Shown piece by piece: positions 1 through 64,000 of a stretch of DNA of 64,000 bases. Location of the stretch: contig PLNF01000025.1 of NCBI GenBank assembly GCA_003141715.1, positions 8,011 to 72,010 on the forward strand, written 5' to 3'. Position numbers and translations under genes: made by a program. Below the pieces are notes generated by a model. It was not told the DNA's origin and made no database searches. It saw only the letters and a list, made by a program, of their open reading frames with translations. Within the stretch, counting starts at the first letter, position 1; each line of letters opens with the position of its first letter. The stretch is from Bacteroidales bacterium (GTDB lineage Bacteria; Bacteroidota; Bacteroidia; Bacteroidales; VadinHA17).

Positions 1-1341
1 CTCCAGAACTGGTATTTCCACCTGGGGTTTCTGAACCGGAAGTGAAAGAGTCAGATCGTTTTTGGCCTCATCGCTCCCTGCTCTGAATCTTATTTCAGAT
101 GCATCATGCAGAAACTGCACATATTTAACCTTATCAGCCATGTTCGAAAGCACAAGACTGCCCATTGGATATGCCAGTAAATGAATATATAATCTTTTAG
201 TTACAGGATTATAAGTCAGAAGTGTATTAGGCGGCGCGGTAAAAACAGCGGGAGCTTCAGTACATCCATAAATCGACCGATTATTAAATTTCATCCACTC
301 CCCCATTGCTTTCAGCCTTTCCTGGGCCCTGGAGTCAAAAACACCACGTGCCGTGGGACCGACATTCAATAATAAATTACCTCCTTTACTAACAGATTCT
401 ATAAGAAGTTCAAGTAGTTGTGCCGGGCTTTTCCATGTATATTCATCGCGATAATAGCCCCACGAACCTGAGAATGTCTGGCATGTTTCCCACGGAACTT
501 TTTTGCCATTTACTTCCGGCCATTTTGAAACTTGAACCTGTTCAGGGGAGGTGAAATCCCATCCGCCTGCAACATTGTCAAGATCAAGACGATCGTCAAC
601 AATAATTCCGGGTTGAAGTGAACGGACCATCTTTAAGAGGTTTTCAGAATCCCAGTCATCATGGCCTTTGCCATTCTTGCCAGGAAAAGAAAAATCAAAC
701 CAGATTATACTGATCTCGCCATAGTTAGTAAGCAACTCCCTGACCTGATTTTTTATATACTCACGATATTTGCTCATGTCCCTGCCTTTATTCAGTCGTG
801 TATAAGCCGAATCAGATGTCTGACGCTGGGGATGATTACTGTCAATTGTATAATCCGGATGATGCCAGTCAAGAAGGGAGTAGTAGAACCCAACCTTTAA
901 TCCTTCAGCCCTGAATGCCTCAACATATTCTTTTACTATGTCTTTTCCAAAGGGAGTATTTGTTGCTTTATAGTCGGTAAATCTGGAGTCGAACATACAG
1001 AAACCCTCGTGATGTTTGGCGGTAAGCACCACATACTTCATTCCGGCAGCTTTCGCCGTTTTTGCCCATTCATGCGGATCCCACATGTCGGGGTTAAACA
1101 ATTCAAAATACTTCTGATACTGCTCGTTAGTCATTTTTTCGGCATTCTTTACCCATTCATGACGTGCCGGCAAAGCATATAAGCCCCAGTGAATGAACAT
1201 TCCGAAACGTGCATCGGTCCACCATTTCATCCGCTCAGTTTTTTGGGTTTCTGTTTCTTTAGGCAGTTGAGCTAATGAGAATTGGTTAATGAATAACATG
1301 GAAATTAATAAAAGAAATGTAAATAAGGTTTTTGTTTTCAT
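1..1341 (-). CDS. alpha-L-fucosidase, GH29 family (3' end beyond left window edge)
   Basis: Absent from the ORF track because no stop lies in the window. Reverse-strand reading from the ATG at 1339-1341 gives MKTKTLFTFLLLISMLFINQFSLAQ (signal peptide). It continues MKWWTDARFGMFIHWGLYALPARHEW, the typical N-terminal GH29 block. The frame reads open to position 1. Confidence 0.85.
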   Translation of the reverse strand, partial: MKTKTLFTFLLLISMLFINQFSLAQLPKETETQKTERMKWWTDARFGMFIHWGLYALPARHEWVKNAEKMTNEQYQKYFELFNPDMWDPHEWAKTAKAAGMKYVVLTAKHHEGFCMFDSRFTDYKATNTPFGKDIVKEYVEAFRAEGLKVGFYYSLLDWHHPDYTIDSNHPQRQTSDSAYTRLNKGRDMSKYREYIKNQVRELLTNYGEISIIWFDFSFPGKNGKGHDDWDSENLLKMVRSLQPGIIVDDRLDLDNVAGGWDFTSPEQVQVSKWPEVNGKKVPWETCQTFSGSWGYYRDEYTWKSPAQLLELLIESVSKGGNLLLNVGPTARGVFDSRAQERLKAMGEWMKFNNRSIYGCTEAPAVFTAPPNTLLTYNPVTKRLYIHLLAYPMGSLVLSNMADKVKYVQFLHDASEIRFRAGSDEAKNDLTLSLPVQKPQVEIPVLE

Positions 1342-1536
1342 AGCTGCTTGTATTTTTTAGTAAAGTTAAGCGATTAGACTTTATGTTCAAACTACGCATT
1401 ATATTGTCGAAAATTACACTTGTCACAAAAGTCTGAAAATCGTTTGCATTTCATGAATATTTGATATAAATTTATATTCGAAACAAATGAAAAGGGAACG
1501 TAGTTGTTGGTTTTATCTTTTGATTATTTGGAATTT

Positions 1537-2505
1537 ATGGACTTGAAATCTTTCATATCAGTTGCAAAAAAAGTATTCATCATCTTGATTTCTACTTTCT
1601 CCTTCAATCTGTCAAACGGACAACAGATGCCCTTTTATCCTATATCATACAGGATTTTCGATCCTTTCATCTTTAATCCGGCAATAGCCGGAAGCAAGGA
1701 TTTCTTCAATATTGACCTCCTTGAGAGTAATTATAACAAATCCAATTCCGAACTGGTTTGTGGAAACCTGAGGCTTTCAAAATCGCATCCTGATTATTTT
1801 TCATCACCGGATGCTCCCGAGTTCACGCATGTCGGTGTTGGAGGAGTAATATATAATGAATTGAACGGTTTATCTCATAATATAGGAATTAGCGGCTCAG
1901 TATCATATCATATACAGTTAGATAAAGATGCACTCTCATTTTTATCTTTCGGAATATCTGTCAAGGCAGTTTCAAATCATTATTCAGGAGATCCGGATTT
2001 TAGTAAACCAGCAAAAAATACTGTTTTTCCCAACTTTGATGCCGGAATATATTATTATAGCAAACATCTGTTTGTTGGGGTTTCAGCAACGAATATTCTT
2101 GGCAATCCGGAGGATCCCGACAGTCTTGGTTTTTACACAATACCTGTTTCGCATCAGCTGTTTTTCCAGATTGGTTACAAAGTGGTTCTTTCAAAGCCTC
2201 TCAATATTTTGCTTGAGCCTTCATTAATTGTAAATTCCGACGACTCATTTTCAGGGAAAATAACCGATATGCTTAAACCAATGCTAAAATTATATATCGG
2301 CAATATTTGCATTGGAACATATTTCAATGATTTTAATAAAACTTCGTTTTTCTTTCAATACAACTACCGGAGGTTTTATATTGGAACTTATTTTGAATTA
2401 CCGAAAGACTCACCTTTCTATAAAGAGCCAATCCTTACAGAATTCACTTTAGGTTTAAATATATCAGCCATTAAATCAGGAATATCCAGACGTAATCACT
2501 GGTAA
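1537..2505 (+). CDS. PorP/SprF-family type IX secretion membrane protein
   Basis: The N-terminal hydrophobic segment is followed by QQMPFYPISYRIFDPFIFNPAIAG and FDAGIYYYSKHLFVGVSATNIL blocks, typical of PorP/SprF. I prefer the ATG at 1537 over the track's TTG at 1504. Confidence 0.75.
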   Translation: MDLKSFISVAKKVFIILISTFSFNLSNGQQMPFYPISYRIFDPFIFNPAIAGSKDFFNIDLLESNYNKSNSELVCGNLRLSKSHPDYFSSPDAPEFTHVGVGGVIYNELNGLSHNIGISGSVSYHIQLDKDALSFLSFGISVKAVSNHYSGDPDFSKPAKNTVFPNFDAGIYYYSKHLFVGVSATNILGNPEDPDSLGFYTIPVSHQLFFQIGYKVVLSKPLNILLEPSLIVNSDDSFSGKITDMLKPMLKLYIGNICIGTYFNDFNKTSFFFQYNYRRFYIGTYFELPKDSPFYKEPILTEFTLGLNISAIKSGISRRNHW

Positions 2506-2526
2506 TCAGGATTTTTGATAAATTAT

Positions 2527-4374
2527 ATGAAAATGAGATCCAAAATAATAATATTTCTTTGGCTGACCCTGGGTCTGATGGCATCAGCTCCTTTTATGAA
2601 AGGAAAAGATGTAATCTGCCGTGATCAGCTTAATTCACTTAAATCTGATACTTCAATTATCAGCCGGTACATAAAAGTTGATTCTTTCAACCTGAGTATT
2701 CTTCCTCCGTCTTCCGGTGTTCAATTTTATAAAGACGGAATTGTATTTCTTTCATCGACAAAATCTGCAGGCAGCATGCTGCCCGGACATCTCTCGTTTG
2801 GAAAAATCAATGCCTTTTATTCTGTTTTGAAGGATTCAGTTCTAGAAAATCCTGAGGTTTTTTCACCTTCCTCATCGTTTCCCTACCCCTGCGAAGCCAT
2901 CACTTTCAGCAGCGACTCAAGTACAATGTATTTCACCAAATATTCCAAAACCGATGGCGTTGAAAAGATCTACAAGGCTAAATTTTCTGCAGAAAGCGGT
3001 AATAAAGGGGATTGGACTTTTGATACTGATCCTGTGAGTTTTTGTTCCGGCAAATCAACATATACTGATCCTGCCTTATCAATAGATGGCAGAATGATGA
3101 TCTTTTCTTCAAACCGGCCAGGTTCTGTAGGAGGGATGGATCTTTTCGTTTCTCTAGAGAAAAATGGAACATGGTCTGATCCGGTAAATCTTGGTAACGC
3201 TGTCAATTCAACATCCAATGAATTATATCCTTTTTTAGATTCGGAAAATAACCTGTATTTTTCATCTGACAACATTCAAGGTTATGGTGGTTATGATATA
3301 TACGTTTGTAAATTCAAAAGCAATACATGGGAAAAACCTATAAACCTATCAAGCCCGGTAAACACCAGATTTGATGATGTAGCATTTAAAGTTAACAGGA
3401 AAGATGAAAAATCGGCATTCTATACCATAAAACAAAATTCTGGTAAAAGATCCTCGCAATTGTATAGGGTAACAATGAAGAATAATAGGGAGGATACCTT
3501 GTTGACTCTATCACAATTTTATACGAGGCCCGACATTTCACATATGGTAATCCTGGCATTAGAACCAGCTGTACAGGCTACAGATAGGATAAGTGAGACT
3601 TCAGTACCAAAAAAATCAGGCCCCCGAGGGGAAAAGGATAATATAATTTTTAGGGTTCAGTTTTTGACCAGCTTTAATCCAAGAACCAGATCTCTGATTA
3701 CTGTAGACGGAAAGGATTACAACGTCTTCGAATATTTATATTCAGGAGCTTACAGATTATGCGTTGGTGAGTTCAGTACCCTCACTCCGGCGCTAGAGCT
3801 ACAAAATTTACTAATAAAAGCTGATTATCGAGCATCAGTTGTTGCCTTTAAGAATAATGTCATGTCTCTGGATCCTGAATTATTAAAAGATCAAGTTGTT
3901 TCAGGTTCCGTAGTTAATACAGAGCAAACCATGATTACTAAACCTGTAACTGAAGTTAAACCCAGGCAGGAGTATGTCACTCCGGAACCCGTGAAAGAAG
4001 TCAGGAAAGCTGAAACACTGGGTAAGAAGCTTATTATAACATCTCCAATCCAGGTCAAATCAAACTCAAAAATGGGACCTGAAAAAGCAACATCTTCCAA
4101 CACTCCCGGGAAAAAGGATATAGTGGTGTACAGGGTTCAGATCTTTTCAGGCGGCACAAAAGGCGGCAGTACAAAGATTAAAATTAATGATAAGATTTAT
4201 TACACCTATGAATATCCCTTTAATGGAGGATACCGTACATGCATAGGAGAATTCAAAACGCTTGCTCCTGCGAAGGATTTTCAGAATGTATGCAGAAAAT
4301 CGGGTTACCCCCAGGCTTTTGTTGTAGCGTTTAAAAATAATGTAAGGTCATTGGACCCTGCATTATTTAAATAA
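2527..4374 (+). CDS. PD40/TolB-like beta-propeller repeat protein with two C-terminal SPOR-like domains
   Basis: Signal peptide MKMRSKIIIFLWLTLGLMASA. PD40-like repeats (IFSSNRPGSVGGMDLFVS, LYFSSDNIQGYGGYDIYV). Two SPOR-like units lie at about 3643-3880 and 4117-4365 (F/YRVQ..., GxYR.C.GEF, VVAFKNN). Sits directly after PorP/SprF, a common pairing. Confidence 0.7.
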   Translation: MKMRSKIIIFLWLTLGLMASAPFMKGKDVICRDQLNSLKSDTSIISRYIKVDSFNLSILPPSSGVQFYKDGIVFLSSTKSAGSMLPGHLSFGKINAFYSVLKDSVLENPEVFSPSSSFPYPCEAITFSSDSSTMYFTKYSKTDGVEKIYKAKFSAESGNKGDWTFDTDPVSFCSGKSTYTDPALSIDGRMMIFSSNRPGSVGGMDLFVSLEKNGTWSDPVNLGNAVNSTSNELYPFLDSENNLYFSSDNIQGYGGYDIYVCKFKSNTWEKPINLSSPVNTRFDDVAFKVNRKDEKSAFYTIKQNSGKRSSQLYRVTMKNNREDTLLTLSQFYTRPDISHMVILALEPAVQATDRISETSVPKKSGPRGEKDNIIFRVQFLTSFNPRTRSLITVDGKDYNVFEYLYSGAYRLCVGEFSTLTPALELQNLLIKADYRASVVAFKNNVMSLDPELLKDQVVSGSVVNTEQTMITKPVTEVKPRQEYVTPEPVKEVRKAETLGKKLIITSPIQVKSNSKMGPEKATSSNTPGKKDIVVYRVQIFSGGTKGGSTKIKINDKIYYTYEYPFNGGYRTCIGEFKTLAPAKDFQNVCRKSGYPQAFVVAFKNNVRSLDPALFK

Positions 4375-4828
4375 ATACAGGGGTGTCTTTAATAATCTCA
4401 CCCGTGTCGTTAGTGCAATATAGTTTTATGCCAATACTTGGTGTTGCACCTTGAAAAATACCTGATATTGGAAGAAAAGCATCCGTAATATCCCCAAATT
4501 CTTTTATCTCATCAAATTCTTCAACAGGCAAATACAGGTTTATTATCAAGACAGAGTCAGGTCCGTTAATCCGGGCCAGAACCTTAAGAATTTTTGCCAG
4601 CCACAAAGAGGATGCAGTACTGAAATACTCCAAATCAAGCCGGATATTGGTTGTTGGTCTGGCATTTATTATATATTGTTCCACCCATTTTAATGCAGGT
4701 TCATATATTTTGGCAGCATTTTCAGGCATTGACTTGCCAGTAAAAAGAAGCTCCCCGGTTAATTGATTCATATCAATTTGTGGAGTCTTTGGAGAACCTT
4801 CAATAAATAAGTTCGATAATTCCATCAT
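4367..4828 (-). CDS. DUF1987 / SiaC-family protein
   Basis: 153 aa. EGSPKTPQIDMNQLTGELLFTGKSMPENAAKIYEPALKWVEQY matches the DUF1987 (SiaC) N-terminal signature. The 3' end overlaps the convergent upstream gene by 8 nt. Confidence 0.7.
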   Translation of the reverse strand: MMELSNLFIEGSPKTPQIDMNQLTGELLFTGKSMPENAAKIYEPALKWVEQYIINARPTTNIRLDLEYFSTASSLWLAKILKVLARINGPDSVLIINLYLPVEEFDEIKEFGDITDAFLPISGIFQGATPSIGIKLYCTNDTGEIIKDTPVFI

Positions 4829-5226
4829 TTTAGTCGTATCCAGGGAATTTTAGAAAATGTAAAACTCAGTTCTTATTAAACAAATATCAAATATCAAAAT
4901 TAAAATTTATTTCCATCAGGTTAAAAGTCTTTATCAAATTCTAAAGGCCAGTCATCAATTAAATTGATCTGTTCATAGAAATAAATAATTTTTATCACTT
5001 TTGCCACCAAAAACTTAATATTGTTCTTTGAAATCAAGATTGCATAGGGGTCGTAGAGCTTTTTAATTGGGTGTCGATTTGAAAAGGAATAACTATCATG
5101 GTTCTAATCAGACTTTAATTTATCAATTGGGGGTTGTTTAAAAAGTTAAATAATTGAGTGATTGTTTTATTTGTACAAGAGGTTTTTTAAAAATTATTAT
5201 AGCCACGAATGTGGCTAAATATGAAT

Positions 5227-5250
5227 AACCCCCGGCACCAGCCGGGGGTT
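5227..5250. repeat. REP-like hairpin, left copy (9-bp GC-rich stem, loop CACCAG)
   Basis: aacccccggcaccagccgggggtt. Preceded by atgaat, which is inverted (attcat) after the right copy. Confidence 0.8.
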
Positions 5251-5361
5251 GGCCAACACGATGATCAATAGCCCTGAAGGGGCGTAATATAGTTGGTAAT
5301 AATCAGATGTTTTTGTATTTTAGTACTATCTCGCTGTATTACTAATTTATTAATTCACAAA

Positions 5362-5808
5362 ATGTCAAGTTATCGTCAACATCTGTATCACCTTGTTTTC
5401 AGAACAAAGGACAGCCTTCCTGCTATTAAACAGGATCATGTCAATGAGCTATATGCCTATATTACAGGTATAGTAAAACATAAAAACAGTCACCTGTATC
5501 GTATAAATGGTATTGAAAATCACCTTCATATTCTTACGGATATGCATCCTTCAATTGCACCTGCGGATTTTATGCGAGAGGTCAAAGTATCATCTTCATT
5601 ATGGATGAAAAACAGTGGACTTTTTCCAACATTTAAAGGATGGGCAGTTGGGTATGGTTCTTTTACCTGCTCATATATGGATATGGATAGGTTGATAGAT
5701 TATGTTATGAATCAACAGGCCCATCACAAAAAATTAACATTTGAAGTGGAGTACAGGATTCTGCTGCAGGAGTATGGTATAATTCCAGATGAACGGTTTT
5801 TTCCTTAA
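5362..5808 (+). CDS. IS200/IS605-family Y1 (HUH) transposase, REP-associated tyrosine transposase (RAYT)-like
   Basis: YRQHLYHLVFRTKDSLP N-terminus, HUH motif in ENHLHILTD, and catalytic Tyr context DYVMNQQAHH (YxxxQ). ATG at 5362 preferred over the track start at 5293. Confidence 0.8.
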   Translation: MSSYRQHLYHLVFRTKDSLPAIKQDHVNELYAYITGIVKHKNSHLYRINGIENHLHILTDMHPSIAPADFMREVKVSSSLWMKNSGLFPTFKGWAVGYGSFTCSYMDMDRLIDYVMNQQAHHKKLTFEVEYRILLQEYGIIPDERFFP

Positions 5809-5856
5809 CTGTTATATTCAGCTCCTTCAGAGCTGCTGAAGGCTTGTTGTAGCTCC

Positions 5857-5880
5857 ACCCCCGGCACCAGCCGGGGGTTA
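5857..5880. repeat. REP-like hairpin, right copy
   Basis: acccccggcaccagccgggggtta. Same stem and same loop orientation as 5227-5250. Confidence 0.8.
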
Positions 5881-6656
5881 TTCATATCTGGCTCTTTCAG
5901 AGCCGTGATAAGTAATGTCATTTATTATTATGTTGTTATGCTACATTAGAATCTCTTTCTGAGTCGTTTTTTCAACCGAAAACATCTCATATCATATCAG
6001 TCCCATCTGCAAGGGTATTAATCCTTAATTTGTGGGCTAAAGTACATAAGTAAGTTATCTTAGTCCATTGGCCAAAGCCAATGGTAATTTAAAACTTACA
6101 AAAATCGATAAATTTCAATTACAGCGCCTTAAGTCGAAACTCCTTCAAAATAGCTACTTACAAATTACGCTTATACAAATGTTAAAGAATTAAAAAGAAT
6201 TAAATTGTATGAAGTCAAAATCAATTAAATGTAAATGGACACTAGTGATTCCCTTCCATAATCAAACTTTCAAGCGCCCTCAAAATTAAAAACCGGAAAG
6301 AGGAACTGAGTATTCCTGATTTCACCGGAATTTTCGTCCAAATATTTATGCCATTGGTCAAATAGTTGATAATTAAATTTCAGTACAATCCTTAGGTTTA
6401 TAACCTCTATATAAATCTAATTATATGAGCTTTATAATAATTGCACCAGCGGACTTTTTCAAACGTTCGATAATTGCTAATAAATTTCGTTCATTTTTGA
6501 CAAACGGAATAATTAGTATTATCAATAAATCTTTTTTATTGATTTACGCACAGTTTACATTGATTAACAATTAATGAAAACAGGCTGTTTTCAGGCTATA
6601 AGGGTTGCACCTATTGACTGAAAGCATCTTATTGCATAATTTTATTTTTGAAGAAT

Positions 6657-7301
6657 ATGACTTTAATCATGATTGACAGAAAAGCTGAGAACGAACCTAA
6701 TATCATTAATAATCAAGAGATTAACACATATTTTAATCTGTATCGTAATTCAGTTTATAAAAGTGAAAATAATCCTGTTTCTGAATTTCTGACTGCTGAA
6801 GGCTGTGATGACTTTTTAGATTATGTTGAATGGTTAGGTCTTGCAAATGATCCGAATCTCGTTGTTCTTCCTTCCATGCACCATTATTATTATGATGCTG
6901 AAGACATGAAGGATGTAAAAACCGTTATTAACCTTAAGGGCCTTAACCAGATAAAGCATGTTAAGAGCTTTCTTCATTCTATTTTCCATATTCTGCCACA
7001 AAACAGTTATTTTATCGGAAGCTTCGTTGACAATAAGAATGTTAGCGGGTATTTGTTGAGAAACCGTTTATACGATGTTAAGGATAACATAAGTCATGAT
7101 GCTGTTGAAAATGATATTATTTCGCGCATACCATTCTTTAACAGATTGTATGGTTTGATGGATTCAAGGACTAATAATTACATGTCAAAGACAAATGTTT
7201 CTTTACTTCTGAAAGATCATGGGTTTAAGATACTCGACATGACTGAAATAAACGGACTCACTTACTTTTGCGCCCAAAAACTCAGGACTGCTGATAATTA
7301 A
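6657..7301 (+). CDS. hypothetical protein (distant methyltransferase-fold-like C-terminus, no SAM motif seen)
   Basis: Clean ORF upstream of the initiating transferase. No motif I recognise. The C-terminal HGFKILDMTEINGLTYFCAQK resembles the end of class I MTases, but there is no GxGxG. Confidence 0.4.
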   Translation: MTLIMIDRKAENEPNIINNQEINTYFNLYRNSVYKSENNPVSEFLTAEGCDDFLDYVEWLGLANDPNLVVLPSMHHYYYDAEDMKDVKTVINLKGLNQIKHVKSFLHSIFHILPQNSYFIGSFVDNKNVSGYLLRNRLYDVKDNISHDAVENDIISRIPFFNRLYGLMDSRTNNYMSKTNVSLLLKDHGFKILDMTEINGLTYFCAQKLRTADN

Positions 7302-7373
7302 GAAAGTCTGAATCCGCTAAGCACGACTCCTCATCTTCTAATCAGAATTAATTTTTAATGAAGTTATTTAACA

Positions 7374-8825
7374 ATGGATTTCATTAGTTATCTGGATCGA
7401 CTCAAAATAGTTCCGTTTATAAAGAAATGGAATCTTCTAAATTTTATTCTGGGTACAATAGACATCCTGGCAATTTCACTTGCATTTCAATGCTCCTATT
7501 TTATAAACTATTTTCAAACCGGAGGTTTCTTTTTCTCCGAATCAAGATTCCTGGATCTTTTTCTTTTAATTACCCCTTTATGGCTGTTTATCTTATATTT
7601 AATAAAAATCACTGAGATCCCAAGGACTAAGAGGTACAGGGATCTGCTTATCGAATATCTCCGATCAACAATACTGATAATTATTCTTTTAGTGGTATTT
7701 TATTTTGTTTTTAAGCTGAATTTAATTTCCCGTATGTTCCTTATTGAGTTTACTGTTTTTGGTTTTCTTTTCTTATTTTTTGCCAGGTTGCTGGAGTATA
7801 AAGTATTTAAAATTTACAGGGCTAAGGGGTATAATTATAAAAATATTGTTTTAATAACAGATGAATCATCACTGTCATTTATTGAAAACCTTTTATTGTA
7901 TAAGGAGTGGGGATACAGGATAATTGCAATTTTTACCGGATCAGTTCAGCTCAGGGAAAAGTATGAAAAAACAATAATCCTGCTTCCTGAAGAATATATC
8001 AAGGTACTTAATGACCTGATGGAGGTTGATATTATTGATGAAGTTTTATATTTAAAAAAGAAGGTGATCCCTTCTGAAGTCAGAAACATAATCAGATCGT
8101 GTGAAGAATTAGGTGTTGTCTTCAGGCTTAGATATGAGGATGATAAGTTTAACCTTACCAGTGCCATAAAAACGAATCTTGCAGATGAAAAATTCCTGAA
8201 TTTTATCAATATACCTCATAACTTATATTCTCTTGCCATAAAAAAAATCATGGATATAACTATATCCCTTATTGTGATAATTTTATTATCTCCGTTTCTT
8301 TTAATTATTGCATTTCTGATAAAATTTTCATCAACCGGACCAGTAATATACAAGCAGACCAGGGTTGGATTAAGAGGACGGTTGTTTGATCTTTATAAAT
8401 TCAGGACTATGGTAGCCAATGCCGAAACACTGAAAAAGGATCTTGAGGAAGCAAATGAAATGGACGGCCCGGTATTCAAAATAAGAAACGATCCCCGCGT
8501 TATAAAGATCGGAAGATTTCTTCGCAAAACAGGATTGGATGAACTGCCTCAGCTTTTTAATATCCTGCAGGGCGAAATGTCATTAATCGGTCCGCGGCCT
8601 CCGATACCAGGCGAAATCCATCATTATAAACGATGGCAGCTCAGACGCCTTTCCGTTAAGCCCGGCCTCTCTTGTTTCTGGCAGATAAAACCCGACAGGA
8701 ACAGTATTAAGTTCGAAAAATGGATGGAACTGGATTTAGCCTATATTGATAACTGGTCTCTTCGATTGGATTTTGTCATTCTGCTTAAGACGATAAAAAC
8801 TGTTTTTCAGAGGACGGGATTGTAG
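7374..8825 (+). CDS. polyprenyl-phosphate sugar phosphotransferase (WbaP/EpsB-type initiating transferase)
   Basis: N-terminal TM bundle and a central Rossmann-like region. The C-terminal bacterial sugar transferase block reads GPVIYKQTRVGLRGRLFDLYKFRTM...DGPVFKIRNDPRV...GLDELPQLFNILQGEMSLIGPRPP. Confidence 0.9.
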   Translation: MDFISYLDRLKIVPFIKKWNLLNFILGTIDILAISLAFQCSYFINYFQTGGFFFSESRFLDLFLLITPLWLFILYLIKITEIPRTKRYRDLLIEYLRSTILIIILLVVFYFVFKLNLISRMFLIEFTVFGFLFLFFARLLEYKVFKIYRAKGYNYKNIVLITDESSLSFIENLLLYKEWGYRIIAIFTGSVQLREKYEKTIILLPEEYIKVLNDLMEVDIIDEVLYLKKKVIPSEVRNIIRSCEELGVVFRLRYEDDKFNLTSAIKTNLADEKFLNFINIPHNLYSLAIKKIMDITISLIVIILLSPFLLIIAFLIKFSSTGPVIYKQTRVGLRGRLFDLYKFRTMVANAETLKKDLEEANEMDGPVFKIRNDPRVIKIGRFLRKTGLDELPQLFNILQGEMSLIGPRPPIPGEIHHYKRWQLRRLSVKPGLSCFWQIKPDRNSIKFEKWMELDLAYIDNWSLRLDFVILLKTIKTVFQRTGL

Positions 8826-8838
8826 CAATGCCCGGAGC

Positions 8839-8875
8839 TTGGAACTTTGAACTTTGAACATGGAACTCCAGGCAC
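8839..8875 (+). repeat. heptamer array A (ttggaac tttgaac tttgaac atggaac + tccaggcac)
   Basis: Four tandem 7-nt units NTKGAAC followed by one 9-mer ending GGCAC. Lies in the 61-nt spacer between convergent genes. Confidence 0.85.
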
Positions 8876-8886
8876 TTCAATTCGGT

Positions 8887-10005
8887 TTATGTTTCTGAAA
8901 GCAAGTTAAACAAGTCAATATTAAGATAAATAGTTTCTTTCCCCACTTTCTTCGGAACCATAATTCCTAATTTCTCCATTTGTCCTAAATATTTCTTTGC
9001 TGTATTAATGCTCTTTATTCCCTGACCAATTAGTTTCTTTGGGCTTATATAAGGTTGTTCAAAGATCTTCTCAATAGTTTCTTTCCGGATATGCGGCAGT
9101 TTCAAGTTGATAAACTGGTTAGTCTTTTGAAACAAGTTGTCAATTTCATTTATTTTGTTTAAAGTGTAAATGGATGTTTCCTCAACAGCCTTTAGCATGT
9201 AAATGATCCAATCTTCCCATTTTCTTAAAGTAGTTACATTATTCAGTAAGGCATAGTAATCATCTTTGTTTTCAATTATGAATGCACTCAGGTAGAGAAT
9301 CGGTACATCTAACAGCTTTTTCTGAATCATTAGAAGAATGCTTAAAATTCTTCCTGATCGTCCATTGCCATCTCTGAAGGGGTGTATAGCTTCAAACTGG
9401 TAATGAGAAACTGCAAGTTTTATTAAAGGATCATATGAAAATTTAATGTCATTATTTAAGTAGTCAATAAGGTTATCTAATTTTTCCTGAATCACTTTTT
9501 CACCTCTTGGAGGAGTATATACCACTGTTCCTCCTAAAGTTCCTCTACCTCTTTTCTTAATAGTTGTTTCACTTTGGGCAGGACGGATCCCATCGTGTAT
9601 TTCTTTTATTTCCTGATAGATTTTTACCATTAATTCAATGTTAAAAATTCCCTTTTCAGTTATATCATTAAAGCCCTTCCATAATGCCTGGCGATATCTC
9701 AACACCTCCTTTGCATTCCCTTTTAATCCGGAATCATTTCCTGAAAGTGCTCTGTAAAGCTCATCATCGGTGGTGAAAATGTTTTCAATTTCAGTGCTGG
9801 CTTTTGCTTCCCTGAGCGAAATGGTATTTACTAACATTGACTGATTTGGAAGTCTTTTAGCCAGCCCTTTTAATTCTGCCAAAGCTCTGTTCGCTTTGTT
9901 TACTGCCTGTAATATTTCAATAGTGACAATTTTGTCATCAGGAGGCGGTAACAGGGGTAAATGATTGTAAGGTTCATTACGATCATATTGAATTTGATTT
10001 GACAT
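8887..10005 (-). CDS. Fic-family protein (class II, with internal inhibitory helix motif)
   Basis: Fic motif HPFRDGNGRSGR at 9349-9384. The upstream KASTEIENI fits the [ST]xxxE[GN] auto-inhibition motif. C-terminal winged-helix-like tail. Confidence 0.9.
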   Translation of the reverse strand: MSNQIQYDRNEPYNHLPLLPPPDDKIVTIEILQAVNKANRALAELKGLAKRLPNQSMLVNTISLREAKASTEIENIFTTDDELYRALSGNDSGLKGNAKEVLRYRQALWKGFNDITEKGIFNIELMVKIYQEIKEIHDGIRPAQSETTIKKRGRGTLGGTVVYTPPRGEKVIQEKLDNLIDYLNNDIKFSYDPLIKLAVSHYQFEAIHPFRDGNGRSGRILSILLMIQKKLLDVPILYLSAFIIENKDDYYALLNNVTTLRKWEDWIIYMLKAVEETSIYTLNKINEIDNLFQKTNQFINLKLPHIRKETIEKIFEQPYISPKKLIGQGIKSINTAKKYLGQMEKLGIMVPKKVGKETIYLNIDLFNLLSET

Positions 10006-10394
10006 GAAATTTCATTTTTGTCAAAAACTATATAATTATGACAAATATAGCTATATTATATCAAAATTCATTAATATTTGACATTTTGATGGAAATCCCG
10101 TCATACGTGACAGAACAAATGGCAATTGTCATATTATTGCATATTTTGACAGAAAAAAAATGATTATCAATAATTGAACCAAAGGCATGATAACTCAATT
10201 TAGTGTTAAAGTTGGCAAAAGGCGCCGGCCTTCGGTCGCCGAAGTCGACAGGCAAAGCCGACACTCAAAACCCGATGCCAATTGAAATTTACAGTCAGTT
10301 TGAAAGAAGTAATAATAAATCATAGTGGCAAATGATCATCCATGGTTACGGGAATTGAACAAAACTCGTATCTTTGACTTAACAATTTGTTGAT

Positions 10395-10709
10395 ATGAAA
10401 CGGACTTCAATTCTTGAAAATATTTCAAAGGCGATATACGAAAAAGATCCTGATGCAGAGGCTTTTCTTTTCGGATCACGAGCCCGTGGAGAAAATTATC
10501 CTGATTCAGATTGGGACATACTTATTCTAATAGATAATCTTGATATTACTAACGAGATTGAAGACAAATTCAGAGACGACCTTTATAATTTGGAACTTGA
10601 ATCAGGACAAATTATATCAACCTTTATATACTCAAAAGATTATTGGCAAAACTACCTGATCTTCTCCCCTCTTTATAAAAATGTTAAAAAGGAAGGTATC
10701 CGGCTATGA
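10395..10709 (+). CDS. MNT-type nucleotidyltransferase (antitoxin of a HEPN/MNT pair), copy 1
   Basis: FGSRARGENYPDSDWDILIL is the GSxxxG...DxD polymerase-beta-like NTase motif. ATGA overlap with the next ORF. Confidence 0.85.
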   Translation: MKRTSILENISKAIYEKDPDAEAFLFGSRARGENYPDSDWDILILIDNLDITNEIEDKFRDDLYNLELESGQIISTFIYSKDYWQNYLIFSPLYKNVKKEGIRL

Positions 10710-10891
10710 AGATTGAAAATAAAGACGAATATATCAAATATAGATTCCAAAGAGCGGAAGAATCGCTTGATGATGCTTTAATCGTGGGAGACTATGGAGA
10801 CCTTTTCGACTTTGATGACAAAATAGTTCTGCCACTTGTTGATCAAGTTAAAGATTTTGTAACAGAAATTAAAAAATTGATTGACCAATAA
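10706..10891 (+). CDS. HEPN-domain remnant (in-frame internal deletion of about 68 aa)
   Basis: 61 aa. Residues 1-25 align with residues 1-24 of the 129-aa HEPN at 11435-11824, and GDYGDLFDFDD... aligns with its residues 95 onward. The helical core between them is missing. Confidence 0.6.
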   Translation: MKIENKDEYIKYRFQRAEESLDDALIVGDYGDLFDFDDKIVLPLVDQVKDFVTEIKKLIDQ

Positions 10892-10933
10892 TAATAGCCG
10901 CTTAAGAGAATAAATGGCTGTACCGAGAAGAAG

Positions 10934-11062
10934 TTGGAAGTCCGAAGTCTGAAATTGGAAATCCCCAAGGTCAATGTTGTTCAGGCATTGTCCACATGGA
11001 ACATGGAACCTGGAACGTTGAACTTTGAACCTGGAACATTGAACTACTGGCACTTTAGGCAC
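10934..11062 (+). repeat. heptamer array B
   Basis: Degenerate units ttggaag tccgaag tctgaaa ttggaaa at 10934-10961. Core at 10996-11044: atggaac atggaac ctggaac gttgaac tttgaac ctggaac attgaac. Then the 9-mers tactggcac tttaggcac (11045-11062). Confidence 0.85.
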
Positions 11063-11114
11063 TTTAGTTCATTTTAGCCACTCCACACTTAGTTAAGTTT
11101 TATATATTTGCCAT

Positions 11115-11432
11115 ATGAAAACCAATAAATCAATAGTGCTTTCCAGGATCAAGACTATGGTCATGATAATTGATCCAACTGCAGAGGTTATTCTTTATGG
11201 TTCCAGAGCCAGAGGAGATGAGAATCCAGACTCAGACTGGGATATTTTAATACTCGTAAATTCCAAAACAGATTTAGATTATGAAAGGGTTTTCCGTCAT
11301 AGATTGTACGAAATTGAACTTGAATTAGATGAGGCCTTTTCAATTTATGTTTATAATAAAGATGAATGGAAATCAAAGTATTGGATGACTCCTCTTTATC
11401 AAAATATAGATAGTGAAGGATTAAGAATCTGA
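11115..11432 (+). CDS. MNT-type nucleotidyltransferase, copy 2
   Basis: YGSRARGDENPDSDWDILILV. A paralog of 10395-10709, with just under half the residues identical by eye. Confidence 0.85.
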   Translation: MKTNKSIVLSRIKTMVMIIDPTAEVILYGSRARGDENPDSDWDILILVNSKTDLDYERVFRHRLYEIELELDEAFSIYVYNKDEWKSKYWMTPLYQNIDSEGLRI

Positions 11433-11434
11433 CT

Positions 11435-11824
11435 ATGAAGACTACTCAAAACGATTATATAAAGTACAGATTTGATAGAGCATGGAAAACATTTGAGGAT
11501 GCAAAATCTCTTGCAATCCTTAAAAGCTGGAACTCATCAATGAATCGGTTGTACTATGCTTGCTTCTATGCTGTGCTAGCATTATTAACAAAAAATAATA
11601 TTAATAGCCACACTCACTCCGGTGCCAAGACTCAATTGTCTCTTCATTTTGTCAAGACGGGGAAGCTTGATAAGAAGTTTGGAATGCTATTTGGAGACTT
11701 GTTTGATCTCAGACAGAAAGGTGATTATGGTGACTTCTTTGACTTAAAAGAACTAGATATTATAACGTTGATTCCCAAAGTCGAAGATTTTTTGATGAAA
11801 ATTGAGACGTTAACTAAAGAATAA
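11435..11824 (+). CDS. HEPN-domain protein (putative toxin), full length
   Basis: 129 aa, helical. Carries the conserved LRQKGDYGDF segment. Starts 2 nt after the MNT stop. Confidence 0.8.
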   Translation: MKTTQNDYIKYRFDRAWKTFEDAKSLAILKSWNSSMNRLYYACFYAVLALLTKNNINSHTHSGAKTQLSLHFVKTGKLDKKFGMLFGDLFDLRQKGDYGDFFDLKELDIITLIPKVEDFLMKIETLTKE

Positions 11825-11861
11825 AAACACCTTTATCTTATCCTTTGTTAATTCTGCTGTC

Positions 11862-11921
11862 CCTGAACCAGGAACCAGGAACCTGGAACTTTGAACATGG
11901 AACACCAGTTACTTTATGCAC
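11862..11921 (+). repeat. heptamer array C
   Basis: cctgaac caggaac caggaac ctggaac tttgaac atggaac, then the 9-mers accagttac tttatgcac. Same orientation and same internal order as arrays A and B. Confidence 0.85.
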
Positions 11922-11938
11922 TCTGAAAATAAAAACTT

Positions 11939-14900
11939 TCATTTGTGAATCAGGAGTTTCTTTACTCCTATGATAATACCTTCTGAATACATTTCTACAA
12001 TATAAAATCCCGTCTTGAAGTTAACCGGAATCTGCAAATTATTGATACCGGCTGCAATAATATTATCATACATCAATTTCCCGGATTCATCTATGATCTT
12101 TACGCTGACAGGTTTAAGCAAAGGTTCCTCAAATGAAATATTAAAGAATGTCTGCGCCGGATTTGGGAACAGAATTATGTTAGTTTTACTGCTGCTCAGT
12201 TGTTTTTCCTGAGAATACCCATAAATTTTTAATTCTGAAATATGGTTCCATGTATCGGTTGCATTCCCATGACCTATTATTTTCACAAAGGAGTATTCAT
12301 TACCGGCAAATGAAGCAGGAAAATCAAATACCTGAAGATTACCGGAAAAAGAGCAGGATGCAGCATTTATCAGAACCGGATCCCATGTCAGACTATCCTT
12401 TGATGCATAAATATCAAAGACATCTCCGGTCTGATCATTCGGAAAAGATAACAGTAAATAACTTATTTTGAAAGGGCTGAAGAGACCGGATATTATCCAT
12501 TGGTCATCGCCTTTGGAAGACCATTGAGTTTCAGTCTTTCCATCAGCAATATTATTGGGATAATCCGGAGCAGAATAATTAACCGCTGCTATATTCACTA
12601 TTTTTGCTTCATCAAGTCCTGGTTTATATGGAAGAATAACTATCTGAATAGTTTTTGATTGAATTGCTATCCCGTCAGTAACTTTAACAATAAATTCTAT
12701 TGTATCTCTTGCGCTGACAACTGGTGCCAGAAATTGAATATCAGGATCAGTGACAGAAGAGATGGGCACGTTATCAGGAGAACTCCACTCGAAAATCAGA
12801 TTATCATTGTTTAAATCATATGTGCCTGAGGCATCTATTTCGCCAATAAATCCTGAATTACAGCTGGTTAAATAATTCAATACGATTACAGGAGGGTCAT
12901 TGGAATGACCTATATTATTTGTCACAGATTGAGCACTTATCGTTACTGCCTGGCCTCCGGAAGCTGTCTGTAACGGATTTGTGGCTGGTTTATTATAAGC
13001 GACGGTTACAACATCACCATTAACTGCCGGACTTGAAAGCGTCAACTGAACCTTTGTTCCGGAAATGGAAACTCCGGTAACGGTTCTGGCAACGGTATTT
13101 ACCCTGACTGTGAAAGCTGAAGCAGCAGGTACAATATTTGCAAGGCTCAGATTATATGTTATTGACAGCAATGTAGGAGTAGCATTCTGTACTACAGAAC
13201 TGGTATAAACCGGGTTTACAGAATTAACATTATTAGTCACTGCCTGAGCGCTGATTGTGGCTGCCTGTCCACCCGCAGGTGTCTGTAATGGATTACCTGC
13301 AGGCTTTGTATAAGCGACGGTTACAACATCACCATAAACTACAGGACTTGAAAGTGTCAACTGAACCTTTGTTCCGGAAATGGAAACTCCCGTAACGGTT
13401 CTGGCAACAGTATTTACCCGTACTGTGAAAGCTGAAGCTGCAGGTACAATATTTGCAAGGCTCAGATTATATGTTATTGACAGCAATGAAGGAGCAGCAT
13501 TTTCTATAACGGAACTGACATAAACCGGGTTGTTTGATATTACTAGAGTTGCATAACAACCAATATTTGGTGGATTAATAAAAGCTTTGCCCTCATAATC
13601 TGTTGTGATTCCGGGAATTGCGATACCTGCACCAATAGCAGGAGAACTTGTACTTAAATGTAAATCATTAGGTTCACTTATAAACTGAGGGTTAACAAGT
13701 CCGGGGTCATGTGTCTGCCATCCTAACGTAGATTTCATAGTAGCCCAACTAGCTCTCTTATAATTTGAGCCTGCATGTATTATATCTAAGTTATCATCGG
13801 CTTGATAAAATAAATTATAATCACAAAAAATCTCACTTAACGATTGCCCTCTACCCCCATCTGTCACAATAATTTCACATGCAGAATAATTCGCTGCATA
13901 AGAACATAACCCATAAAAAATATTGTTTTTTACAACAACACCAATACAACCATCAGATATATACAAGTGAGCATCTATTCCACCTGCTTCAGCAGATGTC
14001 AAAAGTGTATTCTGAGAATAGAATGTATTATTATAAACACTTACATTACTTGCATGGTCTAACCAAATACAGCTTTGTGATGAACCTGCCCATATATTAT
14101 CATAAATTTGAATATTATTTGTTGTACACCCCGAAGAATACGCTTTGACTGTACACATTTCATTAGCATCAAATCCATCAGCTACAGCATGTCTCGCAGG
14201 ATTGTCCCATATAAAATTTCTTCTTATAATAATATTATTAAAACTATTACCAGTTTCCGAATCATCGTTTACAATACCCACTCCTGATGAATGGTATCCA
14301 TCATGCAAATTATTATCCTCAAATATGATATTTGAAAATGTTAAATTATCAGTGCCCACTACATGGACTGAAGTATTTCTTCGTCCTCCATCATGAATTT
14401 CATTATTTTGAACGAGTAAATCATTTCTGCAGACTGCTAAATGATAACCTAATCCTTGTGCTCTACATCCCACATAACTTATATGACAATTTTTGATTGT
14501 TAATCCTGTCGTATTCTCCTGCGGATATTCAGTCCATACAGTTCGTGCTGAGGCAAATTGCATATCAATCCCATCTATTGTAATATATTGCTTATTATCA
14601 ATAAAGATGCAACTTGCCCTTGCAGGAACTTCAACAGAAGTATATCTTGAATTTGGGTCGGTAGGAGAATAGATATATATTTGGTTACTATTCCATGTCC
14701 AATTAAACTCTGCCGTCAAATTTGAAAAGTTAGATGTATATGTTTTCTTTGCTACCCCCCAAGTAACATTTCCGGGTGTTGTAACAAAAAATATCTCATA
14801 ACCATAAGTCGAGCCTCCACCATAAGGGAATGTCGGATTATATGGGTCAGTTACAGAAGTTGCAGAAACCCATATATTAGCATGCCCTTCGGCTGTCCAT

Positions 14901-15205
14901 GATACTGCTTGTGTTGAACCTAATATCAATGGATTAGAACTAGTTCCATAATTACCAAATGTAATGTAATTACCTGCTGCACCAGAAGAAGGGACTGTAA
15001 GTTGCTCTCTCCAAATACTGCCACGTTTAAAAAGGATAGAATCACCTGGTGAAAATGACCTTCCATTTATCTTAGATATGGTTGCCCAGGCAGTCAGATC
15101 TGTTAACCCATTTGCAGCATCACTTCCTCCGTTCTTAACATAATAGTTCGTGCCAGAAGCGATAGAACTAATCGTTAAAAACAGCATTACAAAAGCTTTA
15201 TTCAT
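11939..15205 (-). CDS. secreted right-handed beta-helix protein with 2 Ig-like repeats, PKD-like and F5/8-type-C-like domains and a T9SS C-terminal sorting domain
   Basis: Signal peptide. TNYYVKNGGSDAANGLT plus many N/D-rich beta-helix turns (NNIF.GN). Two 105-aa repeats. A discoidin-like NIADGKTETQWSS block. C-terminal ILFPNPAQTFFNISF...GFYIVEMYS...KKLLIHK is typical of the Por secretion tail. Confidence 0.8.
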   Translation of the reverse strand: MNKAFVMLFLTISSIASGTNYYVKNGGSDAANGLTDLTAWATISKINGRSFSPGDSILFKRGSIWREQLTVPSSGAAGNYITFGNYGTSSNPLILGSTQAVSWTAEGHANIWVSATSVTDPYNPTFPYGGGSTYGYEIFFVTTPGNVTWGVAKKTYTSNFSNLTAEFNWTWNSNQIYIYSPTDPNSRYTSVEVPARASCIFIDNKQYITIDGIDMQFASARTVWTEYPQENTTGLTIKNCHISYVGCRAQGLGYHLAVCRNDLLVQNNEIHDGGRRNTSVHVVGTDNLTFSNIIFEDNNLHDGYHSSGVGIVNDDSETGNSFNNIIIRRNFIWDNPARHAVADGFDANEMCTVKAYSSGCTTNNIQIYDNIWAGSSQSCIWLDHASNVSVYNNTFYSQNTLLTSAEAGGIDAHLYISDGCIGVVVKNNIFYGLCSYAANYSACEIIVTDGGRGQSLSEIFCDYNLFYQADDNLDIIHAGSNYKRASWATMKSTLGWQTHDPGLVNPQFISEPNDLHLSTSSPAIGAGIAIPGITTDYEGKAFINPPNIGCYATLVISNNPVYVSSVIENAAPSLLSITYNLSLANIVPAASAFTVRVNTVARTVTGVSISGTKVQLTLSSPVVYGDVVTVAYTKPAGNPLQTPAGGQAATISAQAVTNNVNSVNPVYTSSVVQNATPTLLSITYNLSLANIVPAASAFTVRVNTVARTVTGVSISGTKVQLTLSSPAVNGDVVTVAYNKPATNPLQTASGGQAVTISAQSVTNNIGHSNDPPVIVLNYLTSCNSGFIGEIDASGTYDLNNDNLIFEWSSPDNVPISSVTDPDIQFLAPVVSARDTIEFIVKVTDGIAIQSKTIQIVILPYKPGLDEAKIVNIAAVNYSAPDYPNNIADGKTETQWSSKGDDQWIISGLFSPFKISYLLLSFPNDQTGDVFDIYASKDSLTWDPVLINAASCSFSGNLQVFDFPASFAGNEYSFVKIIGHGNATDTWNHISELKIYGYSQEKQLSSSKTNIILFPNPAQTFFNISFEEPLLKPVSVKIIDESGKLMYDNIIAAGINNLQIPVNFKTGFYIVEMYSEGIIIGVKKLLIHK
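12902..13531 (-). repeat. two tandem 315-bp (105-aa) near-identical coding repeats
   Basis: The string gacggttaca recurs at 13001 and 13316 (period 315). Both peptide repeats read LLSITYNLSLANIVPAASAFTVRVNTVARTVTGVSISGTKVQLTLSSP... Confidence 0.9.
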
Positions 15206-15490
15206 GTGTACATTGTTTTGACAGACGTAATTTTTTCATTGACAAACACACGATATTAAACGACAATCCAGACTTTTTGTTACATTAATTTTCTTTAAAA
15301 TTATTGGCAATTTATGAATATAGTAAAAACCTCATTTAAAGACGAACCTATATGAAGGTAAACAGCAACTTTGAAATAATATTCAAGGATATAATATTCA
15401 TTTAGTTACTAAATAAAAACCCGGATAAAATTATCAGCGTTTAAAATTCAAGAGTAGATGAAAATCAGTTTCCCTGATAATACGAATTCT

Positions 15491-16387
15491 TCAAATTTTG
15501 ACCGCTTCCATATACATTACGAATTTATTGTCTTCATTATCAAAATAAGCTTCATTTCGCATTACAGGGGATGCACTTTGTTCCCTTGAAGAAAGATAAA
15601 TTGATTTAAATCCGGCAAGCCTCAGCATTCTCTCAAGCTTCTTTGCATTCCACCAGTTTATATGGTCCTGACGATGTTTTTTTTGTATTTCAACTGAACA
15701 TTTTGAGGTACAAAAATCTAATGCATCTTCCATCTTTTTAGTCTTTAAAAGATCCCGGAATTGTTCGTCAGTTATTCTTTCAGCTACACCATCGGGATGA
15801 ATTGAAGAAAGTTGCGATGCCACATGAAATAAAAAGGCTTGCTCTATAGAAACAGTTTTATCATTTTCAAACCAATAAAAAAAAGTCATATCATTATTAA
15901 AGTATGCTCTGTAATCAAGATCAATATTGGGTGTTGATATCCTGAATATTCCTCCGTTTTTAAGGATCCTGTGCACTTCACCGAACAGATATTGAGCAGC
16001 TGCATCAGTAATGGATGCAATTGTAAATCTTGTATGTACGAGTTCAGCTGCAGAAGTTTCAACAGGAAATGGCTCCATTGCAAGCATATCACAGAAAATA
16101 TCACGTTCCGGGTTATAGACAACTCCTTTTTCACCCAATTGAGCTTTATTCCATTGCCGGTCAACATCAATTTTGGTCCAGCAGGGATGATTCATTCCGC
16201 CTCCGAATCCCAGATATGAACCTGCTGAAATATTATAAAATCTTCTGTGTTTAACACTTTCTTCTCCATATAATTTTATGTATAATGGCAAATCATCATT
16301 TTTAATTACAACACGTTTAATAGTAAATCCAAAAAGACTGACTATTTTTTCTGCTATTTTTTTGACTGCATTCTTTATCTCTTTCAT
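15491..16387 (-). CDS. class I methyltransferase-fold protein, paralog 1
   Basis: FYNISAGSYLGFGGG...HPCWTKIDVD and EVHRILKNGGIFRISTPN resemble MTase motifs I and post-II. More than half the residues match the upstream paralog by eye. Confidence 0.5.
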   Translation of the reverse strand: MKEIKNAVKKIAEKIVSLFGFTIKRVVIKNDDLPLYIKLYGEESVKHRRFYNISAGSYLGFGGGMNHPCWTKIDVDRQWNKAQLGEKGVVYNPERDIFCDMLAMEPFPVETSAAELVHTRFTIASITDAAAQYLFGEVHRILKNGGIFRISTPNIDLDYRAYFNNDMTFFYWFENDKTVSIEQAFLFHVASQLSSIHPDGVAERITDEQFRDLLKTKKMEDALDFCTSKCSVEIQKKHRQDHINWWNAKKLERMLRLAGFKSIYLSSREQSASPVMRNEAYFDNEDNKFVMYMEAVKI

Positions 16388-16391
16388 AGCT

Positions 16392-17258
16392 TTAGTTTTT
16401 AACAGCTTCCATATACATCATAACCTTAATATGTTCATTATCGAAATAGTAATTATTCCTTAATACGGGTGAAGCACTCTGTTCCGGAGCTGAAAGGTAA
16501 ACTGTTTTAAATCCTGCAAGACTAAGCATCCTTTCATATTTTTTCTGGTTCCACCAGTTGAAATGATCATACCTGTTGTTTTTATGAATCTCTGGAGAAC
16601 ATCTGGAGACACAGTAATTTAAGGCATCTTCATAATTCATTGTTTTTAGAAGCTGCTTAAATTCTTCATCACTGATCTTTTCTGTAGAAGGGCCATTATA
16701 AAGAATAGAAACCTGAGTAACCACATGAAACAGGAAAGCCTGTTCTATTGAAATACTATCCTCCAGCCAGAAGAAATAATCTTTATCATTATTTTTATAT
16801 GCCCTGAAATCAAGATCCAGATTTGTGGATACTATTCTGAAAATGCCTCCTTTTTTAAGGATCCGGTGAACCTCATTGAAAAAATACTGAGCAGCCTCAT
16901 CGGTCAGACGATCAACTGTAAAGCGGGAATGGACCAACTCAGCTGTCGCAGTCTCAACAGGAATCGGTTTCATTGAAAGCAGATCGTGTGAAATATCAGA
17001 CTCCGCATTATATTCAACCCCTCCGGGGAAATATTTGTCATTTTTCCAGGGTTTATCAACATCTATATTGGTCCAGCAAGGATGGTTTATCCCCCCGCCA
17101 AAACCTTTAAAAGCGCCAGTTGAAATATTATAAAATTTGCTATTCTTAACACTTTCACTGCCATAAAGATCTATATATATGTCCGAATCATCTTGATTCG
17201 TGATTTTTTTAAGCTCAAATCCTAGATAACTGAGAAATTTTTTAAAGATTTTTTTCAT
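16392..17258 (-). CDS. class I methyltransferase-fold protein, paralog 2
   Basis: Collinear with paralog 1 (HPCWTNIDVD, EVHRILKKGGIFRIVSTN). Only 4 nt separate the two ORFs. Confidence 0.5.
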   Translation of the reverse strand: MKKIFKKFLSYLGFELKKITNQDDSDIYIDLYGSESVKNSKFYNISTGAFKGFGGGINHPCWTNIDVDKPWKNDKYFPGGVEYNAESDISHDLLSMKPIPVETATAELVHSRFTVDRLTDEAAQYFFNEVHRILKKGGIFRIVSTNLDLDFRAYKNNDKDYFFWLEDSISIEQAFLFHVVTQVSILYNGPSTEKISDEEFKQLLKTMNYEDALNYCVSRCSPEIHKNNRYDHFNWWNQKKYERMLSLAGFKTVYLSAPEQSASPVLRNNYYFDNEHIKVMMYMEAVKN

Positions 17259-17512
17259 AGACGTAATTGCAATTTGTTAATCTTCAGCATTAAAAGTTTT
17301 AAGGTCTTAAAATGCCTAATATATTCATTGTTACAGCCCGATATTCTATTTATTTATGAACTATCAACCAATAAATAAATGTTAATAGCTAATAATCAAT
17401 ATTTAAATTAGCAAAAAGATCAACTAACTAATTTAGAATTAATGAATCTTTGAAGTGTCCCATTGATGCCAAACAAAACTCTTGATTATTAGTCAGCCAA
17501 AGAAAATGAAAC

Positions 17513-18721
17513 CTAAAGATTATTGTTCATAAGTTTTCTATCTGAACAATGAGTCAATGGTTTAAAGATACGAAACAAGCAAAAGATTATTGAGAATGCA
17601 TTCACAATAAGTATTAATAATATAATTCCAAAACTAAAGTCGTTCCTGATATAATAGAGATAAATAAAAAGAGGCCCAGATAAAATAGCCAGCAAAATTA
17701 AAACCTGTTTAAGGCTTGGATGCAAAATCTTAATAGCATAAAAAACAAAATAATAGACGAATAGAAAACTAAGAAGATGCAGAAAAATGTTCCCAAAAAT
17801 TAAGAATTCTTTATTTTGATCATTTAATTCCTGTGACGAATAAACCCCATATCTATATATCTTCAATTTATTTAAGACTTTTTTTAATAAATTATACTTG
17901 AAAGAATTTGCCTGATAAAGAACTTTATTAAAGTTTTCTATTTTAGCCAGATCTGAAAAAGTATAAAAACTGATTTCTTGTTTCGTTATCGAATTAAGAA
18001 GAGAATCAAGGTAATTGAGGCTAATTCGAGGTGCTATAATATTTGGATATTTAAATGAGTTCTCAATAAAAGAATATGGGTGAAATAAGAAAACAATAGT
18101 AGCGTCATCATCTATATTTTTATCAATAATGTCGGCCAATTCAAAAAAATCTCCAAATGTTGCCGGTATGTATTTAATTTCTTCATAAGTACATCCACCA
18201 TACATATCACCTGAAATAATTTTGAAATTCAAATCTATTAATGCTTTCAAAGTATTGTTATCATAGGTATCGAAAGGAGGGACAAAAACATTTGTCTCAA
18301 TGTTAAACAGGCTATCCAATGCTTTTTTCCCTTTCGATAGCTTATCAAACTGTTTAAAATAGCTTAAAGAACCAAACTCGCTATAAGTCTTTTTATTCAG
18401 GAAATAAGGTCTTAAGATATTAATATGGTTAAAACCATGTAGGGCAACTTCAATTTCCTTCTTTTGAATTCTTGATCTTAAATCATTAATTTGTTCTTGA
18501 TTAAGTTTATTAATAATTAAATTAGTACTATCAAACGGAATTATCCCCAGACATAAAGGAATGTTGTTCTTATGGAAAATGTATAAAAGGGAATCGCAAA
18601 ATTTTGATGGAACTAAGATGTAATCATCATATCGAAATACAATTTTCATTTTCCCCCTTGCATTTGCGGAGAAAAAACTTAAAAAAACTAAAGAGACAAT
18701 AAAAAGAAGTTTGTTTTTCAT
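17513..18721 (-). CDS. polysaccharide-deacetylase-like (DUF2334/NodB-like) protein with C-terminal TM segments
   Basis: Signal peptide, then IVFRYDDY, ALHGFNH and VFVPPFDTYDNNT blocks. Three to four hydrophobic helices in the last 100 aa. Confidence 0.5.
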   Translation of the reverse strand: MKNKLLFIVSLVFLSFFSANARGKMKIVFRYDDYILVPSKFCDSLLYIFHKNNIPLCLGIIPFDSTNLIINKLNQEQINDLRSRIQKKEIEVALHGFNHINILRPYFLNKKTYSEFGSLSYFKQFDKLSKGKKALDSLFNIETNVFVPPFDTYDNNTLKALIDLNFKIISGDMYGGCTYEEIKYIPATFGDFFELADIIDKNIDDDATIVFLFHPYSFIENSFKYPNIIAPRISLNYLDSLLNSITKQEISFYTFSDLAKIENFNKVLYQANSFKYNLLKKVLNKLKIYRYGVYSSQELNDQNKEFLIFGNIFLHLLSFLFVYYFVFYAIKILHPSLKQVLILLAILSGPLFIYLYYIRNDFSFGIILLILIVNAFSIIFCLFRIFKPLTHCSDRKLMNNNL

Positions 18722-19076
18722 ATGTAGACTGATTAGTAACTTATATATAATCCAATGAAATTAATAAAAACTCTTATTTAAATTTAAATTATGCCTTCGC
18801 TTTGATTTGATCCAAAGATATAAATTGATTGAATATAAAAAAGGGTATTTGAACTTATGAAAATATCATGAATCAGACTCAGGAAATCAATTCACAGCAA
18901 TGATGGCTGTTGTAGAGTTCCACTAATTCATAAAAAATAATTACCAATTAATAAATGATTTATAATATTTTATAATTGGTACAATCAAGAGACCGAATAA
19001 CAGTATTTGACTTATAAATAAAATGTTTAAATTTATAGCAATCCAAATTATATAGAAAATCCGTAATCTAAAAAAA

Positions 19077-20519
19077 ATGAAAGAATTGGAATTTTTCAGG
19101 AGACAGTTTTTATTATCAGAATATGAGAATTTTAAGTTGCCTTGGAATAGAGAAAAGATACTAAATTATAACTTATTTTATCATCCTGACCTAGAATTCG
19201 AGCACGTTGCAAATGAAATGATTGATTTATATTTGCTAGGGTTTTTATTTGATTATGAGAATCCAGAATATTCAAACAAAAAGATTCTAGACTCTTTAAA
19301 AGGTTCATATTCTTTTGAACATTTTCTCGAAAATCTTACAAAGTATTCAGGGCATTATGTAATAATTTACAGATCTACTGAGAAGTTTATTCTGCTTAAT
19401 GATGCTTGTGCCCAGCATGAGGTTTATTATGATAATTTATTCTCCTCTTTTGCCACACAAATAAAATTGCTTGAGAAAGTTATTCCTATTGTGCCACATT
19501 CATCTGTCGATGCAATAAATTTTTTCTCCTCTCCTTCATTTATTTCACAAAAGATATTCATTGGAGAAACTACTCATGCAGAGAACATAAAGCATCTTCT
19601 TCCAAATCACTATATTGACATAGAACAAAAATCAATTATTCGTTTTTTCCCGAAAGACCAGTTGAAATCTAACACGATAAATGAGGCATCAATGGAAGCA
19701 TGCAAAATGTTAAAGGGCTATATAAAAGCTGCTTCTTTAAGGAATAAAATCTACATGGCTGTTACAGGTGGTTACGATAGTAGAGTTCTTTTTCTTGCCA
19801 GTCTTGATGTTGACTGTAAATACTATGTTTCAAGACTAAATAACATGGATAGCAGACATAACGATATAGTTATTCCACAAAAACTCGCAAAAATCTTTAA
19901 TAAGGAATTTAAGGTAATAGTGGAGAATCCTATGGATAAGAAAGAAAAACTAAAACAAGAAATTAGTATCGATTTTCCAAGAGAGCTTAAAATCCCAGGT
20001 GAAGAATATTATAAACACATTTTGATAAATGGCAACATTAGTGAAATAGCTCGTAATTATTATGGCTATTATCAGAATATTCTTCCCGGAGAATTAGCAA
20101 TTTTATATGGGCATAATGGCAATAGCTTTGTTTGCAAAGAGTATGAAAAATGGTTAAAAAGAAGCTCCTCAATGTTTTCAGAAAAGGGATATAACATATT
20201 AGATATGTTCTATTGGGAAGAAAAGATGGGGAATTGGGCTGCAAAAGCTAAAACAGAAATGAGTGCAATGGGAACTATAATATATTCTCCTTTTTGTTCA
20301 CACAAATTATTAACAATACTTCTATCGACACCACGCAATCATAGAGATGAATATTCTAATAATCTCTACGACATGATAATAAATAATTTTTCTAATGAAG
20401 TTTCCAAAATACCTATCAATCCTTCAACAAAAAAGAAGATTATTTTAATTTTGAAAAGATTTAAAATATTCAATTTAATTCAAATAATCAAACTAAAATT
20501 TAAGCTGTTAAAGATCTAA
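19077..20519 (+). CDS. hypothetical protein with PP-loop (asparagine-synthase-C-like) motif
   Basis: MAVTGGYDSRVLFLAS resembles the SGGxDS ATP-pyrophosphatase loop. Basic amphipathic C-terminal tail. No other motif recognised. Confidence 0.45.
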   Translation: MKELEFFRRQFLLSEYENFKLPWNREKILNYNLFYHPDLEFEHVANEMIDLYLLGFLFDYENPEYSNKKILDSLKGSYSFEHFLENLTKYSGHYVIIYRSTEKFILLNDACAQHEVYYDNLFSSFATQIKLLEKVIPIVPHSSVDAINFFSSPSFISQKIFIGETTHAENIKHLLPNHYIDIEQKSIIRFFPKDQLKSNTINEASMEACKMLKGYIKAASLRNKIYMAVTGGYDSRVLFLASLDVDCKYYVSRLNNMDSRHNDIVIPQKLAKIFNKEFKVIVENPMDKKEKLKQEISIDFPRELKIPGEEYYKHILINGNISEIARNYYGYYQNILPGELAILYGHNGNSFVCKEYEKWLKRSSSMFSEKGYNILDMFYWEEKMGNWAAKAKTEMSAMGTIIYSPFCSHKLLTILLSTPRNHRDEYSNNLYDMIINNFSNEVSKIPINPSTKKKIILILKRFKIFNLIQIIKLKFKLLKI

Positions 20520-20632
20520 TTAGTAGATATTTGAATTAATTTAATTCCAATTCAAAAAGTGCAATAAAAAATCACTAATACCTGATCAATAATTAAACCC
20601 AATTTTATAATATCTTTATTCTTTTCGAACCG

Positions 20633-22384
20633 CTAATTAAGAACTATCAATTTTTGAGTTGCAGCAGTTGAATTACCTGATACCAATTGCATTATATAAA
20701 CTCCGGGAATAATGTTAATCGGAATTTGAAAATCTTTGATTCCGGGAGGCAACTTTTCAATCTGAATAATTTTCCCGGCCATATTAATAAGCCTCACAGT
20801 ATGGTTGATAGTTGGTAGTTCACCTTCTAATGAAATATTTATTAATTTTCGGGTAGGATTTGGAAATATAAACATCATTGATTTAGTATTATTATTATTA
20901 TACCCATATTCATAAGCGCCAATATCAGGTTTATCAGCAACTGGATTTCCAGCATAATCTAATGTCAAACCAACGTCTATTCCCGAATTAATACAAGGGG
21001 AACTTGCCTGTAATGTCCAATCAAAACCTGCAACATCTGTCAATTTTGGATTACTAAATATTCCTGTTTCTTCAATACTTGCTGTATCTGTTCTGTAATA
21101 TTGAATGTACGGTGTCATATAAAAATAATAAATTAAATCCCCGACGGCACTTCTGTAGTATGAATTATAAGAATGGACCGTTGATCCCGAGACATCAATA
21201 TAACACAATCCCATTGAACCACTTGAGCCAGTATTTATCATAAGGTTGTTTTTTAAATCAACAACACCGTTATATTGTGTTAAATCTGCAAAACAAGAAC
21301 TTGCACCGGAACTTGAAACAATGGTATTATTATAAAATCGAATATCTGCTCCAGCATAAGTAAGAGCTGCATAATCTTTTTCAATTCGGATTACTCCATT
21401 TTTCGCAGTAGTGGAGGCTTTTTCTTGATAAAATTTGTTATAATAAAAAGTCAAAGACTGAGCCTGACAACCCTGTATATATACTGCCGGATAATCATAG
21501 GTTCTAATGTCATTATATCTTACAACTAGCCCTGTAGGATACCATCCTACCTGTCCTGCCCCATTATCGAATTCCCCAGACCCTACAACTATACCATTAG
21601 CATATTGGCCATACTCACCAACTGTTGAAGTGTTATGTTCAATTATCGCATTACTTACTCGGTTGTTAATACCAATACATTCAGCCGTTCCTGCTGTACT
21701 ATAATTCGTGATTGTATTATAACCTATGTAGCTATCATGTATTTCGGCAGGAGTTGCTCCCATTAATGTTCTGCCACAGTACAAAAATGCCGCACATCCA
21801 GCTATGTAATTAAATGAATTTCGCTGAATAATAATATTGTACATATCATTACGCCAAGTTTCAACATAAACTCCATGATAGTTTTCAGAGGCATCTCCAA
21901 TGTTATTAATAACACAATCTTGTATTGTGATGTAATGTTCATTATTTTGAAGATAATAACTACCAATTATAATTCCTTGAGTATCTGTCTTATTAGCATC
22001 AATCTTTAATTTCTCAATTGTGACATAGCTGCATCCTCCAATATTTATAACCCCAAGGCCCAATGCAGTTGTTGTCTGAATTATAGCATTGACTCCATCT
22101 CCCCAGAGCGATCCATCCCAAACAATAGAATGTCCAGATATTCCACCATGAGTAATATATAAGGTTTTTGTTAAAGTCCATTTATCTCCTTTTTTTAATG
22201 CAATAATATCACCTTGTGAAGTAGCATGAGATTCTGCATAAGCAAGCGTTGCCCAAGGAGTTGATTTGGTCAATCCATCGTATGAATCTTTTCCACTTGT
22301 ACTTACATAATAGGTCTTAGCTGATGCGATGGAACAAATAGCAAAAAAAAATATTATGAGTTTTAAAGTTCTTTCTTGAATCAT
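20633..22384 (-). CDS. secreted right-handed beta-helix protein with T9SS C-terminal sorting domain
   Basis: Signal peptide MIQERTLKLIIFFFAICSIASA. KTYYVSTSGKDSYDGLT plus beta-helix repeats. C-terminal FIFPNPTRKLINISL...GVYIMQLVS...KLIVLN. ATG at 22384 preferred over the track start at 22423. Confidence 0.75.
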   Translation of the reverse strand: MIQERTLKLIIFFFAICSIASAKTYYVSTSGKDSYDGLTKSTPWATLAYAESHATSQGDIIALKKGDKWTLTKTLYITHGGISGHSIVWDGSLWGDGVNAIIQTTTALGLGVINIGGCSYVTIEKLKIDANKTDTQGIIIGSYYLQNNEHYITIQDCVINNIGDASENYHGVYVETWRNDMYNIIIQRNSFNYIAGCAAFLYCGRTLMGATPAEIHDSYIGYNTITNYSTAGTAECIGINNRVSNAIIEHNTSTVGEYGQYANGIVVGSGEFDNGAGQVGWYPTGLVVRYNDIRTYDYPAVYIQGCQAQSLTFYYNKFYQEKASTTAKNGVIRIEKDYAALTYAGADIRFYNNTIVSSSGASSCFADLTQYNGVVDLKNNLMINTGSSGSMGLCYIDVSGSTVHSYNSYYRSAVGDLIYYFYMTPYIQYYRTDTASIEETGIFSNPKLTDVAGFDWTLQASSPCINSGIDVGLTLDYAGNPVADKPDIGAYEYGYNNNNTKSMMFIFPNPTRKLINISLEGELPTINHTVRLINMAGKIIQIEKLPPGIKDFQIPINIIPGVYIMQLVSGNSTAATQKLIVLN

Positions 22385-22633
22385 AAGCTTAAATATTATT
22401 CCTTTACACAAAATTAACAACAAATTTTGACAAGTATTCTGTTTAGAATGATTTGACTGATTATTTTAACATTTAATCATTTACTTTGTTAGAAAAAAAA
22501 TATTTACACTTATCCTTTGTTAAAATTCTGCGGAGATAATTGTTCGGGTCGCTTAGATTTTATATTTTTGTTAAAATCAAAAGAAAGTTTTTAAGAAAAT
22601 CAGATGTTGTAAATTGGTTTATTTAAATTTTAT

Positions 22634-23413
22634 ATGAGAGTAAATAAATTGGGTATCCAGAGGTTAATCTTTATTCTAGTAATGGTTATTATTGTTTCAT
22701 GTGTCCCAATTAAAAAGTTAACCTACTTTAATGACATTGATGAACTTAATGAACCAAGGGTTAATCCCAGGGAACAAAAATTGATTATGCCATTTGATAA
22801 ACTCTATATAAAAGTGTTAAGTATCGATGAAAAAACAAACCAGTTATTTAACTCCAGTGATAATATGTCGCTTAGTTCCGCAACTGGTATAATCGGAAAC
22901 CGTGTTGATGAATCAGGCAACATTAATTATCCGTTCATTGGAAAAATAAAAGTTGGAGGGCTTAAAACTGCCGAAGCAAGTTTAAAAATACAGGAAGCTT
23001 TAAACCAATATGTTTCTAATGCTGCGGTCGATATCAAATTCATCGATAATAATGTAACAATAATAGGGGATGTGCAACGCCAAGGATTGTACTCATTTAC
23101 TCAGGATAAATTAAACATATATGAAGCTCTGGCTCTTGGTGGTGGGATTTCTCAATATGGTGACCGGAAAAATGTAATTCTGATCCGGCAGGAAGGTGAC
23201 AAAATAATGCACCATAAACTTGATCTTTCAGATTCCAAAATAGCTGGAAAAGATTATTATTATATTCAAGCTAACGATGTTATCGTTGTGGAGCCTTTGA
23301 AATCAAGTTCTTGGTTTAATTTTAACAACACAACCTTCACGACATTTTTGACCTCTTTAACAACCTTACTTACAATTATTACCCTGTATTTAACAATAAA
23401 AAAAGGTTTATAA
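22634..23413 (+). CDS. wza: polysaccharide export protein (Wza-like: Poly_export + SLBB)
   Basis: GNINYPFIGKIKVGGLKTAEASLKIQEAL and NVTIIGDVQRQGLYSF blocks. Sits immediately upstream of the Wzc-like gene. Confidence 0.8.
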   Translation: MRVNKLGIQRLIFILVMVIIVSCVPIKKLTYFNDIDELNEPRVNPREQKLIMPFDKLYIKVLSIDEKTNQLFNSSDNMSLSSATGIIGNRVDESGNINYPFIGKIKVGGLKTAEASLKIQEALNQYVSNAAVDIKFIDNNVTIIGDVQRQGLYSFTQDKLNIYEALALGGGISQYGDRKNVILIRQEGDKIMHHKLDLSDSKIAGKDYYYIQANDVIVVEPLKSSSWFNFNNTTFTTFLTSLTTLLTIITLYLTIKKGL

Positions 23414-23420
23414 TATTTCT

Positions 23421-25796
23421 ATGATAATGAAAAATGAATCTGATTCATCCACCGTCTTTATTAAGCTTTTTTTGGAAAAAGTATTTGCTTTAAGGTATAT
23501 ATATCTCGCATTTATTGTCTTATTTTTAACCACTGCATTCTTATTAAATAAATATTCCTCAAAAGTATATGAAATTGAATCCACCATAGGTCCAGTTCAG
23601 GAAAATCGTTCTACTGTTCTTTCATCTAATCAAATGTTCAGAGGATTAGGTACTTATAATACAGGGAAGAATGTTGATGATGCAATTAACAGTCTTAATT
23701 CTTTTTCGCTTATTTCCTCAACAATTAGTAATCTGAACTTAGAAGTGGGATATTTTACTGAAAAAAATAGTCTTTTCAGGCAAACTATCGAGTTTTACAT
23801 GAATTCCCCCTACCGGGTTAATATTGATAAATCACATTTACAACCTATTAATACTAAGTTTTATATTACCATTCTAAATGATTCTACTTATAGGCTATCT
23901 GCAATAAATAAGGAAACTTCATTATATAATTATATTGATAATATTACTGTCAGCAGTGATGCAAATTTTACAATTGATACGATCAGTCAATTTAATAAAA
24001 CAATTACGGGAAGAAATTATAAATTTTCAATATCAAAAAATACAGAATTGCTACCTTCCAATAATAGTGAAAAAGCCCTGTTCTATTTTGAACTATTTCA
24101 TGTTGAGGAACTAGCAAAACTCTATCTAAATAATATAAAGATAGAGCCGGTATCGGTTCTTGCTTCAATCATTAATATTAAGTTCACAGGTAAAAACATT
24201 GAAAAATCCCTTGGTTTCCTCAATACTTATATCAACTATTTTCTTAATGATAATCTTGCAAAGAAGAACAAGATTGCCGTTAATACTATTAACTTTATTG
24301 ACTCCCAGATTTCCGAGATTTCTGATTCTCTTTCCAAATCTGAATCCAATCTCAGGAATTTCAGAACAACCAACCAGGTAACAACAGATCTTAGTTTCCA
24401 GGGCCAGCAGATTTACGGTCAGATGGCACAAATAGAAACCCAGCGGACAAGTCTCGAAGTTCAGAGTCGTTATTACAACTATGTAATTAACTTATTTAAA
24501 ACAAATCAGGATGTGTCAGGAGTTGTTCCTCCTGCTTCTGCAAATGTCACAGACCAGGTGATGAACAAACTTATTACAGATCTCTTAGCACTAAATTCTG
24601 AAAGGTCGGGTATTATTTCTAACAATAATAATGAAAAGAATCTATTCCTTGCCCAGATTGACAACAAGATTAAGAATCAGAAACAAGCAATTATCGAAAG
24701 TGTTACAAATAACTTGAATACCATTAATCTTACACTTAATGAACTTAATTACCGCTCTGATAAACTTTCAAAGGATATATCAAATCTTCCGAAAACAGAA
24801 ATGAATATGGTTAATATTCAGAGAAAATTTAACCTTAATGATGCGATATTTACATATTTACTACAAAAAAGATCTGAAGCTGCAATAAGCCTTGCTTCAA
24901 ATTATCCTGATTATGAAGTTTTAGAACCAGCCCGGGAAATCACTTCAAAAATTATCAAACCCAAGAAGATAATGAATTACCTTTTTTCTTTGTTTTTAGG
25001 GTTGTTATTCCCAACAATATTCTTAATTACAAGAGATTTCTTTAACGATAAAGTAAGCAGTATATATGATATTGAACACTTACTTGATCGACCAGTTTTT
25101 GGAATTATATACAATAACCCTAAAAAGTATGAAGCAGTTGTTGCTGAAGCTCCCAAATCTGCAATTTCAGAATCTTTCAGGAATCTCAGAGGCTCATTAT
25201 TTATTAAGCTTAAATCAGAGCAGTCAAAAGTTATTCTAATCACCTCCTCACAACCACAGGAAGGCAAGAGCTTTATTTCGTTTAACCTCGCAGCTTCAAT
25301 AGCTTCCGTGGGATTTAAAACAGTTATAATTGATTGTGATCTGCGACGTCCTACTCTCCATATAAAATTTAAGGAGAATAATTCATCCGGAATTTCCAAC
25401 TTTATGACAAGAAATGCGAATGAAGATGAAATTATTCATAAAACCTCAGTTGATAACCTCTCATTTATTCCGGCCGGGCCACTTTTACCAAACCCTTCGG
25501 AATTATTGGATTCTGGAATTCTCGATGATCTGATGGATTTGCTTAAATCCAGATTTGAATTTATAATTATTGATACACCGCCGGTTGGATTAGTTGCAGA
25601 CTCAATTCAGTTAATGAAATATGCGAACCAGATACTAGTAGTGTCCAGAAACAATGTTACTCGGAAGGAAATTCTTGTCAATGCATTAACTTCTCTCGAT
25701 TCAAATAAGATTGCCAATTATGAAGTTATTCTTAATGATCTGGATCTTAATAAAAGTCCATATTCAGGATATAAAAATTACTACCTGAAGGAATAA
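23421..25796 (+). CDS. wzc: polysaccharide co-polymerase / BY-tyrosine kinase (Wzc/GumC-like)
   Basis: Two TM segments flank a long coiled periplasmic region. Walker A SQPQEGKSF, A' IIDCDLRRP, B IIIDTPPVG. The tail is Tyr-rich: SPYSGYKNYYLKE. Confidence 0.9.
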   Translation: MIMKNESDSSTVFIKLFLEKVFALRYIYLAFIVLFLTTAFLLNKYSSKVYEIESTIGPVQENRSTVLSSNQMFRGLGTYNTGKNVDDAINSLNSFSLISSTISNLNLEVGYFTEKNSLFRQTIEFYMNSPYRVNIDKSHLQPINTKFYITILNDSTYRLSAINKETSLYNYIDNITVSSDANFTIDTISQFNKTITGRNYKFSISKNTELLPSNNSEKALFYFELFHVEELAKLYLNNIKIEPVSVLASIINIKFTGKNIEKSLGFLNTYINYFLNDNLAKKNKIAVNTINFIDSQISEISDSLSKSESNLRNFRTTNQVTTDLSFQGQQIYGQMAQIETQRTSLEVQSRYYNYVINLFKTNQDVSGVVPPASANVTDQVMNKLITDLLALNSERSGIISNNNNEKNLFLAQIDNKIKNQKQAIIESVTNNLNTINLTLNELNYRSDKLSKDISNLPKTEMNMVNIQRKFNLNDAIFTYLLQKRSEAAISLASNYPDYEVLEPAREITSKIIKPKKIMNYLFSLFLGLLFPTIFLITRDFFNDKVSSIYDIEHLLDRPVFGIIYNNPKKYEAVVAEAPKSAISESFRNLRGSLFIKLKSEQSKVILITSSQPQEGKSFISFNLAASIASVGFKTVIIDCDLRRPTLHIKFKENNSSGISNFMTRNANEDEIIHKTSVDNLSFIPAGPLLPNPSELLDSGILDDLMDLLKSRFEFIIIDTPPVGLVADSIQLMKYANQILVVSRNNVTRKEILVNALTSLDSNKIANYEVILNDLDLNKSPYSGYKNYYLKE

Positions 25797-25841
25797 AATC
25801 ATATTTAAATAGGTCTCCTTCATCTTCAACAAAGTAATCAT

Positions 25842-26603
25842 TTACTTTACATAGATTTTATGCTTCTGAGAGCCTTTTATTTTTTCTTTTAGCACAAGCC
25901 AAATAAATTTTGAATTTCCAATCAGATAGCGGCGCCACATGCGTCTTGGTTCCTGAAGAAAACGGAAAAACCATTCCATTCCAATACTTTGTATCCAATT
26001 AGGAGCACGTTTTGTAATCCCTGAAAGAATATCAAAATACCCACCTACGCCTAAAATGTATCTGGCATTAAGTTGATTTTTGTATTTTTCGACAAAAAAT
26101 TCTTTCTTAGGAGAAGGCAATCCTAAAAATAAAATATCTGGATTTACATTATTAATCATTTTCACAATTAGCTGCTCTTCATCACTATTATAATATCCGT
26201 TTCGATGACCTGAAAGTATAAGTCCCGGATATGATTTGGCCACTTTCCTAGCAGATAATGTCACACTTTCCTCCTTAGCTCCGAATAAAAAAACCCTATA
26301 ATTATTTTTATCAGCTATTTTTAAAATATCATCTGCTAAATCAGGACATGCAACTCTTTCAGGTACATCAATACCAAGAAATCGCAGCGCCCAAACTACT
26401 GACATTCCATCAATGTTAACCAAATTTGAATTATTGTAGGCCTGGATTAGTGCTTCATTATGAATAAGTTCAAGTATAGATGCTGCATTTATTCCACTTT
26501 GTACAATTTGATTACCTTTCTTTAAATTTGTCAGTACAATATCTAAAAATTCTGCTTTAAGTAAGGGATGAACTTTTATGTTAAAAATCCTAATTTCTTT
26601 CAT
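25842..26603 (-). CDS. WecB/TagA/CpsF-family glycosyltransferase
   Basis: VNIDGMSVVWALRFLG, VFLFGAKEE, ILFLGLPSPKKEFF and GVGGYFDILSG...RAPNWIQSIGMEWFFRFLQEPRRMWRRY. ATG at 26603. Confidence 0.85.
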   Translation of the reverse strand: MKEIRIFNIKVHPLLKAEFLDIVLTNLKKGNQIVQSGINAASILELIHNEALIQAYNNSNLVNIDGMSVVWALRFLGIDVPERVACPDLADDILKIADKNNYRVFLFGAKEESVTLSARKVAKSYPGLILSGHRNGYYNSDEEQLIVKMINNVNPDILFLGLPSPKKEFFVEKYKNQLNARYILGVGGYFDILSGITKRAPNWIQSIGMEWFFRFLQEPRRMWRRYLIGNSKFIWLVLKEKIKGSQKHKIYVK

Positions 26604-26679
26604 AAAGTTGGACAAGACACAAATAGATTATTGAAAATAGTAGCAAAAAAATTAGTCAAATAGTAACTAACTATTTTTC

Positions 26680-27813
26680 TCATTTATCTATCCCATGCCA
26701 TCTATTGCTTAGATATGTATTCCCCATCAATAGTTTTAAAACCCGCCATGAAGAATCACCAATCTGATACTCAGATGGAACTTGTTTAAACCGAATCAGA
26801 TTATGTTCATAAATACTTAACCCAACTGAGTCGAGAACAGCTTGAATTTCAAGACCAGATAAAATAATTGAACCTGTATCCTGGGCTTCGGGCCGTTCCA
26901 TAGATTGTCGTAAAGATATTGCAGCAAAGTCAAGTATCGAGGACTCTTCACTTATAGTACCACTATCAGATATTGTGCATAATGCGTTCTTCTGTAACCA
27001 TATGTAATCCAAAAATCCAAATGGTTTTAGAAAATTAAGTCGATTGTCCATTTTCTTATCAGAAATATTTTCCAGTCTCTTTCGAGTACGTGGATGTGTA
27101 GATATTATTACAGGAATATTGTACTCTGCAGCAAGTTTATTTAACACAATCAATATTTTAGTTAGATTCCCTTTATTATCAACGTTTTCCTCTCTATGAG
27201 TTGAAACCAAGAAATAATTCTGTGGCTGAAGGGACAGCGTTTCCAGTATTTTTGATGTTTTAATAGCCGGCATATAGTAATCCAATACTTCCTTCATAGG
27301 GGATCCTGTGAGATATATCCTGCGGTGAGGGAGTCCTTCTGAAAGCAGATGTCTTCGGGCATGTTCCGTATAAACAAGATTGAAATCGGCAATATGGTCT
27401 ATTATCCGGCGGTTAAGCTCTTCCGGTACATTAAAATCGAAGCTTCGATTGCCAGCTTCCATATGAAAAACAGGTATATGCATCCGTTTTGCAATATATG
27501 CTGAAAGACAGGAGTTAGTGTCACCTAGGACTAATAAAGCATTTGGATGTTCCTGCTTAAGAGTTTCTTCAGTTTTCTTAAATATATCTCCAATTACTGA
27601 ACCAAGGGAACTTGTGTTAACATTCAAAAAATAGTCAGGTTTACGGAGTTCCATCCCATCCCAGAAAATCTCATTCAGTTCGTAATCGTAGTTTTGTCCT
27701 GTGTGAACGATTATATGATTTACATATTCATCCAAAAGTGCCATTGTACGAGACAATCTGATTATTTCGGGACGTGTGCCTACAATTGTCATTACCTTTA
27801 ATAATGCTTTCAT
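26680..27813 (-). CDS. fnlC: UDP-2-acetamido-2,6-dideoxy-L-talose 2-epimerase (non-hydrolysing UDP-GlcNAc 2-epimerase family; FnlC/Cap5G type)
   Basis: VMTIVGTRPEIIRL, HTGQNYD and GDTNS blocks of the 2-epimerase family. Follows FnlA- and FnlB-type genes. Confidence 0.8.
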   Translation of the reverse strand: MKALLKVMTIVGTRPEIIRLSRTMALLDEYVNHIIVHTGQNYDYELNEIFWDGMELRKPDYFLNVNTSSLGSVIGDIFKKTEETLKQEHPNALLVLGDTNSCLSAYIAKRMHIPVFHMEAGNRSFDFNVPEELNRRIIDHIADFNLVYTEHARRHLLSEGLPHRRIYLTGSPMKEVLDYYMPAIKTSKILETLSLQPQNYFLVSTHREENVDNKGNLTKILIVLNKLAAEYNIPVIISTHPRTRKRLENISDKKMDNRLNFLKPFGFLDYIWLQKNALCTISDSGTISEESSILDFAAISLRQSMERPEAQDTGSIILSGLEIQAVLDSVGLSIYEHNLIRFKQVPSEYQIGDSSWRVLKLLMGNTYLSNRWHGIDK

Positions 27814-27909
27814 GTTTTTGCCATATTTACTGAGTTTTACCAAACTTCATTACTATCATATTATGTATTCTTTGGGGAAATTTAATACTTTAACCCCATA
27901 GAATCTGGT

Positions 27910-29034
27910 CTATACCATCTCCATAAAAGTATCAGGATTTTCTGGTCTGTATGGCTCATTAATCCAAAACAGGGTGTATAAAGTATCATCGCCTATATTA
28001 GTAATATTATGAGTATACCAGACAGGCATATCAACATAGGATGGTTGAGAACCATCTAATTCAAAATTTAGCACTTCAGTTGTTCCGATTCTTTTAAGCT
28101 GGATCCTGGCCTTGCCCTTAATCACAATAAAGCGTTCTGCCTTCTGTGTGTGAAAATGATTCCCACGTGTAATACCAGGTTTTGTAGTCGAAAAAGAAAC
28201 CTGCCCTCCGCTATTGAGCTTAATGGTCTCAACAAAGGATCCCCTATTATCCACTTTTTGATTAAGTCTAACCGGAAAATAATTCTTAATATCGATGTAG
28301 GTTATAAATGTATTGAATAAGTCAAGTCCAAATCGGTCATCGAGATTTGGCAAGATTCCGTTTTCGAAATATAAGGATTTATAGTTTTTACACATATCTA
28401 GAATTCCTGACACTTTGATTTCGGTGGTGTTTTTTACTCTGATTAACGATAAAGCATCCTTCGGTTTTTTAATTATTAAATAATATATCTCTTCGATCAA
28501 TTCATTTACATAAATCAATTTCATAAGCCCATCTATTTCAATATGGGGTTCAATTGAATGGGTAAGCTGATAGCAGAATGTTGCAATCACCGAATTATAA
28601 AATGGATTGCCAAAGGGGCCAAAAACATTCGGAATGATCAGTCCTGTGAATTGTGCGTTATTTCTTCTTGCCCATTCTTCCAATAAAATTCTTCCTTCAT
28701 ATTTAGATTTACCATACGGATTATCGTGTTCTTCCTGGGTTGATGAAGAAAAGATTACATGGACTTTGCTCCTTGCCTGTTCAAGAGCGCCAATCAACTT
28801 TTTTACCAGACCTATATTCGTATTGTAAATTATATCAGGATTATTGTGACGGTTCATTGCTGCCAGATGAACAATTGTATCGCAATGACTTACAAAATCC
28901 ATTAATTGTTCTGAATTACTGAAATATTCATCTTTATAAGGGATCATTTGAATTTCCGTTTTTCTCAAATTCAGATAATTATACAGGTGAGTTCCTATAA
29001 AACCAGACTGACCTGTTATTCCGACTCTTAACAT
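27910..29034 (-). CDS. fnlB: FnlB/Cap5F-type reductase (SDR N-domain + cupin-like C-domain)
   Basis: VGITGQSGFIGTHL Rossmann motif, PYGKSK, and a C-terminal cupin block RGNHFHTQKAERFIVIKG. Confidence 0.75.
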   Translation of the reverse strand: MLRVGITGQSGFIGTHLYNYLNLRKTEIQMIPYKDEYFSNSEQLMDFVSHCDTIVHLAAMNRHNNPDIIYNTNIGLVKKLIGALEQARSKVHVIFSSSTQEEHDNPYGKSKYEGRILLEEWARRNNAQFTGLIIPNVFGPFGNPFYNSVIATFCYQLTHSIEPHIEIDGLMKLIYVNELIEEIYYLIIKKPKDALSLIRVKNTTEIKVSGILDMCKNYKSLYFENGILPNLDDRFGLDLFNTFITYIDIKNYFPVRLNQKVDNRGSFVETIKLNSGGQVSFSTTKPGITRGNHFHTQKAERFIVIKGKARIQLKRIGTTEVLNFELDGSQPSYVDMPVWYTHNITNIGDDTLYTLFWINEPYRPENPDTFMEMV

Positions 29035-29122
29035 ATTTAAATTAATATTTCATAATTTTGATGACCAAATAAAGAATTAAAATATTTGAAAATAAAGATA
29101 AATTATGTTCATCTCCCGTAGA

Positions 29123-30139
29123 TTAATGTCCGGCAAAATCCGCAGTAACAAGATCCAATTTAAGTAAGAGCTTTTTCATCCCTTCTATATCCAGTCGTTC
29201 TGTATTATGGGAGGTATAATCATCATACGAATTAACTTCCGGCGTTCCCTGACTGAAGTATTTTGCATAATTTAAATCCCGTGTGTCAGCACTGACACGA
29301 AAATAATTGCCCATGTCTTCTGCCCTTACCATTTCTTCACGGTTTACAAGGGTTTCATACAGTTTTTCACCGTGCCTAGTACCAATAATCTTTATTTCGG
29401 ATTTTGAATTATATAAGTCTTTCAATGCCAGGGCCACTGTTTCTATTGTAGCTGCCGGGGCCTTTTGAACAAAAATATCACCCTGCTTACCATTTTCATA
29501 AGCATATAATACCAGATCGACAGCATCATCAAGAGTCATCATGAAGCGGGTCATACCCGGGTCAGTAATAGTCAGAGGTTTCCCTGATTTAATCTGATCG
29601 ATAAATAATGGAATCACAGAACCTCTTGATGCCATAACATTCCCATAACGTGTACCACAAAGCACGGAATCTGTCATTTTAAGATTCCTTGATTTGGCGA
29701 CCATCACCTTTTCCATCAGAGCTTTTGAAAGGCCCATTGCATTGATCGGATATACTGCTTTATCAGTACTTAGCACAATCACCCGTGCAACTTTATTGGC
29801 TATGGCAGCATCAAGTACATTATTAGCGCCAATGACATTTGTCTTTACTGCTTCCATAGGGAAGAATTCACAGGAAGGAACCTGTTTAAGGGCAGCAGCA
29901 TGAAATACGTAATCGATACCCTTCATACACCCCTGAATACTATTTGGATCCCGTACATCACCAATATAGAATTTTAATTTATCTGATTTAATGGCATTCC
30001 GCATATCATCCTGCTTTTTCTCATCACGACTGAAAATACGGATCTCTTTAATATCAGAGTTGAGGAATCTCTTTAAAACGGCATTCCCGAAAGAACCAGT
30101 ACCACCAGTTATTAATAGGGTTGAATTTGATAATTTCAT
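29123..30139 (-). CDS. fnlA: UDP-GlcNAc 4,6-dehydratase/5-epimerase (FnlA/Cap5E type)
   Basis: LLITGGTGSFGNAVLKRFL, STDKAV and GTRYGNVMASRGSVIP are typical of the CapE/FnlA extended SDRs. Confidence 0.85.
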   Translation of the reverse strand: MKLSNSTLLITGGTGSFGNAVLKRFLNSDIKEIRIFSRDEKKQDDMRNAIKSDKLKFYIGDVRDPNSIQGCMKGIDYVFHAAALKQVPSCEFFPMEAVKTNVIGANNVLDAAIANKVARVIVLSTDKAVYPINAMGLSKALMEKVMVAKSRNLKMTDSVLCGTRYGNVMASRGSVIPLFIDQIKSGKPLTITDPGMTRFMMTLDDAVDLVLYAYENGKQGDIFVQKAPAATIETVALALKDLYNSKSEIKIIGTRHGEKLYETLVNREEMVRAEDMGNYFRVSADTRDLNYAKYFSQGTPEVNSYDDYTSHNTERLDIEGMKKLLLKLDLVTADFAGH

Positions 30140-30241
30140 TTCAGACTATAATTATGAACCTAAATGTGATTTATTGCTTACAATATATACGTTTCTTTAT
30201 TTTATAGGATAATAACTTTTCAAGGAAATTCCATGGATTGT

Positions 30242-30799
30242 TTACAGAACCGATTTTCCTGCAGAATAATTTAAATTATATAACCGAATATGTTCCTTGA
30301 GGTCATTTTCATTCTCAAATCTGTTCCCAATTCTTTTTGCCGGTACACCTCCTGCAATAGTGTAGGGCTCTATGTCCGCTGTCACCACTGAACCAGCCGC
30401 AATTATACTGCCCTTCCCGATCTTTACACCACTAAGGATAATTGATCCATATCCTACCCATACGTCATCTTCAATAATTACTTTGGAGTCGAGTCCTTTC
30501 CATCTATAACCATTTTGTCTGATTGACGAAGCCAGACGAATCGGAGCTCCAACCTGTTGATAATTATGGTCATATCTGCCAATAAGAGCTACATTGTTGG
30601 CAATTATTACATTATGTCCAATAACTGCATCACATTCAATCTGTGAATATCTGCCAATATAAAAATTATTTCCAATTTCCAGACAGTTTTTTGCCCAAAG
30701 GATTACAGATCTTCCGCAATAAAAATTCTTACCAATACGATATCTTCTCCATAAAATTTTAACAAGAAGTAAAAATCTTATTTTTCTTAACAGATTCAT
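30242..30799 (-). CDS. hexapeptide-repeat (LbH) O-acetyltransferase
   Basis: Repeated [LIV]G-x4 hexapeptides (IGHNVIIANNVALIG, IEDDVWVGYGSIILSGVKIGKGSIIAAGSVV). Confidence 0.8.
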   Translation of the reverse strand: MNLLRKIRFLLLVKILWRRYRIGKNFYCGRSVILWAKNCLEIGNNFYIGRYSQIECDAVIGHNVIIANNVALIGRYDHNYQQVGAPIRLASSIRQNGYRWKGLDSKVIIEDDVWVGYGSIILSGVKIGKGSIIAAGSVVTADIEPYTIAGGVPAKRIGNRFENENDLKEHIRLYNLNYSAGKSVL

Positions 30800-30849
30800 T
30801 ATAAAATAATTATTTAATTTAGGATTAGAAAGTATATCAGTTCTCCTGA

Positions 30850-31947
30850 CTAAATCTCAGTATAATAAATTAATTTATTCATCATTGATTCGACACTATG
30901 ATTTGTAAAAAGAAATGATTCTGCTTTACCTCCCATTTCTTTCCAATCCTGGGGGGATTTTGAGATTATATAACTATGAGCATCATTTAACTCAGTATAA
31001 ATATACCCTGTTTCATCCTTAATTATCAGATCCTTTTCCGCTCCATCAGCCCTACTGCAGATAACAGGTACACCAAATGCCATAGATTGGTTAATAGAGA
31101 GCCCCCCTAATCCCGGCAAAATTGAAAATGAAGCTAGATTATAGTAATGATTCAGCTGTTCCATTTTCTTATATCCTACAAATATATGATTAGTTCCTTC
31201 AAATGTTTGTTCCAATTCAGCTTTGTACTGTGGTGTCCCATCGCCAACAATTATCAGATAATACTTGTCGCCCAGCATTCTTAACAAAGTTGCCATTGAT
31301 TCAATTTTTTTACTCCTGAGCAAAGAGCCGACAAAAATCAGGAAGATGTAATCTCCCTTTGATTGTTCGATAAGTTCCTGAGGAATTGTAGGATCAACCT
31401 CAGATCTTAAATTTCTGATTTTTCTTGTATCAATGGTATTGTTCAGAATAATCAGTTTACTCTCCTCTATTCCAAGGTTTTTAAAATAAACCTGACTCTG
31501 AGAATTATATCCATAAATATATAAAGAGTGTTTCAGGAGAAGTTTATAAATATTCATATAAACTTTTCTGAAGAATGAATTTCCAAAGTTGGCATATTCT
31601 TTACCCAGATCCCAGATTATGTATTTTCGTTTAAAAATCTTACAGTACAGGTATACCTGAAAATTATTAACAGTGTTTTGACCACCCTCTGTCACTATTA
31701 TTCTTGGATTAATACGAATAAGGCTGAAAAATAAAAACGGAAAGATCACATAATTCTCCCCGATAAAAAAGTAAAATATCTTCTCGATAAATGATTTGTT
31801 TTTTGCTTCATCATGTACTTTTACCCGTCCAAGTGAAGAAGTCGAATTGATGAGCTTAAAATCACACTTAATATCAGACAAATAATCGAAAAAACCTTCC
31901 CTGAAATTGTAATAGAATCGCTGTATTATTAATAGCCTTTTCCCCAT
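30850..31947 (-). CDS. glycosyltransferase, GT4-like (GT-B fold)
   Basis: C-terminal GLGGLSINQSMAFGVPVICSRADGAEKDLI block is typical of GT1/GT4 retaining transferases. Confidence 0.7.
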   Translation of the reverse strand: MGKRLLIIQRFYYNFREGFFDYLSDIKCDFKLINSTSSLGRVKVHDEAKNKSFIEKIFYFFIGENYVIFPFLFFSLIRINPRIIVTEGGQNTVNNFQVYLYCKIFKRKYIIWDLGKEYANFGNSFFRKVYMNIYKLLLKHSLYIYGYNSQSQVYFKNLGIEESKLIILNNTIDTRKIRNLRSEVDPTIPQELIEQSKGDYIFLIFVGSLLRSKKIESMATLLRMLGDKYYLIIVGDGTPQYKAELEQTFEGTNHIFVGYKKMEQLNHYYNLASFSILPGLGGLSINQSMAFGVPVICSRADGAEKDLIIKDETGYIYTELNDAHSYIISKSPQDWKEMGGKAESFLFTNHSVESMMNKLIYYTEI

Positions 31948-32016
31948 AGTCTGATCATTTAACTTAAATAGAAATAAAATTTGAATCCTTTATTCAAGAA
32001 ATATTTTGCAGGAATA

Positions 32017-33006
32017 TCAACTAATGAGCAAATCAGATAGATTTCCAGAATTTAATGTAATATACTTCTGAGTAACTAACAAAAGATTAATCAATGCCTG
32101 TCGCGATAAAGTCTTCGGATGTGAGATTATCACAAGTATATAATGATCAGCAAAATGAAATTTTAATAAATACTTAAAGAATCTACTATTTGTATTATCA
32201 ATGGTCAGGAAGGCTTTTGAAACAGCTATTCTCCTGGATAATGATCTCAGAAAAAAGTGTGATTTTTCCTGAATGCCCTTTCCATCCCCAAATATTTTAT
32301 CTTTATTGAGTTTTAAAAGTAGTTTATTCGTCAGACGGTAGAAAGGATTATTCTGATATATACTCAATGGTATTTCAATAAAGTTGCCCTTAGGGTCGGG
32401 TTTTTTTATATCATTTTGAAAATGATAAAATGGAATATCCTGAACATCAGAGAAGTCAAAATCATATTCATTACCTCCTCTTAGGAACATTCCCGGAACA
32501 ACTGAAAAATCGTACTTTATTCCAGTAATCTCAAAGGCTCTTTTAACCTGTTCAAAAGGTTCTATACAGAAACCACCTGCCCTGAAACATTGGATTTTTT
32601 GTAAGGTTATGCTCTCAAGAAGCTCAATAGACTTATTGAAAAGATCAACAATATTATCCTGACTCAAAGAATGTAATCGATAGTTTTCATCTGATCCAAA
32701 TACTATTTTATCTCCTTTTCGATAAGCCTTTAACCACTGTGGATGCAAATGCAGTTCAACGGAGGACCCTGATTCAATGATATCTTTCAATTGTAGGGAA
32801 ACAAGTTTAAAATCCTCATAAAAATTCCCCTTCAGAAAAAGAAGCCAAGTTGTATCGACAAAAAAAATCGCCCTGGCATTGTTCTGTTTCAGAACTCTCA
32901 ATATCTGGTCTGTAGGTCTTATTACACTTTTAACAATATTCCCAGTTTGTTGACCCAAGAATACCTCATAGTCAAATGTAAGAATTAAATTCTTTACCTT
33001 TCGCAC
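32017..33006 (-). CDS. polysaccharide-deacetylase-like protein
   Basis: LILTFDYEVFLG, RAIFFVD and ELHLHPQW blocks resemble NodB-homology/CE4-related proteins. Weak call. Confidence 0.45.
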   Translation of the reverse strand: MRKVKNLILTFDYEVFLGQQTGNIVKSVIRPTDQILRVLKQNNARAIFFVDTTWLLFLKGNFYEDFKLVSLQLKDIIESGSSVELHLHPQWLKAYRKGDKIVFGSDENYRLHSLSQDNIVDLFNKSIELLESITLQKIQCFRAGGFCIEPFEQVKRAFEITGIKYDFSVVPGMFLRGGNEYDFDFSDVQDIPFYHFQNDIKKPDPKGNFIEIPLSIYQNNPFYRLTNKLLLKLNKDKIFGDGKGIQEKSHFFLRSLSRRIAVSKAFLTIDNTNSRFFKYLLKFHFADHYILVIISHPKTLSRQALINLLLVTQKYITLNSGNLSDLLIS

Positions 33007-33076
33007 GTCTATTATCCTATAAATTCCTTATTATTTAGTAATTAAACAAAGCAAAAGAATTATGAATTAAGATTGG

Positions 33077-33997
33077 TTATTTATATTCATAATACTTAAT
33101 ATTGAACAATCCTGCAAATCCGCCAACCCCCTCAGACGCTTTTATGAGACCCCAGTATCTCCTTTTAAAAGGGAAAGGGATAAATGAAAATGCAAGTAAC
33201 CCTACTATTAAGTATAGAGTGCTTACGGCTATTTTCTTACTTAATTTAAGGTATTCCTTTTCTAACTTTAACATGTATGTATACGTAATAGCACTATTAT
33301 AAGTTCTCAACATCAGCCATCTCAGAGTTGTCCTGTTCCCAGGAATAGATTCATAGGCTACAGACTTATCAGACCAGTATATAACAGATCCCTTTTTAAT
33401 CATCTGTATGCCGAAATATGAATCCTCAAAACCAGTCAAATTGAATCTGTTATCAAACCAGATGTTGTATTTTTTTAATGATGTTACCCTTAGAATAAGG
33501 TTACCTGTTGTAAAGGAGTAAATCCGTGAACCATCTGGGTAACTCTCACGGGAGAACCAGCACCAGATCCGATCAGGACATTTTTCTTCAGCAATTGCCA
33601 CTACAGGGCCACGTGCTGCATCAGCATTATTGTTAATTATGGTCTCAACGAGAGAGCTTATCCATTCTTTTGTCACATATTCATCATCATCAATGAATAC
33701 CAAAAAATCAGGATTCAATAGAAGACCCCTTCTTATCAATTCATTCCTGACATTTGAAAGTCCCTTTACAGTATACTCATAATAGTAGATTTCAAATACA
33801 CCACTAAATTCTGCTATAAGTTTATCAGCAGTAGATCTTGCACTAAAATTGGTATCATTATCTACAATCAAAATATTCACTTTCTTTATCAGCGAGATAT
33901 CAAATCTGCATTGACCGATACTTCGAATGAGTCTATTCAGAGATAATGGCCTCTTGTAGGTAGGTATACATATCGTCAGGTCATACATTTGGATCAA
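33077..33997 (-). CDS. glycosyltransferase family 2
   Basis: LTICIPTYKRPLSL, ILIVDND and VFIDDDEY (DxD) motifs. C-terminal TM helix. Confidence 0.85.
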   Translation of the reverse strand: MIQMYDLTICIPTYKRPLSLNRLIRSIGQCRFDISLIKKVNILIVDNDTNFSARSTADKLIAEFSGVFEIYYYEYTVKGLSNVRNELIRRGLLLNPDFLVFIDDDEYVTKEWISSLVETIINNNADAARGPVVAIAEEKCPDRIWCWFSRESYPDGSRIYSFTTGNLILRVTSLKKYNIWFDNRFNLTGFEDSYFGIQMIKKGSVIYWSDKSVAYESIPGNRTTLRWLMLRTYNSAITYTYMLKLEKEYLKLSKKIAVSTLYLIVGLLAFSFIPFPFKRRYWGLIKASEGVGGFAGLFNIKYYEYK

Positions 33998-34005
33998 AAA
34001 ATTTA

Positions 34006-35097
34006 CTATAATTCATTTATTAACTCATTGAACTTTCCAAGTGTTGCCTGAAAAGAATACTTTTCAAGAAACATTTGGCGGCTGTAAGCATTGAACCTTT
34101 TTATGATCCTGTAACATTTTGAATTTATAAAATTAATAAACTCGTCCTTATTGTTGCAAACGGCACCAACTCTTTCAAACTCTAGTTCATATCCGGAGAA
34201 GGCTTCCCTAGTACCAATGATGTTTTTACCGTACATTAATGATTCACAGATCTTTACCTTCATGCCACTCCCTTTGAATATTGGAGAAATGACATAATCA
34301 GCAGCAAAAAGAACAATTGAAAGATCAGGCACAAATCCAAGGAACTCTATTTTAGGATGAATGAAGTTTTTCCTTAAAGGTTCCATATCTGATCCTACAA
34401 TCTGAAGTTTAATGTCTACATAATCCAGTACGTTATTTATGAACCATTTCAATCCGTGAATATTGGCATACCAGTTATTACCGATAAAAATAAAAGTAGG
34501 TGGTTGTGAGGTCATATTAGATTCATGCTCCCTTAACAATTCAAATACTTTATCAGGAAGACTTATGGGTATTATCTTAACAGAATCGACCCCATACAAT
34601 CTTTCTAGGGAAATGTTATCTCGTTTGTTTAATGCAACCAACCTGTCAGAGTAGCTGCAGGCTTTCTTTTCGTTATAATGAAGAAGTAATATTTTGTAAA
34701 AGTTTAACGGATTACTTCTGGTTTTCTGGCATTGTATGATATATTCTATATTGTGGAAATGACAAATAATTCTACCCGAGTACCCTGATTTCTTCAGGTA
34801 ATATGCAATAACACCATAACTTGAAGTATCAATAAATATGTAATCATACTGTCTTGCAATACCAATAATATACTTAACTTTCTGGTAAGATAAGCCCCAA
34901 TAAAATCCTACAAACTGATTGAGTCTCCTTATGATTCTCTTCTTTAGAGACAGTTTCTCTTCATAAGACAGATTTATAACATCTACATGCCCCACACCCA
35001 GCAATTCACAAAATGAAAGATAGTTTCGATTCGTGCATTGTGAACCTCCGTTATCATTCTTTCGTACATCCCTTGAACTAATAAACAGCAACTTCAT
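34006..35097 (-). CDS. glycosyltransferase, GT4-like
   Basis: GT-B fold layout. C-terminal SPIFKGSGMKVKICESLMYGKNIIGT block. Overlaps the wzy 3' end by 20 nt. Confidence 0.65.
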   Translation of the reverse strand: MKLLFISSRDVRKNDNGGSQCTNRNYLSFCELLGVGHVDVINLSYEEKLSLKKRIIRRLNQFVGFYWGLSYQKVKYIIGIARQYDYIFIDTSSYGVIAYYLKKSGYSGRIICHFHNIEYIIQCQKTRSNPLNFYKILLLHYNEKKACSYSDRLVALNKRDNISLERLYGVDSVKIIPISLPDKVFELLREHESNMTSQPPTFIFIGNNWYANIHGLKWFINNVLDYVDIKLQIVGSDMEPLRKNFIHPKIEFLGFVPDLSIVLFAADYVISPIFKGSGMKVKICESLMYGKNIIGTREAFSGYELEFERVGAVCNNKDEFINFINSKCYRIIKRFNAYSRQMFLEKYSFQATLGKFNELINEL

Positions 35098-36271
35098 CTT
35101 CAGAAATTTGATTATTGTAATTCTCCTTTACAACCTTATCAATTAAATACAACCCTATTGCTTGAACAACGAAAATACCTTCCCTGAAGATTTCCATTGT
35201 AGTAAAAGAGACAAGGAACAGATAGGCAAAGTAGAGATTAAGATAAAGTTTATCCTTTGGTAATTTAATAAACATCGCTTTTATGGTATACCAAAGTATT
35301 CCAGCAACTGCAACAGGACCAATCATTATGTAAAGTCCAAGTAATCCAATGTCTGACCAATAATATCCATAGTTCCACCCAAAAGATTCTACAAGTGCGT
35401 AATATTGACTATAACCTCCAGGCAGTCCGCTCCCAAGAAAAAACACTGAACCATTTTTTGGGAATTTATTAAAGAAAAAGTCTAATTGAAGAATACGAAC
35501 ATACTTATCTCCCTGTTCGAAAATTTCTTCCGTTGAAGTGACCATCCCTTTTAAAATATTAGAAATCCCCTCGACTTGAGACAAACCAACGAAAAGTAAA
35601 GCCAGAAAAACAAAAACGGAATAATCTCTTATGTTAAAAGAGACCAATCTGATAAACATTATTACAGATAGAAAGAGAGCAACAAAAGTTAGGGTACGAA
35701 AACCTCCCATCAACAATATTACGAAAAATCCTAACGAAGTTATTAAATATATAAATTTCCGAGATAGAAAAAATCGATTTAGCAATAAAAAGTAAGCCAA
35801 AACTAAAAAGCCATTCCCCTCTATTCTAAGACGAATTGTTCCGCGATCTGCATACAATGAGCTATTAATTATTTGATAAGGATCTACCAAAACCTGAATA
35901 ATATAAAGCAGAGAGTATATAACAGCAAATAGAATAATAATATTTTCAAGATATTTTATGCTGATTTCCATCTTATGCAGAAAGAAATAGAATAGAATAA
36001 AATAGTAAGTAGAAAATGCAAGCAGAGTAGCTATTGGGCTTTGCCCCTGGTTTATGTAAGCAGAAAACGCATTTAAAATTATCCCAACAAAGAATAGCAA
36101 AATAGCACTTCTAAAATTTAATCCCTTTGCTTTAATTACAAGTAAAAAGCATACTCCCATGATAAACCATGAGAGAAAGTTTTCAGTATTAAATTTTTGA
36201 GGTATGAAATTAATCCCCCAGAAGTGGATTGAAAATATTAGTATAATGATAAAAAGTGATTTTTTTAACAC
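35078..36271 (-). CDS. wzy: O-antigen/EPS repeat-unit polymerase (Wzy-like)
   Basis: About 10-11 predicted TM helices with one larger loop. Position within a Wzx/GT cluster. No strong motif, which is expected for Wzy. Apparent GTG start. Confidence 0.6.
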   Translation of the reverse strand: MLKKSLFIIILIFSIHFWGINFIPQKFNTENFLSWFIMGVCFLLVIKAKGLNFRSAILLFFVGIILNAFSAYINQGQSPIATLLAFSTYYFILFYFFLHKMEISIKYLENIIILFAVIYSLLYIIQVLVDPYQIINSSLYADRGTIRLRIEGNGFLVLAYFLLLNRFFLSRKFIYLITSLGFFVILLMGGFRTLTFVALFLSVIMFIRLVSFNIRDYSVFVFLALLFVGLSQVEGISNILKGMVTSTEEIFEQGDKYVRILQLDFFFNKFPKNGSVFFLGSGLPGGYSQYYALVESFGWNYGYYWSDIGLLGLYIMIGPVAVAGILWYTIKAMFIKLPKDKLYLNLYFAYLFLVSFTTMEIFREGIFVVQAIGLYLIDKVVKENYNNQISEDEVAVY

Positions 36272-36291
36272 GTTACAAAAATAATATTAAC

Positions 36292-36981
36292 TTATCTGAA
36301 TAATGAATAGTAAAGAAGTTTCCCTCTAAGCTTATTAAAACCAGTGAATTGGAGTTTTCCTTCATTTATCCATCCGACAATGTCAAATTGTTTCATACAT
36401 GCTCTGAACATAAAAACACCATTTTCAACAAAATTATTTATTTTTATACAGCTTTTAGAGTCAGAGTATGAAGTTTTGCTGAAGCAAATTTTTCTCAAAT
36501 AAGGAAGACTATCAAAGTCCTTTAAATGATCCTCCGTAGCATAATCTTTGTCTAATGTGAACTTTACATAAAGGTTATCCCAGTTAATCCTTATTCTTCG
36601 CCGGTTCCATTTTTCTAAAGCTTCTTCTTCCGAGTTGTAATGCAGGAAATGTACCTCAATGTCCAATAACCTACCTATTGGGAATAGCCCTGCACTTTCC
36701 CGTAATTCATTTACCAGTTGATAACTTGATTCAGAAGTAAATTCTAATTTTGCTTCAATATATTTGTGAGGGTTTTTCAGAAATTTCAAATAACAGGGAG
36801 CCATCAACATCAATCCGATAAATGGCGTATTATATGGTAATTGCATCCTTCTGTATAGTTCGCCTCCCCAGCAATCATTTGAAAAAATACAAAAATTTTT
36901 CTGTTTTATGGATAAATGAAAAAACCATTTATTAAATTGATCGAGTGCTATCTGAAGTATCTTTTTAAGAATGCGTATCAT
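36292..36981 (-). CDS. DUF1919-family protein
   Basis: IFSNDCWGGELYRRMQLPYNTPFIGLMLMAPCYLKFLKN matches the DUF1919 N-terminal signature common in EPS loci. Confidence 0.7.
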   Translation of the reverse strand: MIRILKKILQIALDQFNKWFFHLSIKQKNFCIFSNDCWGGELYRRMQLPYNTPFIGLMLMAPCYLKFLKNPHKYIEAKLEFTSESSYQLVNELRESAGLFPIGRLLDIEVHFLHYNSEEEALEKWNRRRIRINWDNLYVKFTLDKDYATEDHLKDFDSLPYLRKICFSKTSYSDSKSCIKINNFVENGVFMFRACMKQFDIVGWINEGKLQFTGFNKLRGKLLYYSLFR

Positions 36982-37051
36982 GGTATATTTATTACTTAAT
37001 ATTTAAATAATAAATTGTATAAAAGAGGAACATGAAAAGTGAATCATAATT

Positions 37052-38278
37052 TTAATCAGCTCTGAAATGAGATTCTGTGACACTTTTCATCATACTATTA
37101 TACCTTTCCAGTTGATTGATCCTGAAAAGATTACATTTTGAAAGATCAAACTCACTGATTTTCTGAAATACTACTTCAGGACTGGGACATCTTGTACCTT
37201 TTCCTAGCATGTTGATAGAGTTTTTCAAAAAACCAGCAAAGGATAAAATGTCATGGATTTTACTTGAACCTAAATTTACAAAATACTTAAACCTTACAAT
37301 TCCATAATAATCAAATGAATAAAAAGGTATTTTGTTATGTAAGGCAATTATAATAGGATGCATCTGTTCGCCGATATATGCCGAGGAATATTTGATTAAT
37401 CCATACCATTCCTGGGGCTTTAATGGTGACTTTACAGTTAACGAAAAAGGGTGATCAAATAAAATTCCACCAGGCCCCGTTAACGCGACACAGGATAATT
37501 TATTCTTTTCAGCAAGTAGCTGAAATGAATTCAGCCATTCTCTTGAGACGACATTTGGTCCCCTGAAACTAAAGAGTATATAATTCTCAGGAAGATTAAA
37601 AATTTTTAAAATTTCATCTTTGGAATACTGCTCTTTTATATTCTGGTTGTATGCAAAAACCGGATCAGGTGTTATTTGTGGAACAATTTCTCCTTCAGTC
37701 AAATACTTAATCATTTCTCTTGTCCAGCTATCCCGAACTGAAATAGAAGTAAACTTATGAAGTGATTTTTTCATTTGTTTCCTTAATCTGCCTTTGATGA
37801 AATAGAATTCCGTATTTTGCGTTGAAGCTGACATAATTACGATTGGAATTTTCCTATTTAGACCACTAATAAAGCTCCCCCAAAAAGGATTTGGGAATAA
37901 AACATCAGTTCCTGGATTTTTTCCAATTGTTATACCTTTTTTTGAAAGATTAATTCTGGATAAGAATGTTTTATGCTGTAAGATAGCATCGCTCCCATTT
38001 ATGATTACTTGTATGTCTTCATTTTCAATGACTTTAATGATATCTGAATCTGTTCTGCAAATCTCAGTACAAGGGAGATAGTTCTTTACAAACTTATTAT
38101 GAGCATCTGCTTGTATTGGTGATACAATGCGATTAGATCGGGCTTCCAAATCTGCTGGCATCCAGTTTATAACAATCGGATCAAATCCATTATTCTTTAA
38201 ATACCCGACTGTCGAATAAACCTGCAAGTTGGCTCCAAAGTTATAAACTGAATGATAAGTAAGTATCCCTATTTTCAT
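37052..38278 (-). CDS. polysaccharide pyruvyl transferase family protein
   Basis: MKIGILTYHSVYNFGANLQVYSTVGYLKNNGF N-terminus and overall length are typical of the CsaB/WcaK-like family. Confidence 0.75.
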   Translation of the reverse strand: MKIGILTYHSVYNFGANLQVYSTVGYLKNNGFDPIVINWMPADLEARSNRIVSPIQADAHNKFVKNYLPCTEICRTDSDIIKVIENEDIQVIINGSDAILQHKTFLSRINLSKKGITIGKNPGTDVLFPNPFWGSFISGLNRKIPIVIMSASTQNTEFYFIKGRLRKQMKKSLHKFTSISVRDSWTREMIKYLTEGEIVPQITPDPVFAYNQNIKEQYSKDEILKIFNLPENYILFSFRGPNVVSREWLNSFQLLAEKNKLSCVALTGPGGILFDHPFSLTVKSPLKPQEWYGLIKYSSAYIGEQMHPIIIALHNKIPFYSFDYYGIVRFKYFVNLGSSKIHDILSFAGFLKNSINMLGKGTRCPSPEVVFQKISEFDLSKCNLFRINQLERYNSMMKSVTESHFRAD

Positions 38279-38329
38279 ATCTGATTGATTTGATTTATTT
38301 TTTTAGGATAAAACAGAAACGTAAAAATT

Positions 38330-39319
38330 TTAGATTATTTCATGAGTGATTTCAATTGCCCCTAATTTTGGAGAAATTGCGATTTTGAATTCATCAGGCA
38401 GATAACCGCAAGCGATCAAAACAGCTATTTGCTCATTATCAGGAATCTGAAGCAAGGTTCTCAGCTTGTTATCATTTGAATTAGAAGCAGCCCAATTAAG
38501 AAGACAAGCTCCAATCTTATGAAAGTGTAAAGCATAAAGCAAAGTCATACTGAACAAACCTGCATTCAGAAATGGCTCATTTCTCTCATTACCTTGGAAT
38601 AACGATATGTCTGAAGTAATAACCAGCAATGTGTTGGTCAAATGGCCGAATCCTCTATTACCATTCTGAAGTTCAAATACTTGAAGCATTCTCTCCTTGT
38701 TTTTAATTAGATATACTCGCGAAGGTTGTCTGTTGCAGTCTGAAGGCGATCTGTTTGCCAATTCAATACACTGATAAATTGTTTCTATCGGTATTCTTTC
38801 CTTAGAGAAATTTCTTGAACTGTGTCTAGATTTGCAAAATTCTATGAAAGATGATTGATGGTACTTAAAAAACATACTGTTTGAGAAATGGTACTGAGAG
38901 GAACAGGTATCGATTCCGGCTATTGAGGAAATTGTTTTAATCCCTTCGAGTATGTCAGCATCCAAAGAAAAATTATTCAGTTCATGATACTTCAGATATT
39001 CATTAAGAACCTCTACTGAGTGTATGAATATCTGATCTTTGGTATCAAAACCATTTTGTAAATAGAACCTGCATAAGTCAGTTAATTCGTGAATGATTTT
39101 TATTCCAAATCCTAATCTAGTTTCAGGCATTGTAAGTCCTTTTTCAATAATATGATAAAGAATAGTTAAATGTCCTTTTATCTTACCCGGATTATTAAAT
39201 TTATAGTAGGTGTTAGAGTGCAATGTAAATCGTTTAATATCACACCAGAAAGCCAAATTTGATTGTGTAAGAAAAATAACTTTTGCTGGAATAATAAGTT
39301 TTACTAATTTCTTAATCAT
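38330..39319 (-). CDS. nitroreductase-family protein with about 150-aa N-terminal extension
   Basis: RHSSRNFSKERIPIETIYQCIELANRSPSDCNRQPSRVYLI is the nitroreductase FMN-binding N-terminal block. Confidence 0.75.
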   Translation of the reverse strand: MIKKLVKLIIPAKVIFLTQSNLAFWCDIKRFTLHSNTYYKFNNPGKIKGHLTILYHIIEKGLTMPETRLGFGIKIIHELTDLCRFYLQNGFDTKDQIFIHSVEVLNEYLKYHELNNFSLDADILEGIKTISSIAGIDTCSSQYHFSNSMFFKYHQSSFIEFCKSRHSSRNFSKERIPIETIYQCIELANRSPSDCNRQPSRVYLIKNKERMLQVFELQNGNRGFGHLTNTLLVITSDISLFQGNERNEPFLNAGLFSMTLLYALHFHKIGACLLNWAASNSNDNKLRTLLQIPDNEQIAVLIACGYLPDEFKIAISPKLGAIEITHEII

Positions 39320-39326
39320 TTCTTTT

Positions 39327-40865
39327 TCAAATAATCTGGTTTCTAAATTTTAAAACAAAGGTAAAAAAAAGTTCACTAATTCTCTTTTTTTCAACTGATG
39401 TGAACGCAATTAATATCCCAAAAAACGAAAGTGAAATAATACTTATCAAAATCACCAGAGCTGCTCTTGGAATACTATCATCTAATAATAATATGGGAAT
39501 GCATGCAAAGAGCGTAGCCAGGACAGAAGAAATTATAGATCGAAACAAAATTTTAAATATAAAACCTGTGATATTCAATCCTGCAATCTTATGGGTCAGC
39601 CATATTCTTGAACATAATGCAATAAATTCAATGAAGAAAGCACTTATTAAAACAGAATAGGGAGGAAATCCTAATTTTATTAAACAATACGCCAACGGTA
39701 AATTTAAGATAAGCAAAGATCCCATAACTATTTGATAAACTTTAACTTTACCAACTGAGTTTATAGCTACCATCAACCCCGCCGTTAATTGTTGCACTAA
39801 GCTCAAGGAAAGTATCAAGCGGCAAAAGATAACAGAATTCTCGGGGACAGTTTTTAACCATATTTTGAGTATTAAAGGCATCTCAATTATAAATGGAATT
39901 GCAAAGAATGCTAACAAGAAAAATGACAGTTTACATCCTAGCATGGCCAGACGGAGCATTCTTTCACGGTCTCCACTCCCTTCACTTTTTACAATCTGAG
40001 GGTTTAATGCTCTCATCATATTTGACGAAAAAGCACTTAATTGAGCATTGACCTGATTGGCAATTCCATAAGCTGCATTAACTAAGACGCTGAAAGATAG
40101 ATTCAATAGGATCGCCAGACCTTGAGAACTAATCAGATAGCAGAATGAACCATATAAATTCCATCCTGCAAATGCAAACAATTCTTTCAACAAAACAATA
40201 TTGATATCTTTTGTAGAAGGAACCCTGCATTCTTCATATTTTCGAAAACAATAAATACTTTTTATAAAACGGACAAGAATGGTTAGCATTGCTATAAGTA
40301 ATCCATACAGAATTAAATTGTCCACTTTTGTATAGACTACCCATACAGCGATTCCTAACTTCATTAAAGATTCGAAAATTCCTGATAATGCATCAAACAA
40401 CATGTTTTCGTGAGCATTTATTGCAGCGTCGAAAGGAACTGCATTGACTGTAAAGAAGGTGCTTATCACCATAAAATGGAAAACAATTTTTGCAGCGGCG
40501 ATTCGGTTAATAGGAATATTTAGAACCCCATGAAAGAGAAAGATTCCACCAAGTTCCAGTGAAAGTACAATAACTAAACCAATGACCAGATGAAGTAATA
40601 CACTTGAACCGAAAAGGGATTTCAATTTCTGATTGTCGCCTGCTCCCATATAATAGGACAAATACCTTTGAGTTGAAATAGACATTGCACTATTCAGAAA
40701 GGATAGCATCGCTATTACACCAGCGACCAAATTGAAAATCCCATAATCCACAGCTCCAAGAGAATTAAGCACAAGACGAACAGAGAACAATGAAATAATC
40801 ATTGTAATTAACATCTTAACATAAAGAAATCCAGTATTTGTAAAGACTCGTTTTGCGTGTTGCAT
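39327..40865 (-). CDS. wzx: Wzx-type flippase (MOP superfamily polysaccharide biosynthesis protein)
   Basis: About 14 TM helices. Typical length and position. The start lies 6 nt after the PPTase stop. Confidence 0.8.
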   Translation of the reverse strand: MQHAKRVFTNTGFLYVKMLITMIISLFSVRLVLNSLGAVDYGIFNLVAGVIAMLSFLNSAMSISTQRYLSYYMGAGDNQKLKSLFGSSVLLHLVIGLVIVLSLELGGIFLFHGVLNIPINRIAAAKIVFHFMVISTFFTVNAVPFDAAINAHENMLFDALSGIFESLMKLGIAVWVVYTKVDNLILYGLLIAMLTILVRFIKSIYCFRKYEECRVPSTKDINIVLLKELFAFAGWNLYGSFCYLISSQGLAILLNLSFSVLVNAAYGIANQVNAQLSAFSSNMMRALNPQIVKSEGSGDRERMLRLAMLGCKLSFFLLAFFAIPFIIEMPLILKIWLKTVPENSVIFCRLILSLSLVQQLTAGLMVAINSVGKVKVYQIVMGSLLILNLPLAYCLIKLGFPPYSVLISAFFIEFIALCSRIWLTHKIAGLNITGFIFKILFRSIISSVLATLFACIPILLLDDSIPRAALVILISIISLSFFGILIAFTSVEKKRISELFFTFVLKFRNQII

Positions 40866-40871
40866 CAGAAA

Positions 40872-41645
40872 CTATTGATTTATGTATAGATTAATAATCT
40901 CATTATTTATTTGATACAACAGAACTTTTCCTCTTTGCGGTATTGCTACACTCAAGAAATGATTCGACAGGTTGGTCGAATAAATAAAATGGTCATCGAA
41001 TAAACAATCAGCAATCAGATTATCAAACACTTCCCTTCTAATAATATTTTCCAGTACCTCAACTTGCTTTAGATTGTCTATTATTCCAGTTCCAAGAGCC
41101 TTCAATAGAGCTTCTTTTCGTGTCCATAGAAGGAAAAACCTGTCTAAAGCCTCAGCTTTCGATTCTAAAATATACTCTCGCTCACAGGAACTGAAATATG
41201 TTTCTATTATAGAAGTGAAATCAATTATTTTACTTACTTTTTCTAGATCAATTCCTACATAATGGTTATTGGAAACCACAAATGCAAATGCCCCCTTAGT
41301 ATGAGAAATATTAAAGTATAAAGGATTACCCAACAAAGCTGGTTTGTTGTACAATTCGTTAAAGAATCTGACTTCCAAAGGTTCTTTATTTAGCGTCTTT
41401 GAAAGAACCAAACGAAGTAAAGCATGACAGGATATATAAGTCTCCATATCTTCTTCAAAATGAAATCTTTCTGCTCTTAATTGTTCCTCTTTAGTGATAT
41501 AATTTTTAAAATCGGGATATCTTGAATTAAGGTCTTTAGTTTTGGCATAAAACACCTCAACTATATTGGAGTCATCCTCTGAAATCATCTTATATCCTGA
41601 ATCAAAATAATAACGACTACAACTTGATCCTGAAATTATTTGCAT
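40872..41645 (-). CDS. Sfp-type 4'-phosphopantetheinyl transferase
   Basis: FNISHTKG, GIDLEK and FFLLWTRKEALLKALGTG (WxxKEAxxK) motifs. Confidence 0.85.
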   Translation of the reverse strand: MQIISGSSCSRYYFDSGYKMISEDDSNIVEVFYAKTKDLNSRYPDFKNYITKEEQLRAERFHFEEDMETYISCHALLRLVLSKTLNKEPLEVRFFNELYNKPALLGNPLYFNISHTKGAFAFVVSNNHYVGIDLEKVSKIIDFTSIIETYFSSCEREYILESKAEALDRFFLLWTRKEALLKALGTGIIDNLKQVEVLENIIRREVFDNLIADCLFDDHFIYSTNLSNHFLSVAIPQRGKVLLYQINNEIINLYINQ

Positions 41646-41657
41646 TACAAAATGTAA

Positions 41658-42584
41658 TTACTCTCTGTATGATTTATTAATATGATTTAAGAGTTTTTCC
41701 AGTTCTATCTGAAGAACGTCAATACTCTTCTTATTTTTAAAAATTGTAAGATGACCCGCTTCAAGAGTAAACATCTTTATCTCATCCGCAAGGGTCTCCC
41801 ATCCCAGGTATTCAAAAGTGGATGTATTCTCTGAAGTTTTAAACAGTAATATATCACCCTTAAATTTATCAGGTTTATATTTTTTTGAAAGCATTTTATA
41901 TGTTTCCCACCTATAAAACTGGTGCCATTTAACCGGAATAGGTTGATTGAATAAAAAACATAATTTACAAATTGATAATTTCACATGCAATTCTATTTTT
42001 ATTTTAATAGGAGATAAAATATTACTTCTTATCAGTTTAAAAAAATTGCTGTTCCATTTTATTGATTCATGAGCCAATGGACTAATGGCATCAATCAGAA
42101 CAAGAAATGGTACATCTTGGCCTAATTTCTGTAATTGAACTGCCATTTCAAAAGCCAATACACCTCCAAAGGAAAAACCACTTAAATAATAAGGTCCCGA
42201 AGGTCTGAGAGATAGTATTTGATTTAAATATGCATTTGCCATTTCTTTAATGTTTTTATAAATAATCTTGCCCCCATTGGAGCCAGGGTGAAAAAAACCA
42301 TATACAGGCTGATCTGAACCGAAGTAATCGCTAATAGTATAATTCCCATGATCGCTATGAACAAGAAATAATGGTATCTTGTTTCCTTCTGTATTAATGG
42401 GCATCATATTAGAATATTCTTTAGGCCAAAAGTGCTTCAATAATCTCCCTTTGTACTTCTTCAAATTATCAATCAGTTCAGGAGTTATATACTCCTCCGG
42501 ACCACTATATCTTAGCTTGCCCATAGAAAAAGAAATTTCAATCTTCTTTTGTATAAGCTCTTCAATAAATTCATTAATTGTCAT
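41658..42584 (-). CDS. thioesterase (alpha/beta hydrolase) with N-terminal TubC-type docking domain
   Basis: GFSFGGVLAFEMA nucleophile elbow (Ser at 42171-42173). C-terminal EAGHLTIF. The first 55 aa or so, INEFIEELIQKKIEISFSMGKLRYSGPEEYITPELIDNLKKYKGRLLKHF, look like a TubC_N docking domain. Confidence 0.85.
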   Translation of the reverse strand: MTINEFIEELIQKKIEISFSMGKLRYSGPEEYITPELIDNLKKYKGRLLKHFWPKEYSNMMPINTEGNKIPLFLVHSDHGNYTISDYFGSDQPVYGFFHPGSNGGKIIYKNIKEMANAYLNQILSLRPSGPYYLSGFSFGGVLAFEMAVQLQKLGQDVPFLVLIDAISPLAHESIKWNSNFFKLIRSNILSPIKIKIELHVKLSICKLCFLFNQPIPVKWHQFYRWETYKMLSKKYKPDKFKGDILLFKTSENTSTFEYLGWETLADEIKMFTLEAGHLTIFKNKKSIDVLQIELEKLLNHINKSYRE

Positions 42585-42956
42585 AGTTCACTTATAAAAA
42601 TATTTGAAGAATTATACCTTCTTTGTTAACATGAATAATTTTACTCGATTTCAATATAGTAATATCAAATATTTCATCCAATTGTTAAGTTTGATTATTT
42701 TTGTCCTTATATACCATACTTTTTTTTCTGAAATAATCGTTATTTCTTTCAAGGATTAATAGTTATTTTTTTTCTGAAGAGATCTTTATAGGATTATCAG
42801 AATTGAGTTTGAGTTTTATAAATTCATCAACTGTTTTCCTATCTTTTTCTAAAAAGGATTGCTCTTATACAGATTCTCAACCATATTTTGCAATAAATGA
42901 CGCTAATTATTTCTTTATCAATTGTCCCATTTCCAAAACAATACATGTTTTATGAA

Positions 42957-45900
42957 TTATAGTTCTCCTGTGACGATTTTAGTATCAGTTTTGTTTTCTT
43001 TATTAACGGATTTGTTTTCAATAGAATTTTTGATATAAATATCTATAGTTTCAGCCAGATCTTTAATCCTAGGGTTGTCAAAGAAAATTCTAAGTCCCAG
43101 TTCAACATTTAATGCTGACTTAATCTTAGAAAAAACCGAAATAGCAAGAAGTGAATTGCCTCCGATGTCAAAAAAATTATCTGTTACTGAGAAATCGTCT
43201 GTTTTTAAAACCTCGTTCCAAATTTTAAAAACTCTATATTCAGTCTGGCTAAGTGTCTTTATTTCCTCATTTTTTCTACTTTCCAGATCCTTTAAATCGA
43301 AAATAAGGGCATTTCTGTCAATCTTACCGTTGATTGTCTTAGGGAATCCATGCATGTATTTATATGCCAACGGCACCATATATGGAGGGAGCTTGTCTCT
43401 TACCCTTTTGATTATCTCTTTTGTTCCCATTTTAAATGATTCAGGCACATTTAAAAAAGCAATCAGCCTGTAATCTCCTTCTTCAACTTTTACAGATTTA
43501 ATAACTGTTTCTATTACCCCGTCTATCTCCGATATGACAGATTCTATCTCCTCCAGCTCTACCCGGAAGCCCCTTATTTTCAATTGATTGTCAATCCTTC
43601 CATGAAACTCAATGTTACCATCCGGAAGCCATTTCGCATAGTCGCCAGTCCGGTAAAGTCTTTCTCCCGGTAATTGCGGATGATCTATGAAACTCTTCTT
43701 ATTCAGGTCATCTCTGTTTATGTATCCTTTTGATAAACCATCGCCTCCGATATATAATTCCCCTATAACTCCAATGGGCTGATAATTCATATTATTATCA
43801 AAAATATAACACGTGGAATTGCTTATGGGTCTACCGATCGGAATATTGTGATCTAAATCTTTTTCAATCAGGTAGGCTGTTGAGAAGGTTGTGTTTTCGG
43901 TAGGCCCGTAACCGTTGATAACCTTCAACCCCGGATTAGCCTTCCTGACTTTGTTTATATGAGGGGCAGATAAAACATCTCCGCCTACAAGCAAATACTT
44001 CAAGTTGCCAAATATATCAGTTCCCGACTCTGCCAGGTGCGTAAATAGAGCAGATGTCAGCCAAAGGATTGTAATATCATTTTTTACAAGCGCTTCTCCT
44101 AATGCTCCCGGATTAAGAATAGTCTCTTTTTCAGCCATAAATAATGACCCTCCATTTAAAAGCGCTCCCCAAATCTCAAATGTCGATGCATCAAATACTA
44201 TTGCACTTGTCAACAAAATTTTATCCTCCGGAGTAATGTCAATATAGTTAGTATTTCGTACAAGCCTGACAATACTATGCTGGCATATCATGCTCCCTTT
44301 TGGATTTCCGGTAGTTCCTGATGTGTACATTATATATCCCAGATCTGATGACCTGTTGATATTCCCGGGGTTTGATACCTCTTCAGTATCAGAACCCGCA
44401 TCGTTCAGGCTTAATTTCGTAACACCATCTAAACAAATGCCAATGCATTTGTCCTGGGCGAGCAGTACTTTACATCCCGAATCCTTAATAATGAAATTGA
44501 TTCTCAGTGAAGGATAATCAGGATCAATAGGCACATAAACTCCTCCGGCTTTCAGAATGCCAAGGATACCCACTATTACATCCAAAGACTTTTCTGCGAG
44601 AATCCCTACCGGTGTATTCCTTCCGACTCCAACCTTCATCAGATTAAGGGCCAATTGATTTGCTTTATAATTTAATTGTTTATAGGTCAGCAATTCTTCT
44701 TTAAAGACCACTGCTGTCTTATCAGGAAATTCATCAACCTGCTCTTCGAACAGCTGGATAATTGTTTTATCTTTTGGATAGGCTGTATGTGTATTGTTAA
44801 AACCATCGATTATAAATTTCTCTCCATCAGAAATCAGAGGAAGTGATTCAATAGCGACATCATAATTTTCGAAAATGTTACGAATAAGAGTAAGAAAGTT
44901 TTCTTTCAGCCTGATTATTGTTTCCGGTTTTAAAATATCAATATTAAATTTAATCTCACCTTGAATTTTATCCCCGCTTTCCCACATATAGAAAATAATA
45001 TCAAAGGGAGTAACATCGTCAGCCAAAGTAATTCTTTCACCTTTAATGTTTCCGAAATCTATTGGTATAATCATATCGTTAAGCCATGACAATGAGACCT
45101 GAAAAATAGGATTTATACCGGAAATCCGATCAGGATTTACAACCTCAACAATTCTCTCAAAAGGGAGTTTTGAATTTAATATTGTATTTCTTACAACATT
45201 CTTTGTATAATTAACATGATCTTTAAACTTATTTTTGGTTTCAATCTTTAATCTGACCACTGCAGTGTTTAAAAATAAGCCAAATATTTTATCAAGGGAA
45301 GGATGAGTTCGACGGTTTGAAACAGGGATACCAATACAAATATCATTCTCCCCGGAATATTTCTGTAACAATACCCCCACTAAAGATACCATAGTGCTAA
45401 AAAGCGTAGAACCCTGGTTTTTACTAAGTTCTTTTAGTTTGAGAGTGTATTCCTTCGAAATTTCAAAAGATTGCCGGAATCCAAACCCTGTTGGATCGTT
45501 TTTCCTGTGATAATCGTAGGGAAATTTTAATTCCGGCTGACACCCTTTCAAATTATCTTTCCAGAATTCAATCAGCTCTTTTTCGTTTTCGTCAGAAAAT
45601 GATCTGTTTTCTACCTGTGCATAATTGTAACTATGAAACTTCAGTGGTTCAGGCTTATAATCAGCATTCAGAATCAGATTATTATATATTGTGCTTAATT
45701 CCTGCACGAAAACCCGGATTGACCATCCATCAAATATTATATGATGAATTGTTGCATGAAAATAATAGTTTGTTTCATCATCCTTTAATAAGTAAAGACG
45801 ATAGAGCGGACCATTTTCAACATCAAAACATCTTCTTGAATCTTTTCCTGCAAAGGAAAGAATCGCCTCTCTTCTTAAATTAACCGGGAAACCGGAAAAA

Positions 45901-46175
45901 TCAATTAATTCAACGGTTACAGGTCCGGGAATTATATCAATATATGGCTCTCCCTCTTTCTGTCTGAATACCGAAAACATAGTATGTTGCCTGTTAAATA
46001 AAAGGCTCATGCTCTTTTCAAAAATATCCAAATTAATTTCGATCTTAAAATGATACGTCAATACCATATTATAGGCAGGATTTGTATTATCCAGCTGTGA
46101 TATTATCCATAACTTTTTTTGATTTGCCATCAATGGCAAACCTCGTTGAACCGATGGATGCGTTTTTTTATTCAT
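42957..46175 (-). CDS. NRPS module C-A-T (A-domain code DAFWLGGTFK, Val-like)
   Basis: C: LPLMANQKKLW and HHIIFDGWS. A: YTSGTTGNPKG, FDAS, NGYGPTENT, YRTGDYAKW, KIRGFRVELEEIE, PKTINGKIDR. T: FFDIGGNSLLAI (Ser at 43152-43154). Approximate domains: C 44860-46130, A 43300-44800, T 43040-43250. Confidence 0.95.
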   Translation of the reverse strand: MNKKTHPSVQRGLPLMANQKKLWIISQLDNTNPAYNMVLTYHFKIEINLDIFEKSMSLLFNRQHTMFSVFRQKEGEPYIDIIPGPVTVELIDFSGFPVNLRREAILSFAGKDSRRCFDVENGPLYRLYLLKDDETNYYFHATIHHIIFDGWSIRVFVQELSTIYNNLILNADYKPEPLKFHSYNYAQVENRSFSDENEKELIEFWKDNLKGCQPELKFPYDYHRKNDPTGFGFRQSFEISKEYTLKLKELSKNQGSTLFSTMVSLVGVLLQKYSGENDICIGIPVSNRRTHPSLDKIFGLFLNTAVVRLKIETKNKFKDHVNYTKNVVRNTILNSKLPFERIVEVVNPDRISGINPIFQVSLSWLNDMIIPIDFGNIKGERITLADDVTPFDIIFYMWESGDKIQGEIKFNIDILKPETIIRLKENFLTLIRNIFENYDVAIESLPLISDGEKFIIDGFNNTHTAYPKDKTIIQLFEEQVDEFPDKTAVVFKEELLTYKQLNYKANQLALNLMKVGVGRNTPVGILAEKSLDVIVGILGILKAGGVYVPIDPDYPSLRINFIIKDSGCKVLLAQDKCIGICLDGVTKLSLNDAGSDTEEVSNPGNINRSSDLGYIMYTSGTTGNPKGSMICQHSIVRLVRNTNYIDITPEDKILLTSAIVFDASTFEIWGALLNGGSLFMAEKETILNPGALGEALVKNDITILWLTSALFTHLAESGTDIFGNLKYLLVGGDVLSAPHINKVRKANPGLKVINGYGPTENTTFSTAYLIEKDLDHNIPIGRPISNSTCYIFDNNMNYQPIGVIGELYIGGDGLSKGYINRDDLNKKSFIDHPQLPGERLYRTGDYAKWLPDGNIEFHGRIDNQLKIRGFRVELEEIESVISEIDGVIETVIKSVKVEEGDYRLIAFLNVPESFKMGTKEIIKRVRDKLPPYMVPLAYKYMHGFPKTINGKIDRNALIFDLKDLESRKNEEIKTLSQTEYRVFKIWNEVLKTDDFSVTDNFFDIGGNSLLAISVFSKIKSALNVELGLRIFFDNPRIKDLAETIDIYIKNSIENKSVNKENKTDTKIVTGEL

Positions 46176-46201
46176 CTCCTCTCAAATTGCAATTTATCGT
46201 G

Positions 46202-49200
46202 CTAAATCTCGCCTATAACTAATTTAGACTCTGGTTTAGTTGGTTTATCCACAGATTTCTGTTTTACAGATTTCTTTACTGAAATATCAATGGCCTCAGC
46301 AAGATCCTTTATCCTCGGGCTGTCAAAGAAAACTCTTAGTCCCAAATCAATATTAAATGCAGATTCAATCTTTGAAAATACAGCTATTGCCAGAAGCGAA
46401 TTGCCACCACTCTCAAAAAAATTGTCTGTAACTGTAATATCTTCAGTCTTTAGTGTTTCGCTCCATATTTTAAAAATTACCTTTTCTGTGGGTGTCAAAG
46501 CTTCTATTTCATCACTTCCTGTTTTTCCCAATTCATTAATTTGAAAAATAAGAGATTTCCTGTCAATTTTTCCGTTACTTGTTTTTGGGAACTCCTTCAT
46601 TATGTTATAAAATGTTGGGATCATATATGAAGGTAGTTTTTCCTTCAGGCGCCTGTTGAGCTCTTTTGTATCGATATTGAAATCATCTGATACGTTAAGA
46701 AATGCCACCAACCGGTGATCATTCTCATCAAATTTATGAACTATTACCACAGCTTCTTTAACATCCTGGACCTGAGTCAGCAAACTTTCAATTTCCCCTG
46801 GTTCTATCCTGAATCCTCTTAACTTGATCTGATTGTCGCTCCTGCCAAAAAGCTCTACATTCCCGTCAATCAGAAATCTACCCAGGTCACCGGTCTTGTA
46901 GATAATCTGTTTATTTTCGAGTGTGATGAATTTTTCTGCAGTCAGATCCGGTCGGTTAATATAACCCTTTGTCACACCCAGACCTCCGATACAGACCTCT
47001 CCAATAACACCAACAGGAAGTTGATTATTATTTTTATCCAGGATATAAATGGAAGTATTATTAACCGGTCTTCCGATAAGAATTGGTGCATCAGGATCTA
47101 TGACCTTAGTATATACAGAATAGACAGTTGTCTCAGTAGGTCCATAGCAATTCCAGAATTCATTAACCTTTGGAAGTATCTGTCGTACAAGAACTGATGT
47201 CAATGCTTCTCCCCCGCACAACGCTTTAAGGTCATCTTTGCCCTGCCATCCGCCTGAAAGCAGAATATTCCAGAATGAAGGAGTTGCCTGAATGACTGTA
47301 ATATTATGCTTTTTAATCAGGTCAGTTAAGGCTGGACCATCTGTTGTCTCGCCGGACTTTGCAATGACTATTGTTGCTCCTGCTGACAAAGGAACAAAAA
47401 GTTCAAAAACAGACATGTCGAAAGATAAAGTTACAACTGCCAGAAGTATGTCATTCTCTTTTATACCAGGCTCCTTCAACATGCTTTCAATCAGGTTTAC
47501 AACTGCAGCGTGATGAACTTTAACTCCTTTAGGTTTACCTGTTGAACCCGATGTGTAAATAGTATATGCATTGGATTTCGGACTCAGAATAAGCTCAGGT
47601 TTCACAGTACTATATTTCCTGATTTTCCCCCGATCTGTATCTATAAAGACAATTGGCGTTTTAAACATTCGGGTTTTCTCCATCAGCGAACTCTGTGTAA
47701 TCAGAGCTCTGGCTCCCGAATCTTCAAACATAAAAGTTATTCTGTCATCAGGAAATGAAGGATCCATGGGCAGATAGCTGCATCCTGCTTTTAATACGCC
47801 AAGTACAGAAATTACCATTTCAACTGAACGTTCAATACATATCCCTATGATGTCTCCCTCAGTTGCCCCGAGTGAGATCAGATAACCGGCAAGCTGATTA
47901 GCCTGATCATTCAACTCTTTGTAAGTCAGACTTGAATCGCCGGATATAACTGCCTTCTTTGATGGGTGAATTACCGACTGCTGCTCAAAGAAACTCTGGA
48001 CCAGACAATCAGTAACCGGTACATTGGTTCTGTTAAATTCTTCAAGTTTAGTTCTATCATTATCTGAGATTATTGATATTTCAGATATTCTCTGGTCAGG
48101 GTTTTCTATTACACTTTTCAACAGGAAGACAAAATTTTCTTTTAACCGGATTATGAATTCCCGATCAAATAAATCTGAATTAAATTCCAGCTCACCCTCA
48201 ACGATTCCATCATTGTCCCATGCATAAAAAGTCATATCAAATGGAGCAACTGTATCTTTAATAAGTATTCTTTCAGGCATTATTCCCTCTAAATTAAGAG
48301 GAGGGCGCGGTGTATTCTGATAGGCAAAAAGAATCTGGGAAATCGGATTCACATTAATTTTTCGTTCAGGCTGCAGGGTTTCAACCAGCTTCTCAAATGG
48401 CAGATCCTGGTGAGCAAGACCCTCAATTGTTATATTCCTTGTATAATGCAAGAGCTCTTTAAAAGTCAGGGAATTATCAAAACGCAAACGTAGGATTATT
48501 GTGTTTACGAATAATCCTATAATCTCTTCTGTATCAGAATTGACCCTGTTGGCAGTTGGAATGCCAATACAAATATCGTTATCACCGGAATATTTATTCA
48601 GAAGCAAGCTAAAACCGGCTAATAATGTCATAAAAACTGTCGAGTTCTCTCTTTGACTTATCTCTCTGATTTTACCAGAGAAATCTAAGGTCATCCTCAA
48701 AGGTTCTCTGCTTCCAAAACCGGTGGGTCTTTTGGTTCTTGAATAACTGAATGGAAAATTAATTTCTGCAGGATGATCTTTAAGTTGTTTCTTCCAGTAA
48801 TCAATTGAAGTTTTGAAAGAATCTTCGGTAATATTTGATTCCTGCCAGTTAGCTATATCATAATATTGATATTTAAGAGGTATAAGGTCAATTTCACGGT
48901 TGTTAAGCAGGTCATTATATATCTGACGTAATTCGCCGGCAAAGATACCCCACGACCACCCGTCAAAAACCATATGCTGAACAGTCATATGAAAAACAGA
49001 CTCATTATCACTGATTTTTACCAGGTAGAAGCGGAACAAAGGACCATTTTCTATGTCAAAGATATTTCTTGATTCGCCTGTAAAAAAATCCTGTATTTTT
49101 TGTTCGACTTCTTCAGAAGCATAAGAGCTATAGTCCAGAAAAGTAATAGGCAAGGTTTCAAAATTATTAATCAGACAATATGGTTCTCCTTCATGTGATT

Positions 49201-52200
49201 GAATTGAGCTTTTCAGGATGGTTTGTCTGTCTAATAAAAGTTTCAGGCTCTTTATAAAAATCTCAACATTAAGGTTACCTTTTAATCGGTATGTAAATGG
49301 AATGTTATATGCCGGATTATTCCTGTCAATCTGATTCAGGATCCATAACCGTTTCTGATCAAAGCTTACAGGTAACCGGCCGTCAGGCGACATAGATATG
49401 ATATCCGGGGTATCCTGTTTTACCGGCTTTTCTGATTCAATTTTCCTGATCAATCCACTTATTGTGGAAGATTCAAATAAAGATTCAAGAGGTAAACGGA
49501 CATGAAATTTTTCGCTGATACGGGTTATTATCTGTGAAGCCAATAATGAATGACCACCCAGATAGAAAAAATCATCATTGATGCCAATTCCTTTTATGCC
49601 AAGAAGATTCTCCCATATTCCTGCTATCGATTTTTCAATATCTGTTTTGGGTTCAACGTATTCTTCGTCCATAGAAGGCCGGTCGTGAAATGAGAGATAC
49701 TTCCCATCATATTTTTGTTCATCAGAGTCTGTACCTGATAAAACTGGTTTTATTTCCTGTATTCTTTCGGAGGATTCATTGAAATAATTAAAGGGAGTTT
49801 CAGGATCGATCCAGTGTCTTTTTCTTTCGAACGGATAAGAAGGTAATGGTACCCGGTATCTTTTTTCACCTTTATAATAATTATCCCAGTTGATATTTAC
49901 ACCGGAAATCCAGGCTTGTCCCAGAGCTTTTAGAAATACCGGTATATCATTCAGTTTCTTTTTCGGATGGCGTGTGGTTGATGAAATATTAATCCTTTTT
50001 CCGGAAGTATCATATTGAGATAAAAGAGTTGCAAGCATGTTTCCGGGGCCCACCTCGATAAAATAGACATTGGCTTCTTTAAGGAGTTCCTGAATCCCAT
50101 CAACGAAATTGACGGTTGCTCTGATCTGATCAGTCCAATACTGAGCATTTGAGAGTTCTCCGTTCACTGCCCATGTTCCAGTTAAATTTGAAATAAAGGG
50201 TATTCTGCTTTCGCCAAATTTAATCTTCTTAAGAATTTCACTAAAGGGTCCTAATACAGGTTCCATCATATAACTATGGAATGCATGAGAGGTTTTAAGC
50301 CTTGATAAATGAATATCAGGATATTGAGCAATTATCTTTTTTTCTGCCTCTTCAATATCCTGAAATTCACCTGATAATACATTAAGATCAGGAGCATTCT
50401 TTAATGATAGATTAACTTTTTCAGAAACAAAAGGGGATAATTCATTGCATGATAACTGAACGGAAAGCATTGCTCCCGGCTTTTGTTCCTGCATTAATTT
50501 CCCCCTGTGGGCAACAAGGGTCAATGCGTCTTCAAAATCAAAGATCTCCGAAATACATGCGGCAGCGTATTCCCCAATACTGTGGCCAATCAATACATCA
50601 GGCTTCAGACCAAATTCTTCCAGTAACCTGGCAATGGCATACTGGACCGTAAACAATAAAGGCTGTGCAACAGATGTCTGATTTATTTCGTTTTGTAAAG
50701 AATCATCATTATCCTGAAGAATATACTTTAAAATTTCAATACTAAAATTCGCTTTAAGAAAGACATCGGCTTTGTCTATAATGTCCCTGAATAAAGAAAA
50801 TTCATTATATAAATCTCTTGTCATTCCGATATACTGGGAACCCTGCCCTGTAAACATAAAGACTACCCTTGGATTGAATAATTCCCGGATACCGGTGATC
50901 TCAGTATCTTTCATCAAAAGGGGAATACTTTTATCAGATTCCGTTTTGCAGATCAGAAGAGAACGATGTTTGTAATGGCTTCTGCCTTGTTGAAGTGTAA
51001 AAGAAATATCTGCAATATCCTGATCAGTATCCAAAACATGGTGATAAATGCTCTGCTTAAGATTTTTTAAAGCATCAGGGGTTTTAGCCGTGACAGGCAG
51101 AAGATGATATTTTTTTCCTGAAGCCTCTTTAACTCTTACCGGAGCTTCCTCAAGTATGCAATGAGCATTTGTACCTCCAATACCAAAGGAGCTGATCCCT
51201 GCACGTCTGGGACCCCGGGTTGTGGTCCATTCGCTAAGTGATGTATTTAAATAGAAAGGAGTATCATTCAGTGGAAGTTCAGGATTAGGCTTTTTAAAAT
51301 TCAGGAGTGGTACGAGCTTCTTGTTGTTAAGCATCAGTACAACCTTTATCACTCCGGCAACACCTGCGGCAGCATCGAGATGGCCGATATTTGCCTTAAC
51401 GCTTCCAAGTGCACAATAATTTCGCCGGGCAGAAGCATTTCTAAAGACAGAATTCAGAGCATTGACTTCGATAGGGTCTCCCAGTTTAGTACCTGTTCCA
51501 TGTGTTTCGATATAAGAAATTGTGTCAGGTGCAATATTAGCTACGGCAATTGCTTTCCGGACGACAGCAGCCTGTCCGTTTATGGAAGGCGCCATATAAC
51601 CAACTTTATTTGATCCATCATTATTAATGGCAGTACCTTTTATCACACCCAATATTGTGTCACAATCACTGACAGCATCTTCCAGTCTTTTAAGAACAAC
51701 TACCCCTGATCCTTCACCGAATAAGGTACCATTCGCCTCACTGTCAAATGGTTTACAATGTCCGTCAGGAGAAAATATCCCTCCCGCCTCATACATATAA
51801 CCCTCAGCATGAGGTATTTGAATAAAAACACCGCCGGCCAAAGCCATATCACATGAACGGGAGATAAGGTTCTGACAGGCAATGTGAATAGCTACCAGAG
51901 AGGTCGAACATGCAGTCTGAATATCAATACTTGGACCGGTCAGGTTCAGCTTATAGGAAACCCTGGTGGTCAGATAATCGCTGTTGTTATTTATTATGGT
52001 CTGGAACTCACCAATTGATCTTAATGACTCAGGATGCTGGAAAAGATTCTTTGCCAGGTAATTATTCATACCGCAACCGGCAAAAACTCCAATTTCACCC
52101 GGATATTTCTCTGATGTGTAACCTGCATTCTCCAGAGCTTCATAGCACGATTCAAGAAATACACGATGCTGAGGGTCCATGAAATCGGCTTCCCTTGGGG

Positions 52201-55200
52201 TTACACCAAAAAAAGATGAATCAAACTGATCGGCATTCTCTAAATTGCCATTGGCTAATACATAATTATCATTTTCGAGCAGAGCTTTATCGACACCCTT
52301 CTTTAACAATTCCTCCTTCGTGTAATATGTTATTGCCTCTTTCCCTGAAGAAATAATTTTCCAGTAATCTTCAGTGCTCTTTACTCCTGAAAACCTCCCG
52401 GTCATCCCTATAATTGCGATATCTTTTACCGCACGTCTGTTATCATCTGAATTTGTACTGATATCAGGAACAGGTTTTTCAGTTTTACTTTCGCCATCGA
52501 TAAAAGCCGCTAATTCTCTGACTGTTGGAAACTGGAAGATATCAACAATATTTATCTGAATATTAAACTGTCTGAAAAGTTTGATCACAATTTGGGGAAT
52601 CAACACAGAATGGCCCCCAATGTCGAAGAAGTTGTCAGTATTATTGAAATTGTCACTTTTTAATATTTGCTGCCAGACTGACATAACATTCTTTTCTGTC
52701 TGCTTATATCTTTGGTCAGGTACCAGATCAGATGCAGACCTTATCACAAGATTTTTATTCAGCTCAGCGATAATTTTATCAAGAGTAAGAAATTTTTCAA
52801 GTATCAGATAATAAAAGTCATTCCTGTTCTGATTTTTTGTGAGTCCGACTGAATCTTTTGTTTTTTCATCTTCAGAAAATTCCTGATTTGAAATATTACT
52901 ATCCGGATCAAAAGTAAATCCGATTGCTCTTTCTACCGGAATATTAAAAATCTGAATCTCATTGCTATAGTGACCAAAATCACCAAAATTTGAATTAATA
53001 AAATTCTCTGCCGGAGTATTTTTATCAGTTTTTCTGAAACTAACTGTCAGGTAAACTGAATTATTCAGTCTGGCCTTTTCACCCAGGAAGGATATAAGAA
53101 AATGTTCCACTCCTTTTCCCAGTACACGGCAACTTAGCAGGAATGTCTCAACTGAATATCCAGATGATTTATTGACAATTATCACACCGGTAAGACCATA
53201 ATCTCCAAACCGGTCAGAAAGGGTAACCTGAAAACAATCAACATTTTTGTCAAATGAGAGATTCTTAATCTCACTTTCGCTTTTCCTTAAAGTTGTAAAA
53301 TTGAATTGATTTGTTCTGTATGTTAACTGAGATATTCGGGATATATTTCCATCCTGAAATGGCTTTATTTCTACCTTTAAATTTAATCCTGTAATAAAAT
53401 CTTTATATGTTTTAAATGAGGATCTGAAGTTTATGCGTACAGCTTCTTCCCTGTACTTCTCCGATCTTTTCCTGTCCTCATCGGTAATTCTCAGCTTATC
53501 GAAAATCCAGGAATTGTTTAGCTGCTTTATATTAATCCCATCTTCGGGTAACTGTATTGTAAGAACTTCTGGCGTATTGTTCCTCACCTCTGCACATTCC
53601 ATCGGATTGTCATCAATGAAGACAAAACTATCAAGGCCGATATTAATGTCTTTAGCCAGCTGAATAAGGTTTTCAGATTTTGGATTCCAGTTAATTTTAT
53701 AAAAAGACAGATGTTCTCTTTTCAAAACCATCTGATCATTCTTATCAAATACTTCAAATACATCCTCTTCCCTGTTTTTACTGCACAGACATATCAGTAT
53801 CCCGGATTTATTTTGTTCAATCAGAAATTCCTGTAAAGCCTTCTCTCCCGGACCAACCTTAACTCCTGTTGGTCCTTCTTCTGCAACAACACCTTTCCAA
53901 AGAGTATTATCGCAATCAACTGCAATCGCTTTGAAAGGTAAACTAAAAGAAAGATGAATTTTCCTTGCTATAATTGTTGAGAGTGATATGAAAAAATTAT
54001 CTGAGAAGGGTATATGTCCTATCTCTTCCCCCAATTCCTCATAATAATCATGAATATCATAAGTATCTAGGAGCTCACCCGAATTTAACACCAGGATATT
54101 TGATTTTGATTTTAGAATTGACGTTAACCTGTTCTCAGCTTCAGCAATAATTTCAGATAAGATTGGATTCTTCAGAATTCCCGGTGACGGAGGACAAAAT
54201 GCCAGAATGTACTTTCCTTGTGTATTTAGCTGAATAGCCACAGAAAAAGCATCTTCAATCTCATCAACCTTTTTACTAAAATCTGAAATGGAACCCTCGG
54301 AATTTTTATCTTTTATCCAATCTTCAAACCGAATGAGAAGGATATTGTATCCACTGATATTTGAATTAAATTCACTTCCCGGATTCAGCAATTGAGAGAA
54401 GACCTGGTTGTATCCAGGAAAAGTTATTAAGGGAGTAACACCAAATTTCTTAAGCCAGAATTCTAAATATGGTTCTACAGGTTCTACAGTGAAGGTTCCT
54501 GTAATATTGATATTAAGCAACGGTTTTTCCGGCTTCAACGGGTTCTCATCTGATAACCAGGATGGTTTAAAGCTGAGATCGTTAATAATCAGATCAAGAA
54601 TCCTTAAAAACTCATCTTTAAAGAGATTAATGCTATCATTATCAAAGAGATCACTATTAAATTTTAAAGCACATAAAAGTTTACTCTCATCATCGACTAT
54701 TTCCAGTGTCAGGTCTACTTGTCCCTCCTGATCAAAAATCTTATAAGGTTTAATAAAAACTGAACCCCATGATGAATATTCTGTGGTCTCAGAATCACCC
54801 AGAAAATGCAACAGACAACCAAGAGATTTTTTATTTAAGTAATTAAAGATTACCTGGAAAATTGGTGTCCGTGAAAGATCTCTTTTAGGAGAAATCTTCT
54901 CCACAATAATCGGGAATGGAATATCCTGATTTTCAAGACTTTCATAAAGCCGGATTTTGTTTTCATTCAAAAAATCAATAAATGATTCCTGGCTTCTAAT
55001 GGAGCACGCTAAGGGAAGCATGTTAATTAAATACCCAAATATATCTTCGAAGATTTTGTTTGTCCTTGCCGCTGCAGGTAATCCAACGCAGAAATCTCCC
55101 TGTCCGGATATTTTAGATATAAAAAACTCAAATGCTGAAAACAGGAGTACATTAAATGTAACGTTATTATTTTTTGCTATCGACCACAGATTATGAAACA

Positions 55201-56068
55201 TCTCACCTTCGATTTTAAACAGGAGAGTACTTCCGTTAAACTGATGTACTGAAGGTCTTTTAAACTTAGCAGGCAGATTAAGGGTATGAGATCTGCCATG
55301 AAGTTGGTTCACCCAGTAATCTATCTGACTTTCCCCTTTTTCACTATTTAAGAATTCTATCTGATCGAAAATAAAATTGTTATAGTCTGAGGCAGGAGAG
55401 ATTTTTAAAATATTTGTGTTTTGAATTAAAGAATCATAAATATTTATAAACTCATTCAACAAATTCCGCAGTGAAATTGCATCACAGGTAATATGGTGAA
55501 AATTGAAACTCAGGATAGCTGAATCGGATTTATTGACAATAGTTAATCTTAAGAGAGGGCCATTCTCAAGGTCAAATGGCAGCCTATATTTCTTATTTAA
55601 CAAGATCTTTATTTGCTCATCACTAAGTTTTAATCCATCGATCTGTTCGATAGCCGGACTAATTTTGTCTAAAACTATCTGACAAACAGTATTATCGATT
55701 CCCGGAAGAACAGCAAATATTGTCCTTAAAGACTGGTGTTGTTCTATGAGAGATGAAAGAGTAATCCTCAAGGCATCAATATTTAAAGTACCCTGTACCT
55801 CTGCTGCCAATGAAATATTATATGAAACATTTGAGGGATTTACAGCCCCGATAAACCATATTGCTTTTTGATTATGTGCAAGAGGCAATACTTTAATCTT
55901 TTTTGACTTAGTATTCCTTAAAATCTCTTTGAAAAAGTCCTTGTTTGACTTTAAAAAATCAGTTTTTGAGGAATCCAGTTCTTTCTCCTCAACTCTGTAC
56001 TTTAATACATCATCATCTATCCAGAGCTCTAAGTGCTTTGGAAAGAAAGAATCAAAATCTTTTTTCAT
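46202..56068 (-). CDS. hybrid NRPS-PKS megasynthase: dock-C-FkbH-T-KS-AT-T-C-A-T
   Basis: See the domain features below. The ATG at 56066-56068 forms an ATGA overlap with the stop of the upstream MT-ACP gene. The track's TTG at 56086 is less likely. Confidence 0.95.
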   Translation of the reverse strand: MKKDFDSFFPKHLELWIDDDVLKYRVEEKELDSSKTDFLKSNKDFFKEILRNTKSKKIKVLPLAHNQKAIWFIGAVNPSNVSYNISLAAEVQGTLNIDALRITLSSLIEQHQSLRTIFAVLPGIDNTVCQIVLDKISPAIEQIDGLKLSDEQIKILLNKKYRLPFDLENGPLLRLTIVNKSDSAILSFNFHHITCDAISLRNLLNEFINIYDSLIQNTNILKISPASDYNNFIFDQIEFLNSEKGESQIDYWVNQLHGRSHTLNLPAKFKRPSVHQFNGSTLLFKIEGEMFHNLWSIAKNNNVTFNVLLFSAFEFFISKISGQGDFCVGLPAAARTNKIFEDIFGYLINMLPLACSIRSQESFIDFLNENKIRLYESLENQDIPFPIIVEKISPKRDLSRTPIFQVIFNYLNKKSLGCLLHFLGDSETTEYSSWGSVFIKPYKIFDQEGQVDLTLEIVDDESKLLCALKFNSDLFDNDSINLFKDEFLRILDLIINDLSFKPSWLSDENPLKPEKPLLNINITGTFTVEPVEPYLEFWLKKFGVTPLITFPGYNQVFSQLLNPGSEFNSNISGYNILLIRFEDWIKDKNSEGSISDFSKKVDEIEDAFSVAIQLNTQGKYILAFCPPSPGILKNPILSEIIAEAENRLTSILKSKSNILVLNSGELLDTYDIHDYYEELGEEIGHIPFSDNFFISLSTIIARKIHLSFSLPFKAIAVDCDNTLWKGVVAEEGPTGVKVGPGEKALQEFLIEQNKSGILICLCSKNREEDVFEVFDKNDQMVLKREHLSFYKINWNPKSENLIQLAKDINIGLDSFVFIDDNPMECAEVRNNTPEVLTIQLPEDGINIKQLNNSWIFDKLRITDEDRKRSEKYREEAVRINFRSSFKTYKDFITGLNLKVEIKPFQDGNISRISQLTYRTNQFNFTTLRKSESEIKNLSFDKNVDCFQVTLSDRFGDYGLTGVIIVNKSSGYSVETFLLSCRVLGKGVEHFLISFLGEKARLNNSVYLTVSFRKTDKNTPAENFINSNFGDFGHYSNEIQIFNIPVERAIGFTFDPDSNISNQEFSEDEKTKDSVGLTKNQNRNDFYYLILEKFLTLDKIIAELNKNLVIRSASDLVPDQRYKQTEKNVMSVWQQILKSDNFNNTDNFFDIGGHSVLIPQIVIKLFRQFNIQINIVDIFQFPTVRELAAFIDGESKTEKPVPDISTNSDDNRRAVKDIAIIGMTGRFSGVKSTEDYWKIISSGKEAITYYTKEELLKKGVDKALLENDNYVLANGNLENADQFDSSFFGVTPREADFMDPQHRVFLESCYEALENAGYTSEKYPGEIGVFAGCGMNNYLAKNLFQHPESLRSIGEFQTIINNNSDYLTTRVSYKLNLTGPSIDIQTACSTSLVAIHIACQNLISRSCDMALAGGVFIQIPHAEGYMYEAGGIFSPDGHCKPFDSEANGTLFGEGSGVVVLKRLEDAVSDCDTILGVIKGTAINNDGSNKVGYMAPSINGQAAVVRKAIAVANIAPDTISYIETHGTGTKLGDPIEVNALNSVFRNASARRNYCALGSVKANIGHLDAAAGVAGVIKVVLMLNNKKLVPLLNFKKPNPELPLNDTPFYLNTSLSEWTTTRGPRRAGISSFGIGGTNAHCILEEAPVRVKEASGKKYHLLPVTAKTPDALKNLKQSIYHHVLDTDQDIADISFTLQQGRSHYKHRSLLICKTESDKSIPLLMKDTEITGIRELFNPRVVFMFTGQGSQYIGMTRDLYNEFSLFRDIIDKADVFLKANFSIEILKYILQDNDDSLQNEINQTSVAQPLLFTVQYAIARLLEEFGLKPDVLIGHSIGEYAAACISEIFDFEDALTLVAHRGKLMQEQKPGAMLSVQLSCNELSPFVSEKVNLSLKNAPDLNVLSGEFQDIEEAEKKIIAQYPDIHLSRLKTSHAFHSYMMEPVLGPFSEILKKIKFGESRIPFISNLTGTWAVNGELSNAQYWTDQIRATVNFVDGIQELLKEANVYFIEVGPGNMLATLLSQYDTSGKRINISSTTRHPKKKLNDIPVFLKALGQAWISGVNINWDNYYKGEKRYRVPLPSYPFERKRHWIDPETPFNYFNESSERIQEIKPVLSGTDSDEQKYDGKYLSFHDRPSMDEEYVEPKTDIEKSIAGIWENLLGIKGIGINDDFFYLGGHSLLASQIITRISEKFHVRLPLESLFESSTISGLIRKIESEKPVKQDTPDIISMSPDGRLPVSFDQKRLWILNQIDRNNPAYNIPFTYRLKGNLNVEIFIKSLKLLLDRQTILKSSIQSHEGEPYCLINNFETLPITFLDYSSYASEEVEQKIQDFFTGESRNIFDIENGPLFRFYLVKISDNESVFHMTVQHMVFDGWSWGIFAGELRQIYNDLLNNREIDLIPLKYQYYDIANWQESNITEDSFKTSIDYWKKQLKDHPAEINFPFSYSRTKRPTGFGSREPLRMTLDFSGKIREISQRENSTVFMTLLAGFSLLLNKYSGDNDICIGIPTANRVNSDTEEIIGLFVNTIILRLRFDNSLTFKELLHYTRNITIEGLAHQDLPFEKLVETLQPERKINVNPISQILFAYQNTPRPPLNLEGIMPERILIKDTVAPFDMTFYAWDNDGIVEGELEFNSDLFDREFIIRLKENFVFLLKSVIENPDQRISEISIISDNDRTKLEEFNRTNVPVTDCLVQSFFEQQSVIHPSKKAVISGDSSLTYKELNDQANQLAGYLISLGATEGDIIGICIERSVEMVISVLGVLKAGCSYLPMDPSFPDDRITFMFEDSGARALITQSSLMEKTRMFKTPIVFIDTDRGKIRKYSTVKPELILSPKSNAYTIYTSGSTGKPKGVKVHHAAVVNLIESMLKEPGIKENDILLAVVTLSFDMSVFELFVPLSAGATIVIAKSGETTDGPALTDLIKKHNITVIQATPSFWNILLSGGWQGKDDLKALCGGEALTSVLVRQILPKVNEFWNCYGPTETTVYSVYTKVIDPDAPILIGRPVNNTSIYILDKNNNQLPVGVIGEVCIGGLGVTKGYINRPDLTAEKFITLENKQIIYKTGDLGRFLIDGNVELFGRSDNQIKLRGFRIEPGEIESLLTQVQDVKEAVVIVHKFDENDHRLVAFLNVSDDFNIDTKELNRRLKEKLPSYMIPTFYNIMKEFPKTSNGKIDRKSLIFQINELGKTGSDEIEALTPTEKVIFKIWSETLKTEDITVTDNFFESGGNSLLAIAVFSKIESAFNIDLGLRVFFDSPRIKDLAEAIDISVKKSVKQKSVDKPTKPESKLVIGEI
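46290..46500 (-). other. megasynthase carrier domain T3
   Basis: FFESGGNSLLAI, Ser at 46397-46399. Confidence 0.85.
46560..48040 (-). other. megasynthase adenylation domain (code DMFQLGCVYK by hand alignment)
   Basis: YTSGSTGKPKG, FDMSVFE, NCYGPTETT, YKTGDLGRF, KLRGFRIEPGEIE, PKTSNGKIDR. Confidence 0.9.
48060..49380 (-). other. megasynthase domain C2 (LCL-like condensation)
   Basis: LPVSFDQKRLWILNQ and QHMVFDGWSWG. Confidence 0.85.
49440..49640 (-). other. megasynthase carrier domain T2
   Basis: FFYLGGHSLLAS, Ser at 49547-49549. Follows the AT directly, with no KR/DH/ER between. Confidence 0.85.
50000..50870 (-). other. megasynthase acyltransferase (AT), malonyl-type motifs
   Basis: FMFTGQGSQY. 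GHSIGEYAA (Ser at 50579-50581). SHAFHS (HAFH, not YASH). Confidence 0.9.
51141..52423 (-). other. megasynthase ketosynthase (KS), catalytic C-H-H intact
   Basis: DIAIIGMTGRF. DIQTACSTSL (Cys at 51908-51910). ETHGTGTKLGDPIE. KANIGHLDAAAG. GGTNAHCILEE. Confidence 0.95.
52500..52700 (-). other. megasynthase carrier domain T1
   Basis: FFDIGGHSVL, Ser codon at 52607-52609. Confidence 0.85.
52980..54515 (-). other. megasynthase FkbH-like domain (HAD-IIIC phosphatase + glyceryl-S-Cys transfer region)
   Basis: DxDxT motif AVDCDNTLWKG (DCDNT at 53903-53917). LLSCRVLGKGVEHF with Cys at 53129-53131. Collinear with the stand-alone FkbH at 58835-60577. Confidence 0.85.
54590..55895 (-). other. megasynthase domain C1 (condensation, variant active site HHITCDAIS)
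   Basis: KVLPLAHNQKAIWF at about 55857-55895. HHITCD at 55481-55498 (Ala replaces the usual Gly of HHxxxDG). Confidence 0.8.
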
Positions 56069-57300
56069 AGTTTGCCCTCTAACCAATGACTGCCTGAATT
56101 ATTATCCGGACTTTTAGTCATATCTGTAGAGTTGGTGTTAAGTTTTTCTAAAATGAGTTTTATGATATCATTTATTGAAAATTTCTGCAGAATATCTGAA
56201 ATACTTATACCGGTTTGAAAATCAGATTTGACAATACTGCTTAACTCTGCAGCCGCAATAGAATCAATATCAAATAAATTTAGCTTTGTATCCGGGTTTA
56301 AATCCAAATTTTTCTGTTCCAATATCGAACTGACTCTTTTAATAAAATATGAGCTTAATTTAGCTTCCTGTTCTGAAGAAGTCAGTGACTTTATATCATC
56401 AATGTTCAGAGACAGGGTGTTTAATATTTGTAAATCATTTTCATCTACCTTAATATTTTCAACCACCGGGTTAAGACTCTTCATGCCACTAATCACAAAA
56501 AGTTGTCTGAAAATAACATGATCAGGCTGCTGAAACAATTTATACCAATTCTCAATTAAAGATTCGAGCGTTTCCTTTTTTAAGAATCCTTCTTTGACAA
56601 GGCTCTTGGATATATTGACATTTTCTGCTTTTACAAATGCTTTGTCACCTTCAAGGCCACTATGTACGCAAATGATTTCAATGTTTATGTTATCGAATTT
56701 TTCTTTTTTCAGAAGTCCCGGCAATTGTCTGCCGATTAATGGATTGCCTCCCTCACTAAATCTGGAATTGATATAAGCTGTGTACATCTCATCCAATTCC
56801 GGAATAGCCGGATAAGTTAATAAGTGGTAAGCAAAATCATTACTTATCAGGACAAATTTCCCTCCTGGTTTGAGAATCCTTCTGACTTCAGCTATTGCTT
56901 TGGCAGGTTCCTTAAGATGCTCAAAGACGAGGCGGGCAATAGCAAAATCATAATAATTTTCGGCCAATTCAGTCTCATATATTGAAGCATGTTTTACTTC
57001 AAACAGCTTTTTACCATTAATTGTAGAATTTTCCTTAAGTACCTCAACCAAAAAAGGATTTATCTCAAGGGCAGTAGCCGTACAATTGGGCAAATCTCTT
57101 ACAATATTGCTTATCAGAAATCCTGGTCCGCTGCCACATTCGACAATTTTCATCCCATCTTTTAGTCCAATCTTTTTATAAAGCTCCAATTCCCTTTGAT
57201 AAAAAAGCTCAACCTGATATTTTAACCGGGTTACTTCGGAGTCCTTATTTTCAGAAAAACTTTCTAAAATATAAGATCCATCTATTTTGTTCAAATTCAT
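56065..57300 (-). CDS. class I SAM-dependent methyltransferase fused to a C-terminal carrier (ACP-like) domain
   Basis: Motif I is IVECGSGPGFL, followed by RILKPGGKFVLIS. The C-terminal 80 aa carry LNLFDIDSIAAAEL (Ser at 56260-56262). Confidence 0.75.
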   Translation of the reverse strand: MNLNKIDGSYILESFSENKDSEVTRLKYQVELFYQRELELYKKIGLKDGMKIVECGSGPGFLISNIVRDLPNCTATALEINPFLVEVLKENSTINGKKLFEVKHASIYETELAENYYDFAIARLVFEHLKEPAKAIAEVRRILKPGGKFVLISNDFAYHLLTYPAIPELDEMYTAYINSRFSEGGNPLIGRQLPGLLKKEKFDNINIEIICVHSGLEGDKAFVKAENVNISKSLVKEGFLKKETLESLIENWYKLFQQPDHVIFRQLFVISGMKSLNPVVENIKVDENDLQILNTLSLNIDDIKSLTSSEQEAKLSSYFIKRVSSILEQKNLDLNPDTKLNLFDIDSIAAAELSSIVKSDFQTGISISDILQKFSINDIIKLILEKLNTNSTDMTKSPDNNSGSHWLEGKL

Positions 57301-57350
57301 TTCCTGCTTAAATCAATGTATATTTATAATCAATAATTAACAATTGCTTC

Positions 57351-58172
57351 TCAATTATGTTTTTTTTTGGACTTTGAAAATAACCATGAGAATACATCAG
57401 GATCAGTATAAACATTTTTTTCAATATCGTGCCCTCCACCTTTTATGACAGTGAATTTTACTTCACCCCCGCATTTTGCAAGACTATCGGTCATTTCCTG
57501 TGTTTCTTTGTAACTATAGATCGGATCATTTTCTCCACTGAATGCCCAGATGTGGATATCTTTAACAAGATATGCATGAGACGGGTCAGAAGCGGCACAA
57601 ATCGGAATTGCCACTGTAAACAAGTCTGGGTTTCTGAGTATCAATTCCCATAATCCTGTTCCACCCATTGAATGCCCGATTATATAAATACGATCAGTAT
57701 CAATAGAATTTTCGCTTATAATCTTTTTTATTAAATCGCGGACAATTTCAAGAACCGGACTTGACGGTATTGAGTCCAGCGAAAAGTTATTAAAAGGTCT
57801 TTTGGGATTGATAGTCCATATTCTGTCTGAAGGACACTGTGGTATAAGAATAAAAGGAGAGTATTGTTTTCTTAACATTTGGATGAATTTCGCCTTTGTG
57901 TAATCGATATCGCTGATATTATCAGATCCTCTTCCTCCGGCTCCATGAAGTATTACTACCAGTGGTGCTTTTAAATTGTTTGCTGACTTAAATAACCTGT
58001 ACTTTACTGTTATCTCCTTTTTTTTAAACTCACCTTGCTCTGACTGGCTAACAATATGACCTATTCGAATTCTATTTATTCCAGATTTAAAAATAGGTTT
58101 CCCTTTGATTAAGAAATAGCAGCCCAGCACAATAACAATACATAAAATAATATATGAGATTTTAATTTGCAT
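57351..58172 (-). CDS. exported alpha/beta-hydrolase (esterase/lipase-like), signal-anchor or lipoprotein-like N-terminus
   Basis: MQIKISYIILCIVIVLGCY N-terminus. HGAGGRGSDN. Nucleophile elbow IIGHSMGGTG. C-terminal GGGHD. Confidence 0.7.
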   Translation of the reverse strand: MQIKISYIILCIVIVLGCYFLIKGKPIFKSGINRIRIGHIVSQSEQGEFKKKEITVKYRLFKSANNLKAPLVVILHGAGGRGSDNISDIDYTKAKFIQMLRKQYSPFILIPQCPSDRIWTINPKRPFNNFSLDSIPSSPVLEIVRDLIKKIISENSIDTDRIYIIGHSMGGTGLWELILRNPDLFTVAIPICAASDPSHAYLVKDIHIWAFSGENDPIYSYKETQEMTDSLAKCGGEVKFTVIKGGGHDIEKNVYTDPDVFSWLFSKSKKKHN

Positions 58173-58204
58173 GGAAAATTAATTTATATACCTGATCCAA
58201 ATAC

Positions 58205-58588
58205 TTATTTCCTGGAACTTAAAATTTCAATTATTCCATAAGAGACCATTAAAAAAGCAACCTTTCTGTTATTGAATAAAATAGCAAGTTTTGGAGGAGT
58301 AATCAGGATGGCGCCATCCTTTTCAAGTCTATCTAATTCTGCCCCAAAATCATCAACTTCATAACAAAGGTGATAATAACTGATTCTCTTCTTTAATATC
58401 GATTCAACCTGTTTACCTGAGATTAATTCCATTTTTAATCCCTCGTCAATTGTCAGTAAGCATAATTCAGCGTTTTGTTCCTGATCAAAAACAACAGGGC
58501 TCTGATCTAAAATCCTGTGAATTTTAGCTATTTCGGCTATTTCCTCAATAATATTCCGACATGCAATTCCAATGTGGTGAAACCTCAT
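58205..58588 (-). CDS. VOC-family protein (glyoxalase/methylmalonyl-CoA-epimerase-like)
   Basis: MRFHHIGIACRNI N-terminus and a second half-site, HLCYEVDD. 127 aa. Confidence 0.7.
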   Translation of the reverse strand: MRFHHIGIACRNIIEEIAEIAKIHRILDQSPVVFDQEQNAELCLLTIDEGLKMELISGKQVESILKKRISYYHLCYEVDDFGAELDRLEKDGAILITPPKLAILFNNRKVAFLMVSYGIIEILSSRK

Positions 58589-58605
58589 CTCCGGGTTTTA
58601 AAATA

Positions 58606-58854
58606 TTATAGTAATCTCGATAAAACTGAATTTATAATTTCTCCTGCATTGGTCCAGCTTTGGATCTCTTTTGATGTAAATCTAATTTTATAGTGCTTTT
58701 CTAATGCTACCACAAGATGAATGTGAATTAATGAATCCCAACCCTCCACATCGTTTTGAGTCGTTTTTTCATCTATACGGATTTCTTCATTATCAAGTAA
58801 CTCCACAAAGATTTTATTAAGTTGTTCCAATATATCAATTCTGTTCAAATCCAT
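58606..58854 (-). CDS. discrete acyl carrier protein
   Basis: 82 aa. DVEGWDSLIHIHLV with Ser at 58732-58734. The start overlaps the FkbH 3' end by 20 nt. Confidence 0.75.
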   Translation of the reverse strand: MDLNRIDILEQLNKIFVELLDNEEIRIDEKTTQNDVEGWDSLIHIHLVVALEKHYKIRFTSKEIQSWTNAGEIINSVLSRLL

Positions 58855-60577
58855 TTTCTTTACTATTAATAAAGCACTTCTTATTCTTCAAATCTGTCAC
58901 ATTTAATATCCACAATTTATCTTTCTGTTTAAAGCCAAGATTCAGATAATGATCTTTTACCATCTCATTTTTACCTGTTTTTATGAATTCACCAATTAAA
59001 TTGGTAAAACCTTTTTCCCTGGCGAATTGTCCAATAGTGTTTAATACAAAGTTCTCCACACCCCTGTTAATTACTCTGCAACTCATAAGCCAGGTATCAA
59101 TAAACAAATTGATTTCATCCATTTCTCTAAGAATGATAATGCAAATCAGTCCGTTATCTCCAAACTTATCTTCAAGAGTGAATGAAAAAGAGTAGAATTC
59201 TTTTGAGAGGGAAATCGATTCAATTTCTTTTTCGGTGTATCTAATGGTACGTAAGTTGAATTGATTTGAACGTTGTGTCAATTGTGCAACACGGGGCGCG
59301 TTAAATTTATTAAATGGCAGGACCAGGGACATCATTTTTAAACTCTTTAAAAACTCATCTTCATTTATGAAACTCTTTTTTATTTCTGTACGCAGGGTCT
59401 CAAGCTGATATTGTTTTGTTCTGTCAGTATCTTCATTGGAAATTGAAGCAATTTCAAAAAGATTTAAAGCATACAAATATTCCAGATAATCGGCAGGATC
59501 TTCTGGTAAATCAGGTACAACAATCTCAGGAATGTTTTCCTTAACCAGGTTTCGTTCAGAAGGGTTATCATCCAGGAATACCATCGAATCAAAACCAATG
59601 TTAAGGATACTCTGTATTTGCCTTATATTATGGACTTTATTTTCCCAATTGGCCATAAAGACAGCAAAATCATCAATGTGAAGCACCATCTCAGGATGTT
59701 TTTCAAATGGTTCTTTTGCAACCGACTCTTTGTTTTTACTGCAAACAGCCAGAATTATGCCCCTGTTTTTCAGTTTTTTTATCCAGTATTGAAATTCGGT
59801 AAAAGCTTTCCCAATTCCTAAATTTCCAATTTCAATGTTTTCTATACCATCATCACCAATAATTCCTCCCCAGATGGTATTATCTAAATCGAGAATCAAA
59901 CATTTTTTAAACTTTCCATACAATGCGGAGATGAGCTCAAGATTCCGGGAAGCAATATATGGCAGAATGTCAATACTTAGAACTATCTCAGAGTTGATAT
60001 ATATAGAGGGTTGGAACATGGTGGATTTACCTGCCTGATTTTGAATTGATGAAATATCGCAGAGATAGAAATCAGTGTGTTTGCTGGCGTATTGCATCAC
60101 TTCATAATTCAGCTTACGCAGTTGAAATAAAAAAGATGAATCAGTTTTGTTGGCAAAGTTGCCAAATACAGAATCATTTACTTCAGGGTAGTTATAAAAA
60201 ATAATTTTAGTTTTAAGGTCTCTAATTAATGCCTGATATATATTATCAATCAACTTTAACTGGTTATCAGCTAATGTATTGTATTGCTTAATCTCAAGTT
60301 TATTAAATTTATTTAATAGTTTGTGGGTAGACTGAAAAATAATAACAACTTCAGGATTAAACTTATATAATTCAGATGCAGTATCAAAAACCTGACGTTC
60401 AATCTGGTCAAAATCCGCTTCAAAAATTATCAGATCAAATCCAAAATCGAAACCTGTTCCTCGCAATGCCTGCACAAGAAACTGAGTTGCAGTATCTCCC
60501 AGAACAGCCATTCTGACAGATTTCAAATTTGTGAAATCACATTTTAAATTCTTCTTTAATTGCAAAAAAGACTTCAT
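58835..60577 (-). CDS. stand-alone FkbH-like protein (HAD-IIIC family)
   Basis: LILDLDNTIWGG (DLDNT at 59876-59890). MSCRVINRGVENF (Cys at 59078-59080). I prefer the ATG at 60577: the track's 60727 start would overlap the upstream NRPS by 89 nt. Confidence 0.85.
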   Translation of the reverse strand: MKSFLQLKKNLKCDFTNLKSVRMAVLGDTATQFLVQALRGTGFDFGFDLIIFEADFDQIERQVFDTASELYKFNPEVVIIFQSTHKLLNKFNKLEIKQYNTLADNQLKLIDNIYQALIRDLKTKIIFYNYPEVNDSVFGNFANKTDSSFLFQLRKLNYEVMQYASKHTDFYLCDISSIQNQAGKSTMFQPSIYINSEIVLSIDILPYIASRNLELISALYGKFKKCLILDLDNTIWGGIIGDDGIENIEIGNLGIGKAFTEFQYWIKKLKNRGIILAVCSKNKESVAKEPFEKHPEMVLHIDDFAVFMANWENKVHNIRQIQSILNIGFDSMVFLDDNPSERNLVKENIPEIVVPDLPEDPADYLEYLYALNLFEIASISNEDTDRTKQYQLETLRTEIKKSFINEDEFLKSLKMMSLVLPFNKFNAPRVAQLTQRSNQFNLRTIRYTEKEIESISLSKEFYSFSFTLEDKFGDNGLICIIILREMDEINLFIDTWLMSCRVINRGVENFVLNTIGQFAREKGFTNLIGEFIKTGKNEMVKDHYLNLGFKQKDKLWILNVTDLKNKKCFINSKENGFEQN

Positions 60578-60638
60578 ATAAATATGCAAAAAGATAATTT
60601 GATCTCCTCTCTGACAATCCTTAACAACATTTGTCTCT

Positions 60639-63600
60639 TTAAATTTCTCCTTCAATAATTTTAGGATTTGACAGAGTTGTTTTATTTGCAGAAATATTTT
60701 TGACTTTATTCTGACGTGCAATATCAATTGCCTCAGCTAAATCCTTTATTCTTGGACTATCAAAGAAAACTCTTAATCCCCACTCAAGATTAAATGCAGA
60801 TTCTATCTTTGAAAAGACTGATATAGCTAAAAGAGAATTTCCTCCTATTTCAAAGAAATTATCTGTTATTGATATTTCTTCAGTCTTTAGAGCTTCACTC
60901 CAGAATTTATGAATTATATTTTCTGTAGGTGTAAGAGTTTTACTTTCAACAATTTTCCTGAATTCCGGCTCTTTTACATCAAAAATACGTGATTTCCTGT
61001 CAATTTTCCCGTTAATAGTTTTAGGGAACCCGTGCATGAATTTGTATGCTGATGGCACCATATAAGAAGGCAATTTTGCTTTTATAAGTCTGCCAATTTC
61101 TTTTGGATCCATATAAGATGATTCCGGAACATTCAAAAAAGCTACCAGCATATAATCTCCAACTTCAACTTTTGCGGGCTTGACTACTGTTTCTATAATA
61201 CCATCTATCTCTGAGATGACTGATTCAATCTCCTCCAACTCAACCCTGAATCCTCTTATTTTAAATTGATTATCAACCCTGCCATGAAATTCGATGTTTC
61301 CGTCCGGTAACCACTTAGCGCGATCACCTGTCCTGTAGAGTCTTTCTGCAGGATTATGAGGATTAGCTATATAACTAGTTTTATTTAAATCTTCTCTGTT
61401 CAAATATCCCATTGAAAGACCATCGCCTCCAACGTATAACTCCCCGATAACTCCTATCGGCTGATAATTCATGTTACTATCAAAAATATAGGCAGTGGAA
61501 TTGCTTACTGGTTTGCCAATTGGAATGTTATTCTCAAAATCTCGGTCAATCAAATAGGTTGTTGAAAATGTTGTATTCTCTGTAGGTCCGTAGCCGTTTA
61601 TAACTTTCAGCTTTGGATTATCTTTCCGCACCCTATTTATGTGAGAGGTTGACAGAACGTCCCCTCCTACAAGCAAATACTTTAGTTTGCTGAATATATC
61701 TGCGTGTGACTCTGAAATCTGCGTGAATAACGATGATGACAACCAAAGAATGGTAATATTATTCTTATGAAGTTCTTCACCCAGGGTTTTCGGATCGAGA
61801 ATAGTCTCCTTCTCTTCAAGATACAGGGTACCTCCGTTCAACAGAGCACCCCATATTTCAAAAGTTGTTGCATCAAATACTATTGCCCCTGTAAGGAGTA
61901 TTCTATCGGCCGATGTAATTTCAATATAGTTTGTATTCCGAACAAGTCTGACTACACCGTACTGAGGTATCAAACTCCCCTTGGGAACTCCTGTAGTCCC
62001 TGACGTGTACATGATATAGGCAAGATCTGAAGACTTGTTTCTCGTCTTAGGGTTTGATTTTTCTTCAGCATAAGAACCAGGATTGTTCAGGTTTAATCTA
62101 GTAACATTATCTAAATATATGCTCATGCTTTTGTCCTGAACGAGGAGTACTTTACATCCTGAGTCCTTAATAATGAAATTGATTCTCATTGAAGGGTAAT
62201 CTGGATCAATGGGCACATAAACTCCGCCTGCTTTTAGAATACCAAGGATCCCCACTATCACAGCTAAAGACTTTTCTGCCAGAATTCCCACAGGTGTATT
62301 TCTTCCGACTCCAATCTTAATTAGATTATTGGCTAATTGATTTGCTTTATAATTTAATTGTTTATAGGTCAATGATTCTTCTTTAAAAACCAAGGCTGTT
62401 TTATCCGGATAAATAGAAACCTGCTCTTCGAATAACTGGATAATTGTTTTATCTTTTGGATAGTCAATATGAGTATTGTTAAAACCATCGATCTTTACTT
62501 TCTCCTCATCAGTAATTAAAGGAAGCGATTCAAGAGCAGCATCAGATTTTTCAACCAGATTATTTACTAAACTCAAGAAGTTGTTCCTAAACTGGAGTAT
62601 AGTTTCATGTTTCAATAAATCGGTAGAATATTCAATCTCACCTTCAATTATTCCTTCACTTTCCCAGAGATATATTGTAATATCAAATGGAGTAGTTCTA
62701 AGTTTTTCAGATACCTTAATGCTTCTGATACAGTCCAGCTTCAATGGAACGTTCAGATTATTCTGCCAGACAAAACCTATCTGAAATATTGGATTAACGC
62801 TGGGAAAACGTTCCGGATTCACAATTTCCACGATAGTTTCAAACGGGAGTTCCTTATGAGCTATTGCATTTAAAGCAACTTGATCAGTTTGGTGAATTAG
62901 TTTTCTAAATGTAAGCTCTTTGTTGAATTTAAGCCGTACAACTATCGTATTGACAAACATTCCAAAAACATTCTCAAGTTTTGAATGAGAACGGGAAGCC
63001 ACCGGTAATCCAATGTTAATATCAACTTCGCCTGAATATTTATGTATCTGAATCCCAAATGTGCTCAACATTGTGGAAAACAGTGAAATACCCTCTTCCT
63101 TACTTATTTCTCTGAGTTTATCTGATAATTCCTGTGAAAATCTAATGACTTCGTAACCACCTTTTCCTGTCGGCTGACTCCTTCGTTGAAAATCATATGG
63201 AAAATTAAGAATCGGGGACGCCTCTTTTAAATTGTCTTTCCAGAATTCAATTAATTCATTCTCAACACTAAAATTTGAATAGCTATTTTCCCAATGAGCA
63301 TAATCATATTGTTGAAATTCAACTTTTTCCAGATCGATCTCTTTCCTTTCTAACAAATTGTTATAGATTTTATTAAGATCCTTAACAAATACACCCCATG
63401 ACCAACCATCAAAAATTATATGATGAATACTAAAATGGAAATAATATTCATTGATACTAGTCATAATAAGGTACAAACGATACAATGGACCATTTCTCAG
63501 ATCGAAGGCCTTTTCAGAATCTGCATTAAGGATCTCATTTACTTTCTTTTCTTTCTCATTTTCTGGCAGTCCTGAATAATCAATAAATTCAAGATTAACT

Positions 63601-64000
63601 TCTGATAGAACTATATCACAATAAGGTTCTCCATCAATTTCCTTAATTACAGAAAATACGATGTGATGCCGCTGGAATAAAATCTCCAAACTCTTTTTAA
63701 ATACTTCACGATCAAGATAACCAACAAGATGATAAGTAAACGAGATAATGTATGACGGTATAGCAGGCTGTAATTTTGAAATAACCCATAACCTTTTCTG
63801 ATTTTTTGTAAGGGGTAAATTCGTTGTTTCAGTCAAATGGATCAATTCAATTGCTTTTTCTGAGCTTCCGGCTCGATTTTCAATTAAGACACTTAATTGT
63901 TTTATTGTAGAATTAGCAATTAATGCTCCAAAGGTCAAAGAAAATCCAAGCTCTTCCCTTATTTTATTAATGAGTCTGATTGCCAATAACGAATTGGCTC
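60639..64000 (-). CDS. NRPS, partial: ...T-C-A-T (5' end beyond right window edge; A code DAFWLGGTFK, Val-like)
   Basis: The frame stays open to the window edge and reads ...ANSLLAIRLINKI (a T-domain motif). C: LPLTKNQKRLW and HHIIFDGWS. A: YTSGTTGVPKG, FDAT, NGYGPTENT, PKTINGKIDR. T: FFEIGGNSLLAI (Ser at 60834-60836). Confidence 0.95.
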   Translation of the reverse strand, partial: ANSLLAIRLINKIREELGFSLTFGALIANSTIKQLSVLIENRAGSSEKAIELIHLTETTNLPLTKNQKRLWVISKLQPAIPSYIISFTYHLVGYLDREVFKKSLEILFQRHHIVFSVIKEIDGEPYCDIVLSEVNLEFIDYSGLPENEKEKKVNEILNADSEKAFDLRNGPLYRLYLIMTSINEYYFHFSIHHIIFDGWSWGVFVKDLNKIYNNLLERKEIDLEKVEFQQYDYAHWENSYSNFSVENELIEFWKDNLKEASPILNFPYDFQRRSQPTGKGGYEVIRFSQELSDKLREISKEEGISLFSTMLSTFGIQIHKYSGEVDINIGLPVASRSHSKLENVFGMFVNTIVVRLKFNKELTFRKLIHQTDQVALNAIAHKELPFETIVEIVNPERFPSVNPIFQIGFVWQNNLNVPLKLDCIRSIKVSEKLRTTPFDITIYLWESEGIIEGEIEYSTDLLKHETILQFRNNFLSLVNNLVEKSDAALESLPLITDEEKVKIDGFNNTHIDYPKDKTIIQLFEEQVSIYPDKTALVFKEESLTYKQLNYKANQLANNLIKIGVGRNTPVGILAEKSLAVIVGILGILKAGGVYVPIDPDYPSMRINFIIKDSGCKVLLVQDKSMSIYLDNVTRLNLNNPGSYAEEKSNPKTRNKSSDLAYIMYTSGTTGVPKGSLIPQYGVVRLVRNTNYIEITSADRILLTGAIVFDATTFEIWGALLNGGTLYLEEKETILDPKTLGEELHKNNITILWLSSSLFTQISESHADIFSKLKYLLVGGDVLSTSHINRVRKDNPKLKVINGYGPTENTTFSTTYLIDRDFENNIPIGKPVSNSTAYIFDSNMNYQPIGVIGELYVGGDGLSMGYLNREDLNKTSYIANPHNPAERLYRTGDRAKWLPDGNIEFHGRVDNQFKIRGFRVELEEIESVISEIDGIIETVVKPAKVEVGDYMLVAFLNVPESSYMDPKEIGRLIKAKLPSYMVPSAYKFMHGFPKTINGKIDRKSRIFDVKEPEFRKIVESKTLTPTENIIHKFWSEALKTEEISITDNFFEIGGNSLLAISVFSKIESAFNLEWGLRVFFDSPRIKDLAEAIDIARQNKVKNISANKTTLSNPKIIEGEI

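Follow-up and report, generated by a model that had tools for sequence, protein, structure and literature searches.

What does a condensation (C) domain do when it stands directly in front of an FkbH domain, and which carrier provides its acyl donor? A large hybrid gene of an uncultured Bacteroidales bacterium raises this question. Members of the Bacteroidales rarely have NRPS-PKS lines, and we know of no product for the family to which this one belongs. We analyzed a DNA stretch of 64,000 nucleotides, referred to as the window, and arrived at a reading that we consider probable, though by a modest degree: a hybrid NRPS-PKS line that is loaded by a methyltransferase-carrier didomain (MT-T) and has a second module of the vioprolide type, which esterifies glycerate.

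An intact hybrid megasynthase

The window carries a real and intact hybrid peptide/polyketide synthase of 3,288 residues. The reading frame is uninterrupted (46202..56086, minus strand), and the gene (46205-56068) likely starts with the ATG at 56068. Independent metagenome contigs (L003-L006) encode the same product of 3288 amino acids, and the adjacent ACP gene is present on contigs from 14 assemblies, so that the gene is neither an assembly artefact nor a pseudogene. Pfam and NCBIfam returned the order dock-C-FkbH-T-KS-AT-T-C-A-T, just as a first-pass annotation had read it from the sequence, and matched no KR, DH, ER, E or TE family in the protein, in agreement with that annotation. The DxDxT and cysteine motifs of FkbH and the HHITCD motif of C1 were re-derived at the positions given there, and the Cys-His-His triad of the KS and the GHSIGE and HAFH motifs of the malonyl-type AT were likewise located as claimed (Table 1).

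Table 1 Features of the megasynthase and its neighbours, with positions counted in the window
Feature	Residues	Position	Strand	Basis or remark
N-terminal docking region, TubC_N-like	1-58	55895..56068	-	alignment with the N-termini of P0005 and P0006 (PF18563-annotated)
C1 condensation domain	59-497	54578..55894	-	PF00668, 282.8 bits
C1 motif HHITCD	191-196	55481-55498	-	intact
FkbH unit (N-terminal domain plus HAD-IIIC/FkbH core)		52994..54511	-	TIGR01686
FkbH core	713-1025		-	TIGR01686, 287.7 bits (cut-off 146.65), profile positions 4-315 of 323
FkbH motif DCDNT	718-722	53903-53917	-	
FkbH cysteine of SCRVLGKG	C980	53129-53131	-	
T1 carrier, predicted glyceryl acceptor	Ser1154 (GGHS at 1151)	52499..52711	-	PF00550
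KS, Cys-His-His triad	1215-1591	51296..52426	-	PF00109, PF02801
KS Cys motif DIQTACS		51905-51925	-	
KS His motif HGTGT		51488-51502	-	
KS His motif NIGH		51380-51391	-	
AT	1736-2054	49907..50863	-	PF00698, 162.9 bits
AT motif GHSIGE		50570-50587	-	
AT motif HAFH, malonyl type		50276-50287	-	
T2 carrier, LGGHS	Ser2174 (motif at 2171)	49439..49651	-	PF00550
C2 condensation domain, QHMVFDG	2231-2675	48044..49378	-	PF00668
A domain	2694-3167	46568..47989	-	PF00501, PF13193
T3 carrier and C-terminal docking tail ...KLVIGEI	3198-3260 (PF00550)	46205..46477	-	PF00550
MT-T, class I SAM methyltransferase plus carrier, 411 aa		56065..57300	-	Methyltransf_11/25/31 and PP-binding/ACP_SdgA_C (Pfam)
Alpha/beta-hydrolase, 273 aa, N-terminal signal or lipobox-like segment		57351..58172	-	Abhydrolase_2, DLH, Peptidase_S9
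VOC/glyoxalase-family protein, 127 aa		58205..58588	-	PF13669; weak methylmalonyl-CoA epimerase match
Free-standing ACP, 82 aa		58606..58854	-	PF00550
Free-standing FkbH, 580 aa, predicted second glycerate loader		58835..60577	-	PF21211 (FkbH_N); TIGR01686, 288.4 bits
NRPS1, 3' part, C-A(Ser)-T-C-A(Val)-T, full length 2119 aa		60639..64000, off window end	-	Pfam
NRPS3, C-A(Val)-T, 1072 aa, tail ...KIVTGEL		42957..46175	-	Pfam
Free-standing thioesterase with N-terminal TubC_N dock		41658..42584	-	PF00975, PF18563
Sfp-type phosphopantetheinyl transferase		40872..41645	-	PF01648, PF22624
MOP/Wzx-like flippase or exporter		39327..40865	-	weak MatE match

Pfam scored no TubC_N on the N-terminus of the megasynthase itself; the dock is 48-71% identical in the related loci L001, L007, L008 and L087. 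Residues ~520-712, which lie between C1 and the HAD core and gave no score with Pfam FkbH_N, align with other FkbH proteins and represent the FkbH N-terminal domain. The HAD core matches PDB 3SLR (BF1531) with 98.7 bits, and D718, D720, T722 and C980 are invariant in the FkbH alignment A2. The domain is predicted to obtain glyceryl from a phosphoglycerate and to charge the neighbouring carrier with it.

With its triad, GHSxG and HAFH motifs, a carrier and no KR, DH or ER, the following KS-AT-T is a non-reducing cis-AT type I PKS module. The AT is classed as malonyl-type on the basis of the HAFH/YASH rule, which is established for AT substrate choice. C2 is 71% identical to the matching C domain of L008. 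The specificity code of the A domain, hand-read from motif anchors as DMFQLGCVYK, is closest to the glycine codes, the call being a weak one. The serine motifs (GGHS/GGNS) of the three T domains are found at residues 1151, 2171 and 3221.

The surrounding biosynthetic genes

A separate thioesterase (TE), a phosphopantetheinyl transferase (PPTase), another two NRPS proteins and an additional FkbH protein, which is free-standing, had also escaped the first-pass annotation. The latter is close to BF1531 (PDB 3SLR, E 1.5e-145, 489 bits). NRPS1 runs off the window and its full gene is visible in L003. The first of its C domains is of an LCL-like type and matched Txo1/Txo2 best in the PDB; NRPS1 is therefore not an initiator. 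For the A domain of NRPS3 we hand-read the code DAFWLGGTFK, presumably that for Val. Four similar C-terminal tails (HWLEGKL in MT-T, KIIEGEI in NRPS1, KLVIGEI in the megasynthase and KIVTGEL in NRPS3) face only two visible docks, which leaves the order of the NRPS subunits ambiguous.

The 273-residue hydrolase, which also matches PHB-depolymerase-type esterases, is a candidate extracytoplasmic esterase judging from its sequence. In L008, a T9SS-secreted BD-FAE esterase occupies the same position. In the window and in L008, an esterase gene adjoins that of MT-T, but not every locus has one; a conserved orthologue of the hydrolase was not found in the other loci, where the sole trace is a fragment of 41 residues at the L086 edge. 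The gene for the flippase or exporter follows that of the PPTase at a distance of 6 nt, and a Polysacc_synt/MatE protein likewise comes after the PPTase in L008. In L032, L033, L035, L038, L062 and L069, FkbH and T are separated by a VOC domain, which in the window is a protein of its own.

C-FkbH-T is a widespread module type

To the first-pass annotation, a C domain placed directly before an embedded FkbH was an unfamiliar arrangement. C-FkbH-T is, however, a published module type, known from vioprolide, corramycin and cystomanamide, and a widespread one; its occurrence here overturns no rule. A genome scan with a four-sequence alignment gathered 78 loci with 65 modules in which C directly precedes FkbH; they come from more than ten phyla, including Bacillota, Acidobacteriota, Chloroflexota, Myxococcota, Bacteroidota and Fibrobacterota. 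In the literature we found no report of FkbH together with an NRPS from Bacteroidetes. The module in the window has the architecture of this type: C1 comes immediately before the in-line FkbH and carrier, HHxxxD is intact and a carrier-bearing module, the proposed acyl donor, precedes it. Different from vioprolide and corramycin are this donor, MT-T instead of FAAL-ACP, and the module that follows.

Nor is the sequence HHITCDAIS the variant for which it had been taken. The catalytic His and Asp are kept, and a motif of this kind is the norm in the clade of C1, where HHIICDA(I/V)S and HHIICDLWS are found. Within HHxxxD, the second His, which is catalytic, and the Asp are present in 65/65 of the surveyed C domains that precede FkbH. 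The Gly that follows this Asp is missing from 21 of 65 FkbH-associated and from 5 of 90 A-associated C domains, in samples that are not independent of each other.

Since glyceryl bound to T1 carries no amine, C1 would have to form an ester, as had been argued before; the chemistry holds, and vioprolide C-FkbH-T provides the precedent. C1 is accordingly predicted to catalyze the ester-forming step onto glycerate. As it groups with no experimentally verified ester-forming C domain, this assignment rests on chemical necessity and precedent. The best solved relative of C1 is the LCL-type TycC PCP-C (2JGP, 149 bits), compared with 68 bits for the SrfAA starter C and 48 bits for the ester-forming SgcC5; RzmA-Cs is absent among the PDB matches. 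In neighbour-joining (NJ) analysis, the FkbH-associated C domains of the surveyed loci spread over ~12 clades and C1 falls into a separate one with 15 members, together with C domains of 13 other cassette loci. We therefore rejected a universal clade of ester-forming C domains. Outside its own clade, C1 is ~30% identical to FkbH-associated and to ordinary amide-forming C domains alike. Taken as a whole, the first-pass interpretation stands for architecture, domain calls and the argument for an ester and falls for the supposed novelty of the arrangement; the acyl donor had escaped it.

MT-T as the proposed acyl donor

The stop codon of MT-T overlaps the ATG of the megasynthase by 4 nt (ATGA), as it does in L001, L003, L008, L085 and L087. 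MT-T is located directly upstream of C-FkbH-T in about ten loci (L001, L002, L007, L008, L010, L014, L016, L019, L037 and L087), two of which, L008 and L087, are minimal clusters without any other NRPS. Moreover, MT-T-C-FkbH-T occurs as a single polypeptide in P0245, P0246 and P0264, which are 34-38% identical to the C-FkbH-T of the window over ~1170 residues; P0245 and P0264 have a short plain linker where tail and dock would stand. Overlap, conserved adjacency and natural fusions lead us to propose that MT-T is the loading module and the acyl donor for C1. Note that the fetched flanks of some cassette loci (L011, L012, L015 and L031) contain no MT-T. The carrier Ser and the SAM-binding glycines of MT-T are invariant in 22 homologues. 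At 90% identity, the didomain forms at least 196 clusters. It appears first or N-terminal in every context seen, standing before a KS in L086 and being fused N-terminally to KS-DH-KR..., C-A-T and C-AT in other proteins. It would thus represent a common and so far undescribed type of loading module.

In principle, the methyl group could end up elsewhere than on a malonyl carboxylate: Either the MT methylates the glycerate, yielding O-methylglycerate, or it is a C-methyltransferase whose action leads to methyl- or dimethylmalonyl, or to a short acyl starter after decarboxylation. O-Methylglycerate has been proposed for the loading modules of suomilide and dysinosin, and FkbH combined with methylation for the Mgs unit of suomilide. 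PDB sequence search, NCBIfam and Foldseek yielded only generic class I similarity for the MT, which is compatible with more than one regiochemistry. The BioC profile TIGR02072 scored 35.4 bits (cut-off 184.95) and covered just the SAM-binding core, and the best match of the AF2 model in Foldseek was the uncharacterized methyltransferase 3MGG. However, MT-T also precedes KS, C-A and C-AT modules without FkbH, and we therefore place the substrate of the MT on its own carrier and not on glycerate. With regard to C-methylation, the top 50 Foldseek matches contained no PKS C-MT structure, and neither the C-MTs of AprA and CurJ nor known malonyl-ACP C-MTs were among the top structural matches. A starter with a free carboxylate would, furthermore, be an unusual donor for KS and C domains. 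We regard glycerate or C-methylation as unlikely, albeit the strongest of the competing explanations. Membership of the MT in the Art28 or BioC groups was also pursued by PDB sequence search, NCBIfam, AF2 plus Foldseek and exhaustive HMMER, with no decisive link. The names of standalone MT relatives and the genomic context of one of them led to no decisive assignment either. One standalone relative resides in a non-PKS context.

Strict collinearity would assign the donor role to NRPS1 instead: its peptidyl chain (Ser-Val-S-T) would be joined to glycerate by C1 in a depsipeptide bond, and MT-T would act only as a tailoring enzyme in trans. NRPS1 is indeed encoded upstream of the megasynthase in the same orientation, its last domain is a T domain with a tail of the class shared by the other proteins, and a peptidyl donor is used by module 4 of cystomanamide. 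The orthologous clusters L007, L008 and L087 nevertheless lack NRPS1 while retaining the dock of C1. Between NRPS1 and the megasynthase lie four genes, while MT-T overlaps the latter, and the existence of MT-T-C-FkbH-T fusions points in the same direction. The LCL-type first C domain of NRPS1 needs an upstream donor of its own, and in NRPS1, NRPS3 and the megasynthase alike, the T domain with its tail resembles a recent duplicate of the TE-docking terminus. Collinear transfer is thus quite improbable. More doubtful still is a role of C1 as a lipo-initiation (starter-type) C domain that O-acylates glycerate with fatty acyl-CoA or acyl-ACP from primary metabolism, in a vioprolide-like manner with no FAAL involved and MT-T acting elsewhere, because, even if fatty acids are placed on glycerate in vioprolide and corramycin and the four cassette loci named above lack a neighbouring MT-T, C1 scores as LCL-like rather than Cs-like and bears a protein-docking N-terminus, and fusions and conserved adjacency of MT-T favour a carrier-bound donor.

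Proposed pathway

In the MT-T-loaded line that we favour, the carrier of MT-T would probably receive malonyl from the AT of the megasynthase, as no other AT is available. The MT would then methylate the carrier-bound unit, most likely by O-methylation to a malonyl methyl ester as for Art28 of aurantinin biosynthesis, and the tail ...HWLEGKL would dock on the N-terminus of the megasynthase. FkbH is expected to dephosphorylate phosphoglycerate and to load glyceryl onto T1 via Cys980, whereupon C1 would transfer the starter acyl group to a glycerate hydroxyl. Extension with malonyl-CoA by KS-AT-T would leave the 3-keto group unreduced, and C2-A-T would append a small residue, probably Gly. Ser, Val and Val would be contributed by the accessory NRPS proteins in an ambiguous order, and the docked free-standing TE would release the chain. 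Finally, the putative extracytoplasmic esterase and the MOP-type transporter may export and de-esterify the product. Clusters of the L008 type, which consist of MT-T, one megasynthase, TE and PPTase, are compact targets for heterologous expression.

Short cassettes and glycan genes

Pieces with MT-ACP, C-FkbH-T and KS-AT-T were also seen in metagenome-assembled genomes of Bacteroidota, Fibrobacterota and Myxococcota. The short versions have neither TE nor NRPS module and are flanked by sugar-pathway genes: YdjC, DegT, FdtA, glycosyltransferase and Wzx genes in L002, and YdjC, a GNAT-like gene and DegT in L010, a locus of a Draconibacterium. The full-length version in the window is part of a 38-kb co-directional array with capsule/O-antigen-type genes. 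These pieces could form a conserved cassette for a methylated malonyl-O-glyceryl-acetate head group, with which the short versions would decorate an amino sugar or a surface polysaccharide. If true, an assembly line would make an acyl decoration of a glycan and not a free metabolite. The window, L001 and L002 share a polysaccharide context that L087 lacks, while L007, L008 and L015 have PorP/OmpA/T9SS neighbours in its place. As the context is not conserved across the loci, we assign a low probability to a polysaccharide-linked product.

Comparison with known systems

In PKSs that are primed by FkbH, as in the bryostatin (BryA), oocydin, oxazolomycin (OzmB) and tetronate pathways, a KS uses the glycerate-derived unit that FkbH has placed on a carrier. 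There, glycerate is a free starter or an extender precursor that is not known to be acylated by a C domain beforehand, unlike in the line proposed here. Closer is module 4 of cystomanamide CymC, where C-FkbH-PCP replaces C-A-PCP and brings glyceric acid into the backbone (PMC9581180). That module is internal, with a peptidyl donor and an NRPS acceptor, whereas the one in the window is the second and is followed by a PKS module.

The first step resembles the Art28/Art10/Art9 logic of aurantinin, in which an O-methyltransferase acting on malonyl-ACP, annotated as UbiE-like (Art28), is combined with a membrane esterase (PMC8302727). On-line methyl esterification of the Art28 type is reported to be widespread (PMC8302727). 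Both systems have a class I MT at the first carrier and a nearby esterase gene, membrane-associated in aurantinin and a candidate in the window, and malonyl is supplied, in the window presumably, by a trans- or neighbour-AT. They differ in that MT and carrier are fused in the window, and the acceptor would be a C domain forming an ester to glycerate instead of a KS.

Vioprolide VioA and corramycin ComK share with the window a C domain directly upstream of an in-line FkbH and carrier and, according to our model, the O-acylation of FkbH-loaded glycerate by that C domain from a preceding carrier-bound acyl group. Ester formation by the vioprolide module was shown in vitro (Auerbach et al. 2018, according to the accounts in PMC8949500, PMC10099666 and PMC12397197). 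For corramycin, FAAL-ACP-C-HAD-T initiation has been described, and a hydrolase and a flippase-like exporter were proposed to mature the acylated precursor. In the window, the donor is MT-ACP and not FAAL-ACP, such that a short methylated and possibly malonyl-derived acyl group would take the place of the fatty acid. A non-reducing KS-AT-T follows where the two other systems have C-A-T, and the host belongs to the Bacteroidota instead of the Myxococcota. The cassette would thereby join two recently described logics, glycerate esterification by C-FkbH-T and modification of the starter on the first carrier by a methyltransferase.

An intact megasynthase gene with an in-line C-FkbH-T module

The megasynthase is encoded by a single unbroken ORF on the minus strand (46202..56086), for which the ATG at 56068 is the preferred start, yielding 3288 residues. 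Since a product of identical length is called on the independent metagenome contigs L003-L006 (L numbers denote homologous loci or contigs, P numbers single homologous proteins), the gene is real and intact. Pfam and NCBIfam searches agree with the domain order dock-C-FkbH-T-KS-AT-T-C-A-T that the first-pass annotation had proposed, and no KR, DH, ER, E or TE model matched the protein. The FkbH identity is borne out by TIGR01686, and re-derivation returned exactly the same positions for DCDNT (53903-53917), Cys980 (53129-53131), HHITCD (55481-55498), GHSIGE, HAFH and the Cys-His-His triad of the KS. The gene belongs to a tightly spaced co-directional array on the minus strand. By sequence, Por_Secre_tail proteins encoded in the window and the closest genomes in the scan (uncultured Rikenellaceae bacterium, 71% identity; Bacteroidetes bacterium GWA2_40_15, 65%) place the host in the Bacteroidales.

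Domains of the megasynthase and genes surrounding it
Feature	Position	Strand	Remarks
Condensation (C1)	residues 59-497		Pfam
FkbH N-terminal domain	residues about 520-712		alignment
FkbH (TIGR01686)	residues 713-1025		NCBIfam, 287.7 bits; curated cut-off 146.65
KS	residues 1215-1591		Pfam/NCBIfam
AT	residues 1736-2054		Pfam/NCBIfam
Condensation (C2)	residues 2231-2675		Pfam/NCBIfam
A domain	residues 2694-3167		Pfam/NCBIfam
Carrier domains (three)			Pfam/NCBIfam
NRPS1	extends past window end		upstream in transcription; complete in L003 (2119 aa, C-A-T-C-A-T)
Free-standing FkbH	58835..60577	minus	upstream
ACP	58606..58854	minus	upstream
VOC/glyoxalase protein	58205..58588	minus	upstream
Alpha/beta-hydrolase	57351..58172	minus	upstream; N-terminus signal- or lipobox-like
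MT-T didomain	56065..57300	minus	upstream
NRPS3 (C-A-T)	42957..46175	minus	downstream
Thioesterase	41658..42584	minus	downstream; TubC_N docking domain
Sfp-type PPTase	40872..41645	minus	downstream
MOP/Wzx-like transporter	downstream of PPTase		followed by ~14 kb of glycosyltransferase, pyruvyl-transferase, polymerase-like and nucleotide-sugar genes

C-FkbH-T modules have published precedents

The arrangement of a C domain directly ahead of an embedded FkbH, which had at first not been recognised, is in fact published. According to the passages on vioprolide in PMC8949500, PMC12397197 and PMC8609519, which lead back to the original work of Auerbach et al. (2018, ACS Chem Biol 13:3123), FAAL-ACP is followed by C-FkbH-T, and an ester-forming C joins the fatty acid to glycerate. 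Corramycin has the same architecture (FAAL-ACP-C-HAD-T; PMC10099666), and module 4 of cystomanamide is an internal C-FkbH-PCP (PMC9581180). In our scan of one genome per species, which gave 78 loci with domains mapped by tblastn, 65 C domains have FkbH immediately after them. Among their hosts are Paenibacillus, Bacillus, Eubacteriales MAGs, Acidobacteriota, Chloroflexota, Myxococcota, Ignavibacteria, Cytophagales, Fibrobacterota and Bacteroidales. Because the C of the vioprolide C-FkbH-T forms an ester and the catalytic second His and the Asp of HHxxxD are kept in 65/65 of these domains, the earlier argument that glyceryl, having no amine, calls for an ester made by C1 agrees with published biochemistry, and such an ester is predicted for C1. 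In L025, L026, L034 and L035 (Eubacteriales MAGs and metagenome chromosome OW818645), two C-FkbH-T modules lie within 25 kb, interleaved with C-A-T; their products are predicted to be depsipeptides bearing several glycerate units.

In a crude neighbour-joining tree without support values, C1 sits in a clade of 15 that is completed by one A-associated C (L081) and 13 C domains from cassette loci, where C-FkbH-T stands directly before KS-AT-T (L001, L002, L007, L008, L010-L012, L014-L016, L018, L019, L037). HHITCDAIS, previously singled out as a variant motif, is a trait of this clade, which reads HHI(I/T)CDA(I/V)S or HHIICDLWS throughout. C1 is LCL-like by sequence, scoring 149 bits against TycC PCP-C (2JGP), 68 bits against the SrfAA starter C and 48 bits against the ester-forming SgcC5.

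The MT-T didomain as predicted donor for C1

The first-pass annotation gave no acyl donor for C1, the methyltransferase-carrier didomain MT-T having been missed. Its gene and that of the megasynthase share 4 nt, stop and start codon together reading ATGA, as also seen in L001, L003, L008, L085 and L087. In 10 loci, MT-T is the gene immediately preceding the cassette; these include the minimal clusters L008 (esterase, MT-T, megasynthase, TE, PPTase and transporter) and L087, both without other NRPS. An exhaustive HMMER search revealed MT-T-C-FkbH-T in one chain of ~1600 aa in P0245, P0246 and P0264, which are 39-41% identical to the window in MT-T and 34-38% in C-FkbH-T over ~1170 residues, and in which a short linker replaces the tail and dock of the split system. 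Across 22 homologues of MT-T, neither the carrier serine nor the SAM-binding glycines vary, and the family consensus C-terminus, WxEGEL, is of the same tail class as the three NRPS ends KIIEGEI, KLVIGEI and KIVTGEL. These features point to the MT-T carrier as the donor for C1, the Rosetta-stone fusion being the strongest evidence.

The family comprises 400-430-aa proteins in at least 196 clusters at 90% identity and stands at the start of the line in every context found: ahead of a KS-AT-T-C... protein in L086, ahead of dock-C-AT-C-A-T in Desulfoluna spongiiphila (L085), and fused N-terminally to C-A-T, C-AT and trans-AT-style KS-DH-KR-T-KS and KS-DH proteins. As MT-T thus also fronts KS, C-A and C-AT lines, its substrate would reside on its own carrier, independently of FkbH. 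AT is the sole loading enzyme common to these contexts, which suggests malonyl as that substrate. No description of a fused MT-carrier loading didomain was found in the literature; it appears as a general N-terminal loader in P0241, P0247, P0253, P0255, P0262, L085 and L086. In L085 (11272-16581) and P0247, a dock-C-AT module comes right after MT-T, its C paired with AT rather than with A or FkbH, a pairing that hints at a further type of acceptor unit other than an amino acid.

In aurantinin biosynthesis, the UbiE-like class I methyltransferase Art28 O-methylates malonyl-ACP at the first carrier and the membrane esterase Art9 takes the methyl group off at the end, a strategy found in 13 clusters (PMC8302727). 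In the window, the gene for the extracytoplasmic-type hydrolase adjoins MT-T, and a T9SS-secreted BD-FAE esterase occupies the matching position in L008. We give a methyl ester starter about even chances or slightly less; the remaining probability falls to C-methylation or another role of MT-T. Three comparisons did not tie MT-T to Art28 or BioC. The BioC HMM scores MT-T with 35 bits (cut-off 185). The best structural match of the MT-T AF2 model (pLDDT 83.6) is an uncharacterised Methanosarcina methyltransferase (3MGG), and no PKS C-MT is among the top 50. Standalone relatives offered no informative names or genomic context.

Extension, further modules and release

KS-AT-T has the full set of catalytic motifs. 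As the module is intact, malonyl-type and free of reductive domains, it should convert (acyl)glyceryl to a 4,5-dioxygenated 3-oxopentanoyl thioester, as originally proposed. The specificity codes of the A domains, extracted manually with the help of motif anchors, are weak evidence; set against reference codes, they presumably indicate Gly as nearest for the megasynthase (DMFQLGCVYK), and likely Ser for NRPS1 module 1 (DVWHFSLVDK) and Val for both NRPS1 module 2 and NRPS3 (DAFWLGGTFK). The first C of NRPS1 is LCL-like (best PDB matches Txo1 and Txo2), so NRPS1 depends on a donor ahead of it and does not itself start the line. The last ~90 residues (T plus tail) are near-copies in the megasynthase (46205-46480), NRPS3 (42957-43230) and NRPS1 (60639-60910), which, with the Val code shared by NRPS3 and NRPS1 module 2, points to recent duplication of the terminal module. 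L008 and L087 are without NRPS1 and NRPS3, and both proteins look like recent lineage-specific additions that would act after T3, the third carrier. The free-standing TE bears its own dock. For relatives with one NRPS module, a tetramate-type Dieckmann release from a 3-ketoacyl-aminoacyl thioester is conceivable as speculation.

Free-standing FkbH and polysaccharide context

The free-standing FkbH, ACP and VOC genes lie side by side (58205-60577, minus strand), and a homologous VOC (27-35% identity) is inserted between FkbH core and carrier of C-FkbH-T in L032, L033, L035, L038, L062 and L069. VOC is thus a recurrent partner of FkbH; the window protein weakly matches methylmalonyl-CoA epimerase and might epimerise or isomerise an alpha-hydroxy thioester. 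The free-standing FkbH (58835-60577) is closely homologous to Bacteroides fragilis BF1531 (PDB 3SLR; E 1.5e-145, 489 bits), and its family of 573-aa proteins (~70% identity) is very large, with E <= 1e-30 for 8000/8000 candidates scored. FkbH-ACP adjoins MBOAT genes together with an Acyl_transf_3 gene in Flavobacterium psychrotolerans (L089, 8001-9970) and with an SGNH-type lipase gene in L090 (8001-12480). These sets resemble Dlt/AlgI-like glycan O-acylation, which here would use a glycerate-derived acyl group.

In the window, ~38 kb of packed co-directional genes (25842-64000, minus strand) link the NRPS-PKS to a Wzx/Wzy-type polysaccharide locus with glycosyltransferases, a pyruvyl transferase, FnlA/CapE-like enzymes and WecG; immediately past that locus come the Wza and Wzc genes (22634-25796, plus strand). 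Polysaccharide genes surround the cluster in the window and likewise in L001 and L002. The association is not conserved, because L007, L008 and L015 have PorP/OmpA/T9SS neighbours in their place and L087 has no polysaccharide neighbours in the flanks examined. Short cassettes in L002 (13786-18489) and L010 (9974-18327) consist of MT-T and C-FkbH-T-KS-AT-T without TE and A domain; a YdjC-family gene follows immediately in both, and sugar aminotransferase genes are nearby (DegT in both, FdtA as well in L002). A function of these cassettes in glycan acylation has low probability. Just past the right end of the window, a 506-aa polytopic membrane protein lies between a GT2 gene and NRPS1 (L003, 204-1724); it has no match in Pfam or NCBIfam. 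A Fic/DOC-family protein (8887-10005; Fic_N, Fic, SoFic-like_C) adjoins the initiating sugar transferase gene (7374-8825) and is unrelated to the megasynthase.

Comparison with vioprolide

The observation and the chemistry put forward at first thus stand, while the supposed novelty of the arrangement does not and the donor had been overlooked. The assembly line breaks no rule in the steps predicted for it. For genome mining it offers a useful lead, and it directs attention to a common yet undescribed loading didomain, the MT-carrier. The module is a predicted vioprolide-type glycerate-esterifying module in Bacteroidales, which differs from vioprolide in that an MT-carrier didomain would prime it instead of FAAL-ACP and in that a non-reducing PKS module follows C-FkbH-T.

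Follow-up and report, generated by a model that had tools for sequence, protein, structure and literature searches.

The genes for a stand-alone FkbH, an 82-aa ACP and a VOC protein (hereafter the trio), found in a 64,000-nucleotide stretch of Bacteroidales DNA (hereafter the window), represent a variation on known chemistry and not a methoxymalonate pathway that has lost its dehydrogenases. We regard it as probable, if far from certain, that the trio is a discrete (type II) VOC-FkbH-T loading unit which gives a VOC-modified glyceryl starter to the neighbouring synthetase NRPS1. The features of the window are as follows.

60639-64000, minus strand: 3′ part of NRPS1 (C-A-T-C-A-T; Pfam C, A and T matches), with the frame open to the window edge
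58835-60577, minus strand: stand-alone FkbH of the BF1531 type (TIGR01686, PF21211 and PDB 3SLR matches)
58606-58854, minus strand: dedicated 82-aa ACP (PP-binding Pfam match)
58205-58588, minus strand: 127-aa VOC metalloenzyme (Glyoxalase_4, Pfam E 8e-13)
57351-58172, minus strand: 273-aa alpha/beta hydrolase (Pfam DLH, Abhydrolase_2 and Peptidase_S9)
56065-57300, minus strand: methyltransferase-ACP (MT-ACP) didomain (Pfam Methyltransf_11 and PP-binding/ACP_SdgA_C)
46202-56068, minus strand: hybrid synthase of 3294 aa (Pfam: N-terminal docking domain, C-FkbH-T-KS-AT-T-C-A-T)
42957-46175, minus strand: NRPS3 (C-A-T, Pfam)
41658-42584, minus strand: thioesterase (TE) with a TubC-type N-terminal docking domain (Pfam TubC_N and Thioesterase)
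40872-41645, minus strand: Sfp-type phosphopantetheinyl transferase (PPTase; Pfam ACPS and AASDHPPT_N)
39327-40865, minus strand: 512-aa flippase/exporter-like membrane protein (weak MatE match)

The open reading frame of the stand-alone FkbH spans 58835-60727 on the minus strand, and the ATG at 60577 is its likely start, which gives a protein of 580 aa. This protein consists of an N-terminal PF21211 domain (FkbH_N, 242 bits), a HAD-IIIC phosphatase domain and a C-terminal transferase domain bearing the Cys; its TIGR01686 FkbH score is 288 bits (cutoff 147), and PDB 3SLR matches it with 489 bits across residues 3-381. The coordinates and motifs given for it in the original prediction hold, with the DLDNT codons at 59876-59890 and the Cys codon, within an SCRV motif, at 59078-59080; since the CSKN and DDN motifs are also intact, the HAD motif set is full. 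From these features, the protein is predicted to be a glyceryl-ACP synthase. The ACP scores 22.4 bits against PP-binding (cutoff 20.8) and its WDSL serine is residue 41 (Ser41, codon 58732-58734). The first 20 nt of its gene, counted from the ATG at 58854, still belong to the FkbH frame, whose stop codon is at 58835-58837, and through this overlap the ACP is translationally coupled to FkbH, as had been claimed. The VOC gene begins after an intergenic gap of 17 nt; the order reported earlier, with the VOC protein and then an MT-ACP fusion downstream, is likewise correct, and the alpha/beta hydrolase between them had gone unmentioned.

Two features of the methoxymalonyl-ACP pathway, an FkbH loader and a dedicated ACP, are present in the window, and FkbK and FkbI are absent. 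No Pfam match to an acyl-CoA dehydrogenase or a 3-hydroxyacyl-CoA dehydrogenase was obtained among window ORFs of at least 100 aa, which agrees with what had been read from the sequence. The suggested check of the right flank gave the same answer: in the 6.6 kb of the source contig beyond the right edge (L001), upstream of the trio, there is no FkbI/FkbK-type dehydrogenase, and this segment contains the rest of NRPS1, a 48-aa ORF, a 506-aa membrane protein, a GT2 gene and a radical-SAM gene. Moreover, we found no AT that would select an ACP-linked methoxymalonyl unit. The only AT, that of the hybrid synthase, bears the motifs GHSIGE and HAFH, which we take to be of the malonyl-CoA type, and by these motifs it is a malonyl-type AT. 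A methyltransferase does lie near the trio; it is fused to its own ACP and co-occurs with the hybrid synthase rather than with the trio.

More than 8000 Bacteroidota FkbH-like proteins (the family of BF1531, PDB 3SLR) match the stand-alone FkbH, which among the matches listed is 64-71% identical to the FkbH of 160 loci. A recognised ACP adjoins FkbH in 99 of 115 related loci, and the ACPs that follow FkbH are 46-79% identical to the 82-aa ACP (46-67% in MBOAT-context loci). The normal setting of these gene pairs is a polysaccharide locus, where a DltB-like MBOAT accompanies FkbH-ACP in 90 of the 115; DltB is the best PDB match of this MBOAT, and a partner of ∼316 aa is encoded alongside. Tailoring genes in the related loci are MaoC together with SDR, class I methyltransferases, or VOC, and in 24 loci methyltransferase genes stand beside FkbH-ACP. 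FkbI/FkbK-like genes were not seen among the tailoring ORFs of the ∼115 related loci. Because the Bacteroidota family does without them, missing dehydrogenases are normal for the stand-alone FkbH, and together with the malonyl-type AT this speaks against the methoxymalonyl-type pathway without dehydrogenases that the original prediction had considered. By tblastn, homologs of MBOAT, Acyl_transf_3, MaoC, SDR and the SGNH partner were all absent from the 64-kb window, so no other user of the acyl-ACP is apparent there. In the open-access literature, we found no measured substrate of a BF1531-type FkbH and no described FkbH-MBOAT, BF1531 or HAD-IIIC association.

The closest PDB relative of the VOC protein is glyoxalase I of C. 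acetobutylicum, and 121 homologs all preserve the four metal ligands of the VOC protein (H5, E54, H73 and E121). Against the methylmalonyl-CoA epimerase equivalog TIGR03081 it reaches 19.6 bits, below the cutoff of 115. VOCs with 58-67% identity are found in MBOAT cassettes (L011, L017, L068, L093, L105, L113 and L115). Among the best 150 VOC homologs there are 51 long proteins, of which 46 are VOC-FkbH fusions, and the earlier suggestion that the VOC protein acts on the tethered unit thus gains strong support. In these 46 fusions the VOC domain is N-terminal in 29, a C domain lies downstream in 27, and 13 have a C-VOC-FkbH-T arrangement with glycerate as the acceptor. They sit in NRPS/PKS megasynthases, often as VOC-FkbH-T-C-A-T loading modules, and their FkbH domains belong with the carrier-fused rather than the BF1531 subtype. 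The window VOC shares 45% identity (E 2e-38) with the VOC domain of P0350, a VOC-FkbH-T protein. The annotations found for the fusion proteins are generic and none has a named product; a description of an FkbH association with a glyoxalase or VOC protein was not found in the open-access literature. Glyoxalase I has an alpha-hydroxy thioester as its product. The predicted substrate of the VOC protein is the glyceryl thioester on the carrier, which it would either epimerise at C2 or convert by an enediolate-type rearrangement.

In all four NRPS-context loci (the window, L006, L007 and L009) the FkbH-ACP-VOC trio comes directly after an NRPS gene, and the four NRPS-adjacent FkbH copies are monophyletic in a neighbour-joining tree without support values. 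L009, the only additional NRPS-context locus among the genome and metagenome matches listed, has a collinear NRPS1 ortholog of 64% identity ahead of the trio and unrelated T9SS cargo genes behind it; in L007, a TE directly follows the trio and a homolog of the flippase-like protein (60% identity) comes after the PPTase. In the window, a scan for promoters and terminators (with the sigma-70 consensus) was uninformative near the trio and within the 372-nt gap between NRPS3 and TE, with counts equal to those of shuffled sequences. NRPS1 extends past the right window edge and measures 2119 aa in full (L001 positions 3580-9939). It opens with a C domain at residue 1, with no T or docking domain ahead of it, and the HHxxxD motif of this first C domain is intact (HHIIID); its C-terminal end is a T domain. 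In gene order the trio comes behind NRPS1 rather than ahead of it. In the fusions, the C domains behind VOC-FkbH-T match Hyb_C2 best and not the first C domain of NRPS1 (NRPS1-C1). PDB searches with NRPS1-C1 and Hyb_C1 returned generic C-domain matches and no starter or ester-forming signal, and NRPS1-C1 has no resemblance to the lipo-starter C domains in PDB. The A-domain codes, derived by alignment to GrsA, are of low confidence; the one predicted for the first A domain of NRPS1 is Ser-like.

The second FkbH, embedded in the hybrid synthase at ∼52697-54574, has DCDNT at 53903-53917 and an SCRV Cys at 53129-53131 and scores 291 bits against TIGR01686. That the two FkbH copies arose by recent duplication was considered and rejected: identity is only 35% across the HAD and C-terminal half, the N-domains are unalignable and the nearest relatives differ. 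Two separate glycerate-derived units, as the original prediction proposed, are plausible, since DxDxT, the Cys and an FkbH-level HMM score are retained in both, and one megasynthase of a Cellvibrio sp. (P0480) offers a precedent with two FkbH modules, one with VOC and one without. The MT-ACP stop codon and the first nucleotides of the hybrid synthase overlap, and the MT-ACP tail, HWLEGKL, is similar to T-domain docking tails. Among the loci examined with its 196 homologs, a C-FkbH-T protein follows MT-ACP in L088 and L089, and in L088 a homolog of the hydrolase (56% identity) lies directly upstream. Judged from domains and gene order, the MT-ACP is the loading carrier of a unit composed of hydrolase, MT-ACP and C-FkbH-T (hereafter unit B). 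The hydrolase, whose N-terminus appears by eye to be a hydrophobic, lipobox-like leader, may be the maturation esterase of unit B. Because L088 and L089 have unit B but no trio, and L007 and L009 the trio but no MT-ACP, the MT-ACP is separate from the stand-alone FkbH, and the link between them drawn in the earlier reading does not stand.

A mechanism can be outlined on the basis of homology. The stand-alone FkbH would take in D-1,3-bisphosphoglycerate, remove the phosphate in its HAD domain and place the glyceryl group on its Cys, from which the group would move to the phosphopantetheine on Ser41 of the 82-aa ACP. The VOC protein, whose link to FkbH is seen in the fusions, would then act on the alpha-hydroxy thioester via a metal-bound enediolate; inversion at C2 to L-glyceryl is the most likely outcome, and dehydration to pyruvoyl is less likely. 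We infer from sequence that the ACP would deliver the acyl group in trans to the N-terminal C domain of NRPS1; if this domain takes the acyl-ACP, an N-acyl cap derived from glycerate would open the peptide. The glyceryl group would not be oxidised to hydroxy- or methoxymalonyl, and the unit of the trio would not be a PKS extender. The trio was probably recruited once, from the widespread FkbH-ACP(-tailoring)-MBOAT cassettes that Bacteroidota carry in polysaccharide loci, and the embedded FkbH would serve a separate, vioprolide-like unit in which MT-ACP hands over to C-FkbH-T.

The origin of the cassette also allows the trio to be read as a remnant of glycan acylation, in which its glycerate-derived acyl-ACP would O-acylate the polysaccharide of the adjacent locus and the NRPS would merely be a neighbour. 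The pairing of FkbH-ACP with a DltB-like MBOAT in 90 of 115 loci of polysaccharide type and the VOCs of 58-67% identity in MBOAT cassettes are in its favour. So is the position of the cluster, which abuts a co-directional polysaccharide locus (25842-40865) whose first gene is the flippase-like one: the gap between TE and PPTase is 12 nt and that between PPTase and flippase is 6 nt. We nevertheless consider glycan acylation rather unlikely, as the MBOAT, Acyl_transf_3 and SGNH-partner homologs are absent from the window, the NRPS-context FkbH copies form a separate clade, each directly behind an NRPS1-type gene, and the genes after the trio in L009 are unrelated T9SS cargo genes.

The glyceryl-ACP could instead serve NRPS1 as acceptor or off-loading partner: the finished peptide would be esterified onto a glycerate hydroxyl, in the manner of C-(VOC)-FkbH-T elongation modules or of tetronate-type termination. 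The order NRPS1, trio, TE in L007 and the 13 C-VOC-FkbH-T fusions would suit this role, and in cystomanamide and vioprolide, glycerate accepts the chain at a C domain that forms an ester (PMC9581180, PMC8949500). Neither L007 nor NRPS1, however, has a free-standing or C-terminal C domain, the window has no tetronate-type FabH-like ketosynthase, and the N-terminal C domain of NRPS1 would be left donorless, so we hold this arrangement to be quite unlikely. The model of the original prediction, in which the methyltransferase of MT-ACP O-methylates glyceryl-ACP to make an unusual PKS extender or a second building block, seems very improbable to us. It could draw on the position of the methyltransferase three genes downstream, on the 24 related loci with methyltransferase genes beside FkbH-ACP, and on O-methylated, non-oxidised glycerate, which is already known from dysinosin, suomilide and the C. 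jejuni flagellar glycan. Against it, blast of MT-ACP against the related FkbH-ACP loci gave no match at E<=1e-5, which indicates that it is not homologous to the cassette methyltransferases; moreover, MT-ACP is coupled to the hybrid synthase, MT-ACP and trio occur apart, and the single AT is of the malonyl type. By established PKS chemistry, an alpha-hydroxy or alpha-alkoxy C3 thioester that lacks a free carboxyl is unable to serve as a decarboxylative extender.

A wider joint reading would have the BF1531-type cassettes carry out Dlt-like glycan acylation, the VOC protein act as a carrier-dependent epimerase or isomerase, and the cassette of the window be rewired to NRPS-PKS; taken as a whole, we see this as possible but doubtful. 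If the Dlt-like part is true, glyceroyl, lactyl (by MaoC and SDR), O-methyl (by the methyltransferases) and a VOC-made isomer would pass through the DltB-like MBOAT to surface glycans, and a second class of carrier-protein-dependent MBOAT systems may exist besides Dlt. The VOC protein would then have a new activity, that of an alpha-hydroxyacyl-thioester epimerase/isomerase dedicated to FkbH products. Should the NRPS-PKS line lie within, and be co-transcribed with, the polysaccharide locus, the product would be a glycan- or lipid-linked peptide-polyketide and not a free metabolite.

The loading-unit reading itself has consequences for annotation. The rule that FkbH means methoxymalonate fails here; across a large Bacteroidota family, loci without the dehydrogenases are the usual case, and the unit would act as donor of a C3 acyl group. 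An unstudied VOC clade, with 46 natural fusions, gains a testable role in tailoring FkbH-loaded carriers, and this role may explain L-configured or altered glycerate units, such as the L-glycerate contained in vioprolide. The locus also illustrates the capture of a glycan-decoration cassette by an NRPS.

Discrete FkbH-ACP pairs that load glyceryl groups are known in OzmB/OzmE (oxazolomycin) and, for tetronates, in Tmn16/Tmn7a and ChlD1/ChlD2. The window resembles loaders of the OzmB, Tmn16 and ChlD1 type in its free-standing FkbH, its small ACP, the DxDxT motif, the Cys and the predicted glyceryl-ACP, and differs from them in the PF21211 N-domain, in belonging to a polysaccharide-linked Bacteroidota family and in the VOC partner. 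In contrast to the methoxymalonyl route, it is without FkbI, FkbK and FkbG partners, and in contrast to the tetronate cassettes it is without a FabH-like ketosynthase: neither this enzyme nor an E2-like acyltransferase was found beside FkbH-ACP in the window, and the nearby hydrolase is of the DLH/esterase type.

In dysinosin (DysB) and suomilide (SuoB), glycerate loaded by FkbH forms an N-terminal cap that is tailored with no oxidation to malonate (PMC6520454, PMC8609519). There, FkbH, T, methyltransferase and sulfotransferase are part of one NRPS, whereas in the window the components are separate proteins in trans and the tailoring enzyme is a VOC protein instead of a methyltransferase or sulfotransferase. 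C-FkbH-T modules occur in the cystomanamide, vioprolide and corramycin systems (PMC9581180, PMC8949500, PMC10099666). The embedded FkbH is like the start of the vioprolide and corramycin lines, with an acyl-ACP loading unit, a C domain of the ester-forming type and FkbH-T, and the nearby exported hydrolase recalls the prodrug idea put forward for these two; its loading unit is MT-ACP, in place of the FAAL-ACP of cystomanamide/vioprolide/corramycin-type modules.

On the glycan side, the C. jejuni flagellar glycan-modification locus has an fkbH-domain gene, cj1302, and the glycan bears a non-oxidised di-O-methylglyceroyl group (PMC7099621, PMC3068675); this is a different phylum with no NRPS, and cj1302 is a candidate gene for the modification. 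The BF1531-type FkbH-ACP-MBOAT family resembles DltABCD in placing a carrier protein, loaded in the cytoplasm, next to a DltB-like MBOAT and a ∼316-aa partner, but has an FkbH loader and not an adenylating DltA, and its acyl group would be glycerate-derived. In the window, the MBOAT of this parent cassette is gone and the neighbour is an NRPS. The VOC-FkbH-T fusions (P0350, P0371 and P0480) share with the window the same VOC clade joined to FkbH and a carrier; in the fusions a carrier-fused FkbH is part of one protein, whereas the window has the BF1531 subtype and distributes the parts over three discrete proteins.

In AT-rich DNA (window GC ∼34%) that also holds type IX secretion genes, and hence stems from a Bacteroidota genome, the NRPS-PKS genes form a co-directional minus-strand array in the order NRPS1, FkbH, ACP, VOC, hydrolase, MT-ACP, hybrid, NRPS3, thioesterase (TE) and PPTase.

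Genes of the array
60639 to beyond 64000, minus strand: NRPS1, extending past the window edge
58835-60577, minus strand: stand-alone FkbH, 580 aa counted from the ATG at 60577
58606-58854, minus strand: ACP, 82 aa
58205-58588, minus strand: VOC protein (Glyoxalase_4), 127 aa
57351-58172, minus strand: alpha/beta hydrolase with hydrophobic leader
56065-57300, minus strand: MT-ACP didomain
46202-56086, minus strand: hybrid synthase, 3294 aa, C-FkbH-T-KS-AT-T-C-A-T
42957-46175, minus strand: NRPS3, C-A-T
41658-42584, minus strand: thioesterase with TubC-type docking domain
40872-41645, minus strand: PPTase

The original prediction was exact in placing the DLDNT motif (59876-59890) and the SCRV cysteine (59078-59080) of the stand-alone FkbH, and its translational overlap with the ACP was recovered, the ACP start codon lying 20 nt within the FkbH ORF. 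Both FkbH copies score far above the curated TIGR01686 cutoff of 147 bits (stand-alone, 288 bits; embedded in the hybrid, 291 bits), and a 3738-aa Cellvibrio sp. protein (P0480, C-FkbH-T-C-VOC-FkbH-T-C-A-T) contains two glycerate modules, with VOC in one only; thus, the proposed two glycerate units in one cluster are plausible. The two copies share 35% identity, confined to the HAD and C-terminal half. The stand-alone copy matches the uncharacterised Bacteroides fragilis protein BF1531 (PDB 3SLR) with 489 bits over residues 3-381, and has >8000 homologs, most ∼70% identical and ∼573 aa long, in hosts including Flavobacterium, Mucilaginibacter, Ferruginibacter and Puia. Its PF21211 N-domain is missing from the nearest relatives of the embedded copy, which are FkbH-T and FkbH-T-TE fusions with 40-48% identity, the named ones mostly cyanobacterial.

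The reported lack of dehydrogenases was borne out, since a Pfam scan of every window ORF of at least 100 aa gave zero matches to acyl-CoA-dehydrogenase and 3-hydroxyacyl-CoA-dehydrogenase families. Dehydrogenase genes just upstream would, by the original prediction, have spoken against it; the 6.6 kb past the right edge reached by locus L001 (source scaffold metagenomic, 128 kb) contain none. This stretch completes NRPS1 (2119 aa, C-A-T-C-A-T); the genes preceding NRPS1 there encode a polytopic membrane protein of 506 aa without family match, a GT2 similar to polyprenyl-phosphate sugar synthases and a radical-SAM protein, alongside a 48-aa ORF. We then considered 160 related loci plus five obtained by exact look-up, using crude gene calls and neighbours labelled by blastp. 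Scanning 148 representatives of the unlabelled neighbours gave glycosyltransferases and sugar-nucleotide enzymes, and no family of acyl-CoA or 3-hydroxyacyl-CoA dehydrogenases was matched by two or more of them. Hence, absence of FkbI/FkbK is the norm for the BF1531-type FkbH family, and the methoxymalonyl framing of the original prediction is not supported, the AT of the hybrid also being malonyl-type (GHSIGE, HAFH; by motif inspection, the KS is intact).

Neighbours were counted within 6 kb in those 115 loci whose downstream sequence extended to 3 kb or more. A recognisable small ACP adjoins FkbH in 99 of them and an MBOAT is present in 90, while a MaoC dehydratase plus SDR (35/115), a VOC (28/115) and class I methyltransferases (24/115) are less frequent and an NRPS occurs in only 3/115. 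The cassette consists of a BF1531-type FkbH and an ∼80-aa ACP, then an MBOAT that among PDB entries matches DltB best (E ∼1e-29) and an ∼316-aa partner with no Pfam match (L003, 10001-14480; L008, L010, L019, L023 and ∼85 more loci); a Pfam check of tailoring ORFs gave methyltransferases (two in some cases), a VOC and a GT2. To judge by its genes, this would be a Dlt-like O-acylation system, dependent on a carrier protein, that attaches glycerate-derived groups to surface glycans, and we found no description of such an FkbH-ACP-MBOAT system in the open-access literature. FkbH-ACP-MaoC dehydratase-SDR(-MBOAT) cassettes also occur (L004:10001-12978, L005:10001-12358, L027, L037, L052 and ∼30 others), with two paralogous ones in Flavobacterium psychrotolerans, each in a different polysaccharide locus. 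They look like a discrete counterpart of the dehydrate-then-reduce route from glyceryl to lactyl, for which the bryostatin BryA loading module may be a parallel.

An NRPS lies beside FkbH in four loci, namely the window (L001/L002), L006 (81% identity), L007 (78%) and L009 from a Rikenellaceae MAG (71%), and in all four the FkbH-ACP-VOC trio directly follows the NRPS gene. Over NRPS1 residues 575-2119 the L009 NRPS gene aligns collinearly (64% identity). In a neighbour-joining tree without support values these copies are monophyletic and nested within the MBOAT-context family, and no MBOAT, Acyl_transf_3, MaoC or SDR homologs occur within the 64-kb window. The trio apparently originates in glycan-acylation cassettes.

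Searched in full with HMMER, 1.84 billion representatives yielded 891 homologs of the window VOC. Among the best 150, 51 are at least 300 aa long, and in 46 of these 51 the VOC immediately precedes an FkbH domain in the same polypeptide, always an NRPS/PKS protein (for example P0350, P0371, P0390, P0398, P0466 and P0480). The VOC occupies the N-terminus in 29 fusions (VOC-FkbH-T-C-A-T...) and follows a C domain in 13, and a C domain lies downstream in 27; P0350 is a VOC-FkbH-T protein whose VOC is 45% identical to ours. VOC is therefore linked to FkbH-loaded carriers by fusion, which supports the proposed action on a tethered unit. Four metal ligands (H5, E54, H73, E121) are invariant in 121 aligned segments, and the best solved relatives are Clostridium acetobutylicum glyoxalase I structures (2QH0, 3HDP). 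Assignment as the methylmalonyl-CoA epimerase equivalog was ruled out (19.6 bits, cutoff 115). P0460 is a VOC-MT fusion, and for some VOC-FkbH fusion proteins the annotation in certain sources includes an FkbM-family MT. No mention of FkbH together with a glyoxalase or VOC was found in the open-access literature.

Our proposal draws on intact catalytic motifs, FkbH-ACP translational coupling, conserved NRPS1-trio synteny and the VOC-FkbH fusions. FkbH enzymes dephosphorylate D-1,3-bisphosphoglycerate and move the glyceryl group through a Cys to a carrier (PMC8949500, PMC10099666). The stand-alone FkbH would likewise dephosphorylate D-1,3-bisphosphoglycerate and then transfer the group through its Cys to the ACP. 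Two VOC enzymes offer an analogy: glyoxalase I, whose alpha-hydroxy thioester product arises through a metal-bound enediolate, and methylmalonyl-CoA epimerase, which inverts a centre at the alpha position of a thioester. In the same manner, the window VOC may deprotonate C2 of glyceryl-S-ACP, after which reprotonation from the opposite face would give L-glyceryl, or loss of the 3-OH a pyruvoyl group. Vioprolide, an FkbH-derived product, contains L-glycerate. The first residue of NRPS1 already belongs to a C domain (HHIIID intact), which neither a docking domain nor a T domain precedes, and thus trio and C domain together would, from their architecture, reproduce the fused VOC-FkbH-T-C-A-T loading arrangement in separate proteins. 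Against a loading role, the trio is encoded behind NRPS1, not ahead. Moreover, this C1 domain is an outlier (19-25% identity to the other four C domains) with no specific resemblance to C domains after VOC-FkbH-T, nor to lipo-starter C domains in the PDB.

Hydrolase, MT-ACP and hybrid (window 46202-58172) form a separately inherited unit. Among 196 MT-ACP homologs, that of L088 (73% identity) stands between a hydrolase (56%) and a 3289-aa hybrid of the same architecture (L088:8399-20356), whose embedded FkbH is 77% identical to ours; upstream are unrelated T9SS genes, and L088 has no BF1531-type FkbH, small ACP or VOC. In L089 an MT-ACP homolog lies between KS-AT and a C-FkbH protein. Conversely, L007 carries the trio, followed immediately by TE, PPTase and a flippase-like gene, and is missing hydrolase, MT-ACP, hybrid and NRPS3. 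Hence, the MT more likely acts on its own ACP's acyl group or the embedded glycerate than on the stand-alone unit. The original prediction, confirmed in its observation, plausible in its two glycerate units and supported in placing the VOC on the tethered unit, is not supported in the role it gives the MT-ACP, nor in its methoxymalonyl framing. The MT-ACP stop overlaps the hybrid start, and the hydrolase leader is lipobox-like (…IVLGC…). A 372-nt non-coding gap separates the NRPS3 and TE genes (42585-42956), all remaining cluster junctions being ≤61 nt or overlapping; it may be a scar of MT-ACP/hybrid/NRPS3 insertion between VOC and TE, as comparison with L007 suggests. The MT-ACP tail (HWLEGKL, ending WLEGKL) resembles the xGEI/L tails of the other carrier-ending proteins (NRPS1, IIEGEI; hybrid, LVIGEI; NRPS3, IVTGEL), and TubC-like N-terminal docking domains occur on hybrid and TE only, so that the assembly-line order, or the presence of two lines with one TE, is ambiguous. 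Approximate A-domain codes (L001:3580-9939 and window 42957-56086), derived by alignment to GrsA, are Ser-like for NRPS1-A1 (DVWSFSLVDK), Val-like for NRPS1-A2 (DAFSLGGTFK) and NRPS3-A (DAFALGGTFK), and DMFSLGCVYK for hybrid-A. In L090 (7276-11281) a KS-AT-T-C… line begins with a more remote MT-ACP homolog (60% in the MT portion). Its neighbours are an MBOAT with a 299-aa partner, an asparagine-synthase-like gene, an alpha/beta hydrolase and a further small ACP, which again connects MBOATs in Bacteroidota with carrier proteins and assembly lines.

The array lies inside, and co-directional with, a polysaccharide locus (window 25842-42584; L001:779-3447 beyond the right edge), which includes flippase-like, nitroreductase, pyruvyl transferase, DUF1919, glycosyltransferase, hexapeptide transferase, sugar-nucleotide epimerase/dehydratase, UDP-GlcNAc 2-epimerase and WecG genes and, upstream in L001, the GT2 and the 506-aa protein, which is ArnT/GT-C-like. 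Due to the tight packing (TE-PPTase 12 nt, PPTase-flippase 6 nt) and the TE-PPTase-flippase order kept in L007, the product may carry sugars or be attached to a glycan. At the far end are an IS200-type transposase, a Fic-domain protein and a nucleotidyltransferase/HEPN pair, likely a toxin-antitoxin module (window 5293-5808, 8887-10005, 11115-11824).

By analogy, the embedded FkbH is of a known kind, as in the FAAL-ACP-C-FkbH-T start of vioprolide and corramycin, where an ester-forming C couples glycerate to an acyl group that a periplasmic hydrolase has been proposed to cleave off at a later stage (PMC8949500, PMC10099666), and in the C-FkbH-PCP glycerate module of cystomanamide (PMC9581180). 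The unit of hydrolase, MT-ACP and hybrid resembles this start in its acyl-ACP, ester-forming C, FkbH-T and exported hydrolase, but differs in its loading part, MT-ACP instead of FAAL-ACP. The Bacteroidota FkbH glycan loci are paralleled in C. jejuni, whose flagellar glycan bears di-O-methylglyceric acid and whose glycosylation locus includes the fkbH-domain gene cj1302 (PMC7099621, PMC3068675). Discrete FkbH-ACP pairs and glycerate caps loaded by FkbH are already known; new here are a BF1531-type cassette that would serve an NRPS, its dedicated VOC partner and its apparent origin in glycan-acylation cassettes.
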